DNA of 64,000 bases, taken from NCBI RefSeq assembly GCF_964194025.1, contig NC_134468.1, positions 3,224,001 through 3,288,000 of the forward strand, written 5' to 3'. The stretch comes from Convolutriloba macropyga. Lineage: Eukaryota. Positions 1-64,000 of this stretch are shown here, piece after piece (within the stretch, counting starts at the first letter, position 1; each line of letters starts with the position of its first letter). The notes below the pieces were generated by a model. That model did not search any database and was not told the origin of the DNA. It worked only from the letters and a program-made list of their open reading frames with translations. The position numbers and the translations under genes are program-made.

Positions 1-525
1 AATTTTTCTTTCTTGTTCCAGTCCCCATTTTACATTGCAATCAATTGACTGCGATGTTATGAATGTCGAACAGGGGGAGGGGCAGACTTTCTACTAAGGC
101 AGAACTGCTGAATGACAAAACCCGGCTCGAGTCGGCAAAGAACATTTCAACCTTCGATAAAGATAATTAGGATCCCCAAATGTTTTTATTGAACCCTTTA
201 CGACCCCCACCTGGGCTGACCAACCAGAGCTTTACAGTACTGAACCATTGTAAACCCATAGACTGTACATAGCCATTTTTACACTTGTACATATTATGTT
301 CAAGTCAAAATTTAGACTGATTAGTCTACTTTTCAGAGGAAAATTGGTATTCTGTTTTTAGCCTGATTTTGATCTGTCCATTTCTATTTTCATAAAATTA
401 TCAGCTTAATTAACATTATTGTATACCTCTTGTCAACCTGAAACCATTCCGTTCTAAACCTGTTTCTGCTCTGATTGTCAGCCTAAAATACACTGTTTTT
501 AATTTGTTTCAGCACTGATTGTCGG

Positions 526-645
526 TCACAACACAGGCAAATTCACACCATTCTGCATCAAATCACAGGCATGTTCACACCATTCTGCACCACACCACAG
601 GCATAATCCCACCATTCTGCATCACACCACAGGCATATCCCACCA
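526..645. repeat. Short tandem array, ~32-bp unit (cacaggcatgttcacaccattctgcaccacac), ~3.5 degenerate copies, followed by a CA/CG-rich microsatellite to ~740
   Basis: 'caccattctgca' and 'cacaggca' recur about every 32 nt. Confidence 0.75.
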
Positions 646-800
646 CACACACAGACACACACATGCACATACACATGCACACATGCACCACACACACATG
701 CACACACAAAGAGGCACACACACGCTCACGCGCGCGCGCACTGCGAAAGATTAAAAACAAGGTATTTTAGGCTGACAACATTTGCTAATTGAATAGACGA

Positions 801-1292
801 TGTGAATAAACACGTGAAGTGACCGGGGACATTGTGAAAACACCTGTAAAGTGACCCGGGATATCGTGAATACACCTGTAAAGTGACCCGAGACATCGTA
901 AATACACCTGTAAAGTGACCCGGAAAATCGTAAATACAACTGTAAAGTGACCCGGGATATCGTGAATACACCTGTAAAGTGACCCGAGACATGGTGAATA
1001 CACCTGTAAAGTGACCCGAGACATCGTGAATATACCTGTGAAGTGACCCGGGACATCGTGAATACACCTGTAAAGTGACCCGGGATATCGTGAATACACC
1101 TGTAAAGTGAACCGAGACATCGTGAATACACCTGTAAAGTGACACGGGAAATCGTAAATACACCTGTAAAGTGACCCGTGATATCGTGAATACACCTGTA
1201 AGGTGACCCAAGACATCGTAAATACACCTGTAAAGTGACCCGGGACGTCGTGAGTACACCTGTTAACTGACGGGGAAGGTCGAGAATATACC
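801..1292. repeat. Minisatellite, 32-bp unit (acacctgtaaagtgacccgggatatcgtgaat), ~15 copies; followed by an 11-bp repeat (gaacgcacccc x4-5) at ~1315-1365
   Basis: Directly visible. All three minus-strand ORFs repeat the same 32-aa period (96 nt = 3 x 32). Confidence 0.95.
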
Positions 1293-2790
1293 CGCTCTGG
1301 TTAAACAATTATGCGAACGCACCCCGAACGCTCCCCGAACGCACCCCGAACACACCCCAAACGCGCCACAGACGGATTTCGAAATATCCAGTATCAGTGA
1401 AGGTAGCAGTATGCACACAGTATGTAGTATGTATGTAGCTGTTTTAACTGGTAACGTGTCGTTACAGCTAAATGCATGCATTTTGCATTCACTTTGCATG
1501 CTTTTCTGACATGCTCAGCATGTTTCAATATGTTCAAATTTTTTACACTACTAATTTTACACTGAAATTATTCTGAACAGTCTTAATAGCTGTTTGTTTT
1601 TTTTAGGCATGATGACCAAATTTTTTTTATAAATAAGCTGTCTCAGTACTGGTTTTACAAGATAATATGGAGATACTCACGTTCAGAACTGAAATACTCT
1701 GGGTGGTAAGTCCGTGCACAAAGAAACTATGTTTTGTTATATAGCGTATGTATGGCGGCTGGAAGAAGCAAGAGTTATACGCCAATTAAAGGACGGCACA
1801 ATAGCTGCACATTATCCGATGTTTATGGTTGTTGTTGTTGTTGTTGTTGTTGTGGTTTTTGTGACTTTCTTCGCAGAGTTATTAGTCCCAGTCTTCAGGT
1901 TTTTTAATTATTATCCATTTATTTCTACAGAGATGGTAATCACTGAACGTTTGCCATGTGCAAGTGTTCTTTTCAGAGCAACTTTTATTAACTAAATGCC
2001 ACATGATTGCTATTGTTCTAATTTTCATACATCCAAAACACCAGATTAGTCTTAAATGATTGCAACTACAGAACCTATTATTAAATCGGCATCAATGTTG
2101 AAGCATAAGCTATTGCTAAGAGATAATTGCTATTAAACAAAACAACCGATGACCAACAAGTTAGGGTATAATTTAAACAGATTATCCGAGACATCCTATC
2201 GACCATCATCACGCTTCCTCTGCGTTTCAAAATTAATCACTTGAAATATCAGACTCACTTTGCAAATCCACACTTTGTTCAAGTTCAACTTCGGCCAATT
2301 GAAGCAGTGGCCTTGTTTACAAAAATTTTGTTCATTTTTAAGTACTTTCAGCAAATTTCACTATAAACCAACAAGTAGTTGCAGAACAGCTCTTAATTTA
2401 TCAATTTGAATACATGAATTCCCTAAATTTGTCTACAGCTCAGTTCGCTCCATCTTTTAGACGACCTTAAAGTCATTTAGTCATGAGGAAGGAAATAAGA
2501 ATTGACAAAAATGACAATAGGTTACACTGTTGGCGTATGCATAAAATCACTTCCTGGTCAATAAAAAATCTGTTCTTTTGACAGAAATCAACCTTAGGAA
2601 GTCTATCAACAAAATCATAATACATGCTAGCATCAGACGAGAAAGTAAAACAAAAGAGAAAAAGCGTCACAAAAAAAACAACTAGTGACGAAAGTAGAGG
2701 AGTCAATTTGACAGCGTCCCTTCTTCAACCACAGTTTCTATTGAAGTATCAACAATTTCGCTCCGCCTAAGCGTCCTTGACTCACGAATC

Positions 2791-3662
2791 ATAATCATCA
2801 TCATCGTTTTACCATTACGCGCCACAAATGTCACACAGAAACGCACTCACATGCAGCCGGTGCTGAGCAGTTTCTTTGGCAATGGTGAACAACTCCTCCT
2901 GCCACTTTTTGTGAGACCTTCTTGGGGGCTTGAGGTGTTGTTTCAGTTCTTTGCCCACAATGGTTCTCCAGTGGTTGCTTCCAGGAAGGCCCCTTGACGA
3001 GCTCAAAGTTGACGTTAGGGAGACAGTCCTCAGGCATTCTAAGAACGTGAGCCAGTCAGCTCAAGCGTCTACGTTGTATGGAGCTGTCGAGGTTCTCCAA
3101 GAAATCTTTGCCGCCCCCTCTTATCGAAACCCATCAAACTTTTCACCTCTTAGGTGCGGAGCGACCAGGTTTCGCAGGAGTAGAGAAGCACAATGATGAA
3201 ACAAGCGTTGAAGATTTTGATCTTCAAGGAGCGCGGAATGTTTTTCGAGCACCAGAACTTGTCGAGGTTCATGTAACTCTGAATGGGTTGGTCTCTGCGG
3301 GATTTCTTTTCTTGGGCTAATTCGCCGTTTAGTTTGATCGAGCTCCCCAGACAAGTGAAAAGTTTGACCAGATTGAGTTGGGCGCAGTTGCAGGATAGGA
3401 TGACGTCCTCTTGGTTGCAGCAAAATGCAGTGTTCTCTACGCTAATTTTCAGGCCACAGGACTTCGCATCAATTCTAAGGGCATCAAGAAGTATTGGGAT
3501 GTCACCAATGTTGTCATCGATTAATGAGATATCATCAGCGTAATCTAGATCTGCCATGCTTGTATAGTCCAGACTGATACCAAACTTAACAGTTTAAGGC
3601 GCGGAGATCATGATATTGTCGATGATTAAGTTGAGAAGAAAAGAGGCTAAAAGCGACCCACT
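2791..3662 (-). mobile_element. 5'-truncated, degraded RTE-type LINE (RT C-terminal half) with (ATG)n-like tail
   Basis: ORF 3150-3557: DLDYADDISL...GLKIS...FTCLGS...KIKIFNAC..VLLYSCETW. ORF 2831-3037 starts MPEDCLP (RM...RLP motif). Tail reads atcataatcatcatcatc on plus. Confidence 0.85.
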
Positions 3663-3719
3663 AATGCAGAGGATGGAACTCCTTAGGAGAGCCAAGGTAA
3701 TTTTTGTCTTTTAATACTT

Positions 3720-4000
3720 TTTGCCAGGGGAATTTAAGGAGCACTTCTTTTCAACTTATATGTAAATGACTTCCCAGATCAGGTAAATTTTTGCAGTATG
3801 CGGATGAATGCTTATTGATTCATGGTCATAAGAACTCTGATAATGTTTCAAACTCTCAGCAGGAAATCATCAAAAATTGGAAATTATTTTTGTATCAATA
3901 GGCTATACTTGAATGCCCAAAAACAGATTTATTGTTTTGCAAGGTTACCCACCATTTACAAACTTGAAAGGGCTTTCAAGATCAAAGAATAATGAAAAGG
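3720..4000 (+). pseudogene. Degraded CR1/L2-type RT fragment
   Basis: Frameshifted ...LLFNLYVNDFPDQ...QYADE read at ~3745-3810. Confidence 0.55.
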
Positions 4001-4399
4001 TTTTTAGTTTGTTCTGATAATCAAACTCCTATAAGCAACCTATTCCAATCAAAAGGAACAGCAAAATTGAATGGTCGTGGCCCAAATGCAATCTTGAAAT
4101 TTGAAATATTCAAATGTCTAGTCAACGTATCATTTCGTAAAAATAATGCTCAAACCCGAAGTTTTCCACGGATGGTGAACCAGACAGTGACCAAAAAGCA
4201 GAACTTTTAGAAGAGAGGTTGTTTCATGGTAGTCAATGAAACTGTTTTTTATAATTTGCTGTTGGTGAACCAGTTGGCAGCTATAAAAAAAGAGGACATG
4301 CTGATTTCATTATAAGTTGTAATTTCTGTATACTATACACAGGTAGTCTATAGTACAGTGAGATGCAGTAATCTAGCCGCAAGAGAATCACTAACCGAA

Positions 4400-5310
4400 C
4401 TAACTCAATCAATGACTCTCAGTCAACTCTATCTCTGATGAAATAAATTTTTGGCACCAAAAAATAACATCTAGTTTGGAACACCCAGAACTAACTTGTT
4501 TCGTATATGAAATTCTTGAATCTAAGTCAAAGCCCAACGAAGCAACATTGTTAGAAAAGTTGTCGTCTGCTGGAAGCGCAATATCGTTATTTAAGATATT
4601 TTTTCTATTAATAATCATGTAATATGTTTTATTCGAGTTGGATTGGAGTTAAGCAACACTGAACCACTTTTGCAGGATCGTAACTATCAAATCAGAAGCC
4701 CCCTGACTAATCAAAGCATGGTAAACAAAATTTATTAGTGTCATTGGCATAAAAATGATAATTGACATCAAGACGTTCAAACAGAACTTCCAGAGCAACA
4801 AGATATCATGAAAAAAGAACGCGTCCTAGATCAGATTTTTGAAGAATTATTCTCGGCATCGAATATTCACCATCACTTTTTGAAATCTTCTGCTCAGATA
4901 ACTATTTAAAAAGCCAAGCACTTTATCTTTGAAACCCAAACTTGTTACAGGAATTGGAAGTAATTCCTGATCGGGGGAGTCAAAGGCAGCTGATAGATCA
5001 TGTCCAAAATAAAACTGCTGAATGAGTTATCTAAATTGAGGAGCAAGTCATTCGTCACCTAACAAGGACTGTTTCTGTAGGAAAAAATTTCCTATAGGCA
5101 CTTTGGTATTTACTAAATAGACTGTTCTTTTCAAAGTGTTCAAGCATTTGCATAAAAACCAAGCATTCTAAAAGATTTGAAATGTAATTTAGGTTTGAGA
5201 CAAGTCAATAATTTGAATAAGTTTTTTATCAAAATTTGCTTTCTTCAAGTGGGGCTTGGCGATGGCCATTTTAAAGGACTGGGGAAACATCCCGTCATCA
5301 ACGAAAAATT
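4400..5310 (-). pseudogene. Degraded L2/CR1-type RT fragment
   Basis: Minus-strand GMFPQSFKMAIAKPHLKK (~5240-5300) and DLSAAFD (~4979-4999). Confidence 0.6.
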
Positions 5311-5599
5311 AGAATGTATCAGGTGGTCGAGAAAACAATAAACCGGAGATGAATCCTGAAGTGTGTTCATGTACAGAAATGAAAAACTTATCAGTAAAGT
5401 ATCGTTTTCGCTTTATCAGTATACTTTCAAAACTTTCGCTTGTCTTTGATTACTGTAGCCTCGCATTTGTTGTGATGCCTTGTACCCTAGCAATATTGAA
5501 AAATTCTATTGTCTGAAGTTGGGATTTCTAGGAAACGCACCACTTCTCTGCAGTTGCTGTTATTCTTAAATCATGTTTAGGATAACTTTGACACAGGGT

Positions 5600-6785
5600 C
5601 GACCACTTACTGTTGCTATCTTGATTTTATCAAGGCGTTTGACAAAGTGCCCCATTGTCATCACCTGTAAAATACGAAACTTCAGCGTTGGCAAAATCAA
5701 ACTCAGGTTTTAATCGTCCTGTCTCTTTGATCGTTAAAAATATGTAAACACCAGTGAAATTGTCAGTGACTTCTTTCCAGTTACCAGTGGTGTGCTCACG
5801 GCTCCGTCTTGGGGCCCTTTTTAACCGTTTACTTGAAATTTTTTAAAAAGTTCTCTTCTTCTCATCTATGCTGATGACAGCAGGCTCGTCAACAATGATA
5901 TTGAGATTTAAAGCAACTACAATTGGATATCAGCAGTTGTTCTGACGGAAAAGACTCTAACCACATAATTTTTTATACAAAAACGAAGCGCTTCTCCTGT
6001 CGGTGAATGAAAAACTAATAACTCTCATATTGATATTGGTAGCAAAAGCATTTCGTCTTCAAACAATTGTGAAGATCTCGGAATTTTCATCTGGTCTAAC
6101 CTACATCGGACGTATCATACATGCAAGAAATTTTCGACTTTTGGCTTCAAATTTTTCAAAATAGAGCGGACTCTTTTGTTCAATCTGAACACCGAAGTCA
6201 AGGTCAATCTCTACAGATTTTTTTTCCTCCCTGTTTTACTTTAGTCGTACGAGGTATGGTATCCTAACAAAAGGGATCTCAAAAAATAGGAAAAATTTCA
6301 ACCTCTTGTTCTAAAGTAGATCAGTTCTGAGTCATCCCAGGAAGAGCGTTTTTTGAAAACAAAGCTTCTTCCGGTATCAATTGTGCTGAAATTAAAAGAT
6401 ATTTTTTGTATTCAACAAACTGCTGAATGATAGTTTTGGCGTTTTCAAATGGGACGAGGTGCGTTTGAAACTCTTTCTCGGATACAGGCTAACAAAAAAA
6501 CTTTCGACGCCTTTCAAATTCCCAGATCCAACCTGTAAACCATTGCCACTAAATTTTGATTCGATCATGTAAATATGCTAACTTCATTCAACTGTAAACT
6601 CACTTCGCATCATTATGAGACCTACCCTGATTAAAAAGTGTGCTAAATATGAGTTCCTGAAGCTGTTTTCAAATTAGTGGAATTGCTGTACTTCCTTTTT
6701 TAGATTTTAACTTTGTTTTCAAGTACACAATGTACTAATTAAGATTTTTATTATTACTACTACAATTACTACTATTACTACTACT
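5600..6785 (+). mobile_element. Degraded 5'-truncated CR1-type LINE ending in a (TAC)n tract
   Basis: YLDFIKAFDKVPH (~5617-5655), PVTSGV..GSVLGP (~5777-5817), YADDS (~5867), DLGIFI (~6074); TAC tract at 6751-6785. Confidence 0.7.
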
Positions 6786-9700
6786 GTTTGAACACTTAAA
6801 TTCCATGAGAAATAAAGGAACAATGACAATAAGTACAAACAAGTTAATAGAATGCATATAAGTTTGAGCTTATCTGGGTTTATTTAATCCAGGAAATGCT
6901 GTTCGACAAAACTGTTGAAGCGGGATTTAGACTCTCTTTTCGCTTTCTGTCGTAAGTTGATGCAGCTCATGTTGTTCCTTGAGCAATCTTCTTCAAGTTG
7001 ATCCATCCACGTCTTGCGTTGACCCCCTGGAGCTCGTTTAGCATATCGATATTTTTCTGTCGGCTCCCAGGTGAAGGCTCGGAGCGCTAGACGATCGTCG
7101 TCCATCCTCAGGATATGGCCAAACCATTTCAGCCGTTTAATCATGATCATTGCAGAAAGTGTCGACATACGTGATCTAGCTAGTACTTCTTCATTTGTCA
7201 CCCCCTCCAGATATGAAAAACATAGTATCCTTTGCAGACAACTGGTGTGAAAGCTCTCAAGTTTCCGTTGCGTTGATTTATTCATGGTCCACGTTTCAGA
7301 GCTATATAAGACCACTGATAACACGAGAGCTCTGTATAACTTGCATTTGAGGGGAATACTAAGTTGTTTGCTCTTCCAAAGATTCTGAAAGCTCGCAAAT
7401 CGCTGTCTCCCTTCCGCCAGCTTGACACTGATTTCCTTTAGGTCACCATGTTGCAAGCTCACGAAAGAACCGGGATACTTGAAAGCTTCTACATTTTCGA
7501 ACTCCACTCCATCTCAATCGTGGACACTGCAAGAGAAAATGCGAGATCTTCCAGCCTTTTCTCTGCCGCAGTATCGTGACTCATGAATTCGTCGGCCTTT
7601 CCCAGTTGCGAATTTCCTAGTGCACTTCTGACAAGTGAGGCTTTTCTCTAGCCCAACAGACTTTGACGCGCTGTCTTCGACCCTCTTCGAATCCTTAGAC
7701 TTGCAGAATCTGGCTTCATGCACTTTGCAGCCTCTTGCAGTGTCGAAGCGACGTTTACAACCTGAACATACACAACTATCGTCATCAGAGACCGCAGATG
7801 ATCTTTTATTCGCCGTAGACACTAGATCAGCAGCCACTGACCTCTCGTCGCTGCTAACTGTCACAAGCTCAGCCTCCGCTGAACTCTTCAGTCTCAGTTT
7901 CTCACCAGCTAGTGTCTCGAACCAGCCCGCATTCTTCTTCTTGCCCACCAGCACCTCTCTGCCAATGAGTAGTCGGGATTGGTTTTCGGCCTCAATGAGA
8001 GTCCCAAAACAGCCTTTGCGGTTTCCTGTAAGAACTTCCACGTTCCTTTGAGCAATGGGTACACTGGCTCCGGGTTTTTCGCATTTAACACCCATATTCT
8101 TTGTCTTCCCAACATTGATCATTAGGCCAACAGCCTCGGCTAAAGATTCAATTCTATGTAGATTTGCTTGAACTTCGGAATCAGAGACGCCCAATAGGGC
8201 AACATCATCGGCGAAGTCAAGATCAGCAACACAGCGTCCAGTGTCGATTCCTCCTTGAACTGAATTAGCCAACACATAGTTTATCACAAGGCCAAAGAGA
8301 ATAGGCGACCATACATCACCCTGGCGAACACCAGTTTTTACGTCGAACATCTGGCCCTTCTCGCCCTCTGTCTTGATGCAGCACTTGAAGCCTTCGTAAC
8401 TGTTGCGGATGACATTCACCACTTTTTGTGGGAGCCCATAATTTTTCATTATCTTGTACATCATCTCGCGGTCCACCGAATCGAATGCAGCGCGGAAGTC
8501 AATGAAACAAAAACTGACGTCCAATTGGAAGGCCATGCATTTCTCTAGTATTTGCCTCAACGCAAACAATTGGTCAGTGCAGCCCCTGCTTTTTCGGAAT
8601 CCGCATTGTTCTTCTCTGAGCACTTGATCAAGTGCATCTTTGCATCTATTCAGGATGATTGACGCAAAAACTTTTCCAGGTACCGAGAGCAGTGAGATTC
8701 CGCGATAGTTCCCACACTCAGATCTTTTTCCTTTGCTTTTGTATAGCGGGACAACTTCTGCTAACTTCCAGTCTTGTGGAAGATTTTCTTCAGTCCAGCA
8801 CTTGTTGACAATGTCCCAAAGCCATTCAGCGATTCCAATATGCGACTTTAGCATTTCGGCAGAAATATCGTCTGGTCCACTTGCTTTACCGTTTTTCAGT
8901 TTACGCACGGCATTTAGAACCTCATCAAACCGAATTGGACCTAGGTCTATTTCAAGACTCTCGGATGCTTCCACTATGCTCAATACAGAATTGCCGCATG
9001 TCGTGGTTGGATTTAACAGATGCTTAAAGTGCTCGGTCCAACGTTCCAACCTTTCTTCTTTTGTTTTCAGAGGCTCGCCTGTGGTTGAAACTAGTTTACT
9101 TGTATGAGGACTCCACTTCCGGCATAACAGTTTTGACTCCCCAAACACTTCTTTCAGGTCACCTTTGTCTGAGTGATCTTGTATTGTTTCACTTTTGTCT
9201 TTCAGCCACTGTCTTTTGTCAGATCTTAACGCTTTTCGTACTTCTTTGCAGCAGTTAGAGAACACTAGCAGCGCCTCCGCGCTACTATGCTTCCTCAACT
9301 GTAACTCGGCCCGTTTCCTAACCAAAGCCAGCGTTTCAACTGTAATCCAGGGTTTGTGCACACGCTTTTCGGGGATGAGTAGTTTTGTTGCCGCTGCATT
9401 AAGAGCCGTTCGAAAATTTGCCCAAGATTGTTCTACGTCTTCAACAATATCGCTCTCATCAAGATAGCGTTTCACTTCTGCGCAGAAAGCTTCACGCGTG
9501 ACTTCATCGCGCAACTTGGTAGAGCAGACTTTCGGTTGACTGCGTGGCTTATGTGCCACTACTTTGAATCGCACTTCGGCAATGACCATTTCGTGATCGG
9601 TGAGAGTGGTCTTTCCCCTCCTTGTCCTAACGTTGTGCAAACAACTCCTGTGCCTCGAACCGAATAAGATATGATCTAACATCTTCTTTCGCATCTGTTG

Positions 9701-10550
9701 GTCAGGTGGGTTAAATGTATACCGGTGCACTTACCGGTGTCGAAAACAGGTTCCACCAATCAACAGGTCATGATAGACACAAAAGGGCAACAATTTTTCT
9801 GAGTTATCATTCTCCTCGCCCATTCCAAAGGGGCCTCGGCAAGGCATGTTGACATCTGATTGTTGACCAGGTTCCGCATTGAAGTCTCCGACGAGGCAGA
9901 CTCTCTCCCTTTGTTTGAAACTGGATACCAAGCTGCTCAACTGATTCCAAAAATTGTCTTTCGCTAAGTCGTCAGCTTCATTTGTGGGCGCATAACACAC
10001 AATCACAACAAGGTTAGCTCGTCTCTGAGCTGCAAACTTCACATAAGCCATTCGCTCACTAACGGCAACTTGCTCAATTAAGCTACCGGCAAGTCTTTTC
10101 GTCACTGCAATACCAACTCCTCCTTGTCTCGCTTTTGCAGTCGATAGCCAGGAGTCAGTGAGGAAGAGCTTGTGGTCGCCAAGATCTATTTCCTGCTCCT
10201 CCAGTCTCGTTTCTTGCACTCCCAGAACGTCCAACTTGTACTTCTTCAGGTCCATTTTCAGGCTTTCCAGTGAACCTGATTGAGCCAGTGTCCTGACATT
10301 GAGGGTTCCAATTCTGAGATTATTCCACGGGAGATTCTTTGCACCCCTTACCCGGGACTCGGGGCCATTTGTGTTTGAACTCATTGCATTGGGTTTTAAG
10401 GCTAATATACAACTAGTCGCGCCACCAACTAGAGGACCCTTGCCTCGTTAGCTCGGTGGTACTATGCATCTGCCCTGCGGGCAGCTGCTGCACCACTTAC
10501 CACGGGGACACCGCGGGGAGGGGAGGTTGGATTTTGCCGCGGGGAGGGGA
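6786..10550 (-). mobile_element. Near full-length RTE/RTEX-type LINE, copy 1: single APE-RT frame 10384->6884 (~1166 codons) broken by two in-frame stops (9731-9733, 7514-7516)
   Basis: APE: LRIGTLNVRTL, GVQETR, VCYAPT, VGDFNA, DHIL, TDHEMV. RT: NYRGISLLSVPGKVF, QCGFR, FIDFRAAFDSV, GVRQGDVWSP, DFADDV, FKYPGS. C-terminus: VLYSSETW, RLKWFGHILRM. The three ORF-track segments are in the same frame. The 5' end runs into an N-gap. Confidence 0.95.
10443..10530 (-). ncRNA. Candidate HDV-like self-cleaving ribozyme in the RTE 5' UTR (5' strand of P1 lost in the gap)
   Basis: Minus strand reads cctc-cc-ctccccgc-gg-tgtcccc-gtgg-[stem gtggtgca...gcagctgccc/gggcagatgc...tagtaccac]-cgagctaa-cgagg, matching the P2-P3-L3-P3'-P1'-P4-J4/2-P2' order. 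Confidence 0.55.
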
Positions 10551-10960
10551 NNNNNNNNNNNNNNNNNNNNNNNNNNNNNNNNNNNNNNNNNNNNNNNNNN
10601 NNNNNNNNNNNNNNNNNNNNNNNNNNNNNNNNNNNNNNNNNNNNNNNNNNNNNNNNNNNNNNNNNNNNNNNNNNNNNNNNNNNNNNNNNNNNNNNNNNNN
10701 NNNNNNNNNNNNNNNNNNNNNNNNNNNNNNNNNNNNNNNNNNNNNNNNNNNNNNNNNNNNNNNNNNNNNNNNNNNNNNNNNNNNNNNNNNNNNNNNNNNN
10801 NNNNNNNNNNNNNNNNNNNNNNNNNNNNNNNNNNNNNNNNNNNNNNNNNNNNNNNNNNNNNNNNNNNNNNNNNNNNNNNNNNNNNNNNNNNNNNNNNNNN
10901 NNNNNNNNNNNNNNNNNNNNNNNNNNNNNNNNNNNNNNNNNNNNNNNNNNNNNNNNNNNN

Positions 10961-12467
10961 NAATTCCATAAAGAAATAAAGGAACAATGGCAATAAGTAC
11001 AAACAAGTTAATAGAATGCATATAGGTTTGAGCTTATTTGCGTTTATTTAATCCAGGAAATGCTGTTCGACAAAACTGTTGAAGCGGGATTTAGACTCTC
11101 TTTTCGCTTTCTGTCGTAAGATGATGTAGCTCATGTTGTTCCTTGAGCAATCTTCTTCAAGTTGGTCCAGCCACGTCTTGCTTTGACCCCCTGGAGCTCG
11201 TTTAGCTAAACGATATTTTTCTGTCGGCTCCCAGGTGAAAGTTTGAAGCGCTAGACGATCGCCATTCATCCTCAGGACATGGCCAAACCATTTCAACCGT
11301 TTAATCTTGATCATTGCAGAAAGTGTCGACATACGTGATCTAGCCAGTACTTCTTCATAGTATCATAGAAAAACATAGTATCCTTCGCAGACAGCTGGTG
11401 TGAAAGCTTTCAAGTTTCCGTTGCGGTGATTTATTCATGGTCCACGTTTCAGAGCTATATAAGACCACTGATAACACGAGAGCTCTGTATAACTTGCATT
11501 TGAGGGGAATACTAAGTTGTTTGCTCTTCCAAAGCTTCTGAAAGCTCGCAAATCGCTGTCTCCCTTCCGCCAGCTTGACACTGATTTCCTTTAGGTCACC
11601 ATGTTGCAAGCTCACGAAAGAACCGGGATACTTGAAAGCTTCTACATTTTCGAACTCCACTCCATCTCGATCTTGGACATTGCAAGAGAAAATGCGAGGC
11701 CTTCCAGCCTTTTCTCTGCCGCAGTATCGTGACTCATGAATTCGTCGGCCTTTCCCAGTTGCGAATTTCCTAGTGCACTTCTGACAAGTGAGGCTTTTCT
11801 CTAGCCCAACAGACTTTGACGCGCTGTCTTCGACCCTCTTCGAATCCTTAGACTTGCAGAATCTGGCTTCATGCACTTTGCAGTCTCTTGCAGTGTCGAA
11901 GCGACGTTTACAACCTGAACATACACAACTATCGTCATCAGAGACCGCAGATGATCTTTTATTCGCCGTAGACACTAGATCAGCAGCCACTGACCTCTCG
12001 TCGCTGCTAACTGTCACAAGCTCAGCCTCCGCTGAACTCTTCAGTCTCAGTTTCTCACCAGCTAGTGTCTCGAACCAGCCCGCATTCTTCTTCTTGCCCA
12101 CCAGCACCTCTCTGCCAATGAGTAGTCGGGATTGGTTTTCGGCCTCAATGAGAGTCCCAAAACGGCCTTTGCGGTTTCCTGTAAGAACTTCCACGTTCCT
12201 TTGAGCAATGGGTACACTGGCTCCGGGTTTTTCGCATTTAACACCCATATTCTTTGTCTTCCCAACATTGATCATTAGGCCAACATCATCGGCGAAATCA
12301 AGATCAGCAACACAGCGTCCAATGTCGATTCCTCCTTGAACTGAATTAGCCAACACATAGTTTATCACAATGTCAAAGAGAATAGGCGACCATACATCGC
12401 CCTGGCGAACACCAGTTTTTACGTCGAACATCTGGCCCTTCTTGCCCTCTGCCTTGACGCAGCACTT
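10961..12467 (-). mobile_element. RTE-type LINE, copy 2: 5'-truncated, nearly identical to copy 1, with small internal deletions
   Basis: Near identity to 6800-8386, including the KOW/zinc-finger insert. DFADDV is joined directly to GLMINVG by a deletion. Confidence 0.93.
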
Positions 12468-12680
12468 TCTACTGCTGCTACTACTACTACTGCTGCTGCT
12501 ACTACTACTACAACTACTACTACTACTATANNNNNNNNNNNNNNNNNNNNNNNNNNNNNNNNNNNNNNNNNNNNNNNNNNNNNNNNNNNNNNNNNNNNNN
12601 NNNNNNNNNNNNNNNNNNNNNNNNNNNNNNNNNNNNNNNNNNNNNNNNNNNNNNNNNNNNNNNNNNNNNNNNNNNNNNNN

Positions 12681-13370
12681 CAAATATGAAATAAAGGCAC
12701 GGTTGGCAACAAATACAAACAAAACAAGAAGAGTTATTTGTTTGGTTATTCTGTGAAGTGCTGTACGACGAAATTGTTGAAGGCATTCTTTGACCCGGCT
12801 GCTGCTTTCTCCTGCAATCTGGTGAACGATACTTTGTTTCGTACACAGTCTCCTTCGATTTGACTCATCCACGTTTTCCGTTGCCCCCCAGGAGCGCGTC
12901 TAGCATGGACGTATTGATCGGGCGGGTCCCAATCGAAGGCACTGCGGTCTAATCTTCCTGGTTCCATTCTCTGGATGTGTCCGTACCATTTTATCCGTTT
13001 GAGCATGATCATCGTGGATAGTTGGGGCATTCGTGATCTTGACATAATTTCTTCGTTCGTTGTTTTCTCCAGATATGACACACGTAGAATTCTCCGAAGA
13101 CAACCACAGTGGAAACTCTCAAGTTTTCTCTCCATTAATTTCGAAAGAGTCCAAGTCTCTGAGCTGTACAGCACGGCTGATAAAACGAGTGCTTTGTACA
13201 AATTGCACTTGAGGTGCACGCTGAGCTGCTTGCTCTTCCAGAGATTTTGGAAGTTAGCAAACCGTTGTCTACCTTCTGCAAGTTTGCAATTGACTTCCTG
13301 CAGGTCTCCATGCTTGAGGCTGACATATGATCCGAGATACTTGAACGCTTCTATGTTTTCAAATTCGTTT
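12681..13370 (-). mobile_element. RTE-type LINE, copy 3: 3' part of a diverged sister subfamily, bounded by gaps
   Basis: EFENIEAFKYLGSYVSLKHGDL...VLYSSETW...RIKWYGHIQRM...RAPGGQRKTW is homologous to the copy 1 C-terminus with many substitutions. Confidence 0.9.
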
Positions 13371-13873
13371 NNNNNNNNNNNNNNNNNNNNNNNNNNNNNN
13401 NNNNNNNNNNNNNNNNNNNNNNNNNNNNNNNNNNNNNNNNNNNNNNNNNNNNNNNNNNNNNNNNNNNNNNNNNNNNNNNNNNNNNNNNNNNNNNNNNNNN
13501 NNNNNNNNNNNNNNNNNNNNNNNNNNNNNNNNNNNNNNNNNNNNNNNNNNNNNNNNNNNNNNNNNNNNNNNNNNNNNNNNNNNNNNNNNNNNNNNNNNNN
13601 NNNNNNNNNNNNNNNNNNNNNNNNNNNNNNNNNNNNNNNNNNNNNNNNNNNNNNNNNNNNNNNNNNNNNNNNNNNNNNNNNNNNNNNNNNNNNNNNNNNN
13701 NNNNNNNNNNNNNNNNNNNNNNNNNNNNNNNNNNNNNNNNNNNNNNNNNNNNNNNNNNNNNNNNNNNNNNNNNNNNNNNNNNNNNNNNNNNNNNNNNNNN
13801 NNNNNNNNNAAACTACTACTACTACTACAATAACTACTACTGAAACAAAGAACAAGCTGTATGAAACGCTGCT

Positions 13874-14012
13874 AATGGCAATAAAATTGACAGAGAGATT
13901 CTGATTTGGGAAGAAAATCTCTGATAGGTTCATTTGACTTTCAGAAGTTTTGTTTAATCAAATATCAAGATACGCAGCAGTAATAATTATGGGGTAGAAT
14001 ATGGTTCCATTT
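13874..14012 (-). promoter_or_regulatory. Copy of a ~135-bp dispersed conserved block (ataaaattgacagagag...gtagaatatggttcca); candidate small-RNA/SL promoter
   Basis: Visible similarity to 35774-35905, 40676-40805 and 45820-45949. Function is inferred only. Confidence 0.4.
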
Positions 14013-14929
14013 TCCTTGGTAACAGAATCTTCAAATGTTGCAGATAAGGCGGCGTGACACTTCTTACTGCGCTTACTTTGCAAGGATGCATAGGCTCAAG
14101 CATTTTTTAAAATGAAAATCTGTAATTTTGGACTATATCTTGTTTCATTTTTTGTATTGTGAGTAAAATCGTTTGAAAAAATTGCAGCGCGCTATTGGCA
14201 AAACTAAAAGAAATGGCAAATCAGAAAAAAATTGCAGTAAAGCCTCAGTTGTGTAAAAATACCCAGTTTTGATCAAGAGGAGAATTTTTGTTTAATGGAT
14301 TGCTAATAATTTGTTTAGAATTAATTTAACACATTGCTAATAATATGTTAGAAAAATTTGCAGGAAACGTTTAATAAACTCCTACATTTATTTTGGCCAT
14401 TCCCATTCAAAAATCTTGGTCTTGCGGTTGCATTGCTTAGACAAAATCATGAAATTCACGGAGCAGTTTTTATTTTAGCAAGACTTGGAAACGATGTAAC
14501 TGCCAACTTTAAAAAAAGTTAACATCACATTTCTTTTTGTAATTTTCTGCAGTAGATGCAAATCCATTCACATTGGATACTAAAAAAATCATTGTGACTG
14601 TCAGTTGAAGGTTCTTCTATGATTATAGTTTTGATAATAATATTAAAAAGATAATAGTAATACTAAAAGTAGTATTAATNNNNNNNNNNNNNNNNNNNNN
14701 NNNNNNNNNNNNNNNNNNNNNNNNNNNNNNNNNNNNNNNNNNNNNNNNNNNNNNNNNNNNNNNNNNNNNNNNNNNNNNNNNNNNNNNNNNNNNNNNNNNN
14801 NNNNNNNNNNNNNNNNNNNNNNNNNNNNNNNNNNNAATAATCATAATAATAACAACAAAAATAATAAAAATAATAAAAATAATAACAAAATTTATAACAG
14901 TATTATTATAATAATGAGAATAAAAAATT

Positions 14930-17020
14930 GAGAACCTCCGAGAAGAGCTGCAACTAAGAAACTACATGTACTACTAATAAACACTTATATCTAATTGTTA
15001 TATAATAAAACTTTGTAAATGTGCTTCACTTAGACGTTTTCTCATGTGTTGCTATCCTACTAGTGATTAGTCTGATACATAACCGGTTGGTCTCTACCAA
15101 AGTGTGAAAACGCAGACGATAAAAGGCGCGTTAAAAAAATGCCCCCTGGGCTAAAGGAGAGTAATTAAACGTTTACAACGTTAGCTTTTTCTCAATCAGG
15201 ATTGAGTTGAGTATAGCAAACCAAAAAAATTTTACTCCAAGAGATTTCATACGCCATCGCCAAATCGCGCAGTCCAGAAAATCTCCAATTGGAGGGCACC
15301 TGTTCCAGGAATCAGGAGAAAATCACAAAACATAATGGCGAACATGACTTGCAAAATTCAAGAATGCATTCATGGCCCAACCTAATATAGAAGTAGACAA
15401 ACCACTGCGTCTAAAGCTGTCACGCAAAGTTCTAACCTACAATGCCAACACGAAAAGATGCCTTCCAGACCGAAACAGACAACAGAGCAAGACAAAAAGA
15501 GCGGAGGAATGTGAAACGCCGAAGGGATTGGAAAAACGAATGTAAAGGGATAGGGTCGAAAGTACCTCTTGTCGACAGAATCCCATGGTATGAGGCAGAC
15601 CTAAGTTAAAAAAGACATCATATATCTATCACTGCAATCAAAAGCATGACTCAGCTTCCCCCACAGAGACCCACATACAATTGACAGATGCACAACAAAT
15701 GAACTTGTCCATCAACTCAACTTCATCTCCAATAGACCTGGAAACATCACTTTTGACAGATTCCTACTGTTTAAATCCCAGCATCAATCTAATGAAAACC
15801 TAGGAACGTTTTACAGGCCAACGGGAAGGAAATTCTAAGAGCCAACACTAACTCCAGTTTGAATCTTGCGAGCTTCATGCGTCAAATTGGACAACCCCTA
15901 CAAACCGTTGCCAAAGGAAGAGAAATCGAACCCTGTTGGAATTGTGCAAAACTCCTTCATTCTAAATCATCTGTGAAAATTGCCCAGCTGGAAATTCAAT
16001 TCGCTTAGCTGCAAACAACACGGATTTTTGCCATAGTTTGAAAAGCCCAAATGCACTAACGGCTTTGCCAACAATGGCAATCATAAGGCCAAATCCAACA
16101 ACGAAACAACACAAACAATCCACAACAGAACATACAATAAAATCAAATACGCCGTGTACGCCTTATCAAAGACTCCACTTTCAAGAGCTAACAGAAACAG
16201 AAGATGGCAGAGAGGCCTTAATTGAAGACACCGAAGCTGAAAATACGCACAGAAGACTAAGCAAAGGTAAACCAAATTAAACCACAGCTTTCAATGAAGA
16301 GCTAAACTCGAAAATCAATAAAGACAAAGCAAGCGAATTATGGGTCGACAAAACATCCAAAAACAAACAAATCTACTGGTTTGCAGACACAAAGCACAAA
16401 AAAGCTTCGACTGGCAACAAACCAGCCCGTAACTGCATCAAAATTGTCTCAGATTCCTCGGTTCAAACTAATAGTGTAAAATGGACACTGAGGAATTATC
16501 CAAAATTGTTCTGCAGATTAAACCGATCAAAAATCTTATAGCCAGACCAACAATGAGAGAACAATTCACTCCGGCCGACAAATAGGTAGAAGAATCCGTC
16601 TCCACCTACTAGAAAAAGTAGAAAACAAAACCTAAAAATTAACCAAAGAAGAAAAAACTATAACACTTGTACATTGTTCTGGCAAACATTTCATAAGTTC
16701 AGTAGCCACTGCGGTTAAAGGTGATAAAAAGTGTACTGGATTTATTTAAATAAAATAGCACTGGATTTAAAGTTATTTAACGATGCAATTCACAAAAATA
16801 AATACCAAATGCAATGCATCAAACAACTCACAGATGAAGTAGCAACGTAAATTTCCGAAGGAAAGAAAAAATTGTCAATTTTTTTCAAAAACAGAACTCA
16901 AATATGCTTACAGTCAAATTCCTTTGGACCACATTATATAAAATTACTGTAATATCAGCATTCTAGGATGTAAGACAAGAGGCGCGTACAGATCTGTAAA
17001 TGGCTTCTATGGTCTCAAGC
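14930..17020 (+). mobile_element. Degraded Gypsy-type LTR retrotransposon fragment (possible LTR end and PBS ~15080-15100, gag/protease remnants, RT N-terminus)
   Basis: ~16750-17015 reads KIALDLKLFNDAIHKNKYQM...LKYAYSQIPLD...CNISILG...GAYRSVNGFYGL, the order of Gypsy RT motifs. Multiple stops and frameshifts. Confidence 0.7.
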
Positions 17021-20000
17021 AAACTTTCTCAAGCACCCAACCACTACCATTAGAAGCAATTTTTGTTAGCACTATCATCTTCTCGACTATAGTCCAGGTA
17101 TCGCTGCCAAATTCCTGATTACGGGTGTCATGAGCGAATTTGCATAAATCTCTATAAGCTCATCTTCCTGATCTTCGTTTTGACCCGGTTTTCAGAGTTG
17201 AAGATGAGCACTAAAATGAAATTTGTGATTCTTGTGAGGGTTCTTGTTCTAAAAGCAAATCGCTTTCTGATTTATGTTGGAGCATGAACTCAGCAAGGTT
17301 TGTGTTGGCTTGTGTTGTTGATAGCAGTAGGTGGTAGCTCTGAAGGGTACCATTAAAAGCAGTTTCAGCCTGAGCTTGAGTGGGTTGGAATTGATTGCCA
17401 AAGACAGGTGAAGACTGCAAAAAACTCATTTGCTGAGCAAATAGTCAGGTGTCGTTAAAGCCCATATAGCAGGACCGACAGCAACTTGTAAATTTTTGAT
17501 GCCAAGTCTTCATGTGTTCTTCCACTTCAGAAAGTTTTCTACAGGTGAACGAACAAATACAACAGGTAAAGGATGGTGAACCTACTTTGTCAGGATGGAA
17601 GCGATGCTCATGGCAGGATTGATTTCCACTGTTAGCAAAAATTGCTGAACAATATTTACAATTGAAAACGATAGTTGAAAAACTCAAGATTCAAAAGTTA
17701 GCAGAGATAATAACAACTTTTGTAAACGTGTAACTCAAATTCAAATGGCGACATTCTTTCTATTCCACACGAGGCTCATATAAAAAGCGCGTAATTCAAA
17801 CTTTCAAAATTTTCGAATTTGATTGGATAATAGGAACGGGCGTCTTATAGTTTATCCCGCATTAGTCAACTTCTATGAACATATCAATTTTTGGTGAACT
17901 AAAAGTAGCGCTTGACTTTACGTTTCCCACTGAACAACACTGACATGATGAAAGCTTTTAGGTCAAGTCAAAGTAATTTTTCATGAACTATTAATGACCT
18001 TGCAATCAAGTGTTTTCATCCTTGTTGGGGGAAGCTCTAATGACATAAACGAAGAGAAAACATTTGTGTTTCAACCCTTTATGTGTAATATTAGACTTCA
18101 GTAGCGTACCTAAAACGAAAACTTTGATTTGATTTCCTCAATTTTAAAAATCAATTATTTGAATTATTAAAAATATTCCAAAAACATCGTTTTTTGTCCA
18201 CTTTGTTAATTTTTAAGTAAAAGAGATGCTTGCGATGGTTAGGATGGACAGTTTCTTTATTGTCACGGTGTTTAAACAGCTCATAAATCAACAGCCGTTT
18301 TTCGGCCCTTACCTTTATGGTGCTGATTAGCTGTTTAATATTTGGCAATTATCTCATGAAGGATTGCGTATTGCGCTTTTTTGTAGTGCAATACGCAATC
18401 TGTTGGAGCCGAATTTTTTGGGGTAATAGATTATCATGAAAAACAAAATTTTGTTTTGTTTTTTTTCAAATTTTTAGAAAAAATGTGGTTATTTTTCTAT
18501 CAGATCGATAGTTCACAAAAACCACTCGGTGATGGCGTCCAAGTTTTGAGTTTTCGTACCGTCGAAAAAGTTTTATTAGTCAACAAAACGAGGAAATCAC
18601 AATTTTCGTTTAAAAAATCCATTCTTTTTTCCTCTTTTTTGCTGAAAAATGATGTTTTTTAACTACTTTTAACTTTTTAGACTAACACTTGAACTTTTTA
18701 ACTTTTTAACTTTTTTCACTAACACTTGAAGGTATACCCAACAGGAACGCTTTTATATTACCAGCAAAACAAGAACAATTTGATCAATAACGTTTTTTGT
18801 TTTAAAAGGAATTTATGCATTTGTTTTAAGGTTTTGTCCTAATTTATTTTTGCATTTTAATCGCTTTCTCAGCAAATTTTCTCTCAAACACTCAGAAGCT
18901 TGGTTGCTTCCTGTTTTATATTACCTTCTGGAAATGTTTGCACATGTCGATTTTGGAAGTTTGCAAGTTTTCTAGTTAAAATTATTGTTTACGTGACACA
19001 AGTGAACATGTTTGAACATGTCCATTTTTGTAAGATTCTAATTTTTAAGTCTGCAAGCTATAAAAAGATTAAAAGAAGAGTGTCAATTACGAGCTATCTA
19101 CAACAGCCAGTACCAATACACACCAAATTGCAAAAGCCGAGCCATTGGGTGTCTTGAAATCGGATGAAATTGTTTGCTGCTGTGTTGTCTGAAAGTTTGA
19201 ATCAGATAAAATATTGACATCAACCTGACTTGAACTTTCCAAATTGTAACAGATCTTGTTCTTCCTCTGGAAATCCTCAAAGAGTGATGAGCTTGGGGTT
19301 GCAGTAACGGTTGGGTTTGGATCCACAGCAAGAGTTGTTGGAAAACTGACTGAAACACTTGGTGGCTGACTGTCCGGTTTGGTGATGATTTGACACCCCA
19401 CATATCACTCAAATTTTCTTGGGTTTGATATGTGCCGAGTTGATTCTCGAATAACGGCACACAACCGCAGTCGTATTTGTACAAGATAGGAATCACTTCT
19501 TCAGGCAAGGTTTCTTCAGGTGAAAGCATCTGTGGCATAGTTCTTGGTGGTAAATTTCCTCCAGAATTAACGATACTGCTTTTAGACGGCTCCGTTTTTT
19601 CCGGTAGGGCAGCAATAACGTTAATAAACAGCTTCGGTATCAAACAATGCTGCTAAATCTACCACAAATCGTTTTTTTCCAAACTATTCTTGGTAAACAA
19701 GAGTTCTCTCAAAAGAAATAGTAGACTCCGAAAGAATTTTCACAGTTTCGTTTTCAAGTTCGTTTCAATAGTTAACTTTTAGGTATGTGCAAAAGAGAGC
19801 AATGAACACAAGTACAAATATATGTCGCAACATGTGTTTAATTGAAACAAAGTTCGCTTTTTTTAAGACCAAACATATGATTGGAGCATAGACGTTAGTC
19901 ACAACTAGTTGCATAATAAATCTCTCCTTGTATATAGCATGTGGTTTTTATTAGGCGCACTGTAGTTTCTTTACAGAGGACTTTGTTTTCACATCTACTT

Positions 20001-23000
20001 TTTATTGGTTTGTATGTAAATTCTGTGTGTGGTCTCTGCACTATACTATCTAGGATCACATCTGTTCTAAATTAACTGTGTTGATAAATTTATTGGTTTA
20101 TATACAAAACACATGTACCTGTTATCTTTGTTCGCAAGCAGGTTCACGTAACTAATGGTTTGTAGAAGTATGGTTTTATTTCACTATAATCTCAAGTTAC
20201 ATACGTATAAAAATCTAAAATGAACAGTCTCAAGTACGCCGTGGGGCGTGGTTGAGACTGTATTTACCAATCACTTGGAATAAATTTAAAAAATGATGAC
20301 ACTGGTTTGATCCCAACTTGCCGCGCATCCTAATTTTGTAGTTATTAACATTATGTTGACTGGATGTGATAAAACAAGTTGCCCACCACGTCTTTTACTT
20401 CTTGAAAAGACACTCAGTTTCGATATTCCTGTTTCGACATTTCACAAACTGAAAAGCGTTTGGTCAGGGTAACTTTAAAAATTTGCGAAAGAACCGGAAC
20501 ATATGTTCTAAAGTTGTTGAAGAAAGCGGCGAAGGATCACAAATTCGAACATAGAGTTTTGTTAATTTAATTTGGAAGAGTTTGGAAATTTTGTCAAAAA
20601 AAACTGAAAAAATACGTGAAGCTGCAACGCAGGATTCCCCATCAAAACCAGCCCCAGTAAAGAAGAGAAACTTGATCAGTGTAGTAAACATGATGGAGGC
20701 AATGTTTGAGCGCTCCCCCTACTTTTTCAAAAGAATTCAAAAACAGTTCAAGTTTTTAATTGTTGACGAAAAGCCAAGATTAACAGCATTGAATAACTAT
20801 GCTGTTTCATCATTTTGATTTTGAATTTTGTTAGTTACCAACTGACCATTTTCACGTTCTGATTGAGAATGCAATCGATGTTGAGACCATGAAGCCAATC
20901 AGAACTTTTGCGGTTCCCTGTCTCTTCACTACTTTCAGACACTTTTTTTCAACTTCAACGAGTAAGGAGTTTAAAGGAGATACATTTTAAAAATTACAGC
21001 TTTCAGTTGACTTTAACAACAGATCTGGAGACAAAATTGATACCGCAAATGTACGCAAGCAATTCCTTTTCAACAGCGGCAACAAAACTACCAAAATCAA
21101 CAGCAGACGGTTTTGAGTCAGTGTTGCCTTTTCTATCAATAATATCATTAAATACAAAACATGGTCCTATTATAAAAATTGAACTGCGGTGAAGAAACAA
21201 TTGATTTTGCGTTATGATTTTGTTTGCGGCGGATGGGAGAGGTGAATGGTTTTTTGGAGTCCTTTGGCAGTGAACTTTGTTCCATCCGTGTCGTAAAAAA
21301 GTAAATTGAGTGAAAAACAAGATTTTGAAGTAAAAATACGAATACCTGGAAGAATTGGGGTAACTGAATTTTGTAAGCGGAAGTAAACAAATGACTGAAA
21401 TAACTTCAAGAATATCCTGGATATATCAAGCCAAAGAATATTATGTAAAAAACGAGAAAAATGTGAACAAAAGACTTCGTAGGCAGTAGGAACTTATAAA
21501 AGACTCCGTTTATCAGATGAAAATGGAGTCCTCATAATGACGTAATAATTATATCGTTTCTATTTTCAGTAAAATCACATGAGTTCTCCATAAAAAGTGC
21601 CGTGGGGATGAGTATAGCGAGAGATAAAAGTGACTTGTCTTACTCTTAGTATTTATATTGAAGAGCACCTGTAGTTCCAGAAAAGAGTATTTGGATAAAA
21701 TGATTGACTCTCATCATTATCATTTGAATTTTCTTCGATCGGAGGTAGAATAAGGTCTTCAAAATAGGGCAAATTGAATTGGCTTCTAATTTTTTAGAAA
21801 ATGAGCCAGCATGTTTGGCATGTTTGGAGAACAGGTTTTCTACTCAACAAACACCGTAGTGATTTCAGTCACGGGAGTACGGGAACAAAATACTTTTATT
21901 GTCTTTCAACGGGTAAAACTCTTGTTCTTTTCAAATTTTTCCAATGTTTTGAAATGAAGTTGGGAGAGAAAGCAGTGAATTGTTGACTTCTTTTTGGCCA
22001 GGTGGAGGTTATGATTTCTACCTGTACATATCCTTCGGAAGTGTGAAGCCAATAGTCTGTCTTTTTATTATTACACTACTGCAATCTACATCAAATGATA
22101 ATTCCAATTTGTTATCGGTTAATACTGTTTTGAATTTTGATGCTTCGATGTTAGGAGCGTAATCTAAGCGTGAGTGAAGTGTTAAGAAGTGTAAAGAAAA
22201 GATGTTGAGCGAAGTAAAGGAAGAATTGGAGCATTTTGCATATTTCAGACCACTTATGTTGAGCTCAGATAAAACACAAATTGAATCGATTTTGTTTCTC
22301 AGGATCAACAAAATCAAAAATCAAATTTGACCGATTATATGATTGGATAAAGAAAAGCAAGAATTGGTTGTTTTCAAAATGAAATTAATTTCCTATTTGA
22401 CAATTGGGAAACAAAAAGTTCAGTTTAAAGCGACACAGTAAAATGAAATTCTAAAAAAGAAATTAAACAAAAATACTTTGAAAAATTCAAAAAGTGGAAA
22501 ATGGAAAAGAAGAAAAATTAAATAACCCAATTTTTATAGAAAACTTTATGTCGAAAACGACATTTTTCAATCAATTTTTATCTAAGTTAAACAATATTTT
22601 AAAAATTTAATTGAACAAAAATCGCTTCAAGACATCAAAAACTAAAAATCTGAAAAATCTATTGTTTCGTTTGTAAAAAATGAAAACACCAATTAATTGT
22701 TTAGAATTTTATCTAAAAAGCGCCAGTTTTTAACCATTTCTGCGCATTTAAATGAGAAAAAACCACATTCTAAAATTTTAATTGAACTAAAAATTGCTTA
22801 AAAACATCGAAAGTTAATAAATCGAAAAACGAAAATAATCAAACGAACATTTTTGGGGAAAAAATTTAAGTTAAGAACGACAATTTCGCATCAAAATTTA
22901 TTCAAAAGAAAGAAAATTGTAAAAGCGGAAAATGAAATAAAGCAAAAAATCTGTGACTAATAGTTTAATCATGCGATCTTGCAAAGAAATGAGTCATCCT

Positions 23001-23862
23001 ATCTAATTCATCATAAAAAACATTATCTTCGTAATACCCTTCGAGTGAACAACTTGGGTATTGTGCTGTGCGGTACGTCTTTGCAAAACACGTAAGCCGT
23101 TCTTAATTTTCAATGAGTCATATTAATTTTTCATTGAAGGGTTATCTTGACAATCTTCTTTGTGTGAACAGCTTTGGTATCATGCTGTGAGTTTAGTGTT
23201 TTGAAATTGTTATTAGTTAAGTGTAAAATAGGAACGGTTGATTGACTAATTTGTTTTTAAGGGATTAGCATGGTAATTCTTTTCTTGTGAACAGCTTGGG
23301 TATCATGCTGTGAGGTACATCTTTGGAAATTGACATTATTAAAGTAAAATATGGGAAAAGTAAATGACCTTACTAATTTGTTACTAAGAGATGATCTTGC
23401 TAATCACCTTCGTGGGAACAGCTTGGTTATCATGCTGAGGTGTTAGTCTTTGGAATTTGACATTAGTAAACTGTAAAATGGGAAAGTTAAATGATATTAC
23501 AATTTTGTTACTAAGAGATTATCTTGCTAACCCCTTTCGTGTGAAGAGCTTGAGTATCATGCTGTCAGGTACATTTTTGAAAGTCTTTAAGCCATACGTA
23601 AGTTTAATAAATTCGTCCTATCTCATTCAACAATAAAACGCTACCTAACTAATCCCTTTCGTGTGAAGAGCTTGAATAAGTCGTACGTTACTGTACATGA
23701 GTCCTTTTAAAATATTATTAAAGGTTTATTTGCTCATTGTTTTTGTGTCAACAGCCTGAGTACCATGCTGTGAGGTTTTCTTTGGATTTTAGGGGAGTAT
23801 GGGCTGTCTGATGTTAAAACATAGGTATATCTTTTTACCCCCTGTCCTGGTCACGATATACT
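17021..23862 (-). mobile_element. Probable Polinton/Maverick-like remnant: C2H2 zinc fingers plus PolB-type N-terminal region (17021-17750), unassigned ORF remnants, subterminal repeats, possible terminus at 23862
   Basis: ORF 17445-17687 has C2H2 fingers (CKYC...HEHRFH, CCIC...HMKTWH, CRSC). It is followed by ETAFNGTLQSY...NLAEFM and IASNGSGWVLEKV (~17022-17060). The right end reads AGTATATCGTG on the minus strand (AG...CT-type terminus). Confidence 0.45.
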
Positions 23863-26800
23863 ATTGTCCGCTAAACTGGAAAACGATTCCCTCGAGATGA
23901 TATGTCACACATGGCAAACATTTATATGTGGGCACCAAAAGAAAGCACAATCCTGCATCTGTTTTGTGATCGTGTGAAAACTGGTTGTTGTCTCTCAGAA
24001 CAGAATTTCTTTGAAAATTCGGTTTTCCTTTTTCACAAAAATTGTTCCTCATTCGTTAAAATGAACAAGTTATGTCCAACGGTTCTCATTTCAAAATTGA
24101 AAAGCTAAATTAGGATTTGCTCTCCCCTAACTCTGATTGAATATTGGCTAACCCGGGGACATTCCAGCACAGCACTACGTCAAAATAAAGCGTTTTGTAT
24201 TCTTCAAAACCATTAACAAGTTAATAATGCTAAAAACAGAACCAGCTGAGAAAAATGTAAAACAAAAAAAAATACAGCATTAGAAAACAAACAACTAACG
24301 GCAAAAATAGATGAGTCAAACTAACATCCTCCCTTCTTCAACCACAGCTCCCATTGAAGCATTATCAATTTTGCGACGCCTAAATGTCCGTGAGCCTCGA
24401 ATGCAGAGGATGAGTGGGGATGAGTATAGCGAGAGATAAAAGTGACTTGTCTTACTCTTAGTATTTATATTGAAGAGCACCTGTAGTTCCAGAAAAGAGT
24501 ATTTGGATAAAATGATTGACTCTCATCATTATCATTTGAATTTTCTTCGATCGGAGGTAGAATAAGGTCTTCAAAATAGGGCAAATTGAATTGGCTTCTA
24601 ATTTTTTAGAAAATGAGCCAGCATGTTTGGCATGTTTGGAGAACAGGTTTTCTACTCAACAAACACCGTAGTGATTTCAGTCACGGGAGTACGGGAACAA
24701 AATACTTTTATTGTCTTTCAACGGGTAAAACTCTTGTTCTTTTCAAATTTTTCCAATGTTTTGAAATGAAGTTGGGAGAGAAAGCAGTGAATTGTTGACT
24801 TCTTTTTGGCCAGGTGGAGGTTATGATTTCTACCTGTACATATCCTTCGGAAGTGTGAAGCCAGTAGTCTGTCTTTTTATTATTACACTACTGCAATCTA
24901 CATCAAATGATAATTCCAATTTGTTATCGGTTAATACTGTTTTGAATTTTGATGCTTCGATGTTAGGAGCGTAATCTAAGCGTGAGTGAAGTGTTAAGAA
25001 GTGTAAAGAAAAGATGTTGAGCGAAGTAAAGGAAGAATTGGAGCATTTTGCATATTTCAGACCACTTATGTTGAGCTCAGATAAAACACAAATTGAATCG
25101 ATTTTGTTTCTCAGGATCAACAAAATCAAAAATCAAATTTGACCGATTATATGATTGGATAAAGAAAAGCAAGAATTGGTTGTTTTCAAAATGAAATTAA
25201 TTTCCTATTTGACAATTGGGAAACAAAAAGTTCAGTTTAAAGCGACACAGTAAAATGAAATTCTAAAAAAGAAATTAAACAAAAATACTTTGAAAAATTC
25301 AAAAAGTGGAAAATGGAAAAGAAGAAAAATTAAATAACCCAATTTTTATAGAAAACTTTATGTCGAAAACGACATTTTTCAATCAATTTTTATCTAAGTT
25401 AAACAATATTTTAAAAATTTAATTGAACAAAAATCGCTTCAAGACATCAAAAACTAAAAATCTGAAAAATCTATTGTTTCGTTTGTAAAAAATGAAAACA
25501 CCAATTAATTGTTTAGAATTTTATCTAAAAAGCGCCAGTTTTTAACCATTTCTGCGCATTTAAATGAGAAAAAACCACATTCTAAAATTTTAATTGAACT
25601 AAAAATTGCTTAAAAACATCGAAAGTTAATAAATCGAAAAACGAAAATAATCAAACGAACATTTTTGGGGAAAAAATTTAAGTTAAGAACGACAATTTCG
25701 CATCAAAATTTATTCAAAAGAAAGAAAATTGTAAAAGCGAAAAATGAAATAAAGCAAAAAATCTGTGACTAATAGTTTAATCATGCGATCTTGCAAAGAA
25801 ATGAGTCATCCTATCTAATTCATCATAAAAAACATTATCTTCGTAATACCCTTCGAGTGAACAACTTGGGTATTGTGCTGTGCGGTACGTCTTTGCAAAA
25901 CACGTAAGCCGTTCTTAATTTTCAATGAGTCATATTAATTTTTCATTGAAGGGTTATCTTGACAATCTTCTTTGTGTGAACAGCTTTGGTATCATGCTGT
26001 GAGTTTAGTGTTTTGAAATTGTTATTAGTTAAGTGTAAAATAGGAACGGTTGAATGACTAATTTGTTTTTAAGGGATTAGCATGGTAATTCTTTTCTTGT
26101 GAACAGCTTGGGTATCATGCTGTGAGGTACATCTTTGGAAATTGACATTATTAAAGTAAAATATGGGAAAAGTAAATGACCTTACTAATTTGTTACTAAG
26201 AGATGATCTTGCTAATCACCTTCGTGGGAACAGCTTGGTTATCATGCTGAGGTGTTAGTCTTTGGAATTTGACATTAGTAAACTGTAAAATGGGAAAGTT
26301 AAATGATATTACAATTTTGTTACTAAGAGATTATCTTGCTAACCCCTTTCGTGTGAAGAGCTTGAGTATCATGCTGTCAGGTACATTTTTGAAAGTCTTT
26401 AAGCCATACGTAAGTTTAATAAATTCGTCCTATCTAATTCAACAATAAAACGCTACCTAACTAATCCCTTTCGTGTGAAGAGCTTGAATAAGTCGTACGT
26501 TACTGTACATGAGTCCTTTTAAAATATTATTAAAGGTTTATTTGCTCATTGTTTTTGTGTCAACAGCCTGAGTACCATGCTGTGAGGTTTTCTTTGGATT
26601 TTAGGGGAGTATGGGCTGTCTGATGTTAAAACATAGGTATATCTTTTTACCCCCTGTCCTGGTCACGATATACTATTGTCCGCTAAACTGGAAAACGATT
26701 CCCTCGAGATGATATGTCACACATGGCAAACATTTATATGTGGGCACCAAAAGAAAGCACAATCCTGCATCTGTTTTGTGATCGTGTGAAAACTGGTTGT

Positions 26801-27224
26801 TGTCTCTCAGAACAGAATTTCTTTGAAAATTCGGTTTTCCTTTTTCACAAAAATCGTTCCTCATTCGTTAAAATGAACAAGTTATGTCCAACGGTTCTCA
26901 TTTCAAAATTGAAAAGCTAAATTAGGATTTGCTCTCCCCTAACTCTGATTGAATATTGGCTAACCCGGGGACATTCCAGCACAGCACTACGTCAAAATAA
27001 AGCGTTTTGTATTCTTCAAAACCATTAACAAGTTAATAATGCTAAAAACAGAACCAGCTGAGAAAAATGTAAAACAAAAAAAAATACAGCATTAGAAAAC
27101 AAACAACTAACGGCAAAAATAGATGAGTCAAACTAACATCCTCCCTTCTTCAACCACAGCTCCCATTGAAGCATTATCAATTTTGCGACGCCTAATTGTC
27201 CGTGAGCCTCGAATGCAGAGGATG
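21602..27224. repeat. Tandem duplication, 2812-bp unit (21602-24412 and 24414-27224)
   Basis: ORF pairs are offset by exactly 2812 (21801/24613, 23861/26673). Only about six substitutions seen between copies. Confidence 0.97.
23030..23780. repeat. Degenerate ~120-125-bp tandem repeat, ~7 units, core gtgaacagcttgggtatcatgctgtgagg (duplicated at ~25842-26592)
   Basis: Core recurs at ~23046, 23164, 23288, 23412, 23539, 23661 and 23746. Confidence 0.85.
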
Positions 27225-27229
27225 GAACT

Positions 27230-27633
27230 CCCTTGTTCACATGTCAAGTTTTCCAAATAAAGGAAAGACAACACTTTTCGCTTCTTCAAGAAGACGTCGA
27301 AAGGCATCGGAAATTTGTTGTTGACAGATTATTATCAAACTGTTTGTATTCATCATCTCATCAGCTCATAATTTCTTGAATAGCATTTGTTTCAAGAAAC
27401 AGGGAGATTATATCCCACTTTTTCCATTGGTCTAACCGTCTTGCAATTGTTTAATACTTGAGCCGTCATCGTCCGTTTTCTTTCCGGCAACAATGAGACG
27501 GTATTACTATTATGCAGTATATTGCCTTGCCGTCTCCGTGTTAGAATAAAATGGCACAAACGATTTCATTCAAGGTATCGGTGAATTTAAAGCTTTTCTT
27601 GTTTCTTGGCAGCATAAAAACGATTTCGAGCAA
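27230..27633 (-). pseudogene. Old fragment related to the CRE-like element (region upstream of RT)
   Basis: 'ccgtcatcgtccgttttctt...atgagacggta' at ~27460-27505 resembles 'ccatcgtccgtgttctt...' at ~39108-39150 (LPHL.L...K.DDGS peptide). Confidence 0.45.
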
Positions 27634-28575
27634 TGTGACTGTTCGGACATTAGTGGGAGGGATACAAGTAAGAGAAGCTGATGGTAGTCTGAAAACGTAT
27701 GATTAACTAACAACTGAGTAATTCAGGCATGCGTGTAAATTAACAAGGAAACATATGGTTACCCTAGAAAGAGAAAAGTATACCACCTCTCAGAAGTGAT
27801 TAAATGGGAGATTGAAGTGTGTGGACCATGAATGGTAGGACGAATAAAACTACTAATTATTTTAAATAGAGCAAATCTTAGATTATTGATTTGATTATTA
27901 GTAAAACAAGTATTTGTCGAGCCAATAGTTTTTGAGACGAAGACGAAAAGAGAATGAAATTTGTCAATGATTGTGTTTGTTAAGTTTCTCTAGTTTTTTG
28001 AGAAGCCATTTGCGTTGTGTCATTAAAACCAGCAATTACAGTTATAGTGTGTATTTTTTTTGTCTGAACTGTTGAGGGGTTCTAGTCAAGACCCCGTCGG
28101 TAGTACATCTGAAGGAGTTTATGGTTGCTTTTGGCTGCACAGTAGCCACCAGTGGGCCATACTCTATATCTTTGCCTAACTGAGCGTGGCACTTGCTTAA
28201 AATGAAAAGTTAGAAGTTAATTTATTCAGTAGATCAATGTGAAGAAATGTTGGTTTAAACAAGTTAAAATTAAATAGAGTGGTTGGCTCTGATGTTAGGT
28301 TTGGTGTTCAATGAATGAATTCGATCCTCGCTTTGGTCGGTACCCAATATCAGTTCTTTCATTGTGGTAAATTACCCAAGTCAACAAAGGTATGTCAGTT
28401 GCGTTGATTTGGCTCGAAGCCCGAGCTTTGTCTAATCAAAGATCTATTTTTTCTAACACCTATCACCATTGTGTCAGCCATAAATCAGTTGATAAATCAA
28501 GTTTTAAACTAGATCTTTGACATTGAAACCCAAGGTTCTAGTACATCTTTTTTATATATACGTCTGACACTGGCA
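27634..28575 (-). repeat. Putative 3' LTR of the Gypsy element, preceded by a polypurine tract at 28576-28588
   Basis: Minus strand reads aaagagagggcag (PPT) then TG... at 28575. Opposite end TGTGACTGTTCGGAC at 27634 is a loose inverted match to TGCCAGTGTCAGAC. No 5' LTR is present for confirmation. Confidence 0.5.
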
Positions 28576-28704
28576 CTGCCCTCTCTTTGCGAGAATAAAG
28601 TGCAACACACTCTCAAAGTCAAACGAAATGTTCATTCACTGATCTTGTTATATGAACGTCTTGCTGTAAAAAAAATTAGTATTTTCATATGTAAAGCTTA
28701 TTTA

Positions 28705-29596
28705 TCAGTTTCCGCTGTTCATAAATTTTCCTGCCTTGTCAATTCCAAATATGTTGTACGCTTCTCTCGCCGCATCATTTGTCAGAATTTGATTTGCCCG
28801 GATGATGGTCTTGAAGAACCCTTTGTCTCCACCAGCATCAGGGTGCTTCAACAGGCTCAATTTGTGATAGCGTTTCCTGATTTGATCTTTTCGAAGCAGA
28901 ACTGAACTTTTTATCAACGGAATCTCATATAGCGTAGCAGTCCGGTTCATAATAATTTTGTTTTAATTCTCGAATAAAGATTTCTCAGTGGCCTTTGTTT
29001 TAGAGTTTTTGTTTCTAGGAGAGGGTTTTTGTCGAATCTTTTTTCCGCATTCTTTGGCCAAATACTGGTCGTAGTTTTTCCAGCTGCTCGAGCTCTGACC
29101 GCAATTGGTCATACATTTTCTCAAATTCTTAAATGATTTTCCCCTTTTTAGCAGCATTGACTTTCAAATCGGCCAACTTTTGATTTAATACCTCTATAGA
29201 ATGCTCCTGATGAGCATTTCTGGCTGATGCTGCCTTTAAGTTTTCTCGTTACCCCTCACAATGAGCGCTCCATTTCCCCAATACTTCTTTTGTTGCTTCT
29301 GTGGTCTTGTTGCAATGGTTTCCAGTTCTTGTCAAAGCTCAACGAGGTCTTTTTGAAGTGAGGAGTTAGTGCTCTTCATTTTCTCTAACTGCGAGGACTG
29401 ATTTTGCAGTTCCACTTCAGTCTTCAGAGCACGCAACCGAATATTGGCGGATGCCAGAAGTTCTAGTCTAGAAACTTTCCAAGACCGCTACAGACAGGAT
29501 TCCATTCGGTACATTCCCGGAAAAATCTCGGCAACAGTTTTCCACAATTCTAGCTTGTAGAACACATCATTTTTGCTTCTAAAGTTTCTCGACATT
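28705..29596 (-). pseudogene. Disrupted intronless ORF: coiled-coil region plus C-terminal J (DnaJ) domain (28705-28950)
   Basis: TLYEIP...KDQIRKRYHKLSLLKHPDAGGDKGFFKTIIRANQILTNDAAREAYNIFG has J-domain helices and the HPD motif. Upstream frames are E/K/L/Q-rich with stops. Confidence 0.75.
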
Positions 29597-29639
29597 TTCA
29601 ATCTTGAACTCAATTTTTTTCCTTTTTTCCTGTTGTCTT

Positions 29640-30222
29640 TTGGTCTCGAACTCGAAACGTATCCTTTCTTCTGTTTTTTTTTTTGGTCTTGAACTCAAGA
29701 CAATTTTTTTGGTCTTGACCTCGAAACGTTGCCTATCTTTTTTCTTTTGATCTCAAACTCGAGACGTTCCCTTTTTTTGGTCTCGAAAGACAAAATTTTT
29801 TTGTTCTCGAACTCGAGACAACTTTTTGGTCTCAACCTCGAGACGTTTCTTTTTTCTTTTTTGGTCTTGAACTGAAGTCAATTTTTGGGTCTCGAACTCA
29901 AGAAGTTTCCTTTCTGGTTTTTTTTTGGTCTGGAACTCAAGACATTTTCTTTCTACTTTTTTTGGTCTCAAATTCGAGACGTTGCCGTTTTTTTGGTTTC
30001 GAAAGACAATTTTTTTTTGGTCTCGAACTCGAGACAACTTTTTGGTCCCGACCTCGAGCCGTTTCTTTTTTTTTGGTCTTGAACTCAAGTCAATTGTTTG
30101 GTCTCGAACTCGAGAAGTTTCCTTTCTGTTTTTTTTTTGGTCTTGAAATCAAGACATTTTCTTACTACTTTTTTGGTCTCAAACTAGAGACGTTCCCGTT
30201 TTTTGGTCTTGAATTCAAAACA
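29640..30222. repeat. Array of ~19 imperfect palindromes GTCTCGA-AC-TCGAGAC separated by T-tracts; higher-order period ~213 bp
   Basis: Direct reading. The variant order repeats at ~29749, 29963 and 30175. Confidence 0.9.
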
Positions 30223-30339
30223 AAGTTTTTTTGTTTTTTCTTTCAACAATTGATTATTTTATGGACCCTTTTTCTTCAACCATTTTCTTTTGTTCTCGGC
30301 GTTCATTCTTTAATTTGATTAAATGATTATACATACGTA

Positions 30340-31935
30340 TTCCCATTACGGAGTCAAGATTCCGCAATAGTTGTTAACAAGACGCTCCATTAATAATTAA
30401 TCCTAAACATATTAACAATTTAGGAAGTAAATTTTTACAACTTGAAAAATGAGGTAGAGTGCTAAGAATGACACAGCAATTTCCTTCGTTTTTAACCAGA
30501 TGTATAAGCACTCAGTTTTTAATTCCGAAAAATGGTTATTTCAGTTGCTAGAATAATTTCCTGCTCGTTCCAGTGAATAAAATTTTTATGACTGTAATTT
30601 TCATCCGAATCTGTGAATGCTTCCCGACTGATAATTTCACGACTATTGTGGCGAAATGTTCAATTTGAAATGTTCAAATGTGGCAATTTGAAACTGTTTT
30701 CATCGTGATGTGGAGAAAAAGCTGCTGCGATGCAGGTTTTCATCATTTACATTTAAGTTACAATTGAGCGACCACTGATATATCTCACGATTGAATTTAT
30801 TCAGCCGTTTCTCCGTTTTGTTTAAAACTGCCGTCTTCCTTTTGACAAAATTCGATTACAGCCAGTTGCATGAAACTGTTTCGTAATTATGATACAAATT
30901 TTGTAATAGATCTGTAATCATGATACAAAATGTAAGGGTGTGCATATATCTAATAGAAGAAAAGTTCTGACACTCTAATAACAAAGGAGCTTCTGTGCAA
31001 AAAGGAATTGTTGTTATTGTTGCAACCAGCTTGGCACATTTATGAAAATTTAAAACAGATCCTGTTTTTTCAAAAAATTTTATTGCAAATTTTTCATATT
31101 TGCTTTTGTGTAAAATTTTTCTTCTGTTAAAAGTGGTCGTGTGGTTACCAAAAATTTTTGCAGGGTCATTCTTATGAAACTGCTTGATCGTTTGACATGT
31201 TTGCTAATCTTTATTTTCAAAAAAATTTTTACTTATTTGTCTTCGAAGTGTGTGGCTTTGATGAAAACAGTTTTCCAGAACCGTAGGGGATCCTTAAAAT
31301 TTAATAGATTTCTTTGTAGCAGCTTTCCCCAAATTGTTCCGAAGTTAATTTTTGCACTAATTACCACATTTCCTATAAGCTTTTCTCCTTTAGGTGAAAC
31401 CCACTGCACAGGTTGTTCATACATAGCGCCTTCGTGTCAATTTTTTTGCCATGAAGCTTTGACTATGCACTTCTACATAAAAGGTTTTGCTGTCTTGTCG
31501 TGAAATCGTTTTAGTTACCGACCTGATGACTTTATAAGTCCTATCCTCAAAACTTGGTATGAGAAAATTCTTCTTCTGTCAATTGTTTCTGCAAGTTCCC
31601 TCAATAAAAGGGAATACTGATTCAAGTAGTTCTGAAATTTCTGTGAGAAAAATGACATCGTCATATACGATTCTCTTTTAAGCGCAGACACTTTATATAC
31701 CGCTTCATACATGCAAATATTTAGTTTTATCTCAGGCTGAACCTCAGTTTATATTATTTTTTCCATTGTTATTGGTACTCTGATTTTTCAATCACAGTTT
31801 GTACTGTGATCTAGAGAATAGATCTTTGCTGACACGGTATTGTCAAAACATAACCCTATAACTTGTTACATGGTGATGGAGAAGCAAAAAAAAACTAGCA
31901 ATGCCAGATACAGACATAGTGATACTCCCTCATAC
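30340..31935 (-). pseudogene. Probable env-like glycoprotein ORF remnant of the Gypsy element
   Basis: Starts MGVSLCLYLALLVFF (signal-peptide-like), then Cys-containing GLCFDNTVSAKIYSLDHSTNC, and ends in hydrophobic LPKLLICLGLIING. Lies directly 3' of integrase. Frameshifted. Confidence 0.5.
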
Positions 31936-32299
31936 GATCCTCCGGAAAAACTCGCCTTTCTTTTCAATTCTATTATCTCTTTCTAAATTTTCCTGAAACC
32001 AAACATCATCAGTTTTCTGACTGCTAAAGTACTCTTCATCTTGCTCAGTAAAGTAATTCTTTGAATTCTCAGGCACCAATTTTAATGGGCTGCTACTTTG
32101 TAGTCATTTTTGGTGCTTCGGGATCAATATTAACCTCTTCTTTAGTACATTTTGTTTTACTACAAGATGTGTGTGGTTTTTTCTCTGGTTTTGGACTTTT
32201 TGATTCTGCTGCTTTTTTTAGCGTACTCTTTAAGTTTCAACAAACTGCACCTCCTCTCTCGGCAACTTTGTTTGCCTTCTCAAGCTCTTTAGAGGTTTC

Positions 32300-35200
32300 T
32301 TACTCTGATTCTTTAGCTTCATTCTCAGACGTGTCATTTGTAACATTTAATGAATCGTTAGCATCCTCAGCTTCAGATTGATTTTCTGTGTTTAGATTAC
32401 TTTCACTGTCTTTGGAAGATTCCATTTCTTTTTTATCATCAAAGTCTGAGCTGTTCAAATCAATTTTTTCTGCCCATTTACTGTTTTTTCCCTTTTGCTC
32501 AGGAGCGAATGACTTTTCTCCTGTTTTATGCTTTTTCAGTTGGTCATAATGGACCTTCCTCCTCTTTTTATGTTCTACTTGGAAGTTCAAATTGTTTAAA
32601 ATTTCAACTATTGTGTATAGCTCTATATAAAAAGAAGTCAATTTTCTTGTTTTTTTTTAAAGTTGGGTTGGAAACTAACATTTCTTCGCCAACCTTATAG
32701 CTCGTTCAATACCTACTGCAATCATAATAGGTCTTCTGGCGTTATTGTTTGAATCCATATGTTCTCGCATCAACTAATCCGTTTCCTGTAGTTTGTTTTT
32801 TCATTGTGAAAACACAGGGACTTGATATTGCATATATTTTGGTGTGTGGTTTGCTATAGATGCAGTATATAGGTGGGAACAATGGAAAACCCAGTACCAC
32901 ATATGCTGGGCTGTATTTTTTACCTTAGGGATTGATGTTCGATAGACCATCATCGCTAAGGGCAGAAATTTGGTCCACTCATTTTGATATTGGCCTATTC
33001 ATTTAGAGAGACGTTCATCTATTGTCCGATTTTTTCTTCTTTCAATCATCGCGTTCCGTTGTGGTTGTTAGGACGTTATTGATGTCTTCTGAGTTCCTAG
33101 TTCAATGCAAAGACTACGAAATAGTTTTGACATAGAGTTCGACCCTTGTTCACTGTGTACTTGACAGTGTTCAGCAAACACTCTTGAGACGGTTTTTGCC
33201 TCTTAGTTGGGTAAAGCTACCGCTCCATAACACTTACTGAATTGATCACCGAGACGCAAAAGGTACTTGTTTCCCTGAGACTCGTGAAATGGATCCATGA
33301 TATCAAGAGATACTTGCCAAAATGGTTGTCTAGGTTTCAATTTTGCGAGTGAATGCCGATGTTAGTGCCTTAGCTTTTTAGGGCACATGTCACAGTTTTC
33401 AATACAGTTTCTTACGTCCCTCCTCATGCACGGCCAATGAAACCTTTCAGAAGCCTTCTGGTACGTTTCCTCAATCCGAAAATGACCTGCGCTAGGAGAG
33501 TCATGCAACAGTTCAAGCACGTTGGACACTCTCTACCATTGTACAGCCATTTGGTAAACGGTCTCCTCAAAGTTAGGTTCTGTTTTGTGTTTACCATACA
33601 AAGTCCCTTCTATGAGACAAAGGTTTGTACACTGAACGCAGTATTTCCATAATTCTTTGGATGCTCCAATTTTTATTTGCCCTGTTCCTGTTTTTTGTTC
33701 AGAACCCAGGTGCATATTTCTCTGAGTAGCGTGTCATTTTAATGCAAATCTCGTAGTTTTACTCTCTGCAGTTTTTCTAACTGCTAACCTCAACTGACAT
33801 AATCGTAATGATTGCTCTGCGTCTATCGCAATAGCGTTAACAAAAGCTGTTTGTTCATCATCATCATCAGTCAGTTTGCGCGACAGACAGTCGGCGAGTG
33901 GCGTTGCCTGCTGCACTATGCTTGATGTCAAAGTTAAATTGCCCAAATTTCTCTGTCCATCTTGCAACCATACTGTCCGGTTCTTTAAAACTATAGATCC
34001 AGTCACGAGTCTGCTGGTCCGTTATAATTGAAAAGTTCTCACTAAGTAACAAAATTTTAAAATGTTGCGTAAAATGAACAATTGCAAGTAATTTGGCTTA
34101 GTTGCTGAACAATATTGCTGAGTTTTACTCATAGTTTTGCTAGCATATGCAATAACTCTATTCTCCGGTCCTTGTTTCTGGGTAACAATTGCTCCATTTC
34201 TTGTCAACGAACCATCCGTAGTTAATGTTGATATATACGGATCCCTATTATTTGTATATTATAAAACTGGGACATCCAGAAGCCTCTTCTTTAACTCCGT
34301 TACCGCATTTTTGCACTTTGGATTTCAATTAAATTTTTTTGACATTTTCAGTAGCCTGTTAATAGGTCCTGCTGTTTTTTCGAAACCCGGAATAATTTTT
34401 CGATAATAGCCCACAAGAGCTCGAAAGGCCCAGACACCTCTCAGGGAGGATGGTTCTTTCATTCTCTCTGCCGATCTTACTTTCTCTGGGTTGACCTCGA
34501 CCCCATTCTTGGATATAATGTGCACCAAGAAGCTGACACGCTCTTAGAAAAAACTGCATTTTGATCCCTTAATCTTTAATCCATTCTCCGCTAAACGTTG
34601 GAATACCAGTTCTAATTGTTTCATATGTTCGTCGAAATTTCTTCCGAAAACGATAACGTCATCTAGATACACTAGAGCCGTTTCGTAAGAGAGGCCAGCA
34701 AAATCAACCTCACTATAATTTGAAAAATTCCCGGTTCAGAGGCTAGTCTTTTAGGAATACTTTGCCAGTTATACAGGCCCAGAGGCGTTATTAAAGCTGT
34801 TAAATTCTGACTCTTTTCTTCGAGCGCCATCTGGAAGTCACCCGACTGGAGATCTATGGGGACTATTGTAATGTTTTTCCCAATTTACCCGCAAAAAGGT
34901 TGGTTTTTTTCTGGTGTTGAAAATACAGTCAAAATTATATAAGACTTCGTTGCCCAAGAAACAAGGCGTTATCTCATTTTCGGTGACTAAAAACTCAAGT
35001 GTTATCTCAGATGTTAATTTTTGAAGTTGGACTTGAATAGCTGTTGACTTCTTTACAGGCACTTTTCCATTGCTGGCAGCTATTATTTTTTTATTGCACA
35101 CTCTGATCTGGCTCATTTCTCCCAGCTGTTGGTAGAGTGTGTCGCTTAAAATGTTAACACTACGTCCTCTATCAATTAAGACCATTATCAATATGTCTTT

Positions 35201-35772
35201 TATCAATATTTTGGCAATCAAGGCCTCCAATGGGCTGTTTCCGCCACGCACAATTTTTACGTAGATTGCTGAAAATGAAGCCCTGCTATCTTCAGCTAGT
35301 TCTCGTTTAAACACGGGCAATTTCGTTTGAAATGATTTGACTGCCACATTACCTAGATGCAAGATTTCTCTGACAGCAACGGCGACATCTTTCTCTCAAA
35401 GCTCACCGCTGTATTTGATTGCTCAGAACGACTCTCGTCCGTCCAATCTCGGCTTCTGATCTCTTCTCCTTGTGTTGGTGATCGCGCTCTTCTATCGTAT
35501 ATGGCTCGTCTATTATCAATTCTAATTCTTTATAGCTATTATAGTTTCTATTTTTCTATCTCCGGTTTCTCTAGAATGTCGCTCACCTCCGGAACCTCTT
35601 TGGGCCTCGACCCTTGCAATGAAAACTTGATTATCTTGCATGTTAGATTGGTTAGTCTATAATGTTTACACTAAATCATTAATCGAATTAAAGAGTTGAT
35701 TGTTTTCATTCGGATGGATGGCAGAAAACCGCGGCTCATTATCTTCCTCCTCAATTCATTTAGGGTCCAGGT
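32300..35772 (-). mobile_element. Degraded Gypsy LTR retrotransposon gag(3' end)-pol: protease, RT, RNase H, integrase
   Basis: Protease VLIDRGRSVNIL (ORF 34838-35362); LVYLDDVIVFG (~34645-34677); HIISKNGVEVNPEKV; RVIAYASKTMS; RFHWPCMRRDVRNCIENCDMC; FWQVSLDIMDPF; KVHYDQLKK. PR-RT-RH-IN order. Confidence 0.9.
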
Positions 35773-35773
35773 C

Positions 35774-35905
35774 CATGATGATAAAATTGACAGAGAGAAT
35801 CTGATTTGTTCACGAAGGCTTTGAAAAGTTTATTTGACTGTCGGAATCTTCAGTTAAGCACGTATCGAGATATTCAGATATAATAAGGTAGAATATGGAT
35901 CCAGT
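35774..35905 (-). promoter_or_regulatory. Copy of the ~135-bp conserved block
   Basis: catgatgataaaattgacagagag...ggtagaatatggatccag. Confidence 0.4.
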
Positions 35906-36019
35906 ATTTTGAAGCGCGGAGCACCATTCACCTAAGAAACACTATGGCAGTACATTGAGAACAACTGATTAAATGGATTTAAATTTTTGTTAGTGAAACA
36001 ATTGAAAAATTTGATTTAA

Positions 36020-36165
36020 AAAAAAACAACCTGGTGATATTGATGCCAGACGGGTGTCTCAGGGTGTGTTCTGTCACGAATCCACTCGCTGGGTGGTAAA
36101 GACAAGATCTGCAGAGCTAACTTACTAAATAGAAAACGCTATTTATTAAGTTTATCACAACGATT
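36020..36165 (-). ncRNA. 3' part of the interrupted target locus: SL-like motif AATCGTTGTGATAAACTTAATAAATAG, hairpin and downstream T-run; candidate SL-RNA-like gene or pseudogene
   Basis: Motif at 36139-36165. 14-bp stem 36119-36132/36139-36152 with one mismatch. GTAAGT at 36125-36120. Its 5' part (AGCCT plus TSD) lies at 40657-40675. Confidence 0.45.
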
Positions 36166-39100
36166 TTTTTTCTTTGTTTATACAATAAAAAAAGGACCGT
36201 GTACAACATCCGGCAACGATGGATGTAGGTCGGAACATAAGGGATGATGAGTAGCATTTAGACGGATGCTGCACTACAAGCTGTTCCCCTCCAGACAGTG
36301 TAAGGACGGCCCAGTCACAAAACTAACTAACANNNNNNNNNNNNNNNNNNNNNNNNNNNNNNNNNNNNNNNNNNNNNNNNNNNNNNNNNNNNNNNNNNNN
36401 NNNNNNNNNNNNNNNNNNNNNNNNNNNNNNNNNNNNNNNNNNNNNNNNNNNNNNNNNNNNNNNNNNNNNNNNNNNNNNNNNNNNNNNNNNNNNNNNNNNN
36501 NNNGTATGGAAGGGTTGAAATAAAAATAGGATATCAAGGAATAAGCAAAGGAAAAAAAAGTTAAGCAGCCAAACACTCGGTGCAGCCTTCCCTCCTTCAC
36601 GACAGCGCTAATTGAAATCTCACTGAGAGCACGAGACTTGAGGGCGCGAAACCCCATTAAGCAGAGAACACAGCTCCTCAGAAATTCGAAGCTGATTTTC
36701 GTTCGGATGTAGCTTATAGTGTCGGCGTACGGCTTTCCGCGTTTTTCGCTGATCTTGTTTGCGAGTTGTTTCATAGCGGGCAATAATGATGGCCCAGCAC
36801 CGCTGGAGCAAGCAAAAACCCGTGCGTTGAAACTGCTGTGTTCGGTTTCGCGGATTCGCTCTTCGTACTTATTTCGATTGATTCTCTCGTGATATTTGTA
36901 AGAATCTTTTATGTTCGTTGGGCAGCCCTTCGCGTGAGGGTTGAAAATCTTCACATCGCAAAAATGCCATTAAAGCGGGAGCCCCACAGACCGTTTGCCT
37001 TGATGTCCAGTCGAGCGTCGTCATCAGTAGTGGTGGAATTACTCGAGAAAATTTCTCGATCGCGCGACTGAAGTTTTGGCTTTATCTCGACATCGTGGCA
37101 AATGTCATCCATCAGGTTTGCAAACACGTCTTTGATTTTGTTGTGTCCTAGGTCGGTATACTTTCTGTGGCGCAATGTAGGGCATGATTGAGGCTAAATT
37201 CTTTCACGCATGGGACTATAGCTGGCGTGTTCTTTGCTTCCCAGGTGTAGCGAGGTGCTATTCCATCACGGAATTCAGTCTTCGTGAGGTCAAAACCATG
37301 TTTTGATAACGGAAGCGCGTTAAACCAGCTAGATGCTCCTTTCTCCGAGGCCAGCTGGATTGTATACTTAATTTCTGGTAGATTGTTTTCGATTCTGGAT
37401 TTTTTTCGAGATGAGTTCACGTTGCATGTCTGCTTTCTGTCTGAGACTGATCTTGGTTTGATCTAATTCACATTGTTGAATTTCGAATGAATCATTATTG
37501 AATGACGCCAATGGACCTGAGAGTTCAATTGATTGCTCATGACTTTTAGAAGGATCTTGTGGGAGGGTGATGTTAAGCCCACCCATTCTGAGAGGGAGAG
37601 AGAAAAGTTCTCTTTCCTCTTGGATTATTTCTTTGCCGACGATGTTCGGTGTGACTCGGCCAAGTCGCTCCTCCATCTTGTCCAGAACCCCGTCCATGGA
37701 GGGTGTAGTACGCGAGAAGAAGCTCAACTTCTGTTGAACCCCCTTCGTCAAACATGCATAGGCATTCTGGGGAGAGATGAGAGCAAACTGACCAAGTCTG
37801 TCCAAACTTTCTGTGTATTCAATTTCTGCATCTTTCAGGAAATACTTACTGGCCTCAGAGCTACCGATAACCGATCCCAGGACTCGAGCGCCGTGTGTGA
37901 TTTCCACATTAGTGCCTGAAATCACAGTTGACGCTTGGCACTGGCCTCCTGGCTTAATTATCAACTGACACTTCGGAGGATTGACAAGATATCCGTACTT
38001 GGGACCAAGCTGAATGAGCTTGTCGAAGAGTGTCAGATATCTTTTAACTTACCGACGGCGCTACTCGTAAGCATACCATTTTTGTGTCAAGGAGTCATTG
38101 TGAAGTCTTGATATTAGGGGTAGGATTGGAGTTCCATAGCTTGCCATCGCAAGGGGATCGCCTTGTGTTGTACCTTCCTGAGACAGAATGGTCGAATTAT
38201 CGATGTAGAGAAAAAACGGATGGCTATAGGAATACTGTATGGCAATATGCAATGATGGGCATAAGGTCTTCACGTTCTCTAATGCTGTTCTTCTATTCAG
38301 CACGTTAATTGCGTTTTTGGCATCAATTAGTAGAATTGCTTCGTTTTCGGGATCATCAAAACTGTGGCGAAGCGAGTGTATGGCATGTTCTATGCCGCAT
38401 TTCTGGCCCAGGCACAGCTTCACGTTTCTACCGAGGGATGTTAGATCTTGCCTGATGCAGCCGACGATTATGTGACTGGTGATGCGACGCATTACTTCAC
38501 CAATAACAATAGGTCTCAATCCTGGACATTTATCCAGAGCCACTAGTTGACATCCAATGTATGCAATCAAATCATCCAGTAGTATTACGGACGTGGCCAG
38601 CCTCTTAGCAAACTTGGCAACAAGCTTGCACATGTTCATGGAGGTTTGCCCGAAAGCAGAAAGTAGTCTACGCCAGTCATCGGCATCGAGACCTGAAGGC
38701 CCGGCACTGCCATGAGTCTTCATTGCATTCTTTCGAACGAGCCTGGCACTGATTTTTTTAAAACAGCGGCGTGGTAGGGAAGCGTGCTTGGATGTTCGCT
38801 CTGAATGCAGTTGGGCTCCGAGGGTTGCCTTTCAGGATGTTTGTTGCGTAAGATCTCGAGGACCGGTCTACCGTCTATGAGATCGGTAGGAGCGAGCACG
38901 CCGCTTTTAAGCTCATCCGAAATAACGCGAATAGCAATACTGATCTGACCACGAAAGATGAAATCGTTGAGCATCTTGAGGTCAGAGTGCTGCTTTTTAT
39001 TCCTTGAGTTCATTCTCATTTGGATTGCCTTCGCTTCACAGAACAGTTCCGAGAAGTTGCAGCTGTGCTATTCACGCAGTCTACGCTTCATGATCTTTTT

Positions 39101-39489
39101 GTTTGATCCATCGTCCGTGTTCTTTGTTCGACTAAGAGTTAAGTGCGGAAGTATCATACAGAGGGTCAGAGATATATCGGATCTATCCGTGTTTACGGAA
39201 ATCGGGGAGAGGACACTGTGAAGGGCTTCGGCGAACTGTTCCCCTGTCTTGTTTCTACTGAGCGTGGAGAACGAGGGCTTCCATTTGACGACCTCGCGGT
39301 ATATTTTGCGCACTGTTACCGCGTGATGAGGCTGGAATTTGTCCCAAAATTTATCTAATGGTGCGGCGACGGAACGTTCTGGGTCGTGCGATGTTGCAGG
39401 ATCTATTAGTGCAGTGTCGGGAACGGTCTAATCATTGTGTGGTGCCGGCGTTGCGATTGCTGTTTCGGTGGCTGCGGTGACCGCAGAGC

Positions 39490-39613
39490 AGCTTTTGCAG
39501 CTGAAGTGTTCGATCCACTCTTTCGCTGCCGCTAGGCCACTGCATTTCACGTGAAAAAATTTATAACACGTATGACACCACCCCTACGTAGGGGACCCTT
39601 GAAGAGTGGACAA
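39490..39613 (-). pseudogene. PHD-finger remnant at the N-terminus of the CRE ORF2 (copy at ~44634-44757)
   Basis: Minus strand translates to WCHTCYKFFHVKCSGLAAAKEWIEHFSCKSC. A degenerate first Cys pair (CPLF) lies upstream across a frameshift. Confidence 0.7.
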
Positions 39614-39672
39614 TGGGTTTGATCAGCCGTCAGGCTTCGAGCTAGGAGTGGGGAAGGCTGTACTGAGGGGGA

Positions 39673-40242
39673 CTAGGTTAAGTTAATTACATGAGAGTAA
39701 TAGCGGCATCGATATTTAACGTATTGAATGATGTTAAACAGAATAATATTGAAAACATGGTTTCCAGGAAAGGACAAGTGCAGAGGGTCTTTACAGAACA
39801 GCTTAGGCTCAAGAACATTCCTAGATGAGGATAAAACAATAAACAGCTTGAAGGCACAAGAATCAGTATAATTATACAAAGCGTAGTTAAGGGCACTAAT
39901 TTTCTTATTTGTGGGGCGATTACAACTGGTGGGTATAACATTAGGAACAAACAAATTATTTGGGCTAAAATTCACAATTATGAGCTGAATGAGGAATTTC
40001 CAATGCTCTATGAAAGTTTCAATACTACTACGGTGATCATTAAAGCCAGCGATTACTACAATAGTGTTCATTTTCTGATTTGGGTGTTGATTGACAACAT
40101 CACAGAGGTCTAGCAGTTTAGCACCTCGATAGAAATGTACAAAACCCTGTACTTGACCCTCGTATTTATATTTGGTACGATAAGTGCCCAAGACGAAGTC
40201 TGAGCAGCTGGAGGGAAGAGGGTTGTCATCAAAACGTCCCAT
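39673..40242 (-). CDS. SGNH/GDSL-hydrolase (esterase)-like ORF1 of the CRE element, 189 aa
   Basis: Blocks in SGNH order: FVLGTY (block I position, Ser absent), YRGAKLLDL (II), IVVIAGFND (III), CKDPLHLS..GN (V, DxxH). Confidence 0.75.
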   Translation of the reverse strand: MGRFDDNPLPSSCSDFVLGTYRTKYKYEGQVQGFVHFYRGAKLLDLCDVVNQHPNQKMNTIVVIAGFNDHRSSIETFIEHWKFLIQLIIVNFSPNNLFVPNVIPTSCNRPTNKKISALNYALYNYTDSCAFKLFIVLSSSRNVLEPKLFCKDPLHLSFPGNHVFNIILFNIIQYVKYRCRYYSHVINLT

Positions 40243-40561
40243 TCACGGAGCCTGCTAACATTCAGAACACAAGAAATTGCTCTAAAAATGAAATCAGTTA
40301 TATGGTACAACTTGATATGATGAAGGAAAATGGTTGGAATCAATACATCACTTTCACGGAGCCCGCTAACATTCAAAAACACAATAAATTGTTCTAATAA
40401 TGGAATCAGTTGGAATGATACGACCTGATGTGATGAGTCGGGGTGGGAGATTGGTTCACTCGCCTACGACTGGGGTGGCGAGGCTTGAAAAGGTGTAGGT
40501 TTGATTCAGCCCAGCGCGCATACGTATTTGAAAATACAGCGGAGGTAAATTTGTTCGGGAG

Positions 40562-40675
40562 CTATTTAATAAGTTTATCCCAACAATTAAGATGGACCGA
40601 TTAGTTTTCGCAAGCTTGGCCTATTTAATAAGTTTATCACAACAATTAGGCTACGATTATCACAACGATTAGGCT
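40562..40675 (-). other. Cluster of SL-like motif copies: degenerate (40562-40590), full 32-nt AGCCTAATTGTTGTGATAAACTTATTAAATAG (40621-40652), target 5' half (40657-40675); duplicated at ~45706-45819
   Basis: Directly visible in sequence. SL identity is inferred. Confidence 0.6.
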
Positions 40676-40805
40676 CATGATGATAAAATTGACCGACAGA
40701 ACCTTATTTGTGCAGGAAGGCTTTGAAATGTTTATTTGCTGTCGCAATATTCGGATAAACAAGTATCAAGACGTGCAGATGTAATATGGTAGAATATGGT
40801 TCCAG
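40676..40805 (-). promoter_or_regulatory. Conserved ~135-bp block immediately upstream of the SL-like target (copy at 45820-45949)
   Basis: Abuts the first base (A of AGCC) of the target motif. Confidence 0.45.
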
Positions 40806-41282
40806 TTTCCCGGAAATGTGAAAATAAATTTTTTTGAAATTTTGTAGTAAAAGCTGATTAATCCCCTCTTATTGTGTTTATTTTCCAATGATTCATCAAC
40901 TGAAGCGTTTTACGAAAAATGAAAATCTGAATTTTTGGACGCATTGGGTCAATTTGGTTCTATTGAAACAGGTATTTAAGTGTTTATTTTAATCAAAATC
41001 AGTTATTTTAAGTTTCTTGAGCCTTAATTATAGGAAAATGTAGTCATTGTTTTCTGAGCTCCTTTCAAAAATTATCAGTACGTTTTTGTTTGCTCTACGA
41101 TGAAGCTCTTCAGTTTTACGCATGAGGGACTGCGGGCGCTGAGGTGCTCTTCTGACACAGAAAATTTGAATCTATTCAACCCCATAACCCCACCCCCTCC
41201 CCCGTTTCATCGGCATGCAAATTTTCTGCGCAAATTTTTGGCGCAGGCACCCAATTTTAACGTGCTATGTAACAATACAAAT

Positions 41283-42641
41283 ACTGAAGAACACAAACAA
41301 AACATAAGTCTACTGAAGAACGTCTCAAAAGTCTTCGAGAAAGTCATCTTGGAACGGCTTTACCCCACCGATAGAAAGAACTCTCTCTGACTCCCAACAC
41401 GGTTTCGGAATGAAAAGATCAGCAGTCCTTCAAATCATCCTCTTCACAGACGAACTATACCAGCAACTTGAATCGAAAAAATGCATTAACATTCGAACTC
41501 TTTATGTTGACTTCAGAAAAGCCTTTGACAAAGTAGCGCACAAAAGACTCTTTCAGAAGCTTGAGGAAATTGGCCTCGGAGGAAAGCTACTCCAGATACT
41601 CAAACGCTATCTCACAAACCGAACGAAATGCGTCAAAATTGGGACAAGCAAATCAAAGACCAGAAATAAAACCAACGGAGTATCTCAGGGATCAATTTTG
41701 GGGCCTTTGATGTTCATCATCTACATTGAGGATCTCCCCGAAGAAATCTCAGACATCCTGGCCTTCGGATACGCGGATGATTTCAAAGCAATTATCCACG
41801 GAGACCACTCTCGGGGAAATACAGAAATGGAGCAAAGCAAACCATATGGACCTAAATGTTAGCAAAAGAAAAACTTTCCTCGTCAGAGGGGATCTAGCAT
41901 AGCGTGACGAGGCAGGTCTGGAAACCGTTGCCACCCAAAAAGATCTCGGAGTCGTAATGTCTCAAAATCTCTCTTGGAGCGCAAACTGCCACCATAGAAC
42001 AACCAAAGCGTGGAAAGCCTTCTACACACTCAAACGAACTCTTTCGAGCAGAACCTCAATGGAAACGAAACTGAACGCGTATATAGGATCCGTGCCCATA
42101 CTCACGCCTCCCAAGTCTGGTACCCGTCGAAGTCTGACATGAAATCAATCGAGAAGATCCAGCACAAGGCCACAAAGTGGATATGCGGTGGAGACGAAGA
42201 ATACCATCAAAGACTCGAAACACTGAAAATACTCCCACTCTCCATGTTACTGGAAATGCACGATGCCCTCTATCTCCTCTCAATCCTAGAAGGCAATTAC
42301 TACGTCCCCGAAGACAAACTGCACAAGCAAAAAGAAAACGAAACAAGACAAAAGCAGGAATTTGAACTCCCCAAACACCGACTACAGAAATCAGACAAAA
42401 CTTCTTCAGAGCCACAAAGCTATACAACATCATCAGAAGAACAACGGAGAAGCCAATGGCAAAGAAACTTCTGACAGAGATGTACCAAAACTACTTCCAC
42501 AGAAGCTACAACGAACTCAACAGCTGCACCTGGAGACTTCTATGCAACTGTGGACTCTGCAATCCAATGAAAAACTCTTGCCAATCGAAAACAAGGGTTT
42601 ACACCCGTGGGCTCCGACCCTAAAGACCTACTACTACAAAT
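41283..42641 (+). mobile_element. 5'-truncated CR1-type LINE with short (CTA)n tail; possible TSD tacaaat (41276-41282/42635-42641)
   Basis: ISLLKNVSKVFEK, QHGFR, YVDFRKAFDKVAH, GVSQGSILGPLMF, YADDFK, KDLGV, IEKIQHKATKWI. Frameshifted. Confidence 0.9.
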
Positions 42642-42845
42642 TGTAATTGGGAGGCATAAAGAATAACGAGCAGGGAGGGGGACAGAATAGATCCGAAAAT
42701 TCTGTAACGGCAAGAGGGGGGGAGACTACCCAAACCTACAGTTTATATATATTCATGTTTTCTGACCTTTGTTTTATACCTGACGATATTTGACTACCTT
42801 CAAAATTTATACATGTGCACAGGAGTTGACTGGCTGTCCCCGAGT

Positions 42846-45800
42846 TACGCGAGAAGAAGCTCAACTTCTGTTGAACCCCCTTCGTCAAACATGCATAGGC
42901 ATTCTGGGGAGAGATGAGAGCAAACTGACCAAGTCTGTCCAAACTTTCTGTGTATTCAATTTCTGCATCTTTCAGGAAATACTTACTGGCCTCAGAGCTA
43001 CCGATAACCGATCCCAGGACTCGAGCGCCGTGTGTGATTTCCACATTAGTGCCTGAAATCACAGTTGACGCTTGGCACTGGCCTCCTGGCTTAATTATCA
43101 ACTGACACTTCGGAGGATTGACAAGATATCCGTACTTGGGACCAAGCTGAATGAGCTTGTCGAAGAGTGTCAGATATCTTTTAACTTACCGACGGCGCTA
43201 CTCGTAAGCATACCATTTTTGTGTCAAGGAGTCATTGTGAAGTCTTGATATTAGGGGTAGGATTGGAGTTCCATAGCTTGCCATCGCAAGGGGATCGCCT
43301 TGTGTTGTACCTTCCTGAGACAGAATGGTCGAATTATCGATGTAGAGAAAAAACGGATGGCTATAGGAATACTGTATGGCAATATGCAATGATGGGCATA
43401 AGGTCTTCACGTTCTCTAATGCTGTTCTTCTATTCAGCACGTTAATTGCGTTTTTGGCATCAATTAGTAGAATTGCTTCGTTTTCGGGATCATCAAAACT
43501 GTGGCGAAGCGAGTGTATGGCATGTTCTATGCCGCATTTCTGGCCCAGGCACAGCTTCACGTTTCTACCGAGGGATGTTAGATCTTGCCTGATGCAGCCG
43601 ACGATTATGTGACTGGTGATGCGACGCATTACTTCACCAATAACAATAGGTCTCAATCCTGGACATTTATCCAGAGCCACTAGTCGACATCCAATGTATG
43701 CAATCAAATCATCCGGTATTATTACGGACGTGGCCAGCCTCTTAGCAAACTTGGCAACAAGCTTGCACATGTTCATGGAGGTTTGCCCGAAAGCAGAAAG
43801 TAGTCTACGCCAGTCATCGGCATCGAGACCTGAAGGCCCGGCACTGCCATGAGTCTTCATTGCATTCTTTCGAACGAGCCTGGCACTGATTTTTTTAAAA
43901 CAGCGGGGTGGTAGGGAAGCGTGCTTGGATGTTCGCTCTGAATGCAGTTGGGCTCCGAGGGTTGCCTTTCAGGATGTTTGTTGCGTAAGATCTCGAGGAC
44001 CGGTCTACCGTCTATGAGATCGGTAGGAGCGAGCACGCCGCTTTTAAGCTCATCCGAAATAACGCGAATAGCAATACTGATCTGACCACGAAAGATGAAA
44101 TCGTTGAACATCTTGAGGTCAGAGTGCTGCTTTTTATTCCTTGAGTTCATTCTCATTTGGATTGCCTTCGCTTCACAGAACAGTTCCGAGAAGTTGCAGC
44201 TGTGCTATTCACGCAGTCTACGCTTCATGATCTTTTTGTTTGATCCATCGTCCGTGTTCTTTGTTCGACTAAGAGTTAAGTGCGGAAGTATCATACAGAG
44301 GGTCAGAGATATATCGGATCTATCCGTGTTTACGGAAATCGGGGAGAGGACACTGTGAAGGGCTTCGGCGAACTGTTCCCCTGTCTTGTTTCTACTGAGC
44401 GTGGAGAACGAGGGCTTCCATTTGACGACCTCGCGGTATATTTTGCGCACTGTTACCGCATGATGAGGCTGGAATTTGTCCCAAAATTCAAAATTTATCT
44501 AATGGTGCGGCGACGGAACGTTCTGGGTCGTGCGATGTTGCAGGATCTATGAGTGCAGTGTCGGGAACGGTCTAATCATTGTGTGGTGCCGGCGTTGCGA
44601 TTGCTGTTTCGGTGGCTGCGGTGACCGCAGAGCAGCTTTTGCAGCTGAAGTGTTGGATCCACTCTTTCGCTGCCGCTAGGCCACTGCATTTCACGTGAAA
44701 AAATTTATAACACGTATGACACCACCCCTACGTAGGGGACCCTTGAAGAGTGGACAATGGGTTTGATCAGCCGTCAGGCTTCGAGCTAGGAGTGGGGAAG
44801 GCTGTACTGAGGGGGACTAGGTTAAGTTAATTACATGACAGTAATAGCGGCATCGATATTTAACGTATTGAATGATGTTAAACAGAATAATAGTGAAAAC
44901 ATGGTTTCCATGATAGGACAAGTGCAGAGGGTCTTTACAGAACAGCTTAGGTTCAAGAACATTCCTAGATGAGGATAAAACAATAAACAACTTGAAGGCA
45001 CAAGAATCAGTATAATTATACAAAGCGTAGTTAAGGGCACTAATTTTCTTATTTATGGGGCGATTACAACTGGTGGGTATAACATTGGGAACAAACAAAT
45101 TATTTGGGCTAAAATTCACAATTATGAGCTGAATGAGGAATTTCCAATGCTCTATGAAAATTTCAATACTACTACGGTGATCATTAAAGCCAGCGATTAC
45201 TACAATAGTGTTCATTTTCTGATTTGGGTGTTGATTGACAACATCACAGAGGTCTAGCAGTTTAGCACCTCGATAGAAATGTACAAAACCCTGTACTTGA
45301 CCCTCGTATTTATATTTGGTACGATAAGTGCCCAAGACGAAGTCTGAGCAGCTGGAGGGAAGAGGGTTGTCATCAAAACGTCCCATTCACGGAGCCTGCT
45401 AACATTCAGAACACAACAAATTGCTCTAAAAATGAAATCAGTTATATGGTACAACTTGATATGATGAAGGAAAATGGTTGGAATCAATACATCACTTTCA
45501 CGGAGCCCGCTAACATTCAAAAACACAATAAATTGTTCTAATAATGGAATCAGTTGGAATGATACGACCTGATGTGATGAGTCGGGGTGGGAGATTGGTT
45601 CACTCGCCTACGACTGGGGTGGCGAGGCTTGAAAAGGTGTAGGTTTGATTCAGCCCAGCGCGCATACGTATTTGAAAATACAGCGGAGGTAAATTTGTTC
45701 GGGAGCTATTTAATAAGTTTATCCCAACAATTAAGATGGACCGATTAGTTTTCGCAAGCTTGGCCTATTTAATAAGTTTATCACAACAATTAGGCTACGA
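42846..45800 (-). mobile_element. Duplicated 5' two-thirds of the CRE element (3'-truncated by the duplication breakpoint)
   Basis: Near identity to 37709-40656. Confidence 0.92.
44817..45386 (-). CDS. SGNH-hydrolase-like ORF1, duplicate copy, 189 aa
   Basis: Same motifs as 39673-40242 with a few substitutions. Confidence 0.75.
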   Translation of the reverse strand: MGRFDDNPLPSSCSDFVLGTYRTKYKYEGQVQGFVHFYRGAKLLDLCDVVNQHPNQKMNTIVVIAGFNDHRSSIEIFIEHWKFLIQLIIVNFSPNNLFVPNVIPTSCNRPINKKISALNYALYNYTDSCAFKLFIVLSSSRNVLEPKLFCKDPLHLSYHGNHVFTIILFNIIQYVKYRCRYYCHVINLT

Positions 45801-46425
45801 TTATCACAACGATTAGGCTCATGATGATAAAATTGACCGACAGAACCTTATTTGTGCAGGAAGGCTTTGAAATGTTTATTTGCTGTCGCAATATTCGGAT
45901 AAACAAGTATCAAGACGTGCAGATGTAATATGGTAGAATATGGTTCCAGTTTCCCGGAAATGTGAAAATAAATTTTTTTGAAATTTTGTAGTAAAAGCTG
46001 ATTAATCCCCTCTTATTGTGTTTATTTTCCAATGATTCATCAACTGAAGCGTTTTACGAAAAATGAAAATCTGAATTTTTGGACGCATTGGGTCAATTTG
46101 GTTCTATTGAAACAGGTATTTAAGTGTTTATTTTAATCAAAATCAGTTATTTAGGTTTCTTGAGCATTAATTATAGGAAAATGTAGTCATTGTTTTCTGA
46201 GCTCCTTTCAAAAATTATCAGTACGTTTTTGTTTGCTCTACGATGAAGCTCTTCAGTTTTACGCATGAGGGACTGCGGGCGCTGAGGTGCTCTTCTGACA
46301 CAGAAAATTTGAATCTATTCAACCCCATAACCCCACCCTCTCCCCCGTTTCATCGGCATGCAAATTTTCTGCGCAAATTTTCGGCGCAGGCACCCAATTT
46401 TAACGTGCTATGTAACAATACAAAT

Positions 46426-47785
46426 ACTGAAGAACACAAACAAAACATAAGTCTACTGAAGAACGTCTCAAAAGTCTTCGAGAAAGTCATCTTGGAACGG
46501 CTTTACCCCACCGATAGAAAGAACTCTCTCTGACTCCCAACACGGTTTCGGAATGAAAAGGTCAGCAGTCCTTCAAATCATCCTCTTCACAGACGAACTA
46601 TACCAGCAACTTGAATCGAAAAAATGCATTAACATTCGAACTCTGTATGTTGACTTCAGAAAAGCCTTTGACAAAGTAGCGCACAAAAGACTCTTTCAGA
46701 AACTTGAGGAAATTGGCCTCGGAGGAAAGCTACTCCAGATACTCAAACGCTATCTCACAAACCAAACGAAATGCGTCAAAATTGGGACAAGCAAATCAAA
46801 GACCAGAAATAAAACCAACGGAGTATCTCAGGGATCAATTTTGGGGCCTTTGATGTTCATCTTCTACATTGAGGATCTCCCCGAAGAAATCTCAGACATC
46901 CTGGCCTTCGGATACGCGGATGATTTCAAAGCAATTATCCACGGAGACCACTCTCGGGGAAATACAGAAATGGAGCAAAGCAAACCATATGGACCTAAAT
47001 GTTAGCAAAAATAAAACTTTCCTCATCAGAGGGGATCTAGCATAGCGTGACGAGGCAGGTCTGGAAACCGTTGCCACCCAAAAAGATCTCGGAGTCGTAA
47101 TGTCTCGAAATCTCTCTTGGAGCGCAAACTGCCAACGTAGAACAACCAAAGCGTGGAAAGCCTTCTACACACTCAAACGAACTCTTTCGAGCAGAACCTC
47201 ATTGGAAACGAAACTGAACGCGTACATAGGATCCGTGCCCATACTCACGCCTCCCAAGTCTGGTACCCGTCGAAGTCTGACATGAAATCAATCGAGAAGA
47301 TCCAGCACAAGGCCACGAAGTGGATATGCGGTGGAGACGACGAATACCATCAAAGACTCGAAACACTGAAAATACTCCCACTCTCCATGTACCTGGAATT
47401 GCACGATGTCCTCTATCTCCTCTCAATCCTAGAAGGCAATTACTACGTCCCCGAAGACAAACTGCACAAGCAAAAAGAAAACGAAACAAGACAAAAGCAG
47501 GAATTTGAACTCCCCAAACACCGACTACAGAAATCAGACAAAACTTCATCAGAGCCACAAAGCTATACAACATCATCAGAAGAACAACGGAGAAGCCAAT
47601 GGCAAAGAAACTTCTGACAGAGATGTACCAAAACTACTTCCACAGAAGCTACAACGAACTCAACAGCTGCACCTGGAGACTTCTATGCAACTGTGGAATC
47701 TGCAATCCAATGAAAAAACTCTTGCCAATCGAAAACAAGGGTTTACACCCGTGGGCTCCGACCCTAAAGACCTACTACTACAAAT
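46426..47785 (+). mobile_element. Duplicate of the CR1-type LINE
   Basis: Near identity to 41283-42641. Confidence 0.9.
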
Positions 47786-49210
47786 TGTAATTGGGAGGCA
47801 TAAAGAATACTGAGCAGGGAGGGGGACAGAATAGATCCGAAAATTCTGTAACGGCAAGAGGGGGGGGGGAGACTACCCAAACCTACAGTTTATATATATT
47901 CATGTTTTCTGACCTTTGTTTTATACCTGACGATATTTGACTGCCTTCAAAATTTATACATGTACACAGGAGTTGACTGGCTGTCCCCGAGTTTGCAGAC
48001 TGTCCTTTAGGGGAAGGGGGCTTTCTGTCAGTTGACAGTTTAAAATACGTTTATGCTAGTCAGCCCTATTTTCAGTAGGAATAATGTTGTTCATGGTAAA
48101 ACAGAATTTCAATTTTAAGTTTGAATCGGAAAAGTTGTTTAAGAATCCACACTTTATTATTTTTGATCAAGAACTACGGAATGATCGGAGGAAAATCAGA
48201 AACATGCATTATATAGTTGCTTGGTTTTTTATCTGATGGTGAAAAGTTGTATCGGCATTTTGTTAGTATTCAATAATACGTGCATATGCTTGGTAAACGT
48301 TTGTTCGCAGTACTGTTATTTTTAGTACTGACTGAAGAATAACGTCATTTTATTTAAAGAACATTGGTATTTATCCTGATGGTAATATGAACAACACGCA
48401 AACGTGCGATCAATTGCGTCAGCTTCTCTTTAAGAGGTAAACACGTTGATTACATTAGCTAAGTTCACGACAGTCATATAAATATCGAATGTTAAAAGCT
48501 GCCTTTCATTTTCTCAAAATTCTGTTGAAGTCGCTATATCTTAATTTATCATTTTCTCACGAACGTGAGCTGACAAAATGGTCTGATTTCTCCAAAATGT
48601 GAATTGTAAGTATAGAAGCCGTAATTCAATTCGGTTGATTGCCTGTTTTAAAGCTGTGCTTTGATAACTGTTTTTTTTTCAGTTGGGCTATTTGGTAAAA
48701 CTGCTGTGTTAGCAGTAAAGCAACTCAGGACTATCAACTATGAATAACTGAACTTGGAAATTCTGCAGAGATGCTGCACCAAAAAAGACAATTAGTTGAA
48801 CCAGTGACAAAGGACAACTCCAACGACGACCACGACCAAGCTTTGACGAATTGTGCGGCAAACCTTAGGCAATTCTATTGGCGATATTACTTCAAGGAGT
48901 GCTTTCTAATACGAAGCTGCCAACGAGTCTAGGTCGATTTATATAGGCAAATTCTCTCAGGAGAGAGAGAGGAAGTCAATCTAGCAATATAGAAACTTTT
49001 TAGAAAAGAATTTTCAATTTTAATATCAACTGACTTCATTTTAGTGCAAATAACTCTTACTTTATAAATTACACAATCGTGAATATTCACTGCGTGAGGT
49101 ATTAACTTGGTTAACTGATTGAGAAGGGAGTGAATAACGTTCTTATATTATCTCTGTGCGAGTTATTGGGAATTAAAAAGCGCGGTGAAAAGTGACGGAT
49201 CAGGGTGAAA

Positions 49211-52200
49211 ATGGATGAGCTAATTGGGCTATTCGGAGTTAGTGAGGAAGACGGCAACGAGCACAGCTACGAAGCGCAGTTGATGAGCCACAATGACGGC
49301 TGTCAACATCAGGTCCAACCGGAAGTCGAAGAGGGGAATGTTGAGTTCAAACTCAAATTGGTCAATCCCACAGAGTCCAGGTTAGAGCACTTAGTTACCC
49401 AGATGAAGTGGAGGCTCCGCGAGGGACATGGTGAGGCCATATACCAAATTGGGGTCGAGGATCGAGGAGCTGTTTTGGGTTTGTGTCAGAGTGAGTTGGA
49501 AGCGAGTATGAACAACCTGAACAAGATGGCGCAGAGGTTGAATGCAGATATTACCATTCTGAGAGAAGTTGTGGTGGACCCAGTTGCAGAGACGAAAGCC
49601 GTAGAAGTGCTGGTCCGGAAGATTCCATCTGATAAACCAGTGAGTTTTAAACTGTAACTAATAAATTAGTTAGACCAAATAAATTAAATGTAATAAATTA
49701 GTTAGCCCTAATTAATTTAACTCTAACTAATAAATTAGTTAGATAGATCTTACGTTGTTGTAATTTTTTTTCATAGTAGGTAAAAAAAATGATGTGTAAA
49801 GTTTATATGGAATCGTAAAGATTTTCTTCATTCGGTGAGTCTAGGAAGCAATGAGTTATGGTAAAATTACAAATATTTGATTGGAGTTTTATTGAAATTC
49901 AATCTGTTGCTAACAACCTGGTCACTATTCAGAATCCAAATTTTTGTGATTCAAGTTTAATACAAAACGATATTTGAAGTCTGATGTATCGTTGAATTTA
50001 ATATGTTGCTTAGTTCATCGACATGCGCGTGTGTGTGCTTGGGAATGTGGACTGTGGGAAGAGTAGTTTGGTGGGGGTGATGACTACAAGGCAACTGGAC
50101 AGTGGAAGGGGGAGGGCTAGACTGAATCTGCTCCGACACCCACACGAGATTCAGACTGGACACACGTCCAGTGTGTGTCATGAGATCCTGGGATTTGACT
50201 CACACGGGGAGGTTGGTTTGTTTGGGCACGTTTCCTTAATTCGGTCACACATTCCCCGATTTTATGTGTAGGTGAACTATCAGAAGTCCTTTTCAGATCT
50301 TTTAACTAGTCTGAAACCTGAAGTGAAAGCAGTGCTTTTCTTCACTGATTTAGAGGATTCAGTTGGCATTGAATTTTTCACATTGTAGTTCTTCATTTTC
50401 TATAATTTAGATTTACTGATTCTATATTGACATCTAACTGAACGAAAGCCGAATCTTTAAACTTAATGAACACTTGCCAAATAACGCATAGGATCGAGTA
50501 ATCCTAATTATGGTTTTAGCCTGTGGACTACAGTGTTGTGAGGAACAAGGAGGAGATTTGTGAGTTGTCCTCTAAGTTGATCACCTTCATAGATCTGCCT
50601 GGAGGTCAGAAGAGTCTGAAAACTACCATATTTGGACTGACAGGATACTATCCCGACTATGCACTCATACTCATTGCAGCAAATCAGGGAATAGGTAAGG
50701 CGTTATACTTTTTCCATTTTTGATAGTCGATAGGTAGGGTGCGTGATTCACACGCCAAAGATTGATAGTTCAATCCCCTGCCTCCGTGAAGCTGTCTGTG
50801 TGAGGATGAGCTCTTACTTAACCATAGCTTCAGGTTGACCATAGCCTGACCAATGTTGGCTGCAATAATGGTACCACGTGAAAGTTTCAGACGCAAAAAA
50901 AGCGGCTAAAGTCACCAAAAAAGAGCAATGCTGCTCATAAAAAGATCAGTCTGAAATGTGTGGAATAATAAGAAAAAGGGCAGCTGAGAACAGGCCGCTG
51001 TGGCCTAGTGCTATTCCGATGCGATTGCGCAGGAACCAAAATTAATATTATTTTTAGTAGTGTCCATATAAACTGCGTCTTACGGCGTACAACTCGGTTT
51101 TATGTCAAAAGGTCCAATTACTTTAAATATACAGTCGGGTCTTCATATCTTAATGTTATACTGCTGAACAAAACTTCTAATTTATCAAATTATCTAATCC
51201 TTTCGCATGCTATCGTTCATTTTTAATAATAGAAAATGACTTCGCTAAAATCAATCATTAAGTCGGTTAAAAACTGCAGTTGCAGAAATTGAAACAGTAA
51301 AACTGCATTGTAATATTTCAGTTGACACTACACGTGAGCACTTTGCGTTGGCGTTGGCCCTGAACATCCCCTGTGCCATTCTGATCACGAAGGCAGACTT
51401 GTTGCACCCGAGTGGACTGGATATTCTGCAGATGCAGATCAAGAACGTCCTCGAGTTCCCCGGAGTGGGAAAAATGTGCGTGTTTGTCAGCGATAAGGAG
51501 GACGCAGTGAAAGCCGCATCGTTCAACCTACGGCCAGAACAGTGAGTTTTCTATCTTTTTAAACCCTTTAAATGGACAGATAGTTGATTAAAAACAATCA
51601 AACTTTTTTACAAGTTAAAATGTTAAAATGAGAAAAAAAAATGAAAGAATGAGACATTTTTGAAATTTGTTGTAGTTGTGGTCAAACGGAGTAAAATTAT
51701 GCAATTTATAATCTTGTACTCTATAACCAAATTATTGTTTGGTTTTGAACAAGGCTACTTATTAAAATCGATGCTTAATTTCATCATGATCACACGGTCG
51801 TAAATTTTAAGGGTGGTTCCCGTGTTCACAACCTCAAGCGTCACTGGACAAGGTATGGATCTCCTTAAAGTGTTCCTCAACATCTTCCCTCTGAGGAATA
51901 ACAACACAGTTGATGAACCAGTCTCTAAATCAACTTGTTCTTCTGCCTCGTCTGACAGAATCCACTCCTCATTTTGTGGACTGTTTGGAGAAGATGATGA
52001 GGACGAGGCGTTGGACAGCGACCAGGAGGAAGGCGATGTCTATGAGGACGTTGTTGACGAGGAGCCGGATGCCGACTTCAAAATTGACGAGACCTTCTCG
52101 GTTCCCAATGTTGGATGTGTCGTCGGAGGAATATTGCAGAAGTAAGTTCCGTGTTATATCGATGTCATTATGCTTTTGGAAGTAAAGAATCTTTTGCCGA

Positions 52201-53946
52201 GTAACTGCTTAATGCTTTCAATTGTTGCTGAAGGTTTCAGAGCTAAAATTGAGTTTTAAATTTAGTTCAAGTTAATTTGGTTTAGTTAAGTCGCCGCTGT
52301 ATTTCCACGTATTTTTGAACACTGAGATGTTCTGTTTAAGTTTTGCATTTGCTAATTTCCAACTAAAATCGACATTTAATAGTTCGGTTAAGGTTTACTA
52401 AGAGATTTTTCAGAAATGTGTTGGCCAAATACATGCTAAATTGCGTTGATTTCGAGTTTTTCTTGGAAACCGGAATTACTGTATCAAGCATATTAAGAAT
52501 TACCGTGGAAGCCATATTTTAGGGGGTTGATCCGTCGTGGAGACGAAATGCACCTTGGACCTTATGAGGATGGAAGTTTCAGAAGGGTCAAGGTCGCATC
52601 TCTTCACAGGAGTGGAAGAGCCCCCTGTTCGACTGTAAGGCAAAACCAAACCGCAGCCATTGCAATCAAGCCCAACTACCCTGTTCGAAAGGGAATGGTT
52701 TTGCTGGCCTCATTTGGAGCTAACAATCACAGTTCCCAAACGCGAGAAAGGACAATTCAGAGTTTGAAGTTTGGTCTTTCCTGTGGAATGACCTTAACTG
52801 ACGAACCTGTGACAAAGTTCCGAGCTTGTATGGAATTGGAGGCTGAGATTCTCATTTTATTCCACCCGACCAGAATCCACCAAGGATTCCAGTGCACACT
52901 GCATATTGACAATATTGTCCAATCGGCTATAATTAAGACAATAGCGTTGCCCGCTGAAACTGAGCAGTTGGCGAAGCGGAACAAAACGCAATCATTGGTT
53001 TCGGAAGAAACTGTTTTCGATTGTGACGATGGACATCATGACATGCAGTCGTGCTCGCTCCCAACGCCAACTCAGATTGTTAAGGGCCAGGTGTCTGGGC
53101 GTACAAGGGTTAGTGGTTTTTTCCGTCCTGCTTGCTCAGGGATAATTCAAGTTCATAGAATTTATCGACTTTTTTATGCGTACTAATTTCACTCGTAATT
53201 TTGCTTTTGAGTCGTAACAGAACGTTATAGAACCGAGGTCGCAGAACTGAATCTTACGAGCAGTATAAATTAAATTAAGTGTCATATTAGGGTATGAAAT
53301 GTTTGTGGCAGAATTTGATCTCGATGATTTGCAAAAGAGATGATTTCAATGTTAATTATTCCAGACGATTTTTGGTGCTGTATATTGAATACACTATTAT
53401 CGAATTCACGTAACCCAAATGTAGTACGATTTGCGGGAAACATTGTACGAGTTAAGTATAGGTTAAGTGACTCCGATTAATTCATTGAAAAAATCTGGCA
53501 TTCGTGAACCTCGTGGAGTTTCGATATGCAAGTCAGAATTTCCAAGTGATTTTGACAAAGTGACGTACCATTGCTTGAAACGTAAACTTTGCTTCTTTGA
53601 AAATCTGGCATTCGTTTATAGGGAAATTTGGCGCTCTAGATTCTGCTGCAAGAGATGTCTGGCATTTTAAGACTTGCACATCATTGTTCCAACCATTTCA
53701 ATTGTTGTAAAAATGAGCGCTCTTGTTTGGTTTTAGATCTCCTCGGGGCCTTACCTCTGCACAAACCAGAAAGGACATGTAACATTCAAATTTCTCCGAC
53801 ATTGTGAATACGTCAGACCCGGAATGCGCATTCTGCTGCGGCATGGAAAGACTAAAGGAATTGGGAATGTCACAAAGGTTTATCCTTTTCTCTACAAACC
53901 AGAGACGTCTGCCGCCGGGTCAGAGGAGGAAAAAACGGAGATTTAA
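49211..53946 (+). CDS. GTPBP2: GTP-binding protein 2 (translational GTPase), 7 coding exons, ~709 aa
   Basis: Exons 49211-49639, 50014-50211, 50520-50694, 51322-51541, 51812-52141, 52523-53090 (or 53108), 53737-53946; all GT-AG and phase-compatible. Motifs: [54 protein letters not shown] (G1), [20 protein letters not shown] (G3), TKAD (G4), SSVTG (G5), KTKGIG. Confidence 0.95.
50724..50900 (+). mobile_element. tRNA-derived SINE-like insertion in GTPBP2 coding intron 3
   Basis: tagtcgataggtagggtgcgtgattcacacgccaaagattgatagttcaatccc (A/B-box-like, tRNA-Val(CAC)-like loop), then ctgtgtga...ttacttaacc. Confidence 0.5.
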
Positions 53947-55366
53947 ATTAATAAATTATGCAATTTATTCAAAACTATGTGGTCAAACGGTCTAGATCAA
54001 GTGGTATGTTGATATGATCAGTGTTTATTTAAAGCAGTCATAGGAAAATCCTTCATTGCGTATGCTGCGAAATTTAAAGAAATATCTGCATACTAGACAC
54101 GAGGTTCCCACCATAACAACCTTCGCAATTAATGGAGTAGTAGGGATGACCACTAGTCAGGTTTCGGGGGGCACGACAGAAAAAATTGAATTTGGATGTT
54201 CAGGTTTTATTCACTCAGGTTTTATTATTTCTTGATCTAGAATCTCTGAAGTTAACTAAACAGCCGGTTAGAGTAGTAAGTTTATAAATCGTTGACTCTA
54301 TCATGACTTCATACTTAGGATAAATTCGGATCTGTTTTCTCTACCCACGCCACTAATCGACTGAGTGGAAAAAGAAACTCTTGTTCATGCTGTTAGTTAT
54401 AGAGGGGGGGGGGGGGGGGGGGGCAGATTCATAAATTCTCATTCAGAGTAGAAACCCCAATGCTTTCACGCACATTATTTAACGTACTTTTCTGTGTTAC
54501 AATATTTTAGCTGTTGACTAATAGTTTTTAGTGTTTGTTGCAATTCCAACTGCTATTGATAATAGTTAATTGTTCTCTCAGTTTGTATAAAGGATTTGTT
54601 TTGCTATTCAACTGAATTGAAGCTCATTTATCCTGCTGATATTTTCTCATCTACTATTGGTTGAAGTTTGACAAGAACTTCAAGGATGAAAACATGACAT
54701 GACTCTCATGAAACGTATAGTCGTGTCAAAAGTTTTTCTAGCGAGAGAAGAATCTTTGGGAAGTTCTTTCTAGCGGAACAGTAACCCTTTCCTGTTTTTT
54801 CAACAAAAAGTTAACGCAAAAAGCCGGAAAGTATTTTTTGATCGATCGGTAGGATACTGAATAAGAAACAATTTCCTTTTTTCTACCCCAGCTTGGCAAG
54901 TGCCAGCAACGGTGCTTTTTGGGTATCTTGGGTTCGCTAGTTTTCAGCTTTCAAAGTTGATTTACACCCTTGCGTATATATTGATACCGAAAAGTAAATG
55001 GTAATACCAGTTTCAGAAACCGTATATTCCACTATTTACGTTTTCTTTCAATGGAAGACAGCTAATTTACTTATTACTTCACGATTCCGATTAGTTTACG
55101 GAAGTCCCAAAATTTTTGCGGATTTTATCTAATAGAGCGACATAGGAAGACGTCTTGTTAATCACTTAAGTTCACACTTCTTAGAAAACTTGCAGTGACG
55201 TTTTCTGATCTCGCTCTTACTAATTGCTTTTAAATGATTTTTGCAGCATTTTCTAGAACATCTGGTCTTGTAAAGGAAAAATCTGTTTGAACGATTTTAC
55301 TTTTTAATTGCTCTCAAACAAAGTTTGACAATTATTTCTGTGGTCCTTTTTTGCGATTTGTCGGTT

Positions 55367-55444
55367 GACTGATTTTTCGTCTGTTCCTTTTAACTTTTCG
55401 TCCTTAAAAACGAAAAGTTAAAAGGGTCAGACGAAAAATCGGTC
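55367..55444. other. 78-nt near-perfect inverted repeat (hairpin)
   Basis: gactgatttttcgtctg..ccttttaacttttcgt / acgaaaagttaaaagg..cagacgaaaaatcggtc. Confidence 0.85.
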
Positions 55445-56435
55445 ATCTTATAAGCGACCATCTGACGCCACGCTCAGTAAAAATCAGCGTTTGTTCATTC
55501 ATTGGTGCACTTTTGACCGAAGTGCGTGCCTGACGTTTTTAAACTTACTCGATCAAGTTTTCTGTTCATTCGCGTTTCTCGGTCACAAAATGTCTGCTCT
55601 ATCTCGAATTGATTTTGGAAACTTTCATTGGAGGATAGTTGATCTTAATCTAATTGAAGGTTCGTACAAAAACTAGCAATTCTTTTGTATTCTGAGACTA
55701 CGGTCTATGAAACTATCGAAGCTATCTTCTGGAAAATCTCTCCCCAACTAGGTTTTTTTATAGCTGCGAAGCTGTAAGCTGAGGGGAGCTATATTGCGGT
55801 GCTCTTGGTTTTTTTTGCTTATTCATCTGACGCTCTCTGTCGTTTTACATTTGTTCACACAGCAAGGCTGAAGAAGTTCCTTTCACTAACGGCATTTGAC
55901 TTCCTTTCACTAACGGCATCTCCCTCTCTCTCCAGCCAAAGTTTTTAGCTCAATTGCGTGATTAGATTTGGATCATACGTGACTTAGCTCACTCAATAAA
56001 ACGACTTTTTCACTTTAAAACTTAAGTTTAATTTGAAATAGTTTAGGGTCAAAGAAACTCATATATGTAATAAAGGTCCCTTATGAAAAGGCTTCTGCGC
56101 AATGAGTTCAATGGCTTCTGGGCAAAGCTTTATTGATTTATTGCTGAATTTTTTTTCATTGATTTTTAAGCGGCTTCGATAACTTTTTCAACTTTTATCT
56201 GTCTCTGTTTCTATCTCTATTTAACGGCACGCAAGTCTATTCTTTCGCAGCTATTCTGACAATCTGCTGCCTATGGTAATAGCTATCAAGCCGCCTTTCT
56301 TTGAATGCAATTCCTTGAACGTTATTAATTGCTCGCGAACTTTTTAAGCCATTATTTTTTTGTGTCTTTTTTATGCTTTATGCACAATTTCCGCTTGACC
56401 GTTTTCTTCTAGAATATTCTTTCGATTTCAAGTAG

Positions 56436-57095
56436 TGACTTTTTCACGCTTGACTTTGATTTTTTGAGTGATTTGAATTGCGCGCACTTATAAAAGGTGC
56501 GATTGATGACTGCACATCGCCCGTGTAGCGCAGAGGTTAGTGTATCCGACTCTCATTGTAGTGGGCGCAGGTTCGAACACAGAAGTTTTTGCACCGTAAA
56601 GGTTTCTCTAGCCTGAGTCCTGAGCTAAATTTTTTGCCTCGCCAGTCGTTCGAAAGCAATTCATATGACGTTTTTTTCGTTAGTCGGTTCTTGTTTAATT
56701 GCTCTCGAACAAACGTTGAAGCAATTATTGTAAACTTATCTTTAGATTTCAATTCTCGAGTGACTTTTTCACGCTTCACTTATGAATTTTTGCCTTCATT
56801 CAGAAATTAAGTCTGTGGCTAAAATAATAAAGGTTGCGAGATCAAACTAAACATGGTCCGCTTAGCGTAGTGGTTAATGTTGCGGACTAATCCGAGTGAG
56901 TGCATTGCGATCCCCACCCTTTAGAAGTTTTTTTAATTTTCAATTGCTCTCACTCCGAAGTAGTTTCTTGTTCAAACAAAACCGATTGTCAGAGATACGA
57001 TGACACGTCCCTGATAGCCGAGTGGTTAATAACTCCGTCGATGTGACTGAATAAGAGTCAGGAGGTCGGCGTTCGGAGCTTACCGTCGGCTAATG
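56436..57095 (+). repeat. Three degenerate tRNA-like (A-box/B-box) units at ~56519, 56856 and 57007; the first two share an upstream motif and TATA-like box
   Basis: tagcgcagaggtta...ggttcgaac; tagcgtagtggtta; tagccgagtggtta...gttcgga. Upstream gtgactttttcacgctt and ataaaagg are repeated. No intact cloverleaf. Confidence 0.5.
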
Positions 57096-59302
57096 TTTTC
57101 GCGTGTATAAAGAAAATTTTATCGAGGCTACAGCCCCTGAATTAGATTGCGCCGCCTGTCATTCGAGAGCATTTTTTCCGACGTTAGTGGGTTTATAGTT
57201 TGTTTTTTTTTACAATCCATCAATTGGATTGTTATGGACGCCTGTCTTTTTAAAAGTTTTCATACATTTTGATGATATTCCAAGTCAATTAGATGGCAAT
57301 TGTAAGTGGTGATTTAAGTCACGACGAATCGGAAGTGGAAGTGAACATTTTTTTTGGTATTCAAGAGCAAGTTCTCTTTGTTCACGTGCGACAATTTTAC
57401 ATATTGTTCAGAGAAGTTAATCTCGTTTTTGAATGGCATTTTGCAACAAACGGTTTTCAAGGATATTTTGTAGTGACTTCGAGGAATATTTTTTTTGGTT
57501 CTGGTGTGCAGATTGTTTTTGAAGATATCAACACCGAATCTTTCTAAAACAGTAATGCCTCCGCCATTTTCCAATAATTTTGCTCTTTGTGCGTCTTTTT
57601 GGGCTCTCCTGCTGTCTTGAAAAGATTTCATAAAATTTATTAGTTAATGATTCTAAAGGCTGAAACTTTGAATTTTAAGCAAAATTGAAGTTTACCGTTT
57701 TTTTATTTTTCAGAGACGCTTGCTTCGTATTCTTTATTTTGATGATATTATCAAATTGTGTTAGCATTAGTCAGAAGCTGCCCTTCTACTGCTTTGAAAC
57801 AAATTTTGTATTGAGATCTTATTTTGAAATGTTTTGTTCTTAGTTTCTAATTGTTCCAACATTTTTTCCCTAAATTTTTCAGTTTTTGTTTTCGCATCTT
57901 AGATAAAAAGGAAAATTAACATTTTGTAGTCCTCAGAATCTGGTTTTGATTTCGTAAAAAATTATCAGAAGTCGTATTTGAAAAAGGGGGGAGCACTTTA
58001 AAATTTCGAAGGATAAGTCGAATAGGAAAAAATCCGCTCGGTGTGCTGTTTGACAGATTGCGTTGAAATTTAAAAACGGACAGAGAAATTTGTACTAAAA
58101 TTGGAAAAGAAGTTTTGATAGTCACAAGTAATTTTGTACTGTTGCAATTCTAAAATTTTCGATTTTAACTATTTGACAAAAAATTTCAAAAAAATTATTT
58201 TTTTTTCTAAAAACTTCGTTCAAAAAGTTGGTTCGATCTTGTTTTTTTTTGCCGAGCCAACAATTTTGTCCGAACCAATGTTTCTCTGTATTGAACAGAA
58301 AATTGCAAAAAATTGTTTTGAAATTGTAAAACTAAAGGCAGAAGAGTGTATTTTTTTCTGAATTCTGGAGTTGTTGGGAACAATTCTATTCATTCTGTTC
58401 ATCAGAACTATCCATGTATTTTCAGAACCACGGAGACGTAAAAACAAGTTTCATGAAATGAAAATTAAATCAACCAAATTCATTATTGAAAAGTGAAGAT
58501 GGGAATCTTTTCTCTGTTTTAATCCTTATGTTGTCAGATCTGATCGTGCGAAATAACCTCATTGATCACCAGGCTCAAAAACCTAATAAAACGTTAATAA
58601 TTTTAAACATTAGAAATTTTGAACTATTTTGAAGTTTTGAAGGACTTATGCATTTTGAAGTTGCTCTTCGAATTGATCGTGTCCAGAAGGTGGACGTTTC
58701 TGTAAATTGTAATTTCAACTTGTTTATTGATTGCGAAAGCCCTCCTATAAAAAACGAGGTGTTTTTGAAAGATGAAAAAAGTTTTCTTTCACTTAAAAAT
58801 TAATTTACTATTTCATTAAAAGTACTCCGAAGCGTGAAAAACGCGAAAAGTAAAATTTACTGTTAACCATTTTTTATCTATACTACTTATTGAGATTCTT
58901 TAAGGATAGCCTTTGAAGTTGCCGTATATATTAGACACAAGCCAGAAATCTTCAAATTGAAAAATTACTTAGTATTCGCTACAAATTGCGGTTTATGCTC
59001 AAAACCAAAATTGTTTCAACTAAATTTAGCTCGTAACACATCTGCAATATTTCAAAGAAAAAAACAGATTGATCTATTATGCTCATGAAACTCAAAATTG
59101 TCAATATTTTTTGGAAAAATGAAGTTAATCGCAAATTTTAGTGTCAATTTTGCAACTAGTGATGCAGTTGCCTCTAATTCAACACCCAGTGTTGCAGATG
59201 CAATGAACAAGACATTAATAAACAATGCGAACCATGGGTAGAACCAGTTGCAAAACAGAAAATTAAAAATAATTGTGTCCAGGTTTTTGCTTGTTTGTTT
59301 GA

Positions 59303-59304
<2 letters not shown>

Positions 59305-59340
<36 letters not shown>

Positions 59341-59408
59341 GTTTGTTTAGGTGTATGTATGTGAGCGTGTGTGTCTCCTGTGTGGTGTGTGTAAGAGAGA
59401 GAGAGTGA
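59305..59408. repeat. (GT)n/(GA)n microsatellite
   Basis: Directly visible. Confidence 0.95.
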
Positions 59409-60769
59409 GTTAATCTGAGATAGTAAGTTCCTTCAAAAGTCACATAGAGGCAGAGTGTAAAAACTCATAAATCATTACATTTCTTACAAATTGCGGCTCT
59501 AAATTTTTTTCAATTCACATAAAAATTCGTACAGCTTTTAATTTCTTCAAAAAGAGTGAAACCGCCGAAACGTAAAACTTGCTGAAAATCCTTTATCTTC
59601 AAATGCTATTAAAGAGCCTAAAATCAAATGCTATTAAAGAGCCTTTAGGGAAAGTCATCAATGATCCTTTCTGTGTTAGACACAAGTGGAGGCAAAGAGC
59701 ACAAATTGTTAGGAAAATTGAATTATTTTTTTAAATTGTGGCTTTAAGTTTGGCCAAACTCAAAATTCAGTTTTTCAATTCTCGCCGTTAACATATTTGC
59801 GAGATTTTAAAAAAATAATGCATTCATCGTGCTCATGAGAGATCCAAACTAACAAAATTGTTCGAAAAATTTTGAAGTTCTAATTCAAAAGTTTAATGAC
59901 AAAATTAGAATTACTGATAGAATTGGCTCAACCTGTTCGCACCTAATTATTTAGAAAAAATGGAGAAGACCTAGTTGAACGTGACGAACATTTTCAAATT
60001 GTACTACGCGTATCTAAGGACTTCTCGTGCTAAGGAGTTCTCGCTTTTGTCTGACGAAAAAAGATGGCATTCTTTTTGGTTCAAACAGTACATGTAAATT
60101 TCTCCAATGGATATAACTTGCTTTCGGATAATGGCTTAATTTGGATTAATGGCTCTTTATTTATCCTTAAGAGTTATGTTGGAACGTAGTGTGCTACGCG
60201 CATTTTCGTACGAGCCATCTGGTTTTAGTCTCTGTCGGGTTAAACATAACACATATCGGAATAGAAGAGATTTTCTAACTTTTTCTCAGATAAGTATCGA
60301 CACGTGAGAAAATCCCCAATTACTCGTAAAAAAATGTGCCATCACTTTACAAACCTTGTTTGCAAGTCCAGTCCAGTGCCCTCCTTGCCTAGTTTGATTT
60401 ACAAATCAACATTGTCTTGAACATAGTTTCACTATCTGGAGCTGATTTCTGCGGATTTGCTTTATTTTTCGCGATTTTTTAATACGATTTAATGCGGATT
60501 TATTTAATACGATTTATTTAACAATAACTTTGTCAGATTGGATGTTTGATTCTATTTTGCAATATAATTAAAACTATCAGAGAGACGGTTTGGATTGGGT
60601 ATTTTGACGTATTGGCTATTTTTGGCATCGGGTCATGGGTAACCCATAGGACTGTATAGTAACATATAAGAGATCTTTTCAGACATTGTTGGTGGCCCAG
60701 TTAGAATAATATTTGATTTTTTAGATGCTATAGTTGGTTGTGAGGTGAATCAACTTGGGATCCGATCCC

Positions 60770-62639
60770 ATGCGCCTGTATTACAGGTATGTATTGGCTA
60801 CTCTCATGGTGACCTGGATGATATTCCTCTATGTCTACTTCTTCCCTGGCAACCTTACATCCAACAAGACCTCGGATTCCGATGTTCAAAGTTTCAATTG
60901 GCGTGACGTGTTTTCAGCTACCCAAGCTAACAGAACATGCCTCACATCGAAAGAAGAAGAGGTACAGCTGGGCGATAGTAGCCATTTGAGAAACCTGAAT
61001 GCTCTTAAACTGCTGGTAAGAGAGAAGTCAGACGAACTCCTGTTAGCTAAAGATCCGAAAGATAAGAACGGTGTCGCGCTCAATTTGCTGAGCGTGATTG
61101 CGGATTTTGTAGCAGTTGATGGAGGCAATTCATATCCTGTGCGTAACATTGGCAGGTCACCTGAAATTGAGGAGGGACAGAGAAAAGCGCAGAGCAAATT
61201 GTGGAGTCTGCAGTACCCGAGTGATTGCAAAAGTGTGAAGAAAGTGAACTGCAATGTGTTTAAGAATTGTGGTGTGGGATGTCAGTTGCATCACTTGATC
61301 TATTGCCTGTCTGTAAGGTGAGTAGCGTTGGCACAATTTTATTGTAAGGGGTCTTATAGGATTTAGAGGCGTTAATAAGATGCTTGACTGTCAAATCAGA
61401 TCACCTCATTTTCCTGATCTTTTGCATATTTTTAGTTGGAGACAATTTTTTGTTGGTTTGAGACGAATTGAATTATGAATTAGTTTAACTTTCTCCTGGA
61501 CTTGCCGAACAACACTAGAGTTGCTGTATAAAATCAGCATTTGTCAGAACCTCTTGTAAATAATTTTGAAGACTATTGTTTTTCTTCCTTCGATTTCGGA
61601 ATGAATTGTTTTCAGCTTTGCCTTAAATAGAACCCTTGTGATTGAGTACAACCAAGTCGAACAAGACATTCTCGTAAAATGGGAAGATTTCTTTCTGCCG
61701 TTCTCAAGTTGCACTATCCACGATTACAAGGGGAACCCTATCCCATGGTCATCTGAGTCCATCAACTCTTCAGCAAACGTTCTGGACTTGCCAATGGTCG
61801 AGACATTGGATCCCAGACCAGAATTCCTGCCTCTAGCGATTCCGGCGTCAATTTTACAAGTTATTAAATGTTGCCATAGCAAACCAGATGTATGGTGGAT
61901 CGGGCAGCTTGCTTCCTTCATAATGCGTCCGAACTATCGGTTACAAAAGCTAATCAAAAGATCCGAGTTCAATCTTGGCTTGCCAAAAAACCAGTATCTT
62001 GGATGCCATATCCGACGAACAGACAAAGTTGGTTCCGAAGCTAAATTCCATCACGTCTATGAGTACTATACAGCTTTGCGTGATTCCTATCAAATGCTTA
62101 AGCACAGCAAATCATTTCGAAATCTTACAAATGTTGTTTACCTCGCTACAGACGACGCCGAGGCTGTTGAAGAATTTAAATCCGATTTTAAGTTTTTCAA
62201 AATAAAAGCTGATTTGGACAGCGTTGAATCTGCAGCGGTCATGGAGCGAAAAGCCAAACGGTCAATCGCAAAAGCGATAGTCGATATCTTTATTTTATCT
62301 AAATCTCAATTTATCGTTTGCACATTTTCATCACAGTTTTGTAGAATAGCGTACGAGTTAATGCAAAGTCACGAAGCCATGGACATGTCTTGGAGGGCTG
62401 AATCTTTGGACGATATGTACTATTTTGGAGGGCAGAATGAACGTTTTTGGGAGGCAATTGCAAATCATACGTCTCACGGCGTGAATGAAATGGCGCTGAG
62501 GGTGGGAGACCCAATTCGATTGTCGGGTGACTTGAGAAATGGCTATTTCGTTGGCATAAATCAAAGAACGCAAAGAGAGGCAATGTTTCCAGCGTACAAA
62601 GTGCGCGATAAGGTCACTTCATACAAAGATACTGCTTAG
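60770..62639 (+). CDS. FUT8: Alpha-(1,6)-fucosyltransferase (GT23), 2 coding exons, ~523 aa
   Basis: Exons 60770-61317 and 61616-62639 (phase-2 GT-AG intron). N-terminal TM; LQYPSDC, CGVGCQLHH, HIRRTDKVGSEA, VYLATDD, VCTFSSQFCRIAYELMQ, SLDDMYYFGGQ; C-terminal SH3-like domain. Confidence 0.96.
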
Positions 62640-63519
62640 GTAATCGAAGAGACATTCCAAAGACTTTTTACTTTTTGCAATTTTTGTGCAATAGATTTTT
62701 TAATAGATAGAAATTGTATTTGTCTTGTATTTATCATTTGAAGTTTATTTAAACTTAATCGACCTAGTTTTAGATGCAAAACCGATGATTTCTTAGTAAT
62801 TAAAGTGATAACTTGACTTCAGTTTTTCCTCATATATTTTATAAGATGCTAGCCGAAGTTTTTTTTGCAACAAACCAGTTTTATCAAAATAAGTTTGATC
62901 TTTTATGGGTAAGGTGAAATTATTGTTTTACATTTTGTGCCACAATAAAGGTTATGGAAAAAGAATCTGAATTTGCAGTACACAGCCTGGTCGTGATTGA
63001 ATCATACTGCAGATGTCGTTACGATGCAAAGTTAAATGAAATTGATTTGCATTGGAGCTTCAATAATAGATTTTCCAGTAACTCATCTATGCGGTTTTAC
63101 TCTTTAGGTTTTCGGTATTTATCAACAATCGTTAAAAAAAATTTCAAGTAAGTTTTTAAAGTTCAATATTTTCCGCTGTAATCTGTAGATTTGCTATATC
63201 ATATCTGAGAAATCAATCCACTTTTTGAATATTCCACTTGCAAATTTCCAGGAAAATTTTTACCACACTTCTCTGAAAATTGGTTTCATTGCTCAAAGTT
63301 TCTCAACAATCAATTCTGAATTTCTCAATTTCTGAACAAACAATTTTTGCACTAATTCTGTAAATTGGTGTTCATTCACTTTATATGTGGGTTAATACCA
63401 ATTTAAAAAAAATCTGTTAAAAATATTTAATTCATAAACTGAATCTTCTTCCTGCGCAAACTTTTTATGAGTTTTCAAGAAGTACTCGGGCAAAGTTTTT
63501 TTTGATCGTATCCTATTCT

Positions 63520-64000
63520 GCCAACTTCAAACTACCACTCTTGGACTTGCCTAAAGAGAGAGACTTGTTTACCAGTCTCGTCCCTTCACCAACACTGGCG
63601 TTGACTACTTTGGGCAGTTTTTTGTTATGTCCGCCTTACTACTGAAAAAAGGTTGGAATTCCTCTTCACTTGTCCCAGTACTTGCGCTGTCCATGTCGAG
63701 ATAGTTACATCCATGGACACCAGTTCTTGTGTGATCGAAGTTGAACGGTTTGTGTCACGTAGGGGTACACCTGCCATGATTTGGTCTGACAATGGCAGCA
63801 ACTTGGGGTGGAGAAAGAGCTCCGTGGAACACCAGCTTCATTGTATCTGATCTTGCTCCCAAATGTATAAAGTGGAGATTCACCCCCCCCCCCCAGCGCG
63901 CTACAGGGTGTTATCTGGGAGAGGTTGGTACGCAGTATCAAACGCGGGTTGGTTACTATTGTTGGGACGCGTCGACTCACGGATGAGTACCTTTTGTATC
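63520..64000 (+). mobile_element. Degraded BEL/Pao LTR retrotransposon integrase fragment
   Basis: LPKERL...PFTNTGVDYFG...FLFTCPSTCAVHVEIVTSMDTSSC...RFVSRRGTPAMIWSDNGSN. Confidence 0.85.

Follow-up and report, generated by a model that had tools for sequence, protein, structure and literature searches.

The locus described here raises the question of whether a gene for a DnaJ (J) domain protein can be a working part of an env-bearing retrotransposon. The window is the entire 64,000-nucleotide stretch of Convolutriloba macropyga DNA that was analyzed. A preliminary description of it had proposed a Gypsy element with an env and a chaperone-recruiting accessory gene, arranged on the minus strand in the order gag, pol, env, palindrome array, J-domain reading frame, polypurine tract, and LTR. 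This order was borne out by Pfam, tblastn, and the sequence itself. The element is a decayed, 5′-truncated Ty3/Gypsy copy on the minus strand with the following features.

35299..35757, minus strand: 3′ half of gag, decayed (tblastn with the 351-residue CCHC gag of copy L025; family homology begins at 35757)
32120..35338, minus strand: pol, with protease, RT, RNase H, and integrase; broken (Pfam, tblastn)
30245..32003, minus strand: env remnant, class III (gB/chuvirus-type) fusogen by Pfam and fold; broken (Pfam PF24664 in the frame of other copies, fold search)
29638..30243, minus strand: palindrome array in the env/ORF4 interval, 16-nt units with A-tracts between them (sequence)
28705..29565, minus strand: ORF4 remnant, predicted to comprise a barrel, a coiled coil, and the J domain at its C-terminus (Pfam DnaJ, tblastn; structure model of the family-B protein, with fold search)
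28576..28588, minus strand: polypurine tract (sequence; two-LTR copies have it at the same site ahead of their 3′ LTR)
28138..28575, minus strand: 3′ LTR, ~438 bp (79–85% alignment to the LTRs of the nearest copies)

The 5′ LTR and the first half of gag are missing from the window copy. Pfam recognizes the protease, RVT_1, RNase H, and the integrase C-terminus in pol, where ~790 bp are absent at 34857, as judged from a jump in the alignment with a two-LTR copy; another ~290 bp are absent from env near 31068. The J-domain reading frame of the preliminary description survives in part. The J portion, which carries the motif HPDAGGD and matches Pfam DnaJ with an E-value of 4.9e-9, is open over 85 codons (28962–28708), but the coiled coil and the remaining upstream portion are interrupted by stops, frameshifts, and a ~47-nt deletion at the 5′ end. 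The polypurine tract lies 117 nt past the ORF4 stop, with the LTR starting at 28575, and this short spacing is as originally described. The LTR had been drawn down to 27634, and this boundary must be revised: family homology ceases at 28131–28144 or earlier in 19 of the 19 other loci reaching it, and the segment 27400–28137 has zero matches in the family-A copies examined. The palindrome array contains 12 units within three mismatches of the 16-nt palindrome, with none elsewhere in the window. The number of units varies from 0 to 16 in other copies of this family (family A) and is zero in 20 of 20 loci of the second family described below (family B), and the array is thus specific to family A.

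The architecture of the family is LTR-gag-pol-env-ORF4-LTR. Other copies have paired LTRs of ~431 bp that are up to 99.8% identical, and when the family-A copies were extended, an LTR pair was found around gag-pol-env-ORF4, or deletion forms of it, in 16 of 20. The relatives of the J domain therefore sit between env and a 3′ LTR with a matching 5′ LTR, and in three samples they were linked to Gypsy pol at 16/20, 17/20, and 16/20 loci. Inspection by eye showed a 4-bp target duplication without mismatch in 7 of the 13 family-A copies with both flanks visible. The primer site is complementary to the genomic tRNA-Ser(GCU) (52 pattern matches, none in the control). The LTR termini are TATA in family A, which departs from the textbook CA, and TACA in family B. 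The open frames of copies L024, L025, and L069 contain, by Pfam, protease, RT, RNase H, and integrase in this order with gag upstream, and the assignment to Ty3/Gypsy is drawn from this domain order and the Pfam models. A few copies keep ORF4 with little else; copy L121, for example, consists of an LTR, leader, ORF4, and LTR. For the two families together, ~1000 first-look candidates were obtained in the genome per J query, which places ORF4 among the most repeated protein-coding modules of this genome.

Family B, from the same genome, has the same four genes in the same order at 16 of 20 loci. The identity between families A and B is 77% for RT-RNase H, 62% for integrase, 31% for env, and 27–29% for ORF4; within ORF4 it is 46% for the barrel and 37% for the J domain, with no match in the coiled coil. 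Proteins with the same architecture are present in other assemblies, where they are known as proteins alone. Searches of this genome for the families of P0256, P0100, and P0124/P0074, with 126–150 candidates scored for each, found no close copies (no match at an E-value of 1e-40, none at 1e-35, and best identities of 36% and 38%), and these proteins therefore probably belong to other genomes. One metagenome scan with P0089 gave no relatives among 358 pattern matches. In a tree of J domains, 10 of 10 ORF4 sequences, all with an intact HPD, fall on one side of a 100/99 branch from 24 ordinary J proteins. As candidate donors of the J domain, the closest ordinary J proteins in this tree are attached by weak branches.

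In other copies, env is an open frame of 677 codons that matches Pfam PF24664 with an E-value of 1.8e-10, with a second env match at 2.3e-14. The top fold matches, obtained with a weak model (pLDDT of 43), were thogotovirus Gp, GP64, herpes gB, and chuvirus G. The env sequence had no match among the sequences of solved structures. Its hydropathy, the sole measure used, reaches 2.07 N-terminally and 1.56 C-terminally in family A, and 1.25 and 2.18, respectively, in family B. Pfam and the fold search together identify env as a class III (gB/chuvirus-type) fusogen in fold, which would make the element a gB-type errantivirus.

ORF4 encodes 280–308 residues with a hydropathy maximum of 0.5, and no signal peptide or membrane segment was found in the hydropathy scan. 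The prediction is of three parts: first a Tudor/PWWP-like barrel, then a long coiled coil, and last the J domain. The family-B model has a pLDDT of 88.7 and a pTM of just 0.36, so the relative placement of the domains is not fixed by the model. In this model the J domain aligns with that of ERdj5 (Z of 10.1, rmsd of 1.9, 69 aligned residues), and residues 2–51 align with a PWWP domain (Z of 8.4, rmsd of 1.6, 50 aligned). The barrel also matches Tudor domains at a Z of 7.7–7.8, with Tudor and KOW matches tied within 1 Z, and there was no Tudor or PWWP match to ORF4 in Pfam. The barrel has the SH3-like five-part fold of the Tudor/PWWP (Royal family) readers, but Z values of 7.7–8.4 are close to the level that a common small fold can reach. 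The Pfam DnaJ model scores above its cutoff in family A, family B, and five outside proteins. ORF4 fits the class C J-domain proteins: its modeled J fold has four helices, and HPD falls between the second and the third. The family-A protein has no Met ahead of the first barrel strand. The C-terminal SH3 domain of the element's own integrase was considered as the source of the barrel, which it resembles by eye, and is improbable as far as shallow profiles can tell (profile–profile probability of 0.2% and no HMM match in five pol proteins).

The selection on ORF4 was determined by comparing each of 24 older copies, the window copy included, with one young copy. The dN/dS values between subfamilies were 0.09 for the J domain, 0.16 for the whole of ORF4, 0.19 for RT-RNase H (17 copies), and 0.40 for env (19 copies). 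For the window J domain the value was 0.13 (95% interval of 0.05–0.27), and the shifted-frame controls gave 1.7–1.8. ORF4 is under purifying selection, which is strongest in the J domain. The HPD motif was lost in 8 of the 24 older copies, as expected for dead copies.

The location of ORF4 inside the LTRs, its occurrence in two distant families, the purifying selection, and the retention of HPD argue that it is a functional Hsp70-recruiting accessory gene, as had been proposed from the window, and we assign this reading a probability of about 0.88. It is very improbable that ORF4 is a passively carried piece of a host gene or an independent insertion that does nothing for the element. In favor of this view, J domains abound among host proteins, the ORF4 of the window is broken, and copies such as L121 retain little besides ORF4. 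However, the gene occupies the same place in two families whose ORF4 proteins are only 27–29% identical, its frame is open in many young copies, and its J domains form one clade; passive carriage is largely refuted by dN/dS values far below 1 when the frame-shift controls are near or above 1.

How the accessory gene would act can be stated with less assurance. We give about even odds that ORF4 is a soluble adaptor through which host Hsp70 reaches some complex in the element's own life cycle, with the RNA–Gag particle as the likeliest target. The protein may be made from a spliced subgenomic RNA; on reading the sequence, there is a consensus-like donor in an ATG-free leader and there are AG acceptors before env and ORF4. 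Retro-copies of spliced RNA were sought among deletion joints: none begins at the leader donor in the copies examined, nor does any among the joints listed from three contig sets (15 of ~300), and neither result carries information. The barrel would then bind the target, the coiled coil would space or dimerize the protein, and the J domain would stimulate Hsp70, which would be steered to the RNA–Gag particle.

It is also possible, with a smaller share of the probability, that the barrel docks on the small-RNA or chromatin silencing machinery and that the J domain misdirects Hsp70 or uses it to disable that machinery. The resemblance of the barrel to PWWP and Tudor domains fits this proposal, but SH3-type barrels are common and serve many jobs. 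Host J proteins and Hsp70 do serve transposon silencing: depletion of Droj2/Hsc70-4 derepresses transposons in fly ovaries (10.1101/423210), and the plant protein SILENZIO represses transposons with HSP70 (PMC8616336). ORF4 also changes faster than pol between the families, and the synonymous divergence between subfamilies, 0.93 in the coiled coil and J domain versus 0.29–0.49 in pol, hints at module exchange. Against this proposal, selection on ORF4 is purifying, with the J domain the most constrained, and pairwise tests found no excess of amino acid change. Rather unlikely is a role like that of T antigen or other viral J proteins, in which ORF4 would remodel a host complex of general use, such as one of the cell cycle, the stress response, or the membrane traffic that serves budding or entry. 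The T antigen of polyomaviruses recruits Hsp70 and acts mainly on host complexes, a precedent that favors a host target over one in the element's own cycle. ORF4 accompanies env in both families, sequence searches gave weak matches to the J domains of SV40 large T and small T (E-values of 0.005–0.008), and the viral fold library contains many J proteins. However, ORF4 was found in 0 of 12 loci of other class III env-bearing Gypsy families of the same genome, so this env type needs no ORF4, and ORF4 has no further T-antigen feature.

The J domain of T antigen is N-terminal, whereas that of ORF4 is C-terminal, behind the barrel and coiled coil. Viral J-domain proteins (polyomavirus T antigens, baculovirus BJDP, and giant-virus and phage DnaJ) resemble ORF4 in joining a J domain with HPD to other modules, but they belong to DNA viruses and the present element is a retroelement. 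With the HSV/gB-type errantiviruses (Chary and Hayashi, PMC13524379) the element shares the gag-pol-env order, a PR-RT-RH-IN pol, a class III env, LTRs, a tRNA-Ser primer site, and many near-identical copies; the fourth gene, for the J domain, sets the present element apart, and the likeness is one of features. A captured nonstructural gene is likewise found 3′ of pol inside the LTRs of bdelloid rotifer retrotransposons (Rodriguez et al., PMC5408684). Those ORF3s are described there as typically expressed from spliced RNA and encode a DEDDy exonuclease, a GDSL esterase, or a coiled-coil or membrane protein, with no mention of DnaJ in that paper; ORF3 stands in the place of env, whereas ORF4 is additional to it. 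In the literature as covered by titles and the beginnings of abstracts, with few subscription papers and with Repbase and Dfam outside the scope, no retroelement-encoded J domain was found.

Invertebrate errantiviruses have been described as three-gene elements, and a conserved fourth gene gives this lineage the look of the complex retroviruses, which encode accessory proteins. We suggest, tentatively and as a less favored possibility, an old and widespread lineage of env-bearing retrotransposons that wields its own Hsp70 co-chaperone against silencing, in which the barrel docks on piRNA or chromatin complexes that Hsp70 then dismantles, and in which Gypsy elements captured a J domain more than once. 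The J domain is a module of known and assayable biochemistry. ORF4 offers a direct entry to the question of whether retroelements supply themselves with chaperone adaptors, be it to assemble particles or to counter small-RNA silencing, a process that involves host J proteins and Hsp70.

The element in the window is a decayed copy of a Ty3/Gypsy family, designated family A, with the organization LTR-gag-pol-env-ORF4-LTR, where ORF4 is a fourth gene with a predicted barrel, a predicted coiled coil, and a C-terminal J domain.

35757-28138, minus strand: decayed family-A copy, in the order gag 3' half, pol, env, palindrome array, J-domain gene, polypurine tract, LTR
28575-28138, minus strand: LTR of this copy, its extent taken from matches to family copies

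This order is the one proposed in the preliminary description, which had also carried the LTR down to 27634; the extra stretch below 28138 has no match in the family copies. All of the genes are broken; pol has lost ~790 bp and env ~290 bp, and the window contains no 5' LTR for this copy. The J-domain ORF described previously is open for its final 85 codons only, and this part was recognized as Pfam DnaJ (E = 4.9e-9) with the motif HPDAGGD. A DNA search returned no relative above 81% identity, and the copy is a member of an older burst whose copies show near-neutral differences (dN/dS 0.5-0.9). Broken frames at 36274-39427 and about 37.7-48 kb, which we take to resemble non-LTR retrotransposon RT, lie within a ~5.14 kb tandem duplication (98-100% identity), and an exact tandem duplication of 2812 bp at 21602-27214 contains 119-127-bp repeats.

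Using the J peptide as the query, 994 first-look candidates were obtained in the C. macropyga genome, and all 150 that were scored matched. Among 20 matches picked for long open frames, env was found upstream in 19 and pol in 16, a gene being counted as present when at least 10% was covered. A second sample, not picked for open frames, consisted of 20 of the 52 DNA matches closest to the window ORF4 plus LTR, a query in which the ORF4-LTR linkage is inherent; env was present in 18 (two with merely 10-11% coverage) and pol in 17. The sole locus with neither, L121 (7114-9073), is a minimal LTR-leader-ORF4-LTR copy with its joint off the leader donor. LTR pairs (87.7-99.8% identity) were located in 16 of 20 family-A copies extended toward both ends. 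The J-domain relatives are linked to Gypsy pol and lie between env and a 3' LTR with a matching 5' LTR, as had been supposed. Full LTRs are ~431 bp, elements are mostly 9.5-9.9 kb, and young copies share 94-99% identity. Of the 13 copies with both flanks visible, 7 show a perfect 4-bp target duplication, as judged by eye. The primer site matches the complement of tRNA-Ser(GCU) genes in the same genome; 48 clustered matches to the 3' end of this tRNA occur in a 100-kb span of contig C10 (2701272-2801477). Since contigs from three public runs (same organism, one study) cover 30 of 30 bins of a full copy, the element is not an artefact of one assembly.

Family B, with the same four genes, was exposed by a query with a distant outside homologue, which detected a 283-codon frame at many sites in the genome. 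Its J part yielded 1131 candidates, and 141 of the 150 scored have E <1e-40. At 20 family-B loci, gag/pol and env were found upstream, in order, at 16, env alone at one, and neither at three. Family B has a single gag-pol frame, a 689-codon env (PF24664), LTRs of ~617 bp, and the same primer site as family A; ORF4 begins, at a clear Met, 16 nt beyond the stop codon of env. A short hairpin-like motif ahead of the polypurine tract is common to both families. The palindrome and A-tract array (window 29638-30243) has 0 to 16 units in different family-A copies, and family B lacks it. The two families are 77% identical in RT-RNase H, 62% in integrase, 31% in env, 46% in the ORF4 barrel, and 37% in the J domain. 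Because gene order is shared at such divergence, ORF4 is older than the divergence of these two clearly distinct families and has kept its position. Tandem family-B ORF4 repeats occur at C10:58954443-58963035 and, on contig C1, at C1:28061642-28064706.

The family-A env frame (677 codons) matches PF24664, the Monjiviricetes fusion protein (E = 1.8e-10). The env model is weak (pLDDT 43), and its best fold matches are exclusively class III fusogens: thogotovirus Gp, baculovirus GP64, and herpes gB top the solved structures (gB at Z 7.6, although with an rmsd of ~20), and chuvirus-like glycoproteins top the viral models. The "env-like remnant" can thus be classed, from PF24664 and a fold search with this weak model, as a class III fusogen. 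Family A shares the layout of the HSV/gB-type errantiviruses, as set out in the available part of that survey (Chary and Hayashi, PMC13524379). The ORF4 profile matched none of 12 loci from other PF24664-env Gypsy families in the genome, whose RT is ~30% identical to that of family A where measured; at 7 of the 12, a different, unrelated long frame follows env. A 284-codon open frame at L122:7654-8505 (likewise in L123, L124, L130, and L133) follows an 898-aa class III env in one Gypsy family, and a 611-codon open frame at L125:7517-9349 (likewise in L126 and L129) follows a 769-aa class III env in another; neither frame has a Pfam match. A search of papers, largely open-access ones, turned up none describing an LTR retrotransposon with a J domain of its own, and the available parts of the errantivirus survey (PMC13524379) and of a rotifer paper (PMC5408684) do not mention DnaJ.

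Selection was assessed from pairwise counts between natural copies, older copies against one young copy. The median family-A dN/dS values, from pairs made non-independent by this common reference, are 0.09 for the J domain (24 copies), 0.17 for the coiled coil, 0.22 for the barrel, 0.19 for RT-RNase H (17 copies), 0.31 for integrase (18), and 0.40 for env (19). The J part of the window copy gives 0.13 (interval 0.05-0.27), with shifted-frame controls at 1.7-1.8. For ORF4 and J in the most distant family-B copies, dN is 0.06 versus a dS of 0.36-0.41. The coiled coil-J module may have been exchanged between lineages, since its synonymous divergence (0.93) is well above that of pol (0.29-0.49).

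The family-B ORF4 protein, modeled confidently with 16 relatives (pLDDT 88.7, pTM 0.36), is predicted to contain a four-strand barrel (9-42), a single helix of ~145 residues, and a J domain. The predicted J part aligns with the J domain of ERdj5 (Z 10.1, rmsd 1.9, 69 aligned). The barrel aligns with a PWWP domain (Z 8.4, rmsd 1.6 over 50 residues), and Tudor and KOW domains tie with this match. Because ORF4 has no hydrophobic segment, its product probably resides in the cytosol or nucleus, and folding of Env in the ER is unlikely to be its job. Proteins of the ORF4 layout with 28-41% identity, known as proteins alone, are found in other public assemblies (P0069, P0074, P0089, P0115, P0124, and P0256-P0259); close copies of the four tested were not found in the C. 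macropyga genome. P0124 carries an unrelated tandem repeat ahead of the barrel. Across the relatives, the barrel and J domain are kept, and the coiled coil is of variable length. In a tree with no true root and a bootstrap not fully settled, the ten ORF4 J domains included, each of which has HPD, fall on one side of a 100/99 branch from 24 ordinary J proteins.

A consensus-like donor was read in the ATG-free leader, with AG acceptors ahead of env and of ORF4, which suggests that both are made from spliced RNAs. Spliced RNAs are likewise stated for the ORF3s of bdelloid rotifer LTR retrotransposons in the available part of PMC5408684. Since the first Met of family-A ORF4 falls after the first barrel strand, the start may involve a splice, a non-AUG start, or a shortened barrel.

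J proteins of this sort link a targeting domain to Hsp70. We infer that ORF4 is a targeted co-chaperone, whose J domain would couple the targeting part to Hsp70. The best guess for its target is the RNA-Gag particle of the element itself, to which we assign a probability of about 0.5. The main rival, a possible but less favored role in countering silencing, is raised because host J proteins and Hsp70 take part in transposon silencing, according to the available parts of two sources (10.1101/423210; PMC8616336). A general host target ranks third and is improbable. ORF4 is a real, conserved accessory gene in a gB-type errantivirus lineage.

What the first reader, a model, noticed from the sequence alone, without database searches (positions are those of the whole stretch)
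36119..40675. CRE-clade retrotransposon inserted with an exact 14-bp TSD into a spliced-leader-like 32-nt motif
Seen: on the minus strand the 5' flank is ...catg AGCCT-AATCGTTGTGATAA | element, and the 3' flank is A-tail | AATCGTTGTGATAA-ACTTAATAAATAG. Removing the element rebuilds AGCCTAATCGTTGTGATAAACTTAATAAATAG, a 32-nt AT-rich unit ending in AG, with no ATG, that also occurs inside the element. Established: RLE-type elements are often sequence-specific; trypanosomatid CRE/SLACS/CZAR and nematode NeSL target SL RNA genes. Inference: this is an SL-targeting CRE family in an animal with SL trans-splicing, and I know of no description of it.
Basis: partly seen in the sequence, partly recalled or inferred. 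Interest (0 to 1): 0.92.

Follow-up and report, generated by a model that had tools for sequence, protein, structure and literature searches.

The report
LINE inserted into a leader copy
A dead copy of a common jumping gene sits inside a DNA copy of this acoel worm's spliced leader, but 129 of 130 sister copies sit elsewhere and the roughly 1,200 real leader genes are untouched, so it is a one-off landing and not a leader-targeting element.

Summary
On the minus strand, a 4.5-kb non-LTR retrotransposon (40656 to 36166) is flanked by an exact AATCGTTGTGATAA duplication. Removing the element rebuilds a 32-nt unit. That unit is the published spliced leader (SL) of the acoel Symsagittifera roscoffensis (PMC9911081).

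The protein is RLE-type. Its best structural match in Swiss-Prot is SLACS of Trypanosoma, so "CRE-like" is reasonable.

The central inference, an SL-targeting family, fails.
- 29 of 29 sampled sister copies have unrelated 3' flanks.
- Only 1 of 130 exact 3'-end tags in the genome is followed by SL sequence.
- Other copies have 9-13-bp duplications at unrelated AT-rich sites.
- None of the listed copies lies in the SL RNA gene arrays, and 1,190 of 1,235 SL RNA genes have an intact exon.

The split target is not an SL RNA gene. It is the diverged SL fossil at the 5' end of an older, related LINE.

The SL copies inside the element are leaders acquired by trans-splicing of its RNA before retrotransposition. 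Many sister copies carry one at their 5' end. The scan found the same SL-headed pattern on other DNA of this genome (s1-234588).

Verdict: an ordinary nested insertion and a new member of a known kind.

The parts
40657..40675 (-). 5' part of the split target leader (AGCCT plus the 14-bp target-site duplication at 40670-40657)
   Evidence: the same variant C as in the 3' copy
40653..40656 (-). 4 extra bases (TCGT) at the 5' junction
   Evidence: not in the target and not in sister copies
40621..40652 (-). Leader 1: a perfect copy of the host spliced leader (A plus the 31-nt published SL) at the element's 5' end
40591..40620 (-). 30-nt spacer between the two leaders, unique to this insertion and its local duplicate
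   Evidence: only 2 matches in the genome, both in this window
40562..40590 (-). Leader 2: a 5'-truncated leader with 1 mismatch, at the position where sister copies carry their (often diverged) leader
40243..40561 (-). 5' UTR, with a roughly 112-bp tandem repeat (40436-40211)
39673..40242 (-). ORF1 (189 aa, open). It has no Pfam match but has homologues in the target family
36580..39663 (-). ORF2 remnant (PHD-like finger, reverse transcriptase, CCHC plus restriction-like endonuclease). It has at least 5 frame changes, and the reverse-transcriptase YADD active-site motif reads YAYE followed by a stop. It is 90.5% identical in DNA to a copy with an open 1028-aa frame
36333..36503 (.). Assembly gap inside the 3' UTR. 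The flanks are collinear with a sister copy
36166..36579 (-). 3' UTR and short A-rich tail (tail about 36179-36166)
36139..36165 (-). 3' copy of the duplication (36165-36152) plus the rest of the target leader (36151-36139)
35909..36138 (-). 5' UTR of the older, leader-headed LINE that was hit (family B). It continues at 28138-27886 beyond a 7.8-kb insertion
42846..47993 (.). Tandem duplicate (98.9%) of 37709-42846. It repeats the 5' junction, so the second junction is not an independent insertion

Best explanation
This is a dead copy of an abundant, non-site-specific, CRE-like LINE with a restriction-like endonuclease, in an acoel genome.

Its RNA was trans-spliced to the host spliced leader before it was copied back into DNA, so the copy begins with the leader. 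This copy carries two leaders: an inherited one, and a newer perfect one 30 nt upstream.

Target-primed reverse transcription placed it, with the family's usual 9-14-bp duplication, into an AT-rich site. That site happened to be the DNA-encoded leader at the 5' end of an older, distantly related LINE. The leader-in-leader arrangement is a coincidence made likely by the more than 1,200 retro-copied leaders in the genome. It is not target specificity.

Shown: the duplication, the identity of the leader, the unrelated flanks of the sister copies, the nature of the target, and the untouched SL RNA genes. Inferred: trans-splicing as the source of the 5' leaders, and chance as the reason for this site.
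For: Identity of the motif:
- It equals the published S. roscoffensis SL.
- About 2,558 copies lie in the genome with diverse flanks on both sides.

No site specificity:
- 29 of 29 sister 3' ends (92-96% identical) are followed by unrelated DNA.
- Of 130 exact 3'-end tags, only the window's has SL sequence within 40 nt.
- An A-run followed by the SL 3' part occurs only twice in the genome.
- Matched ends of other copies give the duplications ATTATTGTTAATT and ATTTTGAAG at unrelated sites.

Leaders at sister 5' ends:
- At least 12 sister copies start with their own leader, intact or diverged, directly next to unrelated DNA.
- The leader joins the element body at differing points, one of them directly after an AG.

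Nature of the target:
- It belongs to a family with at least 103 candidate places in the first-pass search (40 were scored, 75-84% identical) whose homology begins exactly at the leader.
- It has no GT donor, and it continues into an ORF1 homologue (E down to 2e-19).

Real SL RNA genes:
- They read SL plus GTAAGTAT. There are 1,235 copies, and nearly all of the 100 places listed lie in tandem arrays on contig 9.
- 1,190 have a perfect, uninterrupted exon.
- None of the listed 3' tags or RT hits lies in the arrays.

Protein:
- RVT_1, E 1.7e-11.
- Invariant CCHC and acidic/lysine columns in 30 homologues.
- The model has mean pLDDT 87. Its best matches are SLACS (E 1.7e-25, TM 0.58) and R2, along the whole length.
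Against: For this family alone the chance expectation is small. With about 130-529 copies and about 1e5 leader positions in 1.18 Gb, about 0.01-0.04 hits are expected (my estimate).

Only 4 target duplications were compared, so a weak sequence preference cannot be excluded.

Trans-splicing of the element's RNA is inferred from DNA fossils. It was not seen in RNA.
Confidence: 0.85

Rival explanations
1. One reading: a CRE-clade family whose endonuclease recognises the spliced-leader sequence and inserts there specifically, as SLACS, CZAR and CRE do in trypanosomatids and NeSL-1 does in nematodes.
For: There is one clean insertion with a 14-bp duplication inside a leader sequence. The ORF2 model is closest to SLACS.
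Against: 129 of 130 3' tags are not next to leader sequence. 29 of 29 sampled flanks are unrelated. Other copies have duplications at other sequences. 1,190 of 1,235 SL RNA genes have an intact exon, and none of the listed copies lies in the arrays. The site that was hit is not an SL RNA gene.
Confidence: 0.03
2. A weak bias rather than pure chance. Either the endonuclease prefers AT-rich words of the ATTGTT/GATAA type that the leader happens to contain, or the leader on the element's RNA helps pairing at leader-like DNA. Leader copies would then be mildly favoured targets.
For: The four known duplications are all AT-rich, and two contain ATTGTT or TTGTT. The chance expectation for this family alone is only about 0.01-0.04.
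Against: The 5' junction is out of register with the target leader and has 4 extra bases, so no homology was used in joining. Only 1 of 130 copies is at a leader, although the genome holds more than 2,500 leader copies. The sample of 4 targets is too small to support a motif.
Confidence: 0.09
3. An assembly artefact. The junctions, or the nearby tandem duplication, could be mis-joins around the gap in a repeat-rich region.
For: There is a gap inside the element, and a 5.1-kb tandem duplicate at 98.9% identity. The published assembly of this species is larger than the measured genome.
Against: A unitig of a public run spans the 3' junction without differences, and unitigs of four runs run across the 5' junction, though with only 27 nt on the element side, short of the tool's 31-nt rule for bridging. 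The two sides of the gap are collinear with a sister copy. The duplication carries the same private variant at both ends.
Confidence: 0.03

Closest known systems
SLACS / CZAR / CRE1-2 (CRE clade, trypanosomatids)
   Same: One large protein with a reverse transcriptase followed by a CCHC motif and a restriction-like endonuclease. SLACS is the best structural match of the ORF2 model (E 1.7e-25, TM 0.58, residues 109-1004). The host uses SL trans-splicing.
   Different: Those elements sit at one fixed position of the SL RNA gene exon (established knowledge). This family is dispersed, with 129 of 130 copies away from any leader, and it spares the SL RNA gene arrays. It also has an ORF1 and a PHD-like N-terminal finger. 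Sequence identity to SLACS is only 16%.
R2 (rDNA-specific RLE LINE)
   Same: The same domain order. R2 proteins are the best solved structures (Foldseek E 5e-20; profile E 1.6e-6 over the RT). Insertion is by target-primed reverse transcription.
   Different: R2 is specific for the 28S gene. This family has no fixed target.
NeSL-1 (nematode SL1-gene-specific LINE)
   Same: An RLE-type LINE in an animal with SL trans-splicing.
   Different: NeSL-1 targets SL1 genes. Here the SL RNA genes are untouched. No sequence comparison was possible with these tools.
Relict spliced leaders of dinoflagellate retrogenes
   Same: DNA-encoded leaders at the exact 5' end of retro-copied RNAs, sometimes stacked. 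They record rounds of trans-splicing and reverse transcription (PMC6050394, PMC5585692, listed, compared).
   Different: Here the carriers are LINEs in an animal. The leader is 31 nt and of a different sequence.

Membership tests
CRE clade (SL-gene-specific RLE LINEs: CRE1/2, SLACS, CZAR) | Reverse transcriptase domain of the LINE type | tested here: met
   RVT_1, E 1.7e-11, in an intact sister ORF; 30 of 30 homologues match.
CRE clade (SL-gene-specific RLE LINEs: CRE1/2, SLACS, CZAR) | C-terminal CCHC motif plus a restriction-like (PD-(D/E)XK) endonuclease, and no AP endonuclease | tested here: met
   Invariant C816, C818, H826, C830, E861, D886, D903, K929. The model aligns to SLACS and R2 through residue 1004. 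The AP-endonuclease-bearing LINEs align only up to about residue 730.
CRE clade (SL-gene-specific RLE LINEs: CRE1/2, SLACS, CZAR) | The RT groups with CRE rather than R2, R4, NeSL or Hero in a phylogeny | tested here: inconclusive
   Only a structural ranking is available: SLACS first, R2 next. Reference sequences could not be obtained, so no tree was built.
CRE clade (SL-gene-specific RLE LINEs: CRE1/2, SLACS, CZAR) | Insertion at one fixed site of the SL RNA gene exon | tested here: not met
   1 of 130 3' tags is next to SL sequence. 29 of 29 sampled flanks are unrelated. 1,190 of 1,235 SL RNA genes are intact.
SL RNA gene (as identity of the target) | Leader followed by a GT splice donor | tested here: not met
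   The target reads ...AAATAG|CGTTTT. Real genes read ...AAATAG|GTAAGTAT.
SL RNA gene (as identity of the target) | A short RNA gene unit, typically in tandem arrays | tested here: not met
   The target family's homology runs on for more than 550 nt into an ORF1 homologue. Nearly all listed real genes lie in arrays on contig 9.
Leader-headed retrocopies (relict SL) | A DNA-encoded leader at the exact 5' end, identical or near-identical to the transcript leader | tested here: met
   Leader 1 is 31/31 identical to the published SL. Sister copies carry the same.
Leader-headed retrocopies (relict SL) | Upstream flanks unrelated between copies, and leader joined at acceptor-like points that differ between copies | tested here: met
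   12 copies with unrelated flanks. In L089-L091 the junction falls directly after an AG that L092 retains. One search shows the same pattern in another TE family.
Leader-headed retrocopies (relict SL) | The element's RNA is seen trans-spliced in RNA data | not tested
   The runs found are of unknown kind and are held only as contigs. DNA-encoded leaders would confound the test.

The most novel reading that the evidence does not exclude
The endonuclease of this CRE-like lineage keeps a weak residual affinity for leader-like AT-rich words, inherited from an SL-targeting ancestor shared with SLACS and CRE. Leader fossils would then be mildly preferred landing sites, even though the family is no longer site-specific.
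Probability: 0.05. Interest if true: 0.6.

Novelty: new member of a known kind. Interest (0 to 1): 0.27.

Why it matters
An SL-gene-targeting LINE in a bilaterian outside the nematodes would have been a striking parallel to the trypanosomatid CRE elements. The data show that this is not one.

What remains is useful but modest. A CRE-like, non-site-specific LINE family is abundant in an acoel. Its copies, like those of other LINEs here, begin with the host spliced leader. This marks full-length 5' ends, records repeated rounds of trans-splicing and retrotransposition, and adds more than 1,200 leader fossils to the genome.

Anyone annotating SL RNA genes or trans-splice sites in this genome must separate these fossils from the roughly 1,235 real genes, nearly all of the listed ones in arrays on contig 9.

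Tried and rejected
- Pfam on the eight broken ORF pieces of the window copy gave nothing. An intact sister ORF was needed.
- A single-sequence PDB search gave only a marginal R2 hit (E 0.21). The profile search and the fold search were decisive.
- A leader near the 3' end of a sister copy (L030) looked like a second case, but it lies about 285 bp beyond the element's end and is unrelated.
- The idea that the target is an SL RNA gene with a non-canonical donor was rejected. Its family begins at the leader, has no GT, and runs into an ORF1 homologue.
- The repeat upstream of the target (40806-40676, also at 35905-35774 and 14009-13881) is not part of the target family, since sister targets have unrelated upstream DNA. 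It was not followed further.
- A search for the source copy of the 30-nt spacer found nothing outside the window.
- An RT phylogeny against CRE, NeSL, R2 and R4 could not be built, because no reference sequences were obtainable.
- The public runs are of unknown kind and are held as contigs. They confirm the 3' junction, and less firmly the 5' junction, but say nothing about RNA 5' ends.
Full report
**Observation**

Read on the minus strand, the region holds a 4.5-kb element.
- The 5' junction is ...catcatg AGCCT AATCGTTGTGATAA (40670-40657), then TCGT, then the element.
- The 3' junction is an A-rich tail, then AATCGTTGTGATAA (36165-36152), then ACTTAATAAATAG (36151-36139).
- The 14-bp duplication is exact. 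Both copies carry the same private variant (AATCG where the canonical leader has AATTG), so it is a genuine target-site duplication. The first two A's could also belong to the tail.
- The motif occurs twice at the element's 5' end and twice more at 45.7 kb. Shuffled sequence gives none.
- The 45.7-kb copies belong to a tandem duplicate of 37709-42846 (98.9% identical). They are not a second insertion.

The assembly gap (36333-36503) lies in the 3' UTR, 77 nt beyond the last ORF2 homology. Its sides are collinear with an ungapped sister copy. I did not fill it.

Unitigs from four public runs cover the 3' junction without differences. They also run across the 5' junction, but with only 27 nt on the element side, fewer than the 31 the tool asks for before a record counts as bridging. 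The runs may come from the project that produced the assembly.

**What the motif is**

A full-text search for the motif found it in the genome paper of the acoel Symsagittifera roscoffensis. That paper reports GCCTAATTGTTGTGATAAACTTATTAAATAG(A) as the spliced leader reconstructed from transcript 5' ends, with 30% of genes trans-spliced (PMC9911081).

The genome (1.18 Gb) holds about 2,558 copies of the leader core. About half are real SL RNA genes:
- The leader is followed by GTAAGTAT in 1,235 copies.
- Nearly all of the 100 places listed are spaced about 1.06-2.8 kb apart in tandem arrays on contig 9 at about 23.14-23.78 Mb.

The rest have unrelated DNA on both sides.

**What the element is**

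The window copy is dead.
- ORF2 homology runs from 39663 to 36580 through at least five frame changes.
- The reverse-transcriptase YADD active-site motif reads YAYE followed by a stop.
- It is 90.5% identical in DNA to a sister copy with an open 1028-aa frame (L069).

That sister protein has these features:
- a PHD-like finger (weak match);
- an RVT_1 reverse transcriptase (E 1.7e-11);
- a C-terminal region with invariant CCHC and acidic/lysine columns across 30 homologues.

More than 1,000 homologues at 40-58% identity exist in animal assemblies, for example in a sponge.

A profile search of the PDB finds R2 proteins (E 1.6e-6). An AlphaFold model (mean pLDDT 87) gives these matches:
- It aligns along its whole length to R2 structures (E 5e-20).
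- In Swiss-Prot it aligns best to the SLACS 132-kDa protein of Trypanosoma brucei (E 1.7e-25, TM 0.58, residues 109-1004), ahead of R2.

"RLE-type, CRE-like" is therefore supported. A structural ranking is not a phylogeny, and I could not build one.

**Is the family leader-targeting?**

No.
- The 3' terminal 158 bp finds hundreds of candidates. In 29 of 29 sampled sister copies (92-96% identical), the DNA after the tail is unrelated to the leader and differs between copies.
- An exact 16-nt tag of the 3' end occurs 130 times. Only the window's copy has leader sequence within 40 nt.
- An A-run followed within 8 nt by the leader's 3' part occurs twice in the whole genome.
- Where both ends of other copies could be paired, the duplications are ATTATTGTTAATT and ATTTTGAAG, at unrelated AT-rich sites.
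- None of the listed 3' tags or RT hits lies in the SL gene arrays.
- 1,190 of the 1,235 SL RNA genes have a perfect, uninterrupted exon. The few listed exceptions sit at regular unit spacing, which suggests point differences rather than insertions.

**What was hit**

The 233 bp after the target leader belong to a repeat family with at least 103 candidate places in the first-pass search; the 40 that were scored are 75-84% identical.
- In 18 fetched members the homology starts exactly at a leader that is usually diverged. Upstream DNA is unrelated.
- The leader is followed by CGTTTGC, not by a GT donor.
- The homology runs on for more than 550 nt into a homologue of the element's ORF1 (28-39% identity, E down to 2e-19).

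In the window this older element continues at 28138-27886, beyond a 7.8-kb insertion.

The target is thus the leader fossil at the 5' end of an older, distantly related LINE. It is not an SL RNA gene.

**Why the element itself carries leaders**

At least 12 sister copies start with a leader that abuts unrelated flanking DNA.
- In one subfamily the leader is diverged and sits where the window copy has leader 2, which suggests it was inherited from a master copy.
- In others the leader joins the body at different points, one directly after an AG that a longer copy retains.
- Another TE family shows the same pattern, with alternative junctions.
- The window copy's perfect leader 1 and its 30-nt spacer are unique to this insertion.

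The simplest reading is that a source copy was transcribed from upstream, its RNA was trans-spliced at an acceptor 30 nt before the inherited leader, and that RNA was reverse-transcribed here. This step is inferred, not observed in RNA.

It matches the relict leaders known from dinoflagellate retrogenes (papers listed). It also matches an earlier follow-up in this scan on other DNA of the same genome (s1-234588).

**Chance**

Leader copies offer roughly 1e5 positions in 1.18 Gb. For 130-529 copies of this family, the expected number of hits is about 0.01-0.04 (my estimate). For all TE insertions in a genome that is about 60% repeats, tens of such events are expected. One seen by a reader looking for oddities is therefore unremarkable.

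A weak preference for AT-rich words of the kind the leader contains cannot be excluded with four known targets. The out-of-register 5' junction with four extra bases argues against homology-guided joining.

**Verdict**

The identification of the leader and of the element type is right. The claim of a leader-targeting family is refuted. This is an ordinary nested LINE insertion in a genome full of leader fossils.

Noticed in passing
G000 contig 9, about 23.14-23.78 Mb (outside the window): Huge tandem arrays of SL RNA genes (leader plus GTAAGTAT; 1,235 copies genome-wide, 1,190 with a perfect exon), on both strands. Unit spacings differ by multiples of about 188 bp, and occasional 7-26-kb irregular spacings could hold insertions.
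   Followed up: partly
window 37709-42846 and 42846-47993: A 5.14-kb tandem duplication (98.9% identical) comprising the element's 5' 2.95 kb plus 2.2 kb of upstream flank. It is either a real segmental duplication or an uncollapsed haplotype.
   Followed up: partly
window 40940-40683, 35905-35774, 14133-13881 (minus strand): An unclassified repeat ending in ...gtcaattttatcatcatg. It lies directly upstream of the target leader, again inside the older LINE, and a third time next to another assembly gap.
   Followed up: no
window 35908-28139: A 7.8-kb insertion interrupts the older leader-headed LINE between its 5' UTR and ORF1. Another reader called part of it a Gypsy element. No LTR pair was seen in a self-comparison of 27000-36200.
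   Followed up: partly
L032 (G000 C2:76711000-76718500), L034, L010, L013, L017, L018: Leader-headed units share a downstream block that looks like an Sm site plus hairpin (...ggccggacattgtttgggtagcccc...gggga). One set forms a 2.18-kb tandem array. They may derive from SL RNA or may be a SINE-like family.
   Followed up: no
L005, L009, L011, L014, L019-L021, L026: A different repeat family (body begins agatgagccagcgaggcatg) carries the leader joined at several alternative points, one just after tttcag. This is what alternative trans-splice acceptors would produce.
   Followed up: no
window 40436-40211; G000 C4:44802609-44803276: The element's 5' UTR contains a roughly 112-bp tandem repeat whose copy number varies between copies: about 2 in the window and at least 5 in a copy on contig 4.
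   Followed up: no
window 40242-39673 (minus strand): ORF1 is still open (189 aa) although ORF2 is broken. It has no Pfam match but is conserved (28-39% identity) in the older target family.
   Followed up: partly

What the first reader, a model, noticed from the sequence alone, without database searches (positions are those of the whole stretch)
40562..40656. The element carries two stacked SL-like leaders at its 5' end: a record of repeated leader capture and retrotransposition
Seen: inside the TSD the element starts with 4 extra nt (tcgt), then a full leader (40652-40621), a 30-nt spacer, and a second, decayed leader (40590-40562). Both internal copies differ from the target copy at two diagnostic positions (TTGTTG vs TCGTTG; TTATTAAA vs TTAATAAA), so they were not copied from this insertion site. 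Both end exactly at ...AAATAG and are followed by different sequence, as a trans-spliced exon would be. Inference: the element RNA gained a leader by trans-splicing, template switching or co-transcription in successive cycles, like relict SL tandems in dinoflagellate genes. This would supply a cap and possibly homology for 5' joining.
Basis: partly seen in the sequence, partly recalled or inferred. Interest (0 to 1): 0.85.

Follow-up and report, generated by a model that had tools for sequence, protein, structure and literature searches.

The report
Two stacked spliced leaders on retrotransposon
A jumping gene in this acoel worm genome begins with two copies of the animal's own trans-spliced mRNA leader, one perfect and one decayed, which shows its RNA received a leader and was copied back into DNA in at least two rounds, a pattern so far documented mainly in dinoflagellate genes.

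Summary
The 32-nt motif is not merely "SL-like". It is identical to the published spliced leader (SL) of the acoel Symsagittifera roscoffensis and to the exon of about 1,300 tandem SL RNA genes, each followed by a GTAAGT donor, on contig C9.

A 12-14-bp target-site duplication (TSD) and an A-rich tail enclose everything from the 4 extra nt to the tail: a perfect outer leader (32/32), a 27-30-nt spacer found nowhere else in the genome, a decayed inner leader (29/32), and a broken R2-like element without an AP endonuclease.

Of 26 independent copies of this family, 20 carry one full leader at the same junction. Three carry two leaders, each arranged differently, so this is not a fixed internal repeat. 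Where stacked leaders abut closely genome-wide, 6 of 7 read AAATAG|CCTAATTG. The new leader sits right after the AG at positions 1-2 of the older one, which is a splice-acceptor signature as in dinoflagellate relict SLs.

Best reading (about 0.65): a read-through transcript of an older, leader-bearing copy was trans-spliced in its flank and then retrotransposed.

Not shown: RNA evidence, the parent locus, or any use of homology in 5' joining.

This scan had already reported SL-headed retrotransposons in other windows of this genome. The stacking and the AG junction evidence are what this report adds.

The parts
40657..40675 (-). 5' part (19 nt) of the target, an SL-like exon variant (AGCCTAATCGTTGTGATAA). 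Positions 40668-40657 (or 40670-40657) are the upstream TSD copy.
   Evidence: It has C at leader position 9, unlike both internal leaders.
40653..40656 (-). Four extra nucleotides, TCGT, at the 5' junction. They repeat the first 4 nt of the TSD.
   Evidence: Extra nucleotides also occur at the 5' junction of copy L097 (TG).
40621..40652 (-). Outer (younger) leader, 32/32 identical to the canonical SL exon.
   Evidence: The published SL is in PMC9911081.
40591..40620 (-). Spacer (27 nt if the inner leader is aligned over its full length, otherwise 30 nt). It is found nowhere else in the genome. Inferred to be the transduced 5' flank of the parent copy.
   Evidence: the only hits are this locus and its tandem duplicate; no significant similarity to the regions upstream of SL genes.
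40562..40593 (-). Inner (older) leader, 29/32 identical to the SL. It ends at AAATAG directly before the element body, at the junction usual for the family.
36164..40561 (-). Body of a degenerate R2-like non-LTR retrotransposon with no AP endonuclease. Features: 112-bp tandem repeats in the 5' UTR (40211-40436); ORF1 remnant 39673-40242; RT pieces 38061-38723 and 37368-37964; CCHC/endonuclease-like pieces 37148-37420 and 36951-37175; assembly gap 36333-36503; A-rich tail 36175-36164.
36152..36163 (-). Downstream TSD copy, TCGTTGTGATAA.
35906..36151 (-). Remainder of the interrupted SL-like small-RNA gene unit. It has the exon 3' part ACTTAATAAATAG, then a hairpin partner CTATTTAGTAAG. There is no GT donor directly after AAATAG.
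   Evidence: The homologous upstream region of the next unit is at 35774-35905.
45706..45820 (-). Identical second copy of the stacked-leader region. It was created by the 5,144-bp DNA-level tandem duplication and is not an independent insertion.
   Evidence: The breakpoint at 42846 has 1-nt microhomology and no poly(A).

Best explanation
The element is a copy of an R2-like non-LTR retrotransposon family whose RNAs are SL trans-spliced like host mRNAs. Reverse transcription to the RNA's 5' end therefore writes the 32-nt leader into DNA at the head of each new copy.

The proposed history of the window copy is this.
1. The parent was an older, already diverged copy that carried such a DNA-encoded leader. 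That leader is now the inner one.
2. The parent was transcribed from upstream, by read-through or a nearby promoter.
3. A fresh SL was trans-spliced to an AG acceptor in the parent's flank, about 27-30 nt upstream of the old leader.
4. This RNA (new SL, flank spacer, old SL, body, A-tail) was reverse transcribed at a nick inside an SL-like small-RNA gene. Because the ORFs are broken, the enzymes probably came from another copy.
5. The insertion left a 12-14-bp TSD and 4 extra nt at the 5' junction.
6. A DNA-level tandem duplication later doubled the 5' part.

Shown: the identity of the leader; the TSD and tail enclosing the stack; one leader per copy as the family norm; independent two-leader copies; AG-acceptor junctions between stacked leaders elsewhere in the genome.

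Inferred: the spacer is the parent's flank; the outer leader arrived by trans-splicing rather than by a template jump; mobilisation was in trans.
For: 1. Leader identity. The motif equals the published S. roscoffensis SL. It also equals the exon of about 1,293 genes followed by a GTAAGT donor, arrayed on C9 at 23.1-23.7 Mb.

2. Sharp edges. In 27 dispersed loci and in 20 of 26 independent family copies, similarity starts at AGCC and ends at AAATAG, with unrelated upstream flanks. A further copy from an independent assembly (L097) has one leader, an A-rich tail and an 8-bp TSD.

3. Splice signature.
- In two other SL-headed families, the shorter version starts exactly after a TTTCAG that is present in the longer version (L010 against L013; L005 against L020).
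- Of 7 closely abutting stacked leaders, 6 read AAATAG|CCTAATTG and none keeps the full AGCC.
- One search finds this junction at 7 distinct loci with at least 5 different bodies. One of them is a copy of this same family (C11:34068660).

4. Not a fixed repeat. The family has at least 3 independent two-leader copies with different arrangements: the window (spacer), L080 (inner leader starts at position 7), and C11:34068660 (AG|CC junction).

5. Age order.
- The outer leader plus the TSD show 0 changes in about 60 nt, against 3 in 32 for the inner leader. My one-sided Fisher calculation gives p about 0.04.
- The copy's private branch in the family tree is about 5%. The RNA therefore came from a diverged parent and not from a fresh master transcript.
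- The inner leader's variants are private within the family.

6. The 5' junction is confirmed in public read contigs.
Against: - There is no RNA evidence. No RNA run was served, so trans-splicing of this family's transcripts is inferred from DNA only.
- The parent locus that should carry the spacer is absent from the assembly. The acceptor AG upstream of the spacer therefore cannot be seen.
- Template switching at 5' ends clearly happens in this genome. Examples are L035, where leader plus GTCAAAT is repeated, the 5' stutters of AGCCTAATTG, and head-to-head leaders. It could have added the outer leader and spacer within a single cycle.
- The family tree is star-like. Leader divergence (31/608, 5.1%) matches terminal branch lengths, so I cannot tell whether single leaders are renewed each cycle or inherited.
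- The age contrast between the two leaders rests on only 3 substitutions.
Confidence: 0.65

Rival explanations
1. Single-cycle template switch. Reverse transcriptase copied the parent's RNA up to its old DNA-encoded leader. It then jumped to the 5' region of another SL-carrying mRNA and copied about 30 nt of that mRNA's 5' UTR plus its leader. The outer leader was therefore captured from a bystander RNA, and the element's own RNA was not trans-spliced.
For: Template-switch products exist in this genome.
- L035 repeats leader plus GTCAAAT with a 6-nt filler.
- Partial AGCCTAATTG stutters occur in L009, L074 and L084.
- L042/L043 has head-to-head leaders.
- Extra nucleotides at 5' junctions: TCGT here, TG in L097.
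Against: - The spacer matches no other place in the genome with up to 3 mismatches. A host gene's 5' UTR should be present in a near-complete assembly.
- This model needs the parent RNA to start exactly at the old leader's first bases.
- The prevailing junction between abutting leaders genome-wide is the AG acceptor type, not full-length leader next to full-length leader.
Confidence: 0.2
2. The two leaders are a fixed internal repeat of the element's 5' UTR, or they result from one leader-bearing element inserting into another.
For: Nearly all copies of the family carry a leader-like sequence at the same junction. Part of the motif could therefore be transmitted as ordinary element sequence.
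Against: - Only this copy and its tandem duplicate have the spacer and a second leader in this arrangement.
- The other two-leader copies have different arrangements.
- The TSD flanks the whole stack and not the inner unit.
- The motif heads many unrelated sequences and is the exon of the SL RNA genes.
Confidence: 0.03
3. The outer leader comes from the DNA target. In this view the element landed in a tandem of SL-like exons, or gene conversion or duplication from the SL-like gene created it.
For: The insertion site is an SL-like gene unit, and such units are tandemly arranged here.
Against: - The outer leader has T at position 9 and T at position 25, where the target has C and A.
- The two target halves join into one clean 32-nt exon once the TSD is removed.
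- The outer leader lies inside the TSD.
Confidence: 0.04
4. Assembly artefact: a chimeric join in a highly repeated motif.
For: - The leader k-mers are extremely repeated. The depth bin that contains them is about 1000-fold above its neighbours.
- The region lies in a 5.1-kb tandem duplication.
- The element contains an N gap.
Against: - Unitigs from four runs bridge the outer leader, TCGT, the target half and the flank with no mismatch.
- Both tandem copies, which are 1.15% diverged overall, carry the identical stack.
Confidence: 0.02

Closest known systems
Relict (stacked) spliced leaders of dinoflagellate retrogenes ('mRNA recycling'; Slamovits and Keeling 2008, as reviewed in PMC6050394 and PMC5585692)
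   Same: - A DNA-encoded SL sits at the 5' end of a retroposed sequence.
- Several leaders can occur in tandem.
- The more 5' leader has fewer mutations.
- The new leader is joined to an AG inside or at the edge of the old one. Here that gives AAATAG|CCTAATTG at 6 of 7 abutting stacks.
   Different: - The host is a bilaterian animal (an acoel).
- The carrier is a retrotransposon family encoding its own RT, not a host gene.
- In the window copy the new leader sits on a 27-30-nt spacer and not on the old leader's AG.
- Retroposition hallmarks (TSD, A-tail) are directly visible.
SL exons fused to transposable elements in Schistosoma mansoni (PMC5832876)
   Same: That paper reports six genome-encoded SL exons merged to transposable elements. 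It suggests they may be trans-spliced elements that were copied back into DNA.
   Different: That report is tentative, and its authors say a chimeric assembly was not excluded. It gives no TSDs, no family census and no stacked leaders. Here the leader heads most copies of a family, with roughly a thousand or more dispersed leader copies genome-wide (the difference between the counts).
SL-gene-specific endonuclease (RLE) retrotransposons: CRE1/CRE2, SLACS and CZAR of trypanosomatids, NeSL-1 of C. elegans (from my own knowledge)
   Same: - The architecture is RT-centred with no AP endonuclease.
- Relatives have a C-terminal CCHC plus nuclease-like motif.
- This copy sits inside an SL-like exon.
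   Different: Those elements insert at one fixed position of SL genes. In this family, 25 of 26 copies lie in unrelated sequence and none of the listed matches lies in the C9 SL arrays. Those elements are not known for carrying a complete trans-spliced leader at their own 5' end.
5' transduction and chimeric retrocopies of mammalian L1, such as U6/L1 chimeras made by template switching (from my own knowledge)
   Same: Upstream flank or a second RNA becomes attached to the 5' end of a new insertion, inside the TSD.
   Different: Here the added piece is capped by a precise trans-spliced leader. This points to RNA processing before reverse transcription.

Membership tests
Retroposed, DNA-encoded spliced leader (relict SL) | The sequence equals the organism's SL exon. 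| tested here: met
   The outer leader is 32/32 and the inner 29/32 identical to the exon of the C9 SL RNA genes and to the published SL.
Retroposed, DNA-encoded spliced leader (relict SL) | Similarity starts at the SL's 5' end and stops exactly at the exon's 3' end, with unrelated sequence on both sides. | tested here: met
Retroposed, DNA-encoded spliced leader (relict SL) | Retroposition hallmarks (TSD and A-rich tail) enclose leader and body. | tested here: met
   The window has a 12-14-bp TSD and a tail. L097 has an 8-bp TSD at 3236-3243 and 7609-7616. No TSD or poly(A) was found within 1.5 kb at 27 other leader loci, probably because those units are longer.
Retroposed, DNA-encoded spliced leader (relict SL) | The new leader is joined at a 3' splice acceptor (AG). 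| tested here: inconclusive
   Genome-wide this is met: 6 of 7 abutting stacks are AG|CC, and TTTCAG acceptors appear in two other families. For the window copy itself, the sequence upstream of the spacer was removed by the event and the parent is not in the assembly.
Retroposed, DNA-encoded spliced leader (relict SL) | The outer leader is younger than the inner one. | tested here: met
   0/32 changes against 3/32, and 0/60 if the TSD is included (my calculation, p about 0.04). The sample is small.
Retroposed, DNA-encoded spliced leader (relict SL) | Element transcripts carry a trans-spliced SL in RNA. | not testable with these tools
   No RNA run was served. The one read-laying run returned DNA-like contigs.
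SL-gene-specific RLE retrotransposons (CRE/SLACS/CZAR, NeSL) | RT with a C-terminal restriction-like endonuclease and no AP endonuclease. | tested here: inconclusive
   The window ORF pieces get no Pfam hit. Full-length relatives have only RVT_1 (plus PHD in one). Their profile hits R2 proteins in the PDB at 4e-9, and hits the R2Bm CCHC region only weakly (E = 0.09).
SL-gene-specific RLE retrotransposons (CRE/SLACS/CZAR, NeSL) | Insertion at a fixed site of SL RNA genes. | tested here: not met
   Only the window copy lies in an SL-like exon. The other copies have unrelated 5' flanks, and none of the listed matches lies in the C9 SL arrays.
SL-gene-specific RLE retrotransposons (CRE/SLACS/CZAR, NeSL) | Phylogenetic placement in the CRE or NeSL clade. 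| not tested

The most novel reading that the evidence does not exclude
In this acoel, SL trans-splicing is a working step of the retrotransposon life cycle and not an accident. Daughter copies lack a promoter, but each carries a DNA-encoded leader. The AGs of that leader (positions 1-2 and 31-32), or AGs in the nearby flank, serve as portable 3' splice sites. Any read-through host transcript can then be cut by the trans-spliceosome into a capped element RNA with a precisely defined 5' end. That RNA can be translated and copied again. Stacked leaders count the generations.
Probability: 0.35. Interest if true: 0.8.

Novelty: new variant of a known kind. Interest (0 to 1): 0.62.

Why it matters
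Stacked leaders give a molecular tally of retrotransposition rounds, because each leader marks an RNA that was processed by the trans-spliceosome before being copied into DNA.

In the papers I could search, this tally is described only for dinoflagellate genes. For animals I found only a tentative note on SL exons fused to transposable elements in Schistosoma.

Three things follow if the reading holds in a bilaterian, on an RT-encoding element family:
- Retrotransposons can exploit SL trans-splicing to obtain a cap and a defined 5' end without their own promoter.
- Dead copies can be remobilised from read-through transcripts.
- Genome-encoded leaders can be used to date and count retroposition events in acoels.

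It also matters for annotation. Genome-encoded leaders will be mistaken for trans-splice evidence or for SL genes.

Tried and rejected
- **Known RNAs.** Rfam at gathering threshold and ARAGORN on the whole window found nothing.
- **Protein pieces.** Pfam on eight ORF pieces of the window copy gave no hit, even at E = 10. PDB sequence searches with single pieces and with relative P0005 gave nothing useful. Only the family profile reached R2 proteins.
- **Parent locus.** A search for the 30-nt spacer with up to 3 mismatches found only the window's two tandem copies. A search for siblings carrying the inner leader's TTGGG variant found six loci, all with unrelated bodies.
- **Spacer origin.** Similarity of the spacer to the regions upstream of canonical or SL-like genes was not above shuffled controls.
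- **Renewed or inherited leaders.** I compared leader divergence with terminal branch lengths in the tree. The tree is star-like, so the two models predict the same result.
- **L066 as an unspliced version.** It has no leader, and its upstream sequence is unrelated with a small 5' stutter. I rejected it as evidence for an acceptor.
- **Hallmarks at other loci.** A TSD and poly(A) scan of 27 other leader loci found none within the 1.5 kb available.
- **RNA evidence.** No RNA runs were listed. The single read-laying run gave DNA-like unitigs only.
- **L096.** This Logan contig encodes a 54%-identical relative. It has no leader and is probably from another organism.
- **Shared target motif.** Only the window and L097 share TCGTTGTGA. 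The other 24 flanks show nothing above chance.
- **Retro-mediated tandem duplication.** Rejected: the breakpoint is plain, with no poly(A).
- **Tool limit.** After no further genome loci could be cut out. The 3' ends of most family copies were therefore not examined.

Full report
**What is in the sequence**

On the minus strand the window reads, from high to low coordinates, as follows.
- Flank.
- AGCCTAATCGTTGTGATAA (40675-40657).
- TCGT (40656-40653).
- A 32-nt leader, AGCC...AAATAG (40652-40621).
- A 30-nt spacer (40620-40591).
- A second leader. Aligned over its full length it is 40593-40562 and matches 29 of 32.
- The element body, starting CTCCCGAACAAATTTACC.

About 4.4 kb further on, an A-rich tail (36175-36164) is followed by TCGTTGTGATAA (36163-36152). 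This repeats the bases just before TCGT. Next comes ACTTAATAAATAG (36151-36139), which completes a 32-nt variant of the leader.

So a TSD of 12 bp encloses the extra TCGT, both leaders, the spacer, the body and the tail. The TSD is 14 bp if the AA shared with the tail is counted.

The 25-mer occurs 5 times in the window, against 0.00 expected by shuffling.

Unitigs from four public runs bridge 40626/40630-40752 without a mismatch. The 5' junction is therefore not an assembly chimera.

The second occurrence of the stack, at 45706-45820, belongs to a 5,144-bp tandem duplication. This spans 37709-42846 and 42846-47993 at 98.85% identity, with a plain breakpoint. It counts as the same insertion.

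**What the leader is**

A full-text search for the 22-mer found only the genome paper of the acoel Symsagittifera roscoffensis. That paper reconstructs its trans-spliced leader as GCCTAATTGTTGTGATAAACTTATTAAATAGA and reports that 30% of genes are trans-spliced (PMC9911081).

The window's genome is 1.18 Gb. In it the 22-mer, allowing up to 2 mismatches, occurs about 3,229 times, against 8 for the reversed control.

About 1,293 exact copies are followed by GT. In the listing, nearly all of these lie in tandem arrays on contig C9 at 23.1-23.7 Mb. Each has the leader followed by GTAAGT, a hairpin partner and further stems, which is the canonical SL RNA gene.

The remaining copies, roughly a thousand or more, are dispersed. 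In 27 such loci on C1, similarity begins sharply at AGCC and ends sharply at AAATAG, with unrelated sequence on both sides.

**Evidence that leaders reach these sequences by splicing**

Two other repeat families show alternative junctions that fall exactly after a TTTCAG present in the longer form.
- L013, L017 and L018 carry leader, about 40 nt, TTTCAG, then CTCCTGATTG. L010 carries the leader directly on CTCCTGATTG.
- L020 and L021 carry leader, TTTCAG, then AGATGAGCC. L005, L011, L014 and L019 carry the leader directly on AGATGAGCC.

The strongest evidence comes from stacked leaders elsewhere in the genome.
- An exact-pattern search found 12 stacked pairs, 10 of them independent.
- Among 7 pairs with at most 6 nt between them, 6 read AAATAG|CCTAATTG and none keeps the full AGCC.
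- The new leader therefore sits immediately after the AG at positions 1-2 of the older, DNA-encoded leader. A 3' splice site would produce exactly this, and it is how dinoflagellate relict leaders arise (PMC6050394).
- One search finds this junction at 7 distinct loci carrying at least 5 different downstream bodies, so they are independent events.

**The element and its family**

The window copy is degenerate. Its ORFs are split over several frames and it contains an N gap.

The RT piece has thousands of relatives. Full-length relatives are about 1,100 aa, with a central RVT_1 domain, a PHD finger in one, and no AP endonuclease. Their consensus has a C-terminal CCHC motif followed by RHNEIRD...EP...D...FDV. 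A profile of them hits R2 retrotransposon proteins in the PDB (E = 4e-9). It hits the CCHC region of Bombyx R2 only weakly.

I therefore call it an R2-like element with no AP endonuclease. I did not test CRE or NeSL clade membership.

At least 40 copies share the 5' UTR at 85-94% identity. I examined 26 independent copies.
- 20 carry one full-length leader directly before (AA)CCCCCGAACAAATTTACC.
- 5 carry a truncated or degenerate leader.
- 1 carries none.

Their upstream flanks are unrelated, and none of the listed matches lies in the C9 arrays. A further copy from an independent ENA assembly (L097) has one leader, an A-rich tail and an 8-bp TSD at 3236-3243 and 7609-7616.

One leader is therefore the norm. 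The inner leader of the window copy sits at the junction usual for the family.

They do not. The family has at least three independent two-leader copies, each arranged differently.
- The window copy has a spacer between the leaders.
- L080 has an outer full leader abutting an inner one that starts at position 7.
- C11:34068660 has the AG|CC junction.

L079 has five or six stacked partial 3' leader fragments, which I cannot explain.

The spacer of the window copy occurs nowhere else in the genome. The inner leader's substitutions are private within the family.

**Age order**

The outer leader and the TSD show 0 changes in about 60 nt. The inner leader shows 3 in 32. My one-sided Fisher calculation gives p about 0.04.

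The family tree is star-like, with terminal branches of 2-10%. The window pair sits on a private branch of about 5%. The young insertion therefore copied an RNA from an already diverged parent. This fits an inner leader that had spent time as DNA. It also fits mobilisation in trans of a copy whose ORFs were probably already damaged.

**Most likely mechanism (confidence about 0.65)**

A read-through transcript of the parent copy was trans-spliced at an AG in its flank, 27-30 nt upstream of the old leader. It was then reverse transcribed into the present site.

The main rival (about 0.2) is a template jump, within the same cycle, from the parent RNA to the 5' end of another SL-bearing mRNA. Such jumps clearly occur here: the L035 repeat, AGCCTAATTG stutters, and head-to-head leaders. 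Two points count against it. The spacer matches no gene in the assembly, and the model needs the parent RNA to begin exactly at the old leader.

Under either reading the two leaders were acquired in successive rounds.

The data contradict three other readings: a fixed internal repeat, nested insertion, and a target-derived leader. An assembly artefact is also unlikely.

**What is not supported**

The leader did not provide homology for 5' joining in this case. The target's GTGATAA end could have paired in register with the leader's cDNA, but the junction is out of register and has 4 extra nt.

The family does not target SL genes. The landing in an SL-like exon is one case out of 26. There is one odd detail: L097's target shares the 9-mer TCGTTGTGA with the window's target, in the same register. 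I noticed this after the fact. It would be expected by chance only about 0.002 of the time, and the other 24 flanks show nothing similar.

The supply of a cap could not be tested.

**Novelty**

In the searched literature, relict or stacked leaders are described only for dinoflagellates. For animals I found only a tentative remark that six SL exons are fused to transposable elements in Schistosoma mansoni. The acoel genome paper does not mention genome-encoded leaders on repeats.

Within this scan, SL-headed retrotransposons of this genome were already reported from two other windows (s1-214592, s1-234588). A tandem leader was noted elsewhere but not followed up (s1-204454).

This report adds three things:
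- the verified stacked structure inside a TSD;
- the family census;
- the AG|CC junction statistic, which ties stacking to re-splicing of DNA-encoded leaders.

I rate it a new variant of a known kind.

Noticed in passing
window 35906-36151 and 40657-40806 (minus strand); next unit 35774-35905; loci L004 and L033: The insertion target belongs to a family of SL-like small-RNA genes. They have the leader exon but no GT donor after AAATAG. They show a tight hairpin (leader 3' end paired with CTATTT..ATAAG) and, in L004 and L033, an Sm-like AATATTTTTGGG plus a terminal stem. A GTAAGT lies 19 nt further on in the window unit. They could be pseudogenes, a long-exon SL variant, or an SL-derived helper RNA comparable to nematode SmY.
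   Followed up: partly
G000:C9:23.14-23.74 Mb (loci L045-L063): The canonical SL RNA genes form very large tandem arrays. There are about 1,293 exact exon-plus-GT hits, with spacings between successive listed copies mostly about 1.07-1.63 kb, on both strands. There are two kinds of upstream region.
   Followed up: partly
window 37709-42846 and 42846-47993; family loci L069/L070, L074/L077, L081/L087, C4:19643297/19646542, C7:3177642/3181120, C7:33897994/33900808: About 7 of roughly 35 family loci are local tandem pairs 2.3-5.1 kb apart. Where sequence was available (the window, L069/L070, L074/L077, L081/L087), the pair duplicates the upstream flank together with the element's 5' part. The window's breakpoint is a plain DNA junction with 1-nt microhomology. 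I cannot explain why this family is so often involved. False haplotype duplication in the assembly is not excluded.
   Followed up: partly
L079 (C15:26514860), upstream of the body: Five or six stacked partial leader 3' fragments, each about 13-16 nt and ending in AAATAG or a near variant, precede the element body. Neither complete trans-splicing nor a simple stutter explains this.
   Followed up: no
L035/L036 (C2:14281265), L042/L043 (C8:47764583), L009, L074, L084: Other 5'-end irregularities occur. These are a repeat of leader plus its first 7 downstream nt, head-to-head palindromic leaders, and 10-16-nt stutters of the leader's 5' end. They suggest frequent template jumping by the reverse transcriptase at leader-capped RNA ends.
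   Followed up: partly
L005, L009, L011, L014, L019, L020, L021, L026: Eight of 27 dispersed leaders sampled on C1 head one repeat family. In that family the leader is joined 2 nt before an ATG (…AG|AGATGAGCCAGCGAGGCATG) or at acceptors slightly upstream. I did not identify what kind of element it is.
   Followed up: no
5' flanks of leaders in L005-L030 and L067-L092: The base just before AGCC is T in about two thirds of copies, and often TT. This matches the TTTT|AGCC context of the canonical SL gene. Either the SL RNA sometimes starts 1-2 nt further upstream, or there is a target or junction bias.
   Followed up: no
window 40657-40668 and L097 3231-3243: Two family copies have targets that share TCGTTGTGA, ending 3 nt before the 5' junction. 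The motif resembles leader positions 9-17. No other flank shows it. This could be chance or a weak pull towards leader-like targets.
   Followed up: partly
window 40211-40436: The element's 5' UTR contains 112-bp tandem repeats. Their copy number varies between family members (for example four or more at C4:44802609).
   Followed up: no
window 35772-35774: Homology of the neighbouring SL-like unit's upstream region stops exactly where its leader exon should begin. Two adjacent units of this small array are therefore each hit by a retroelement at or in the leader exon.
   Followed up: no
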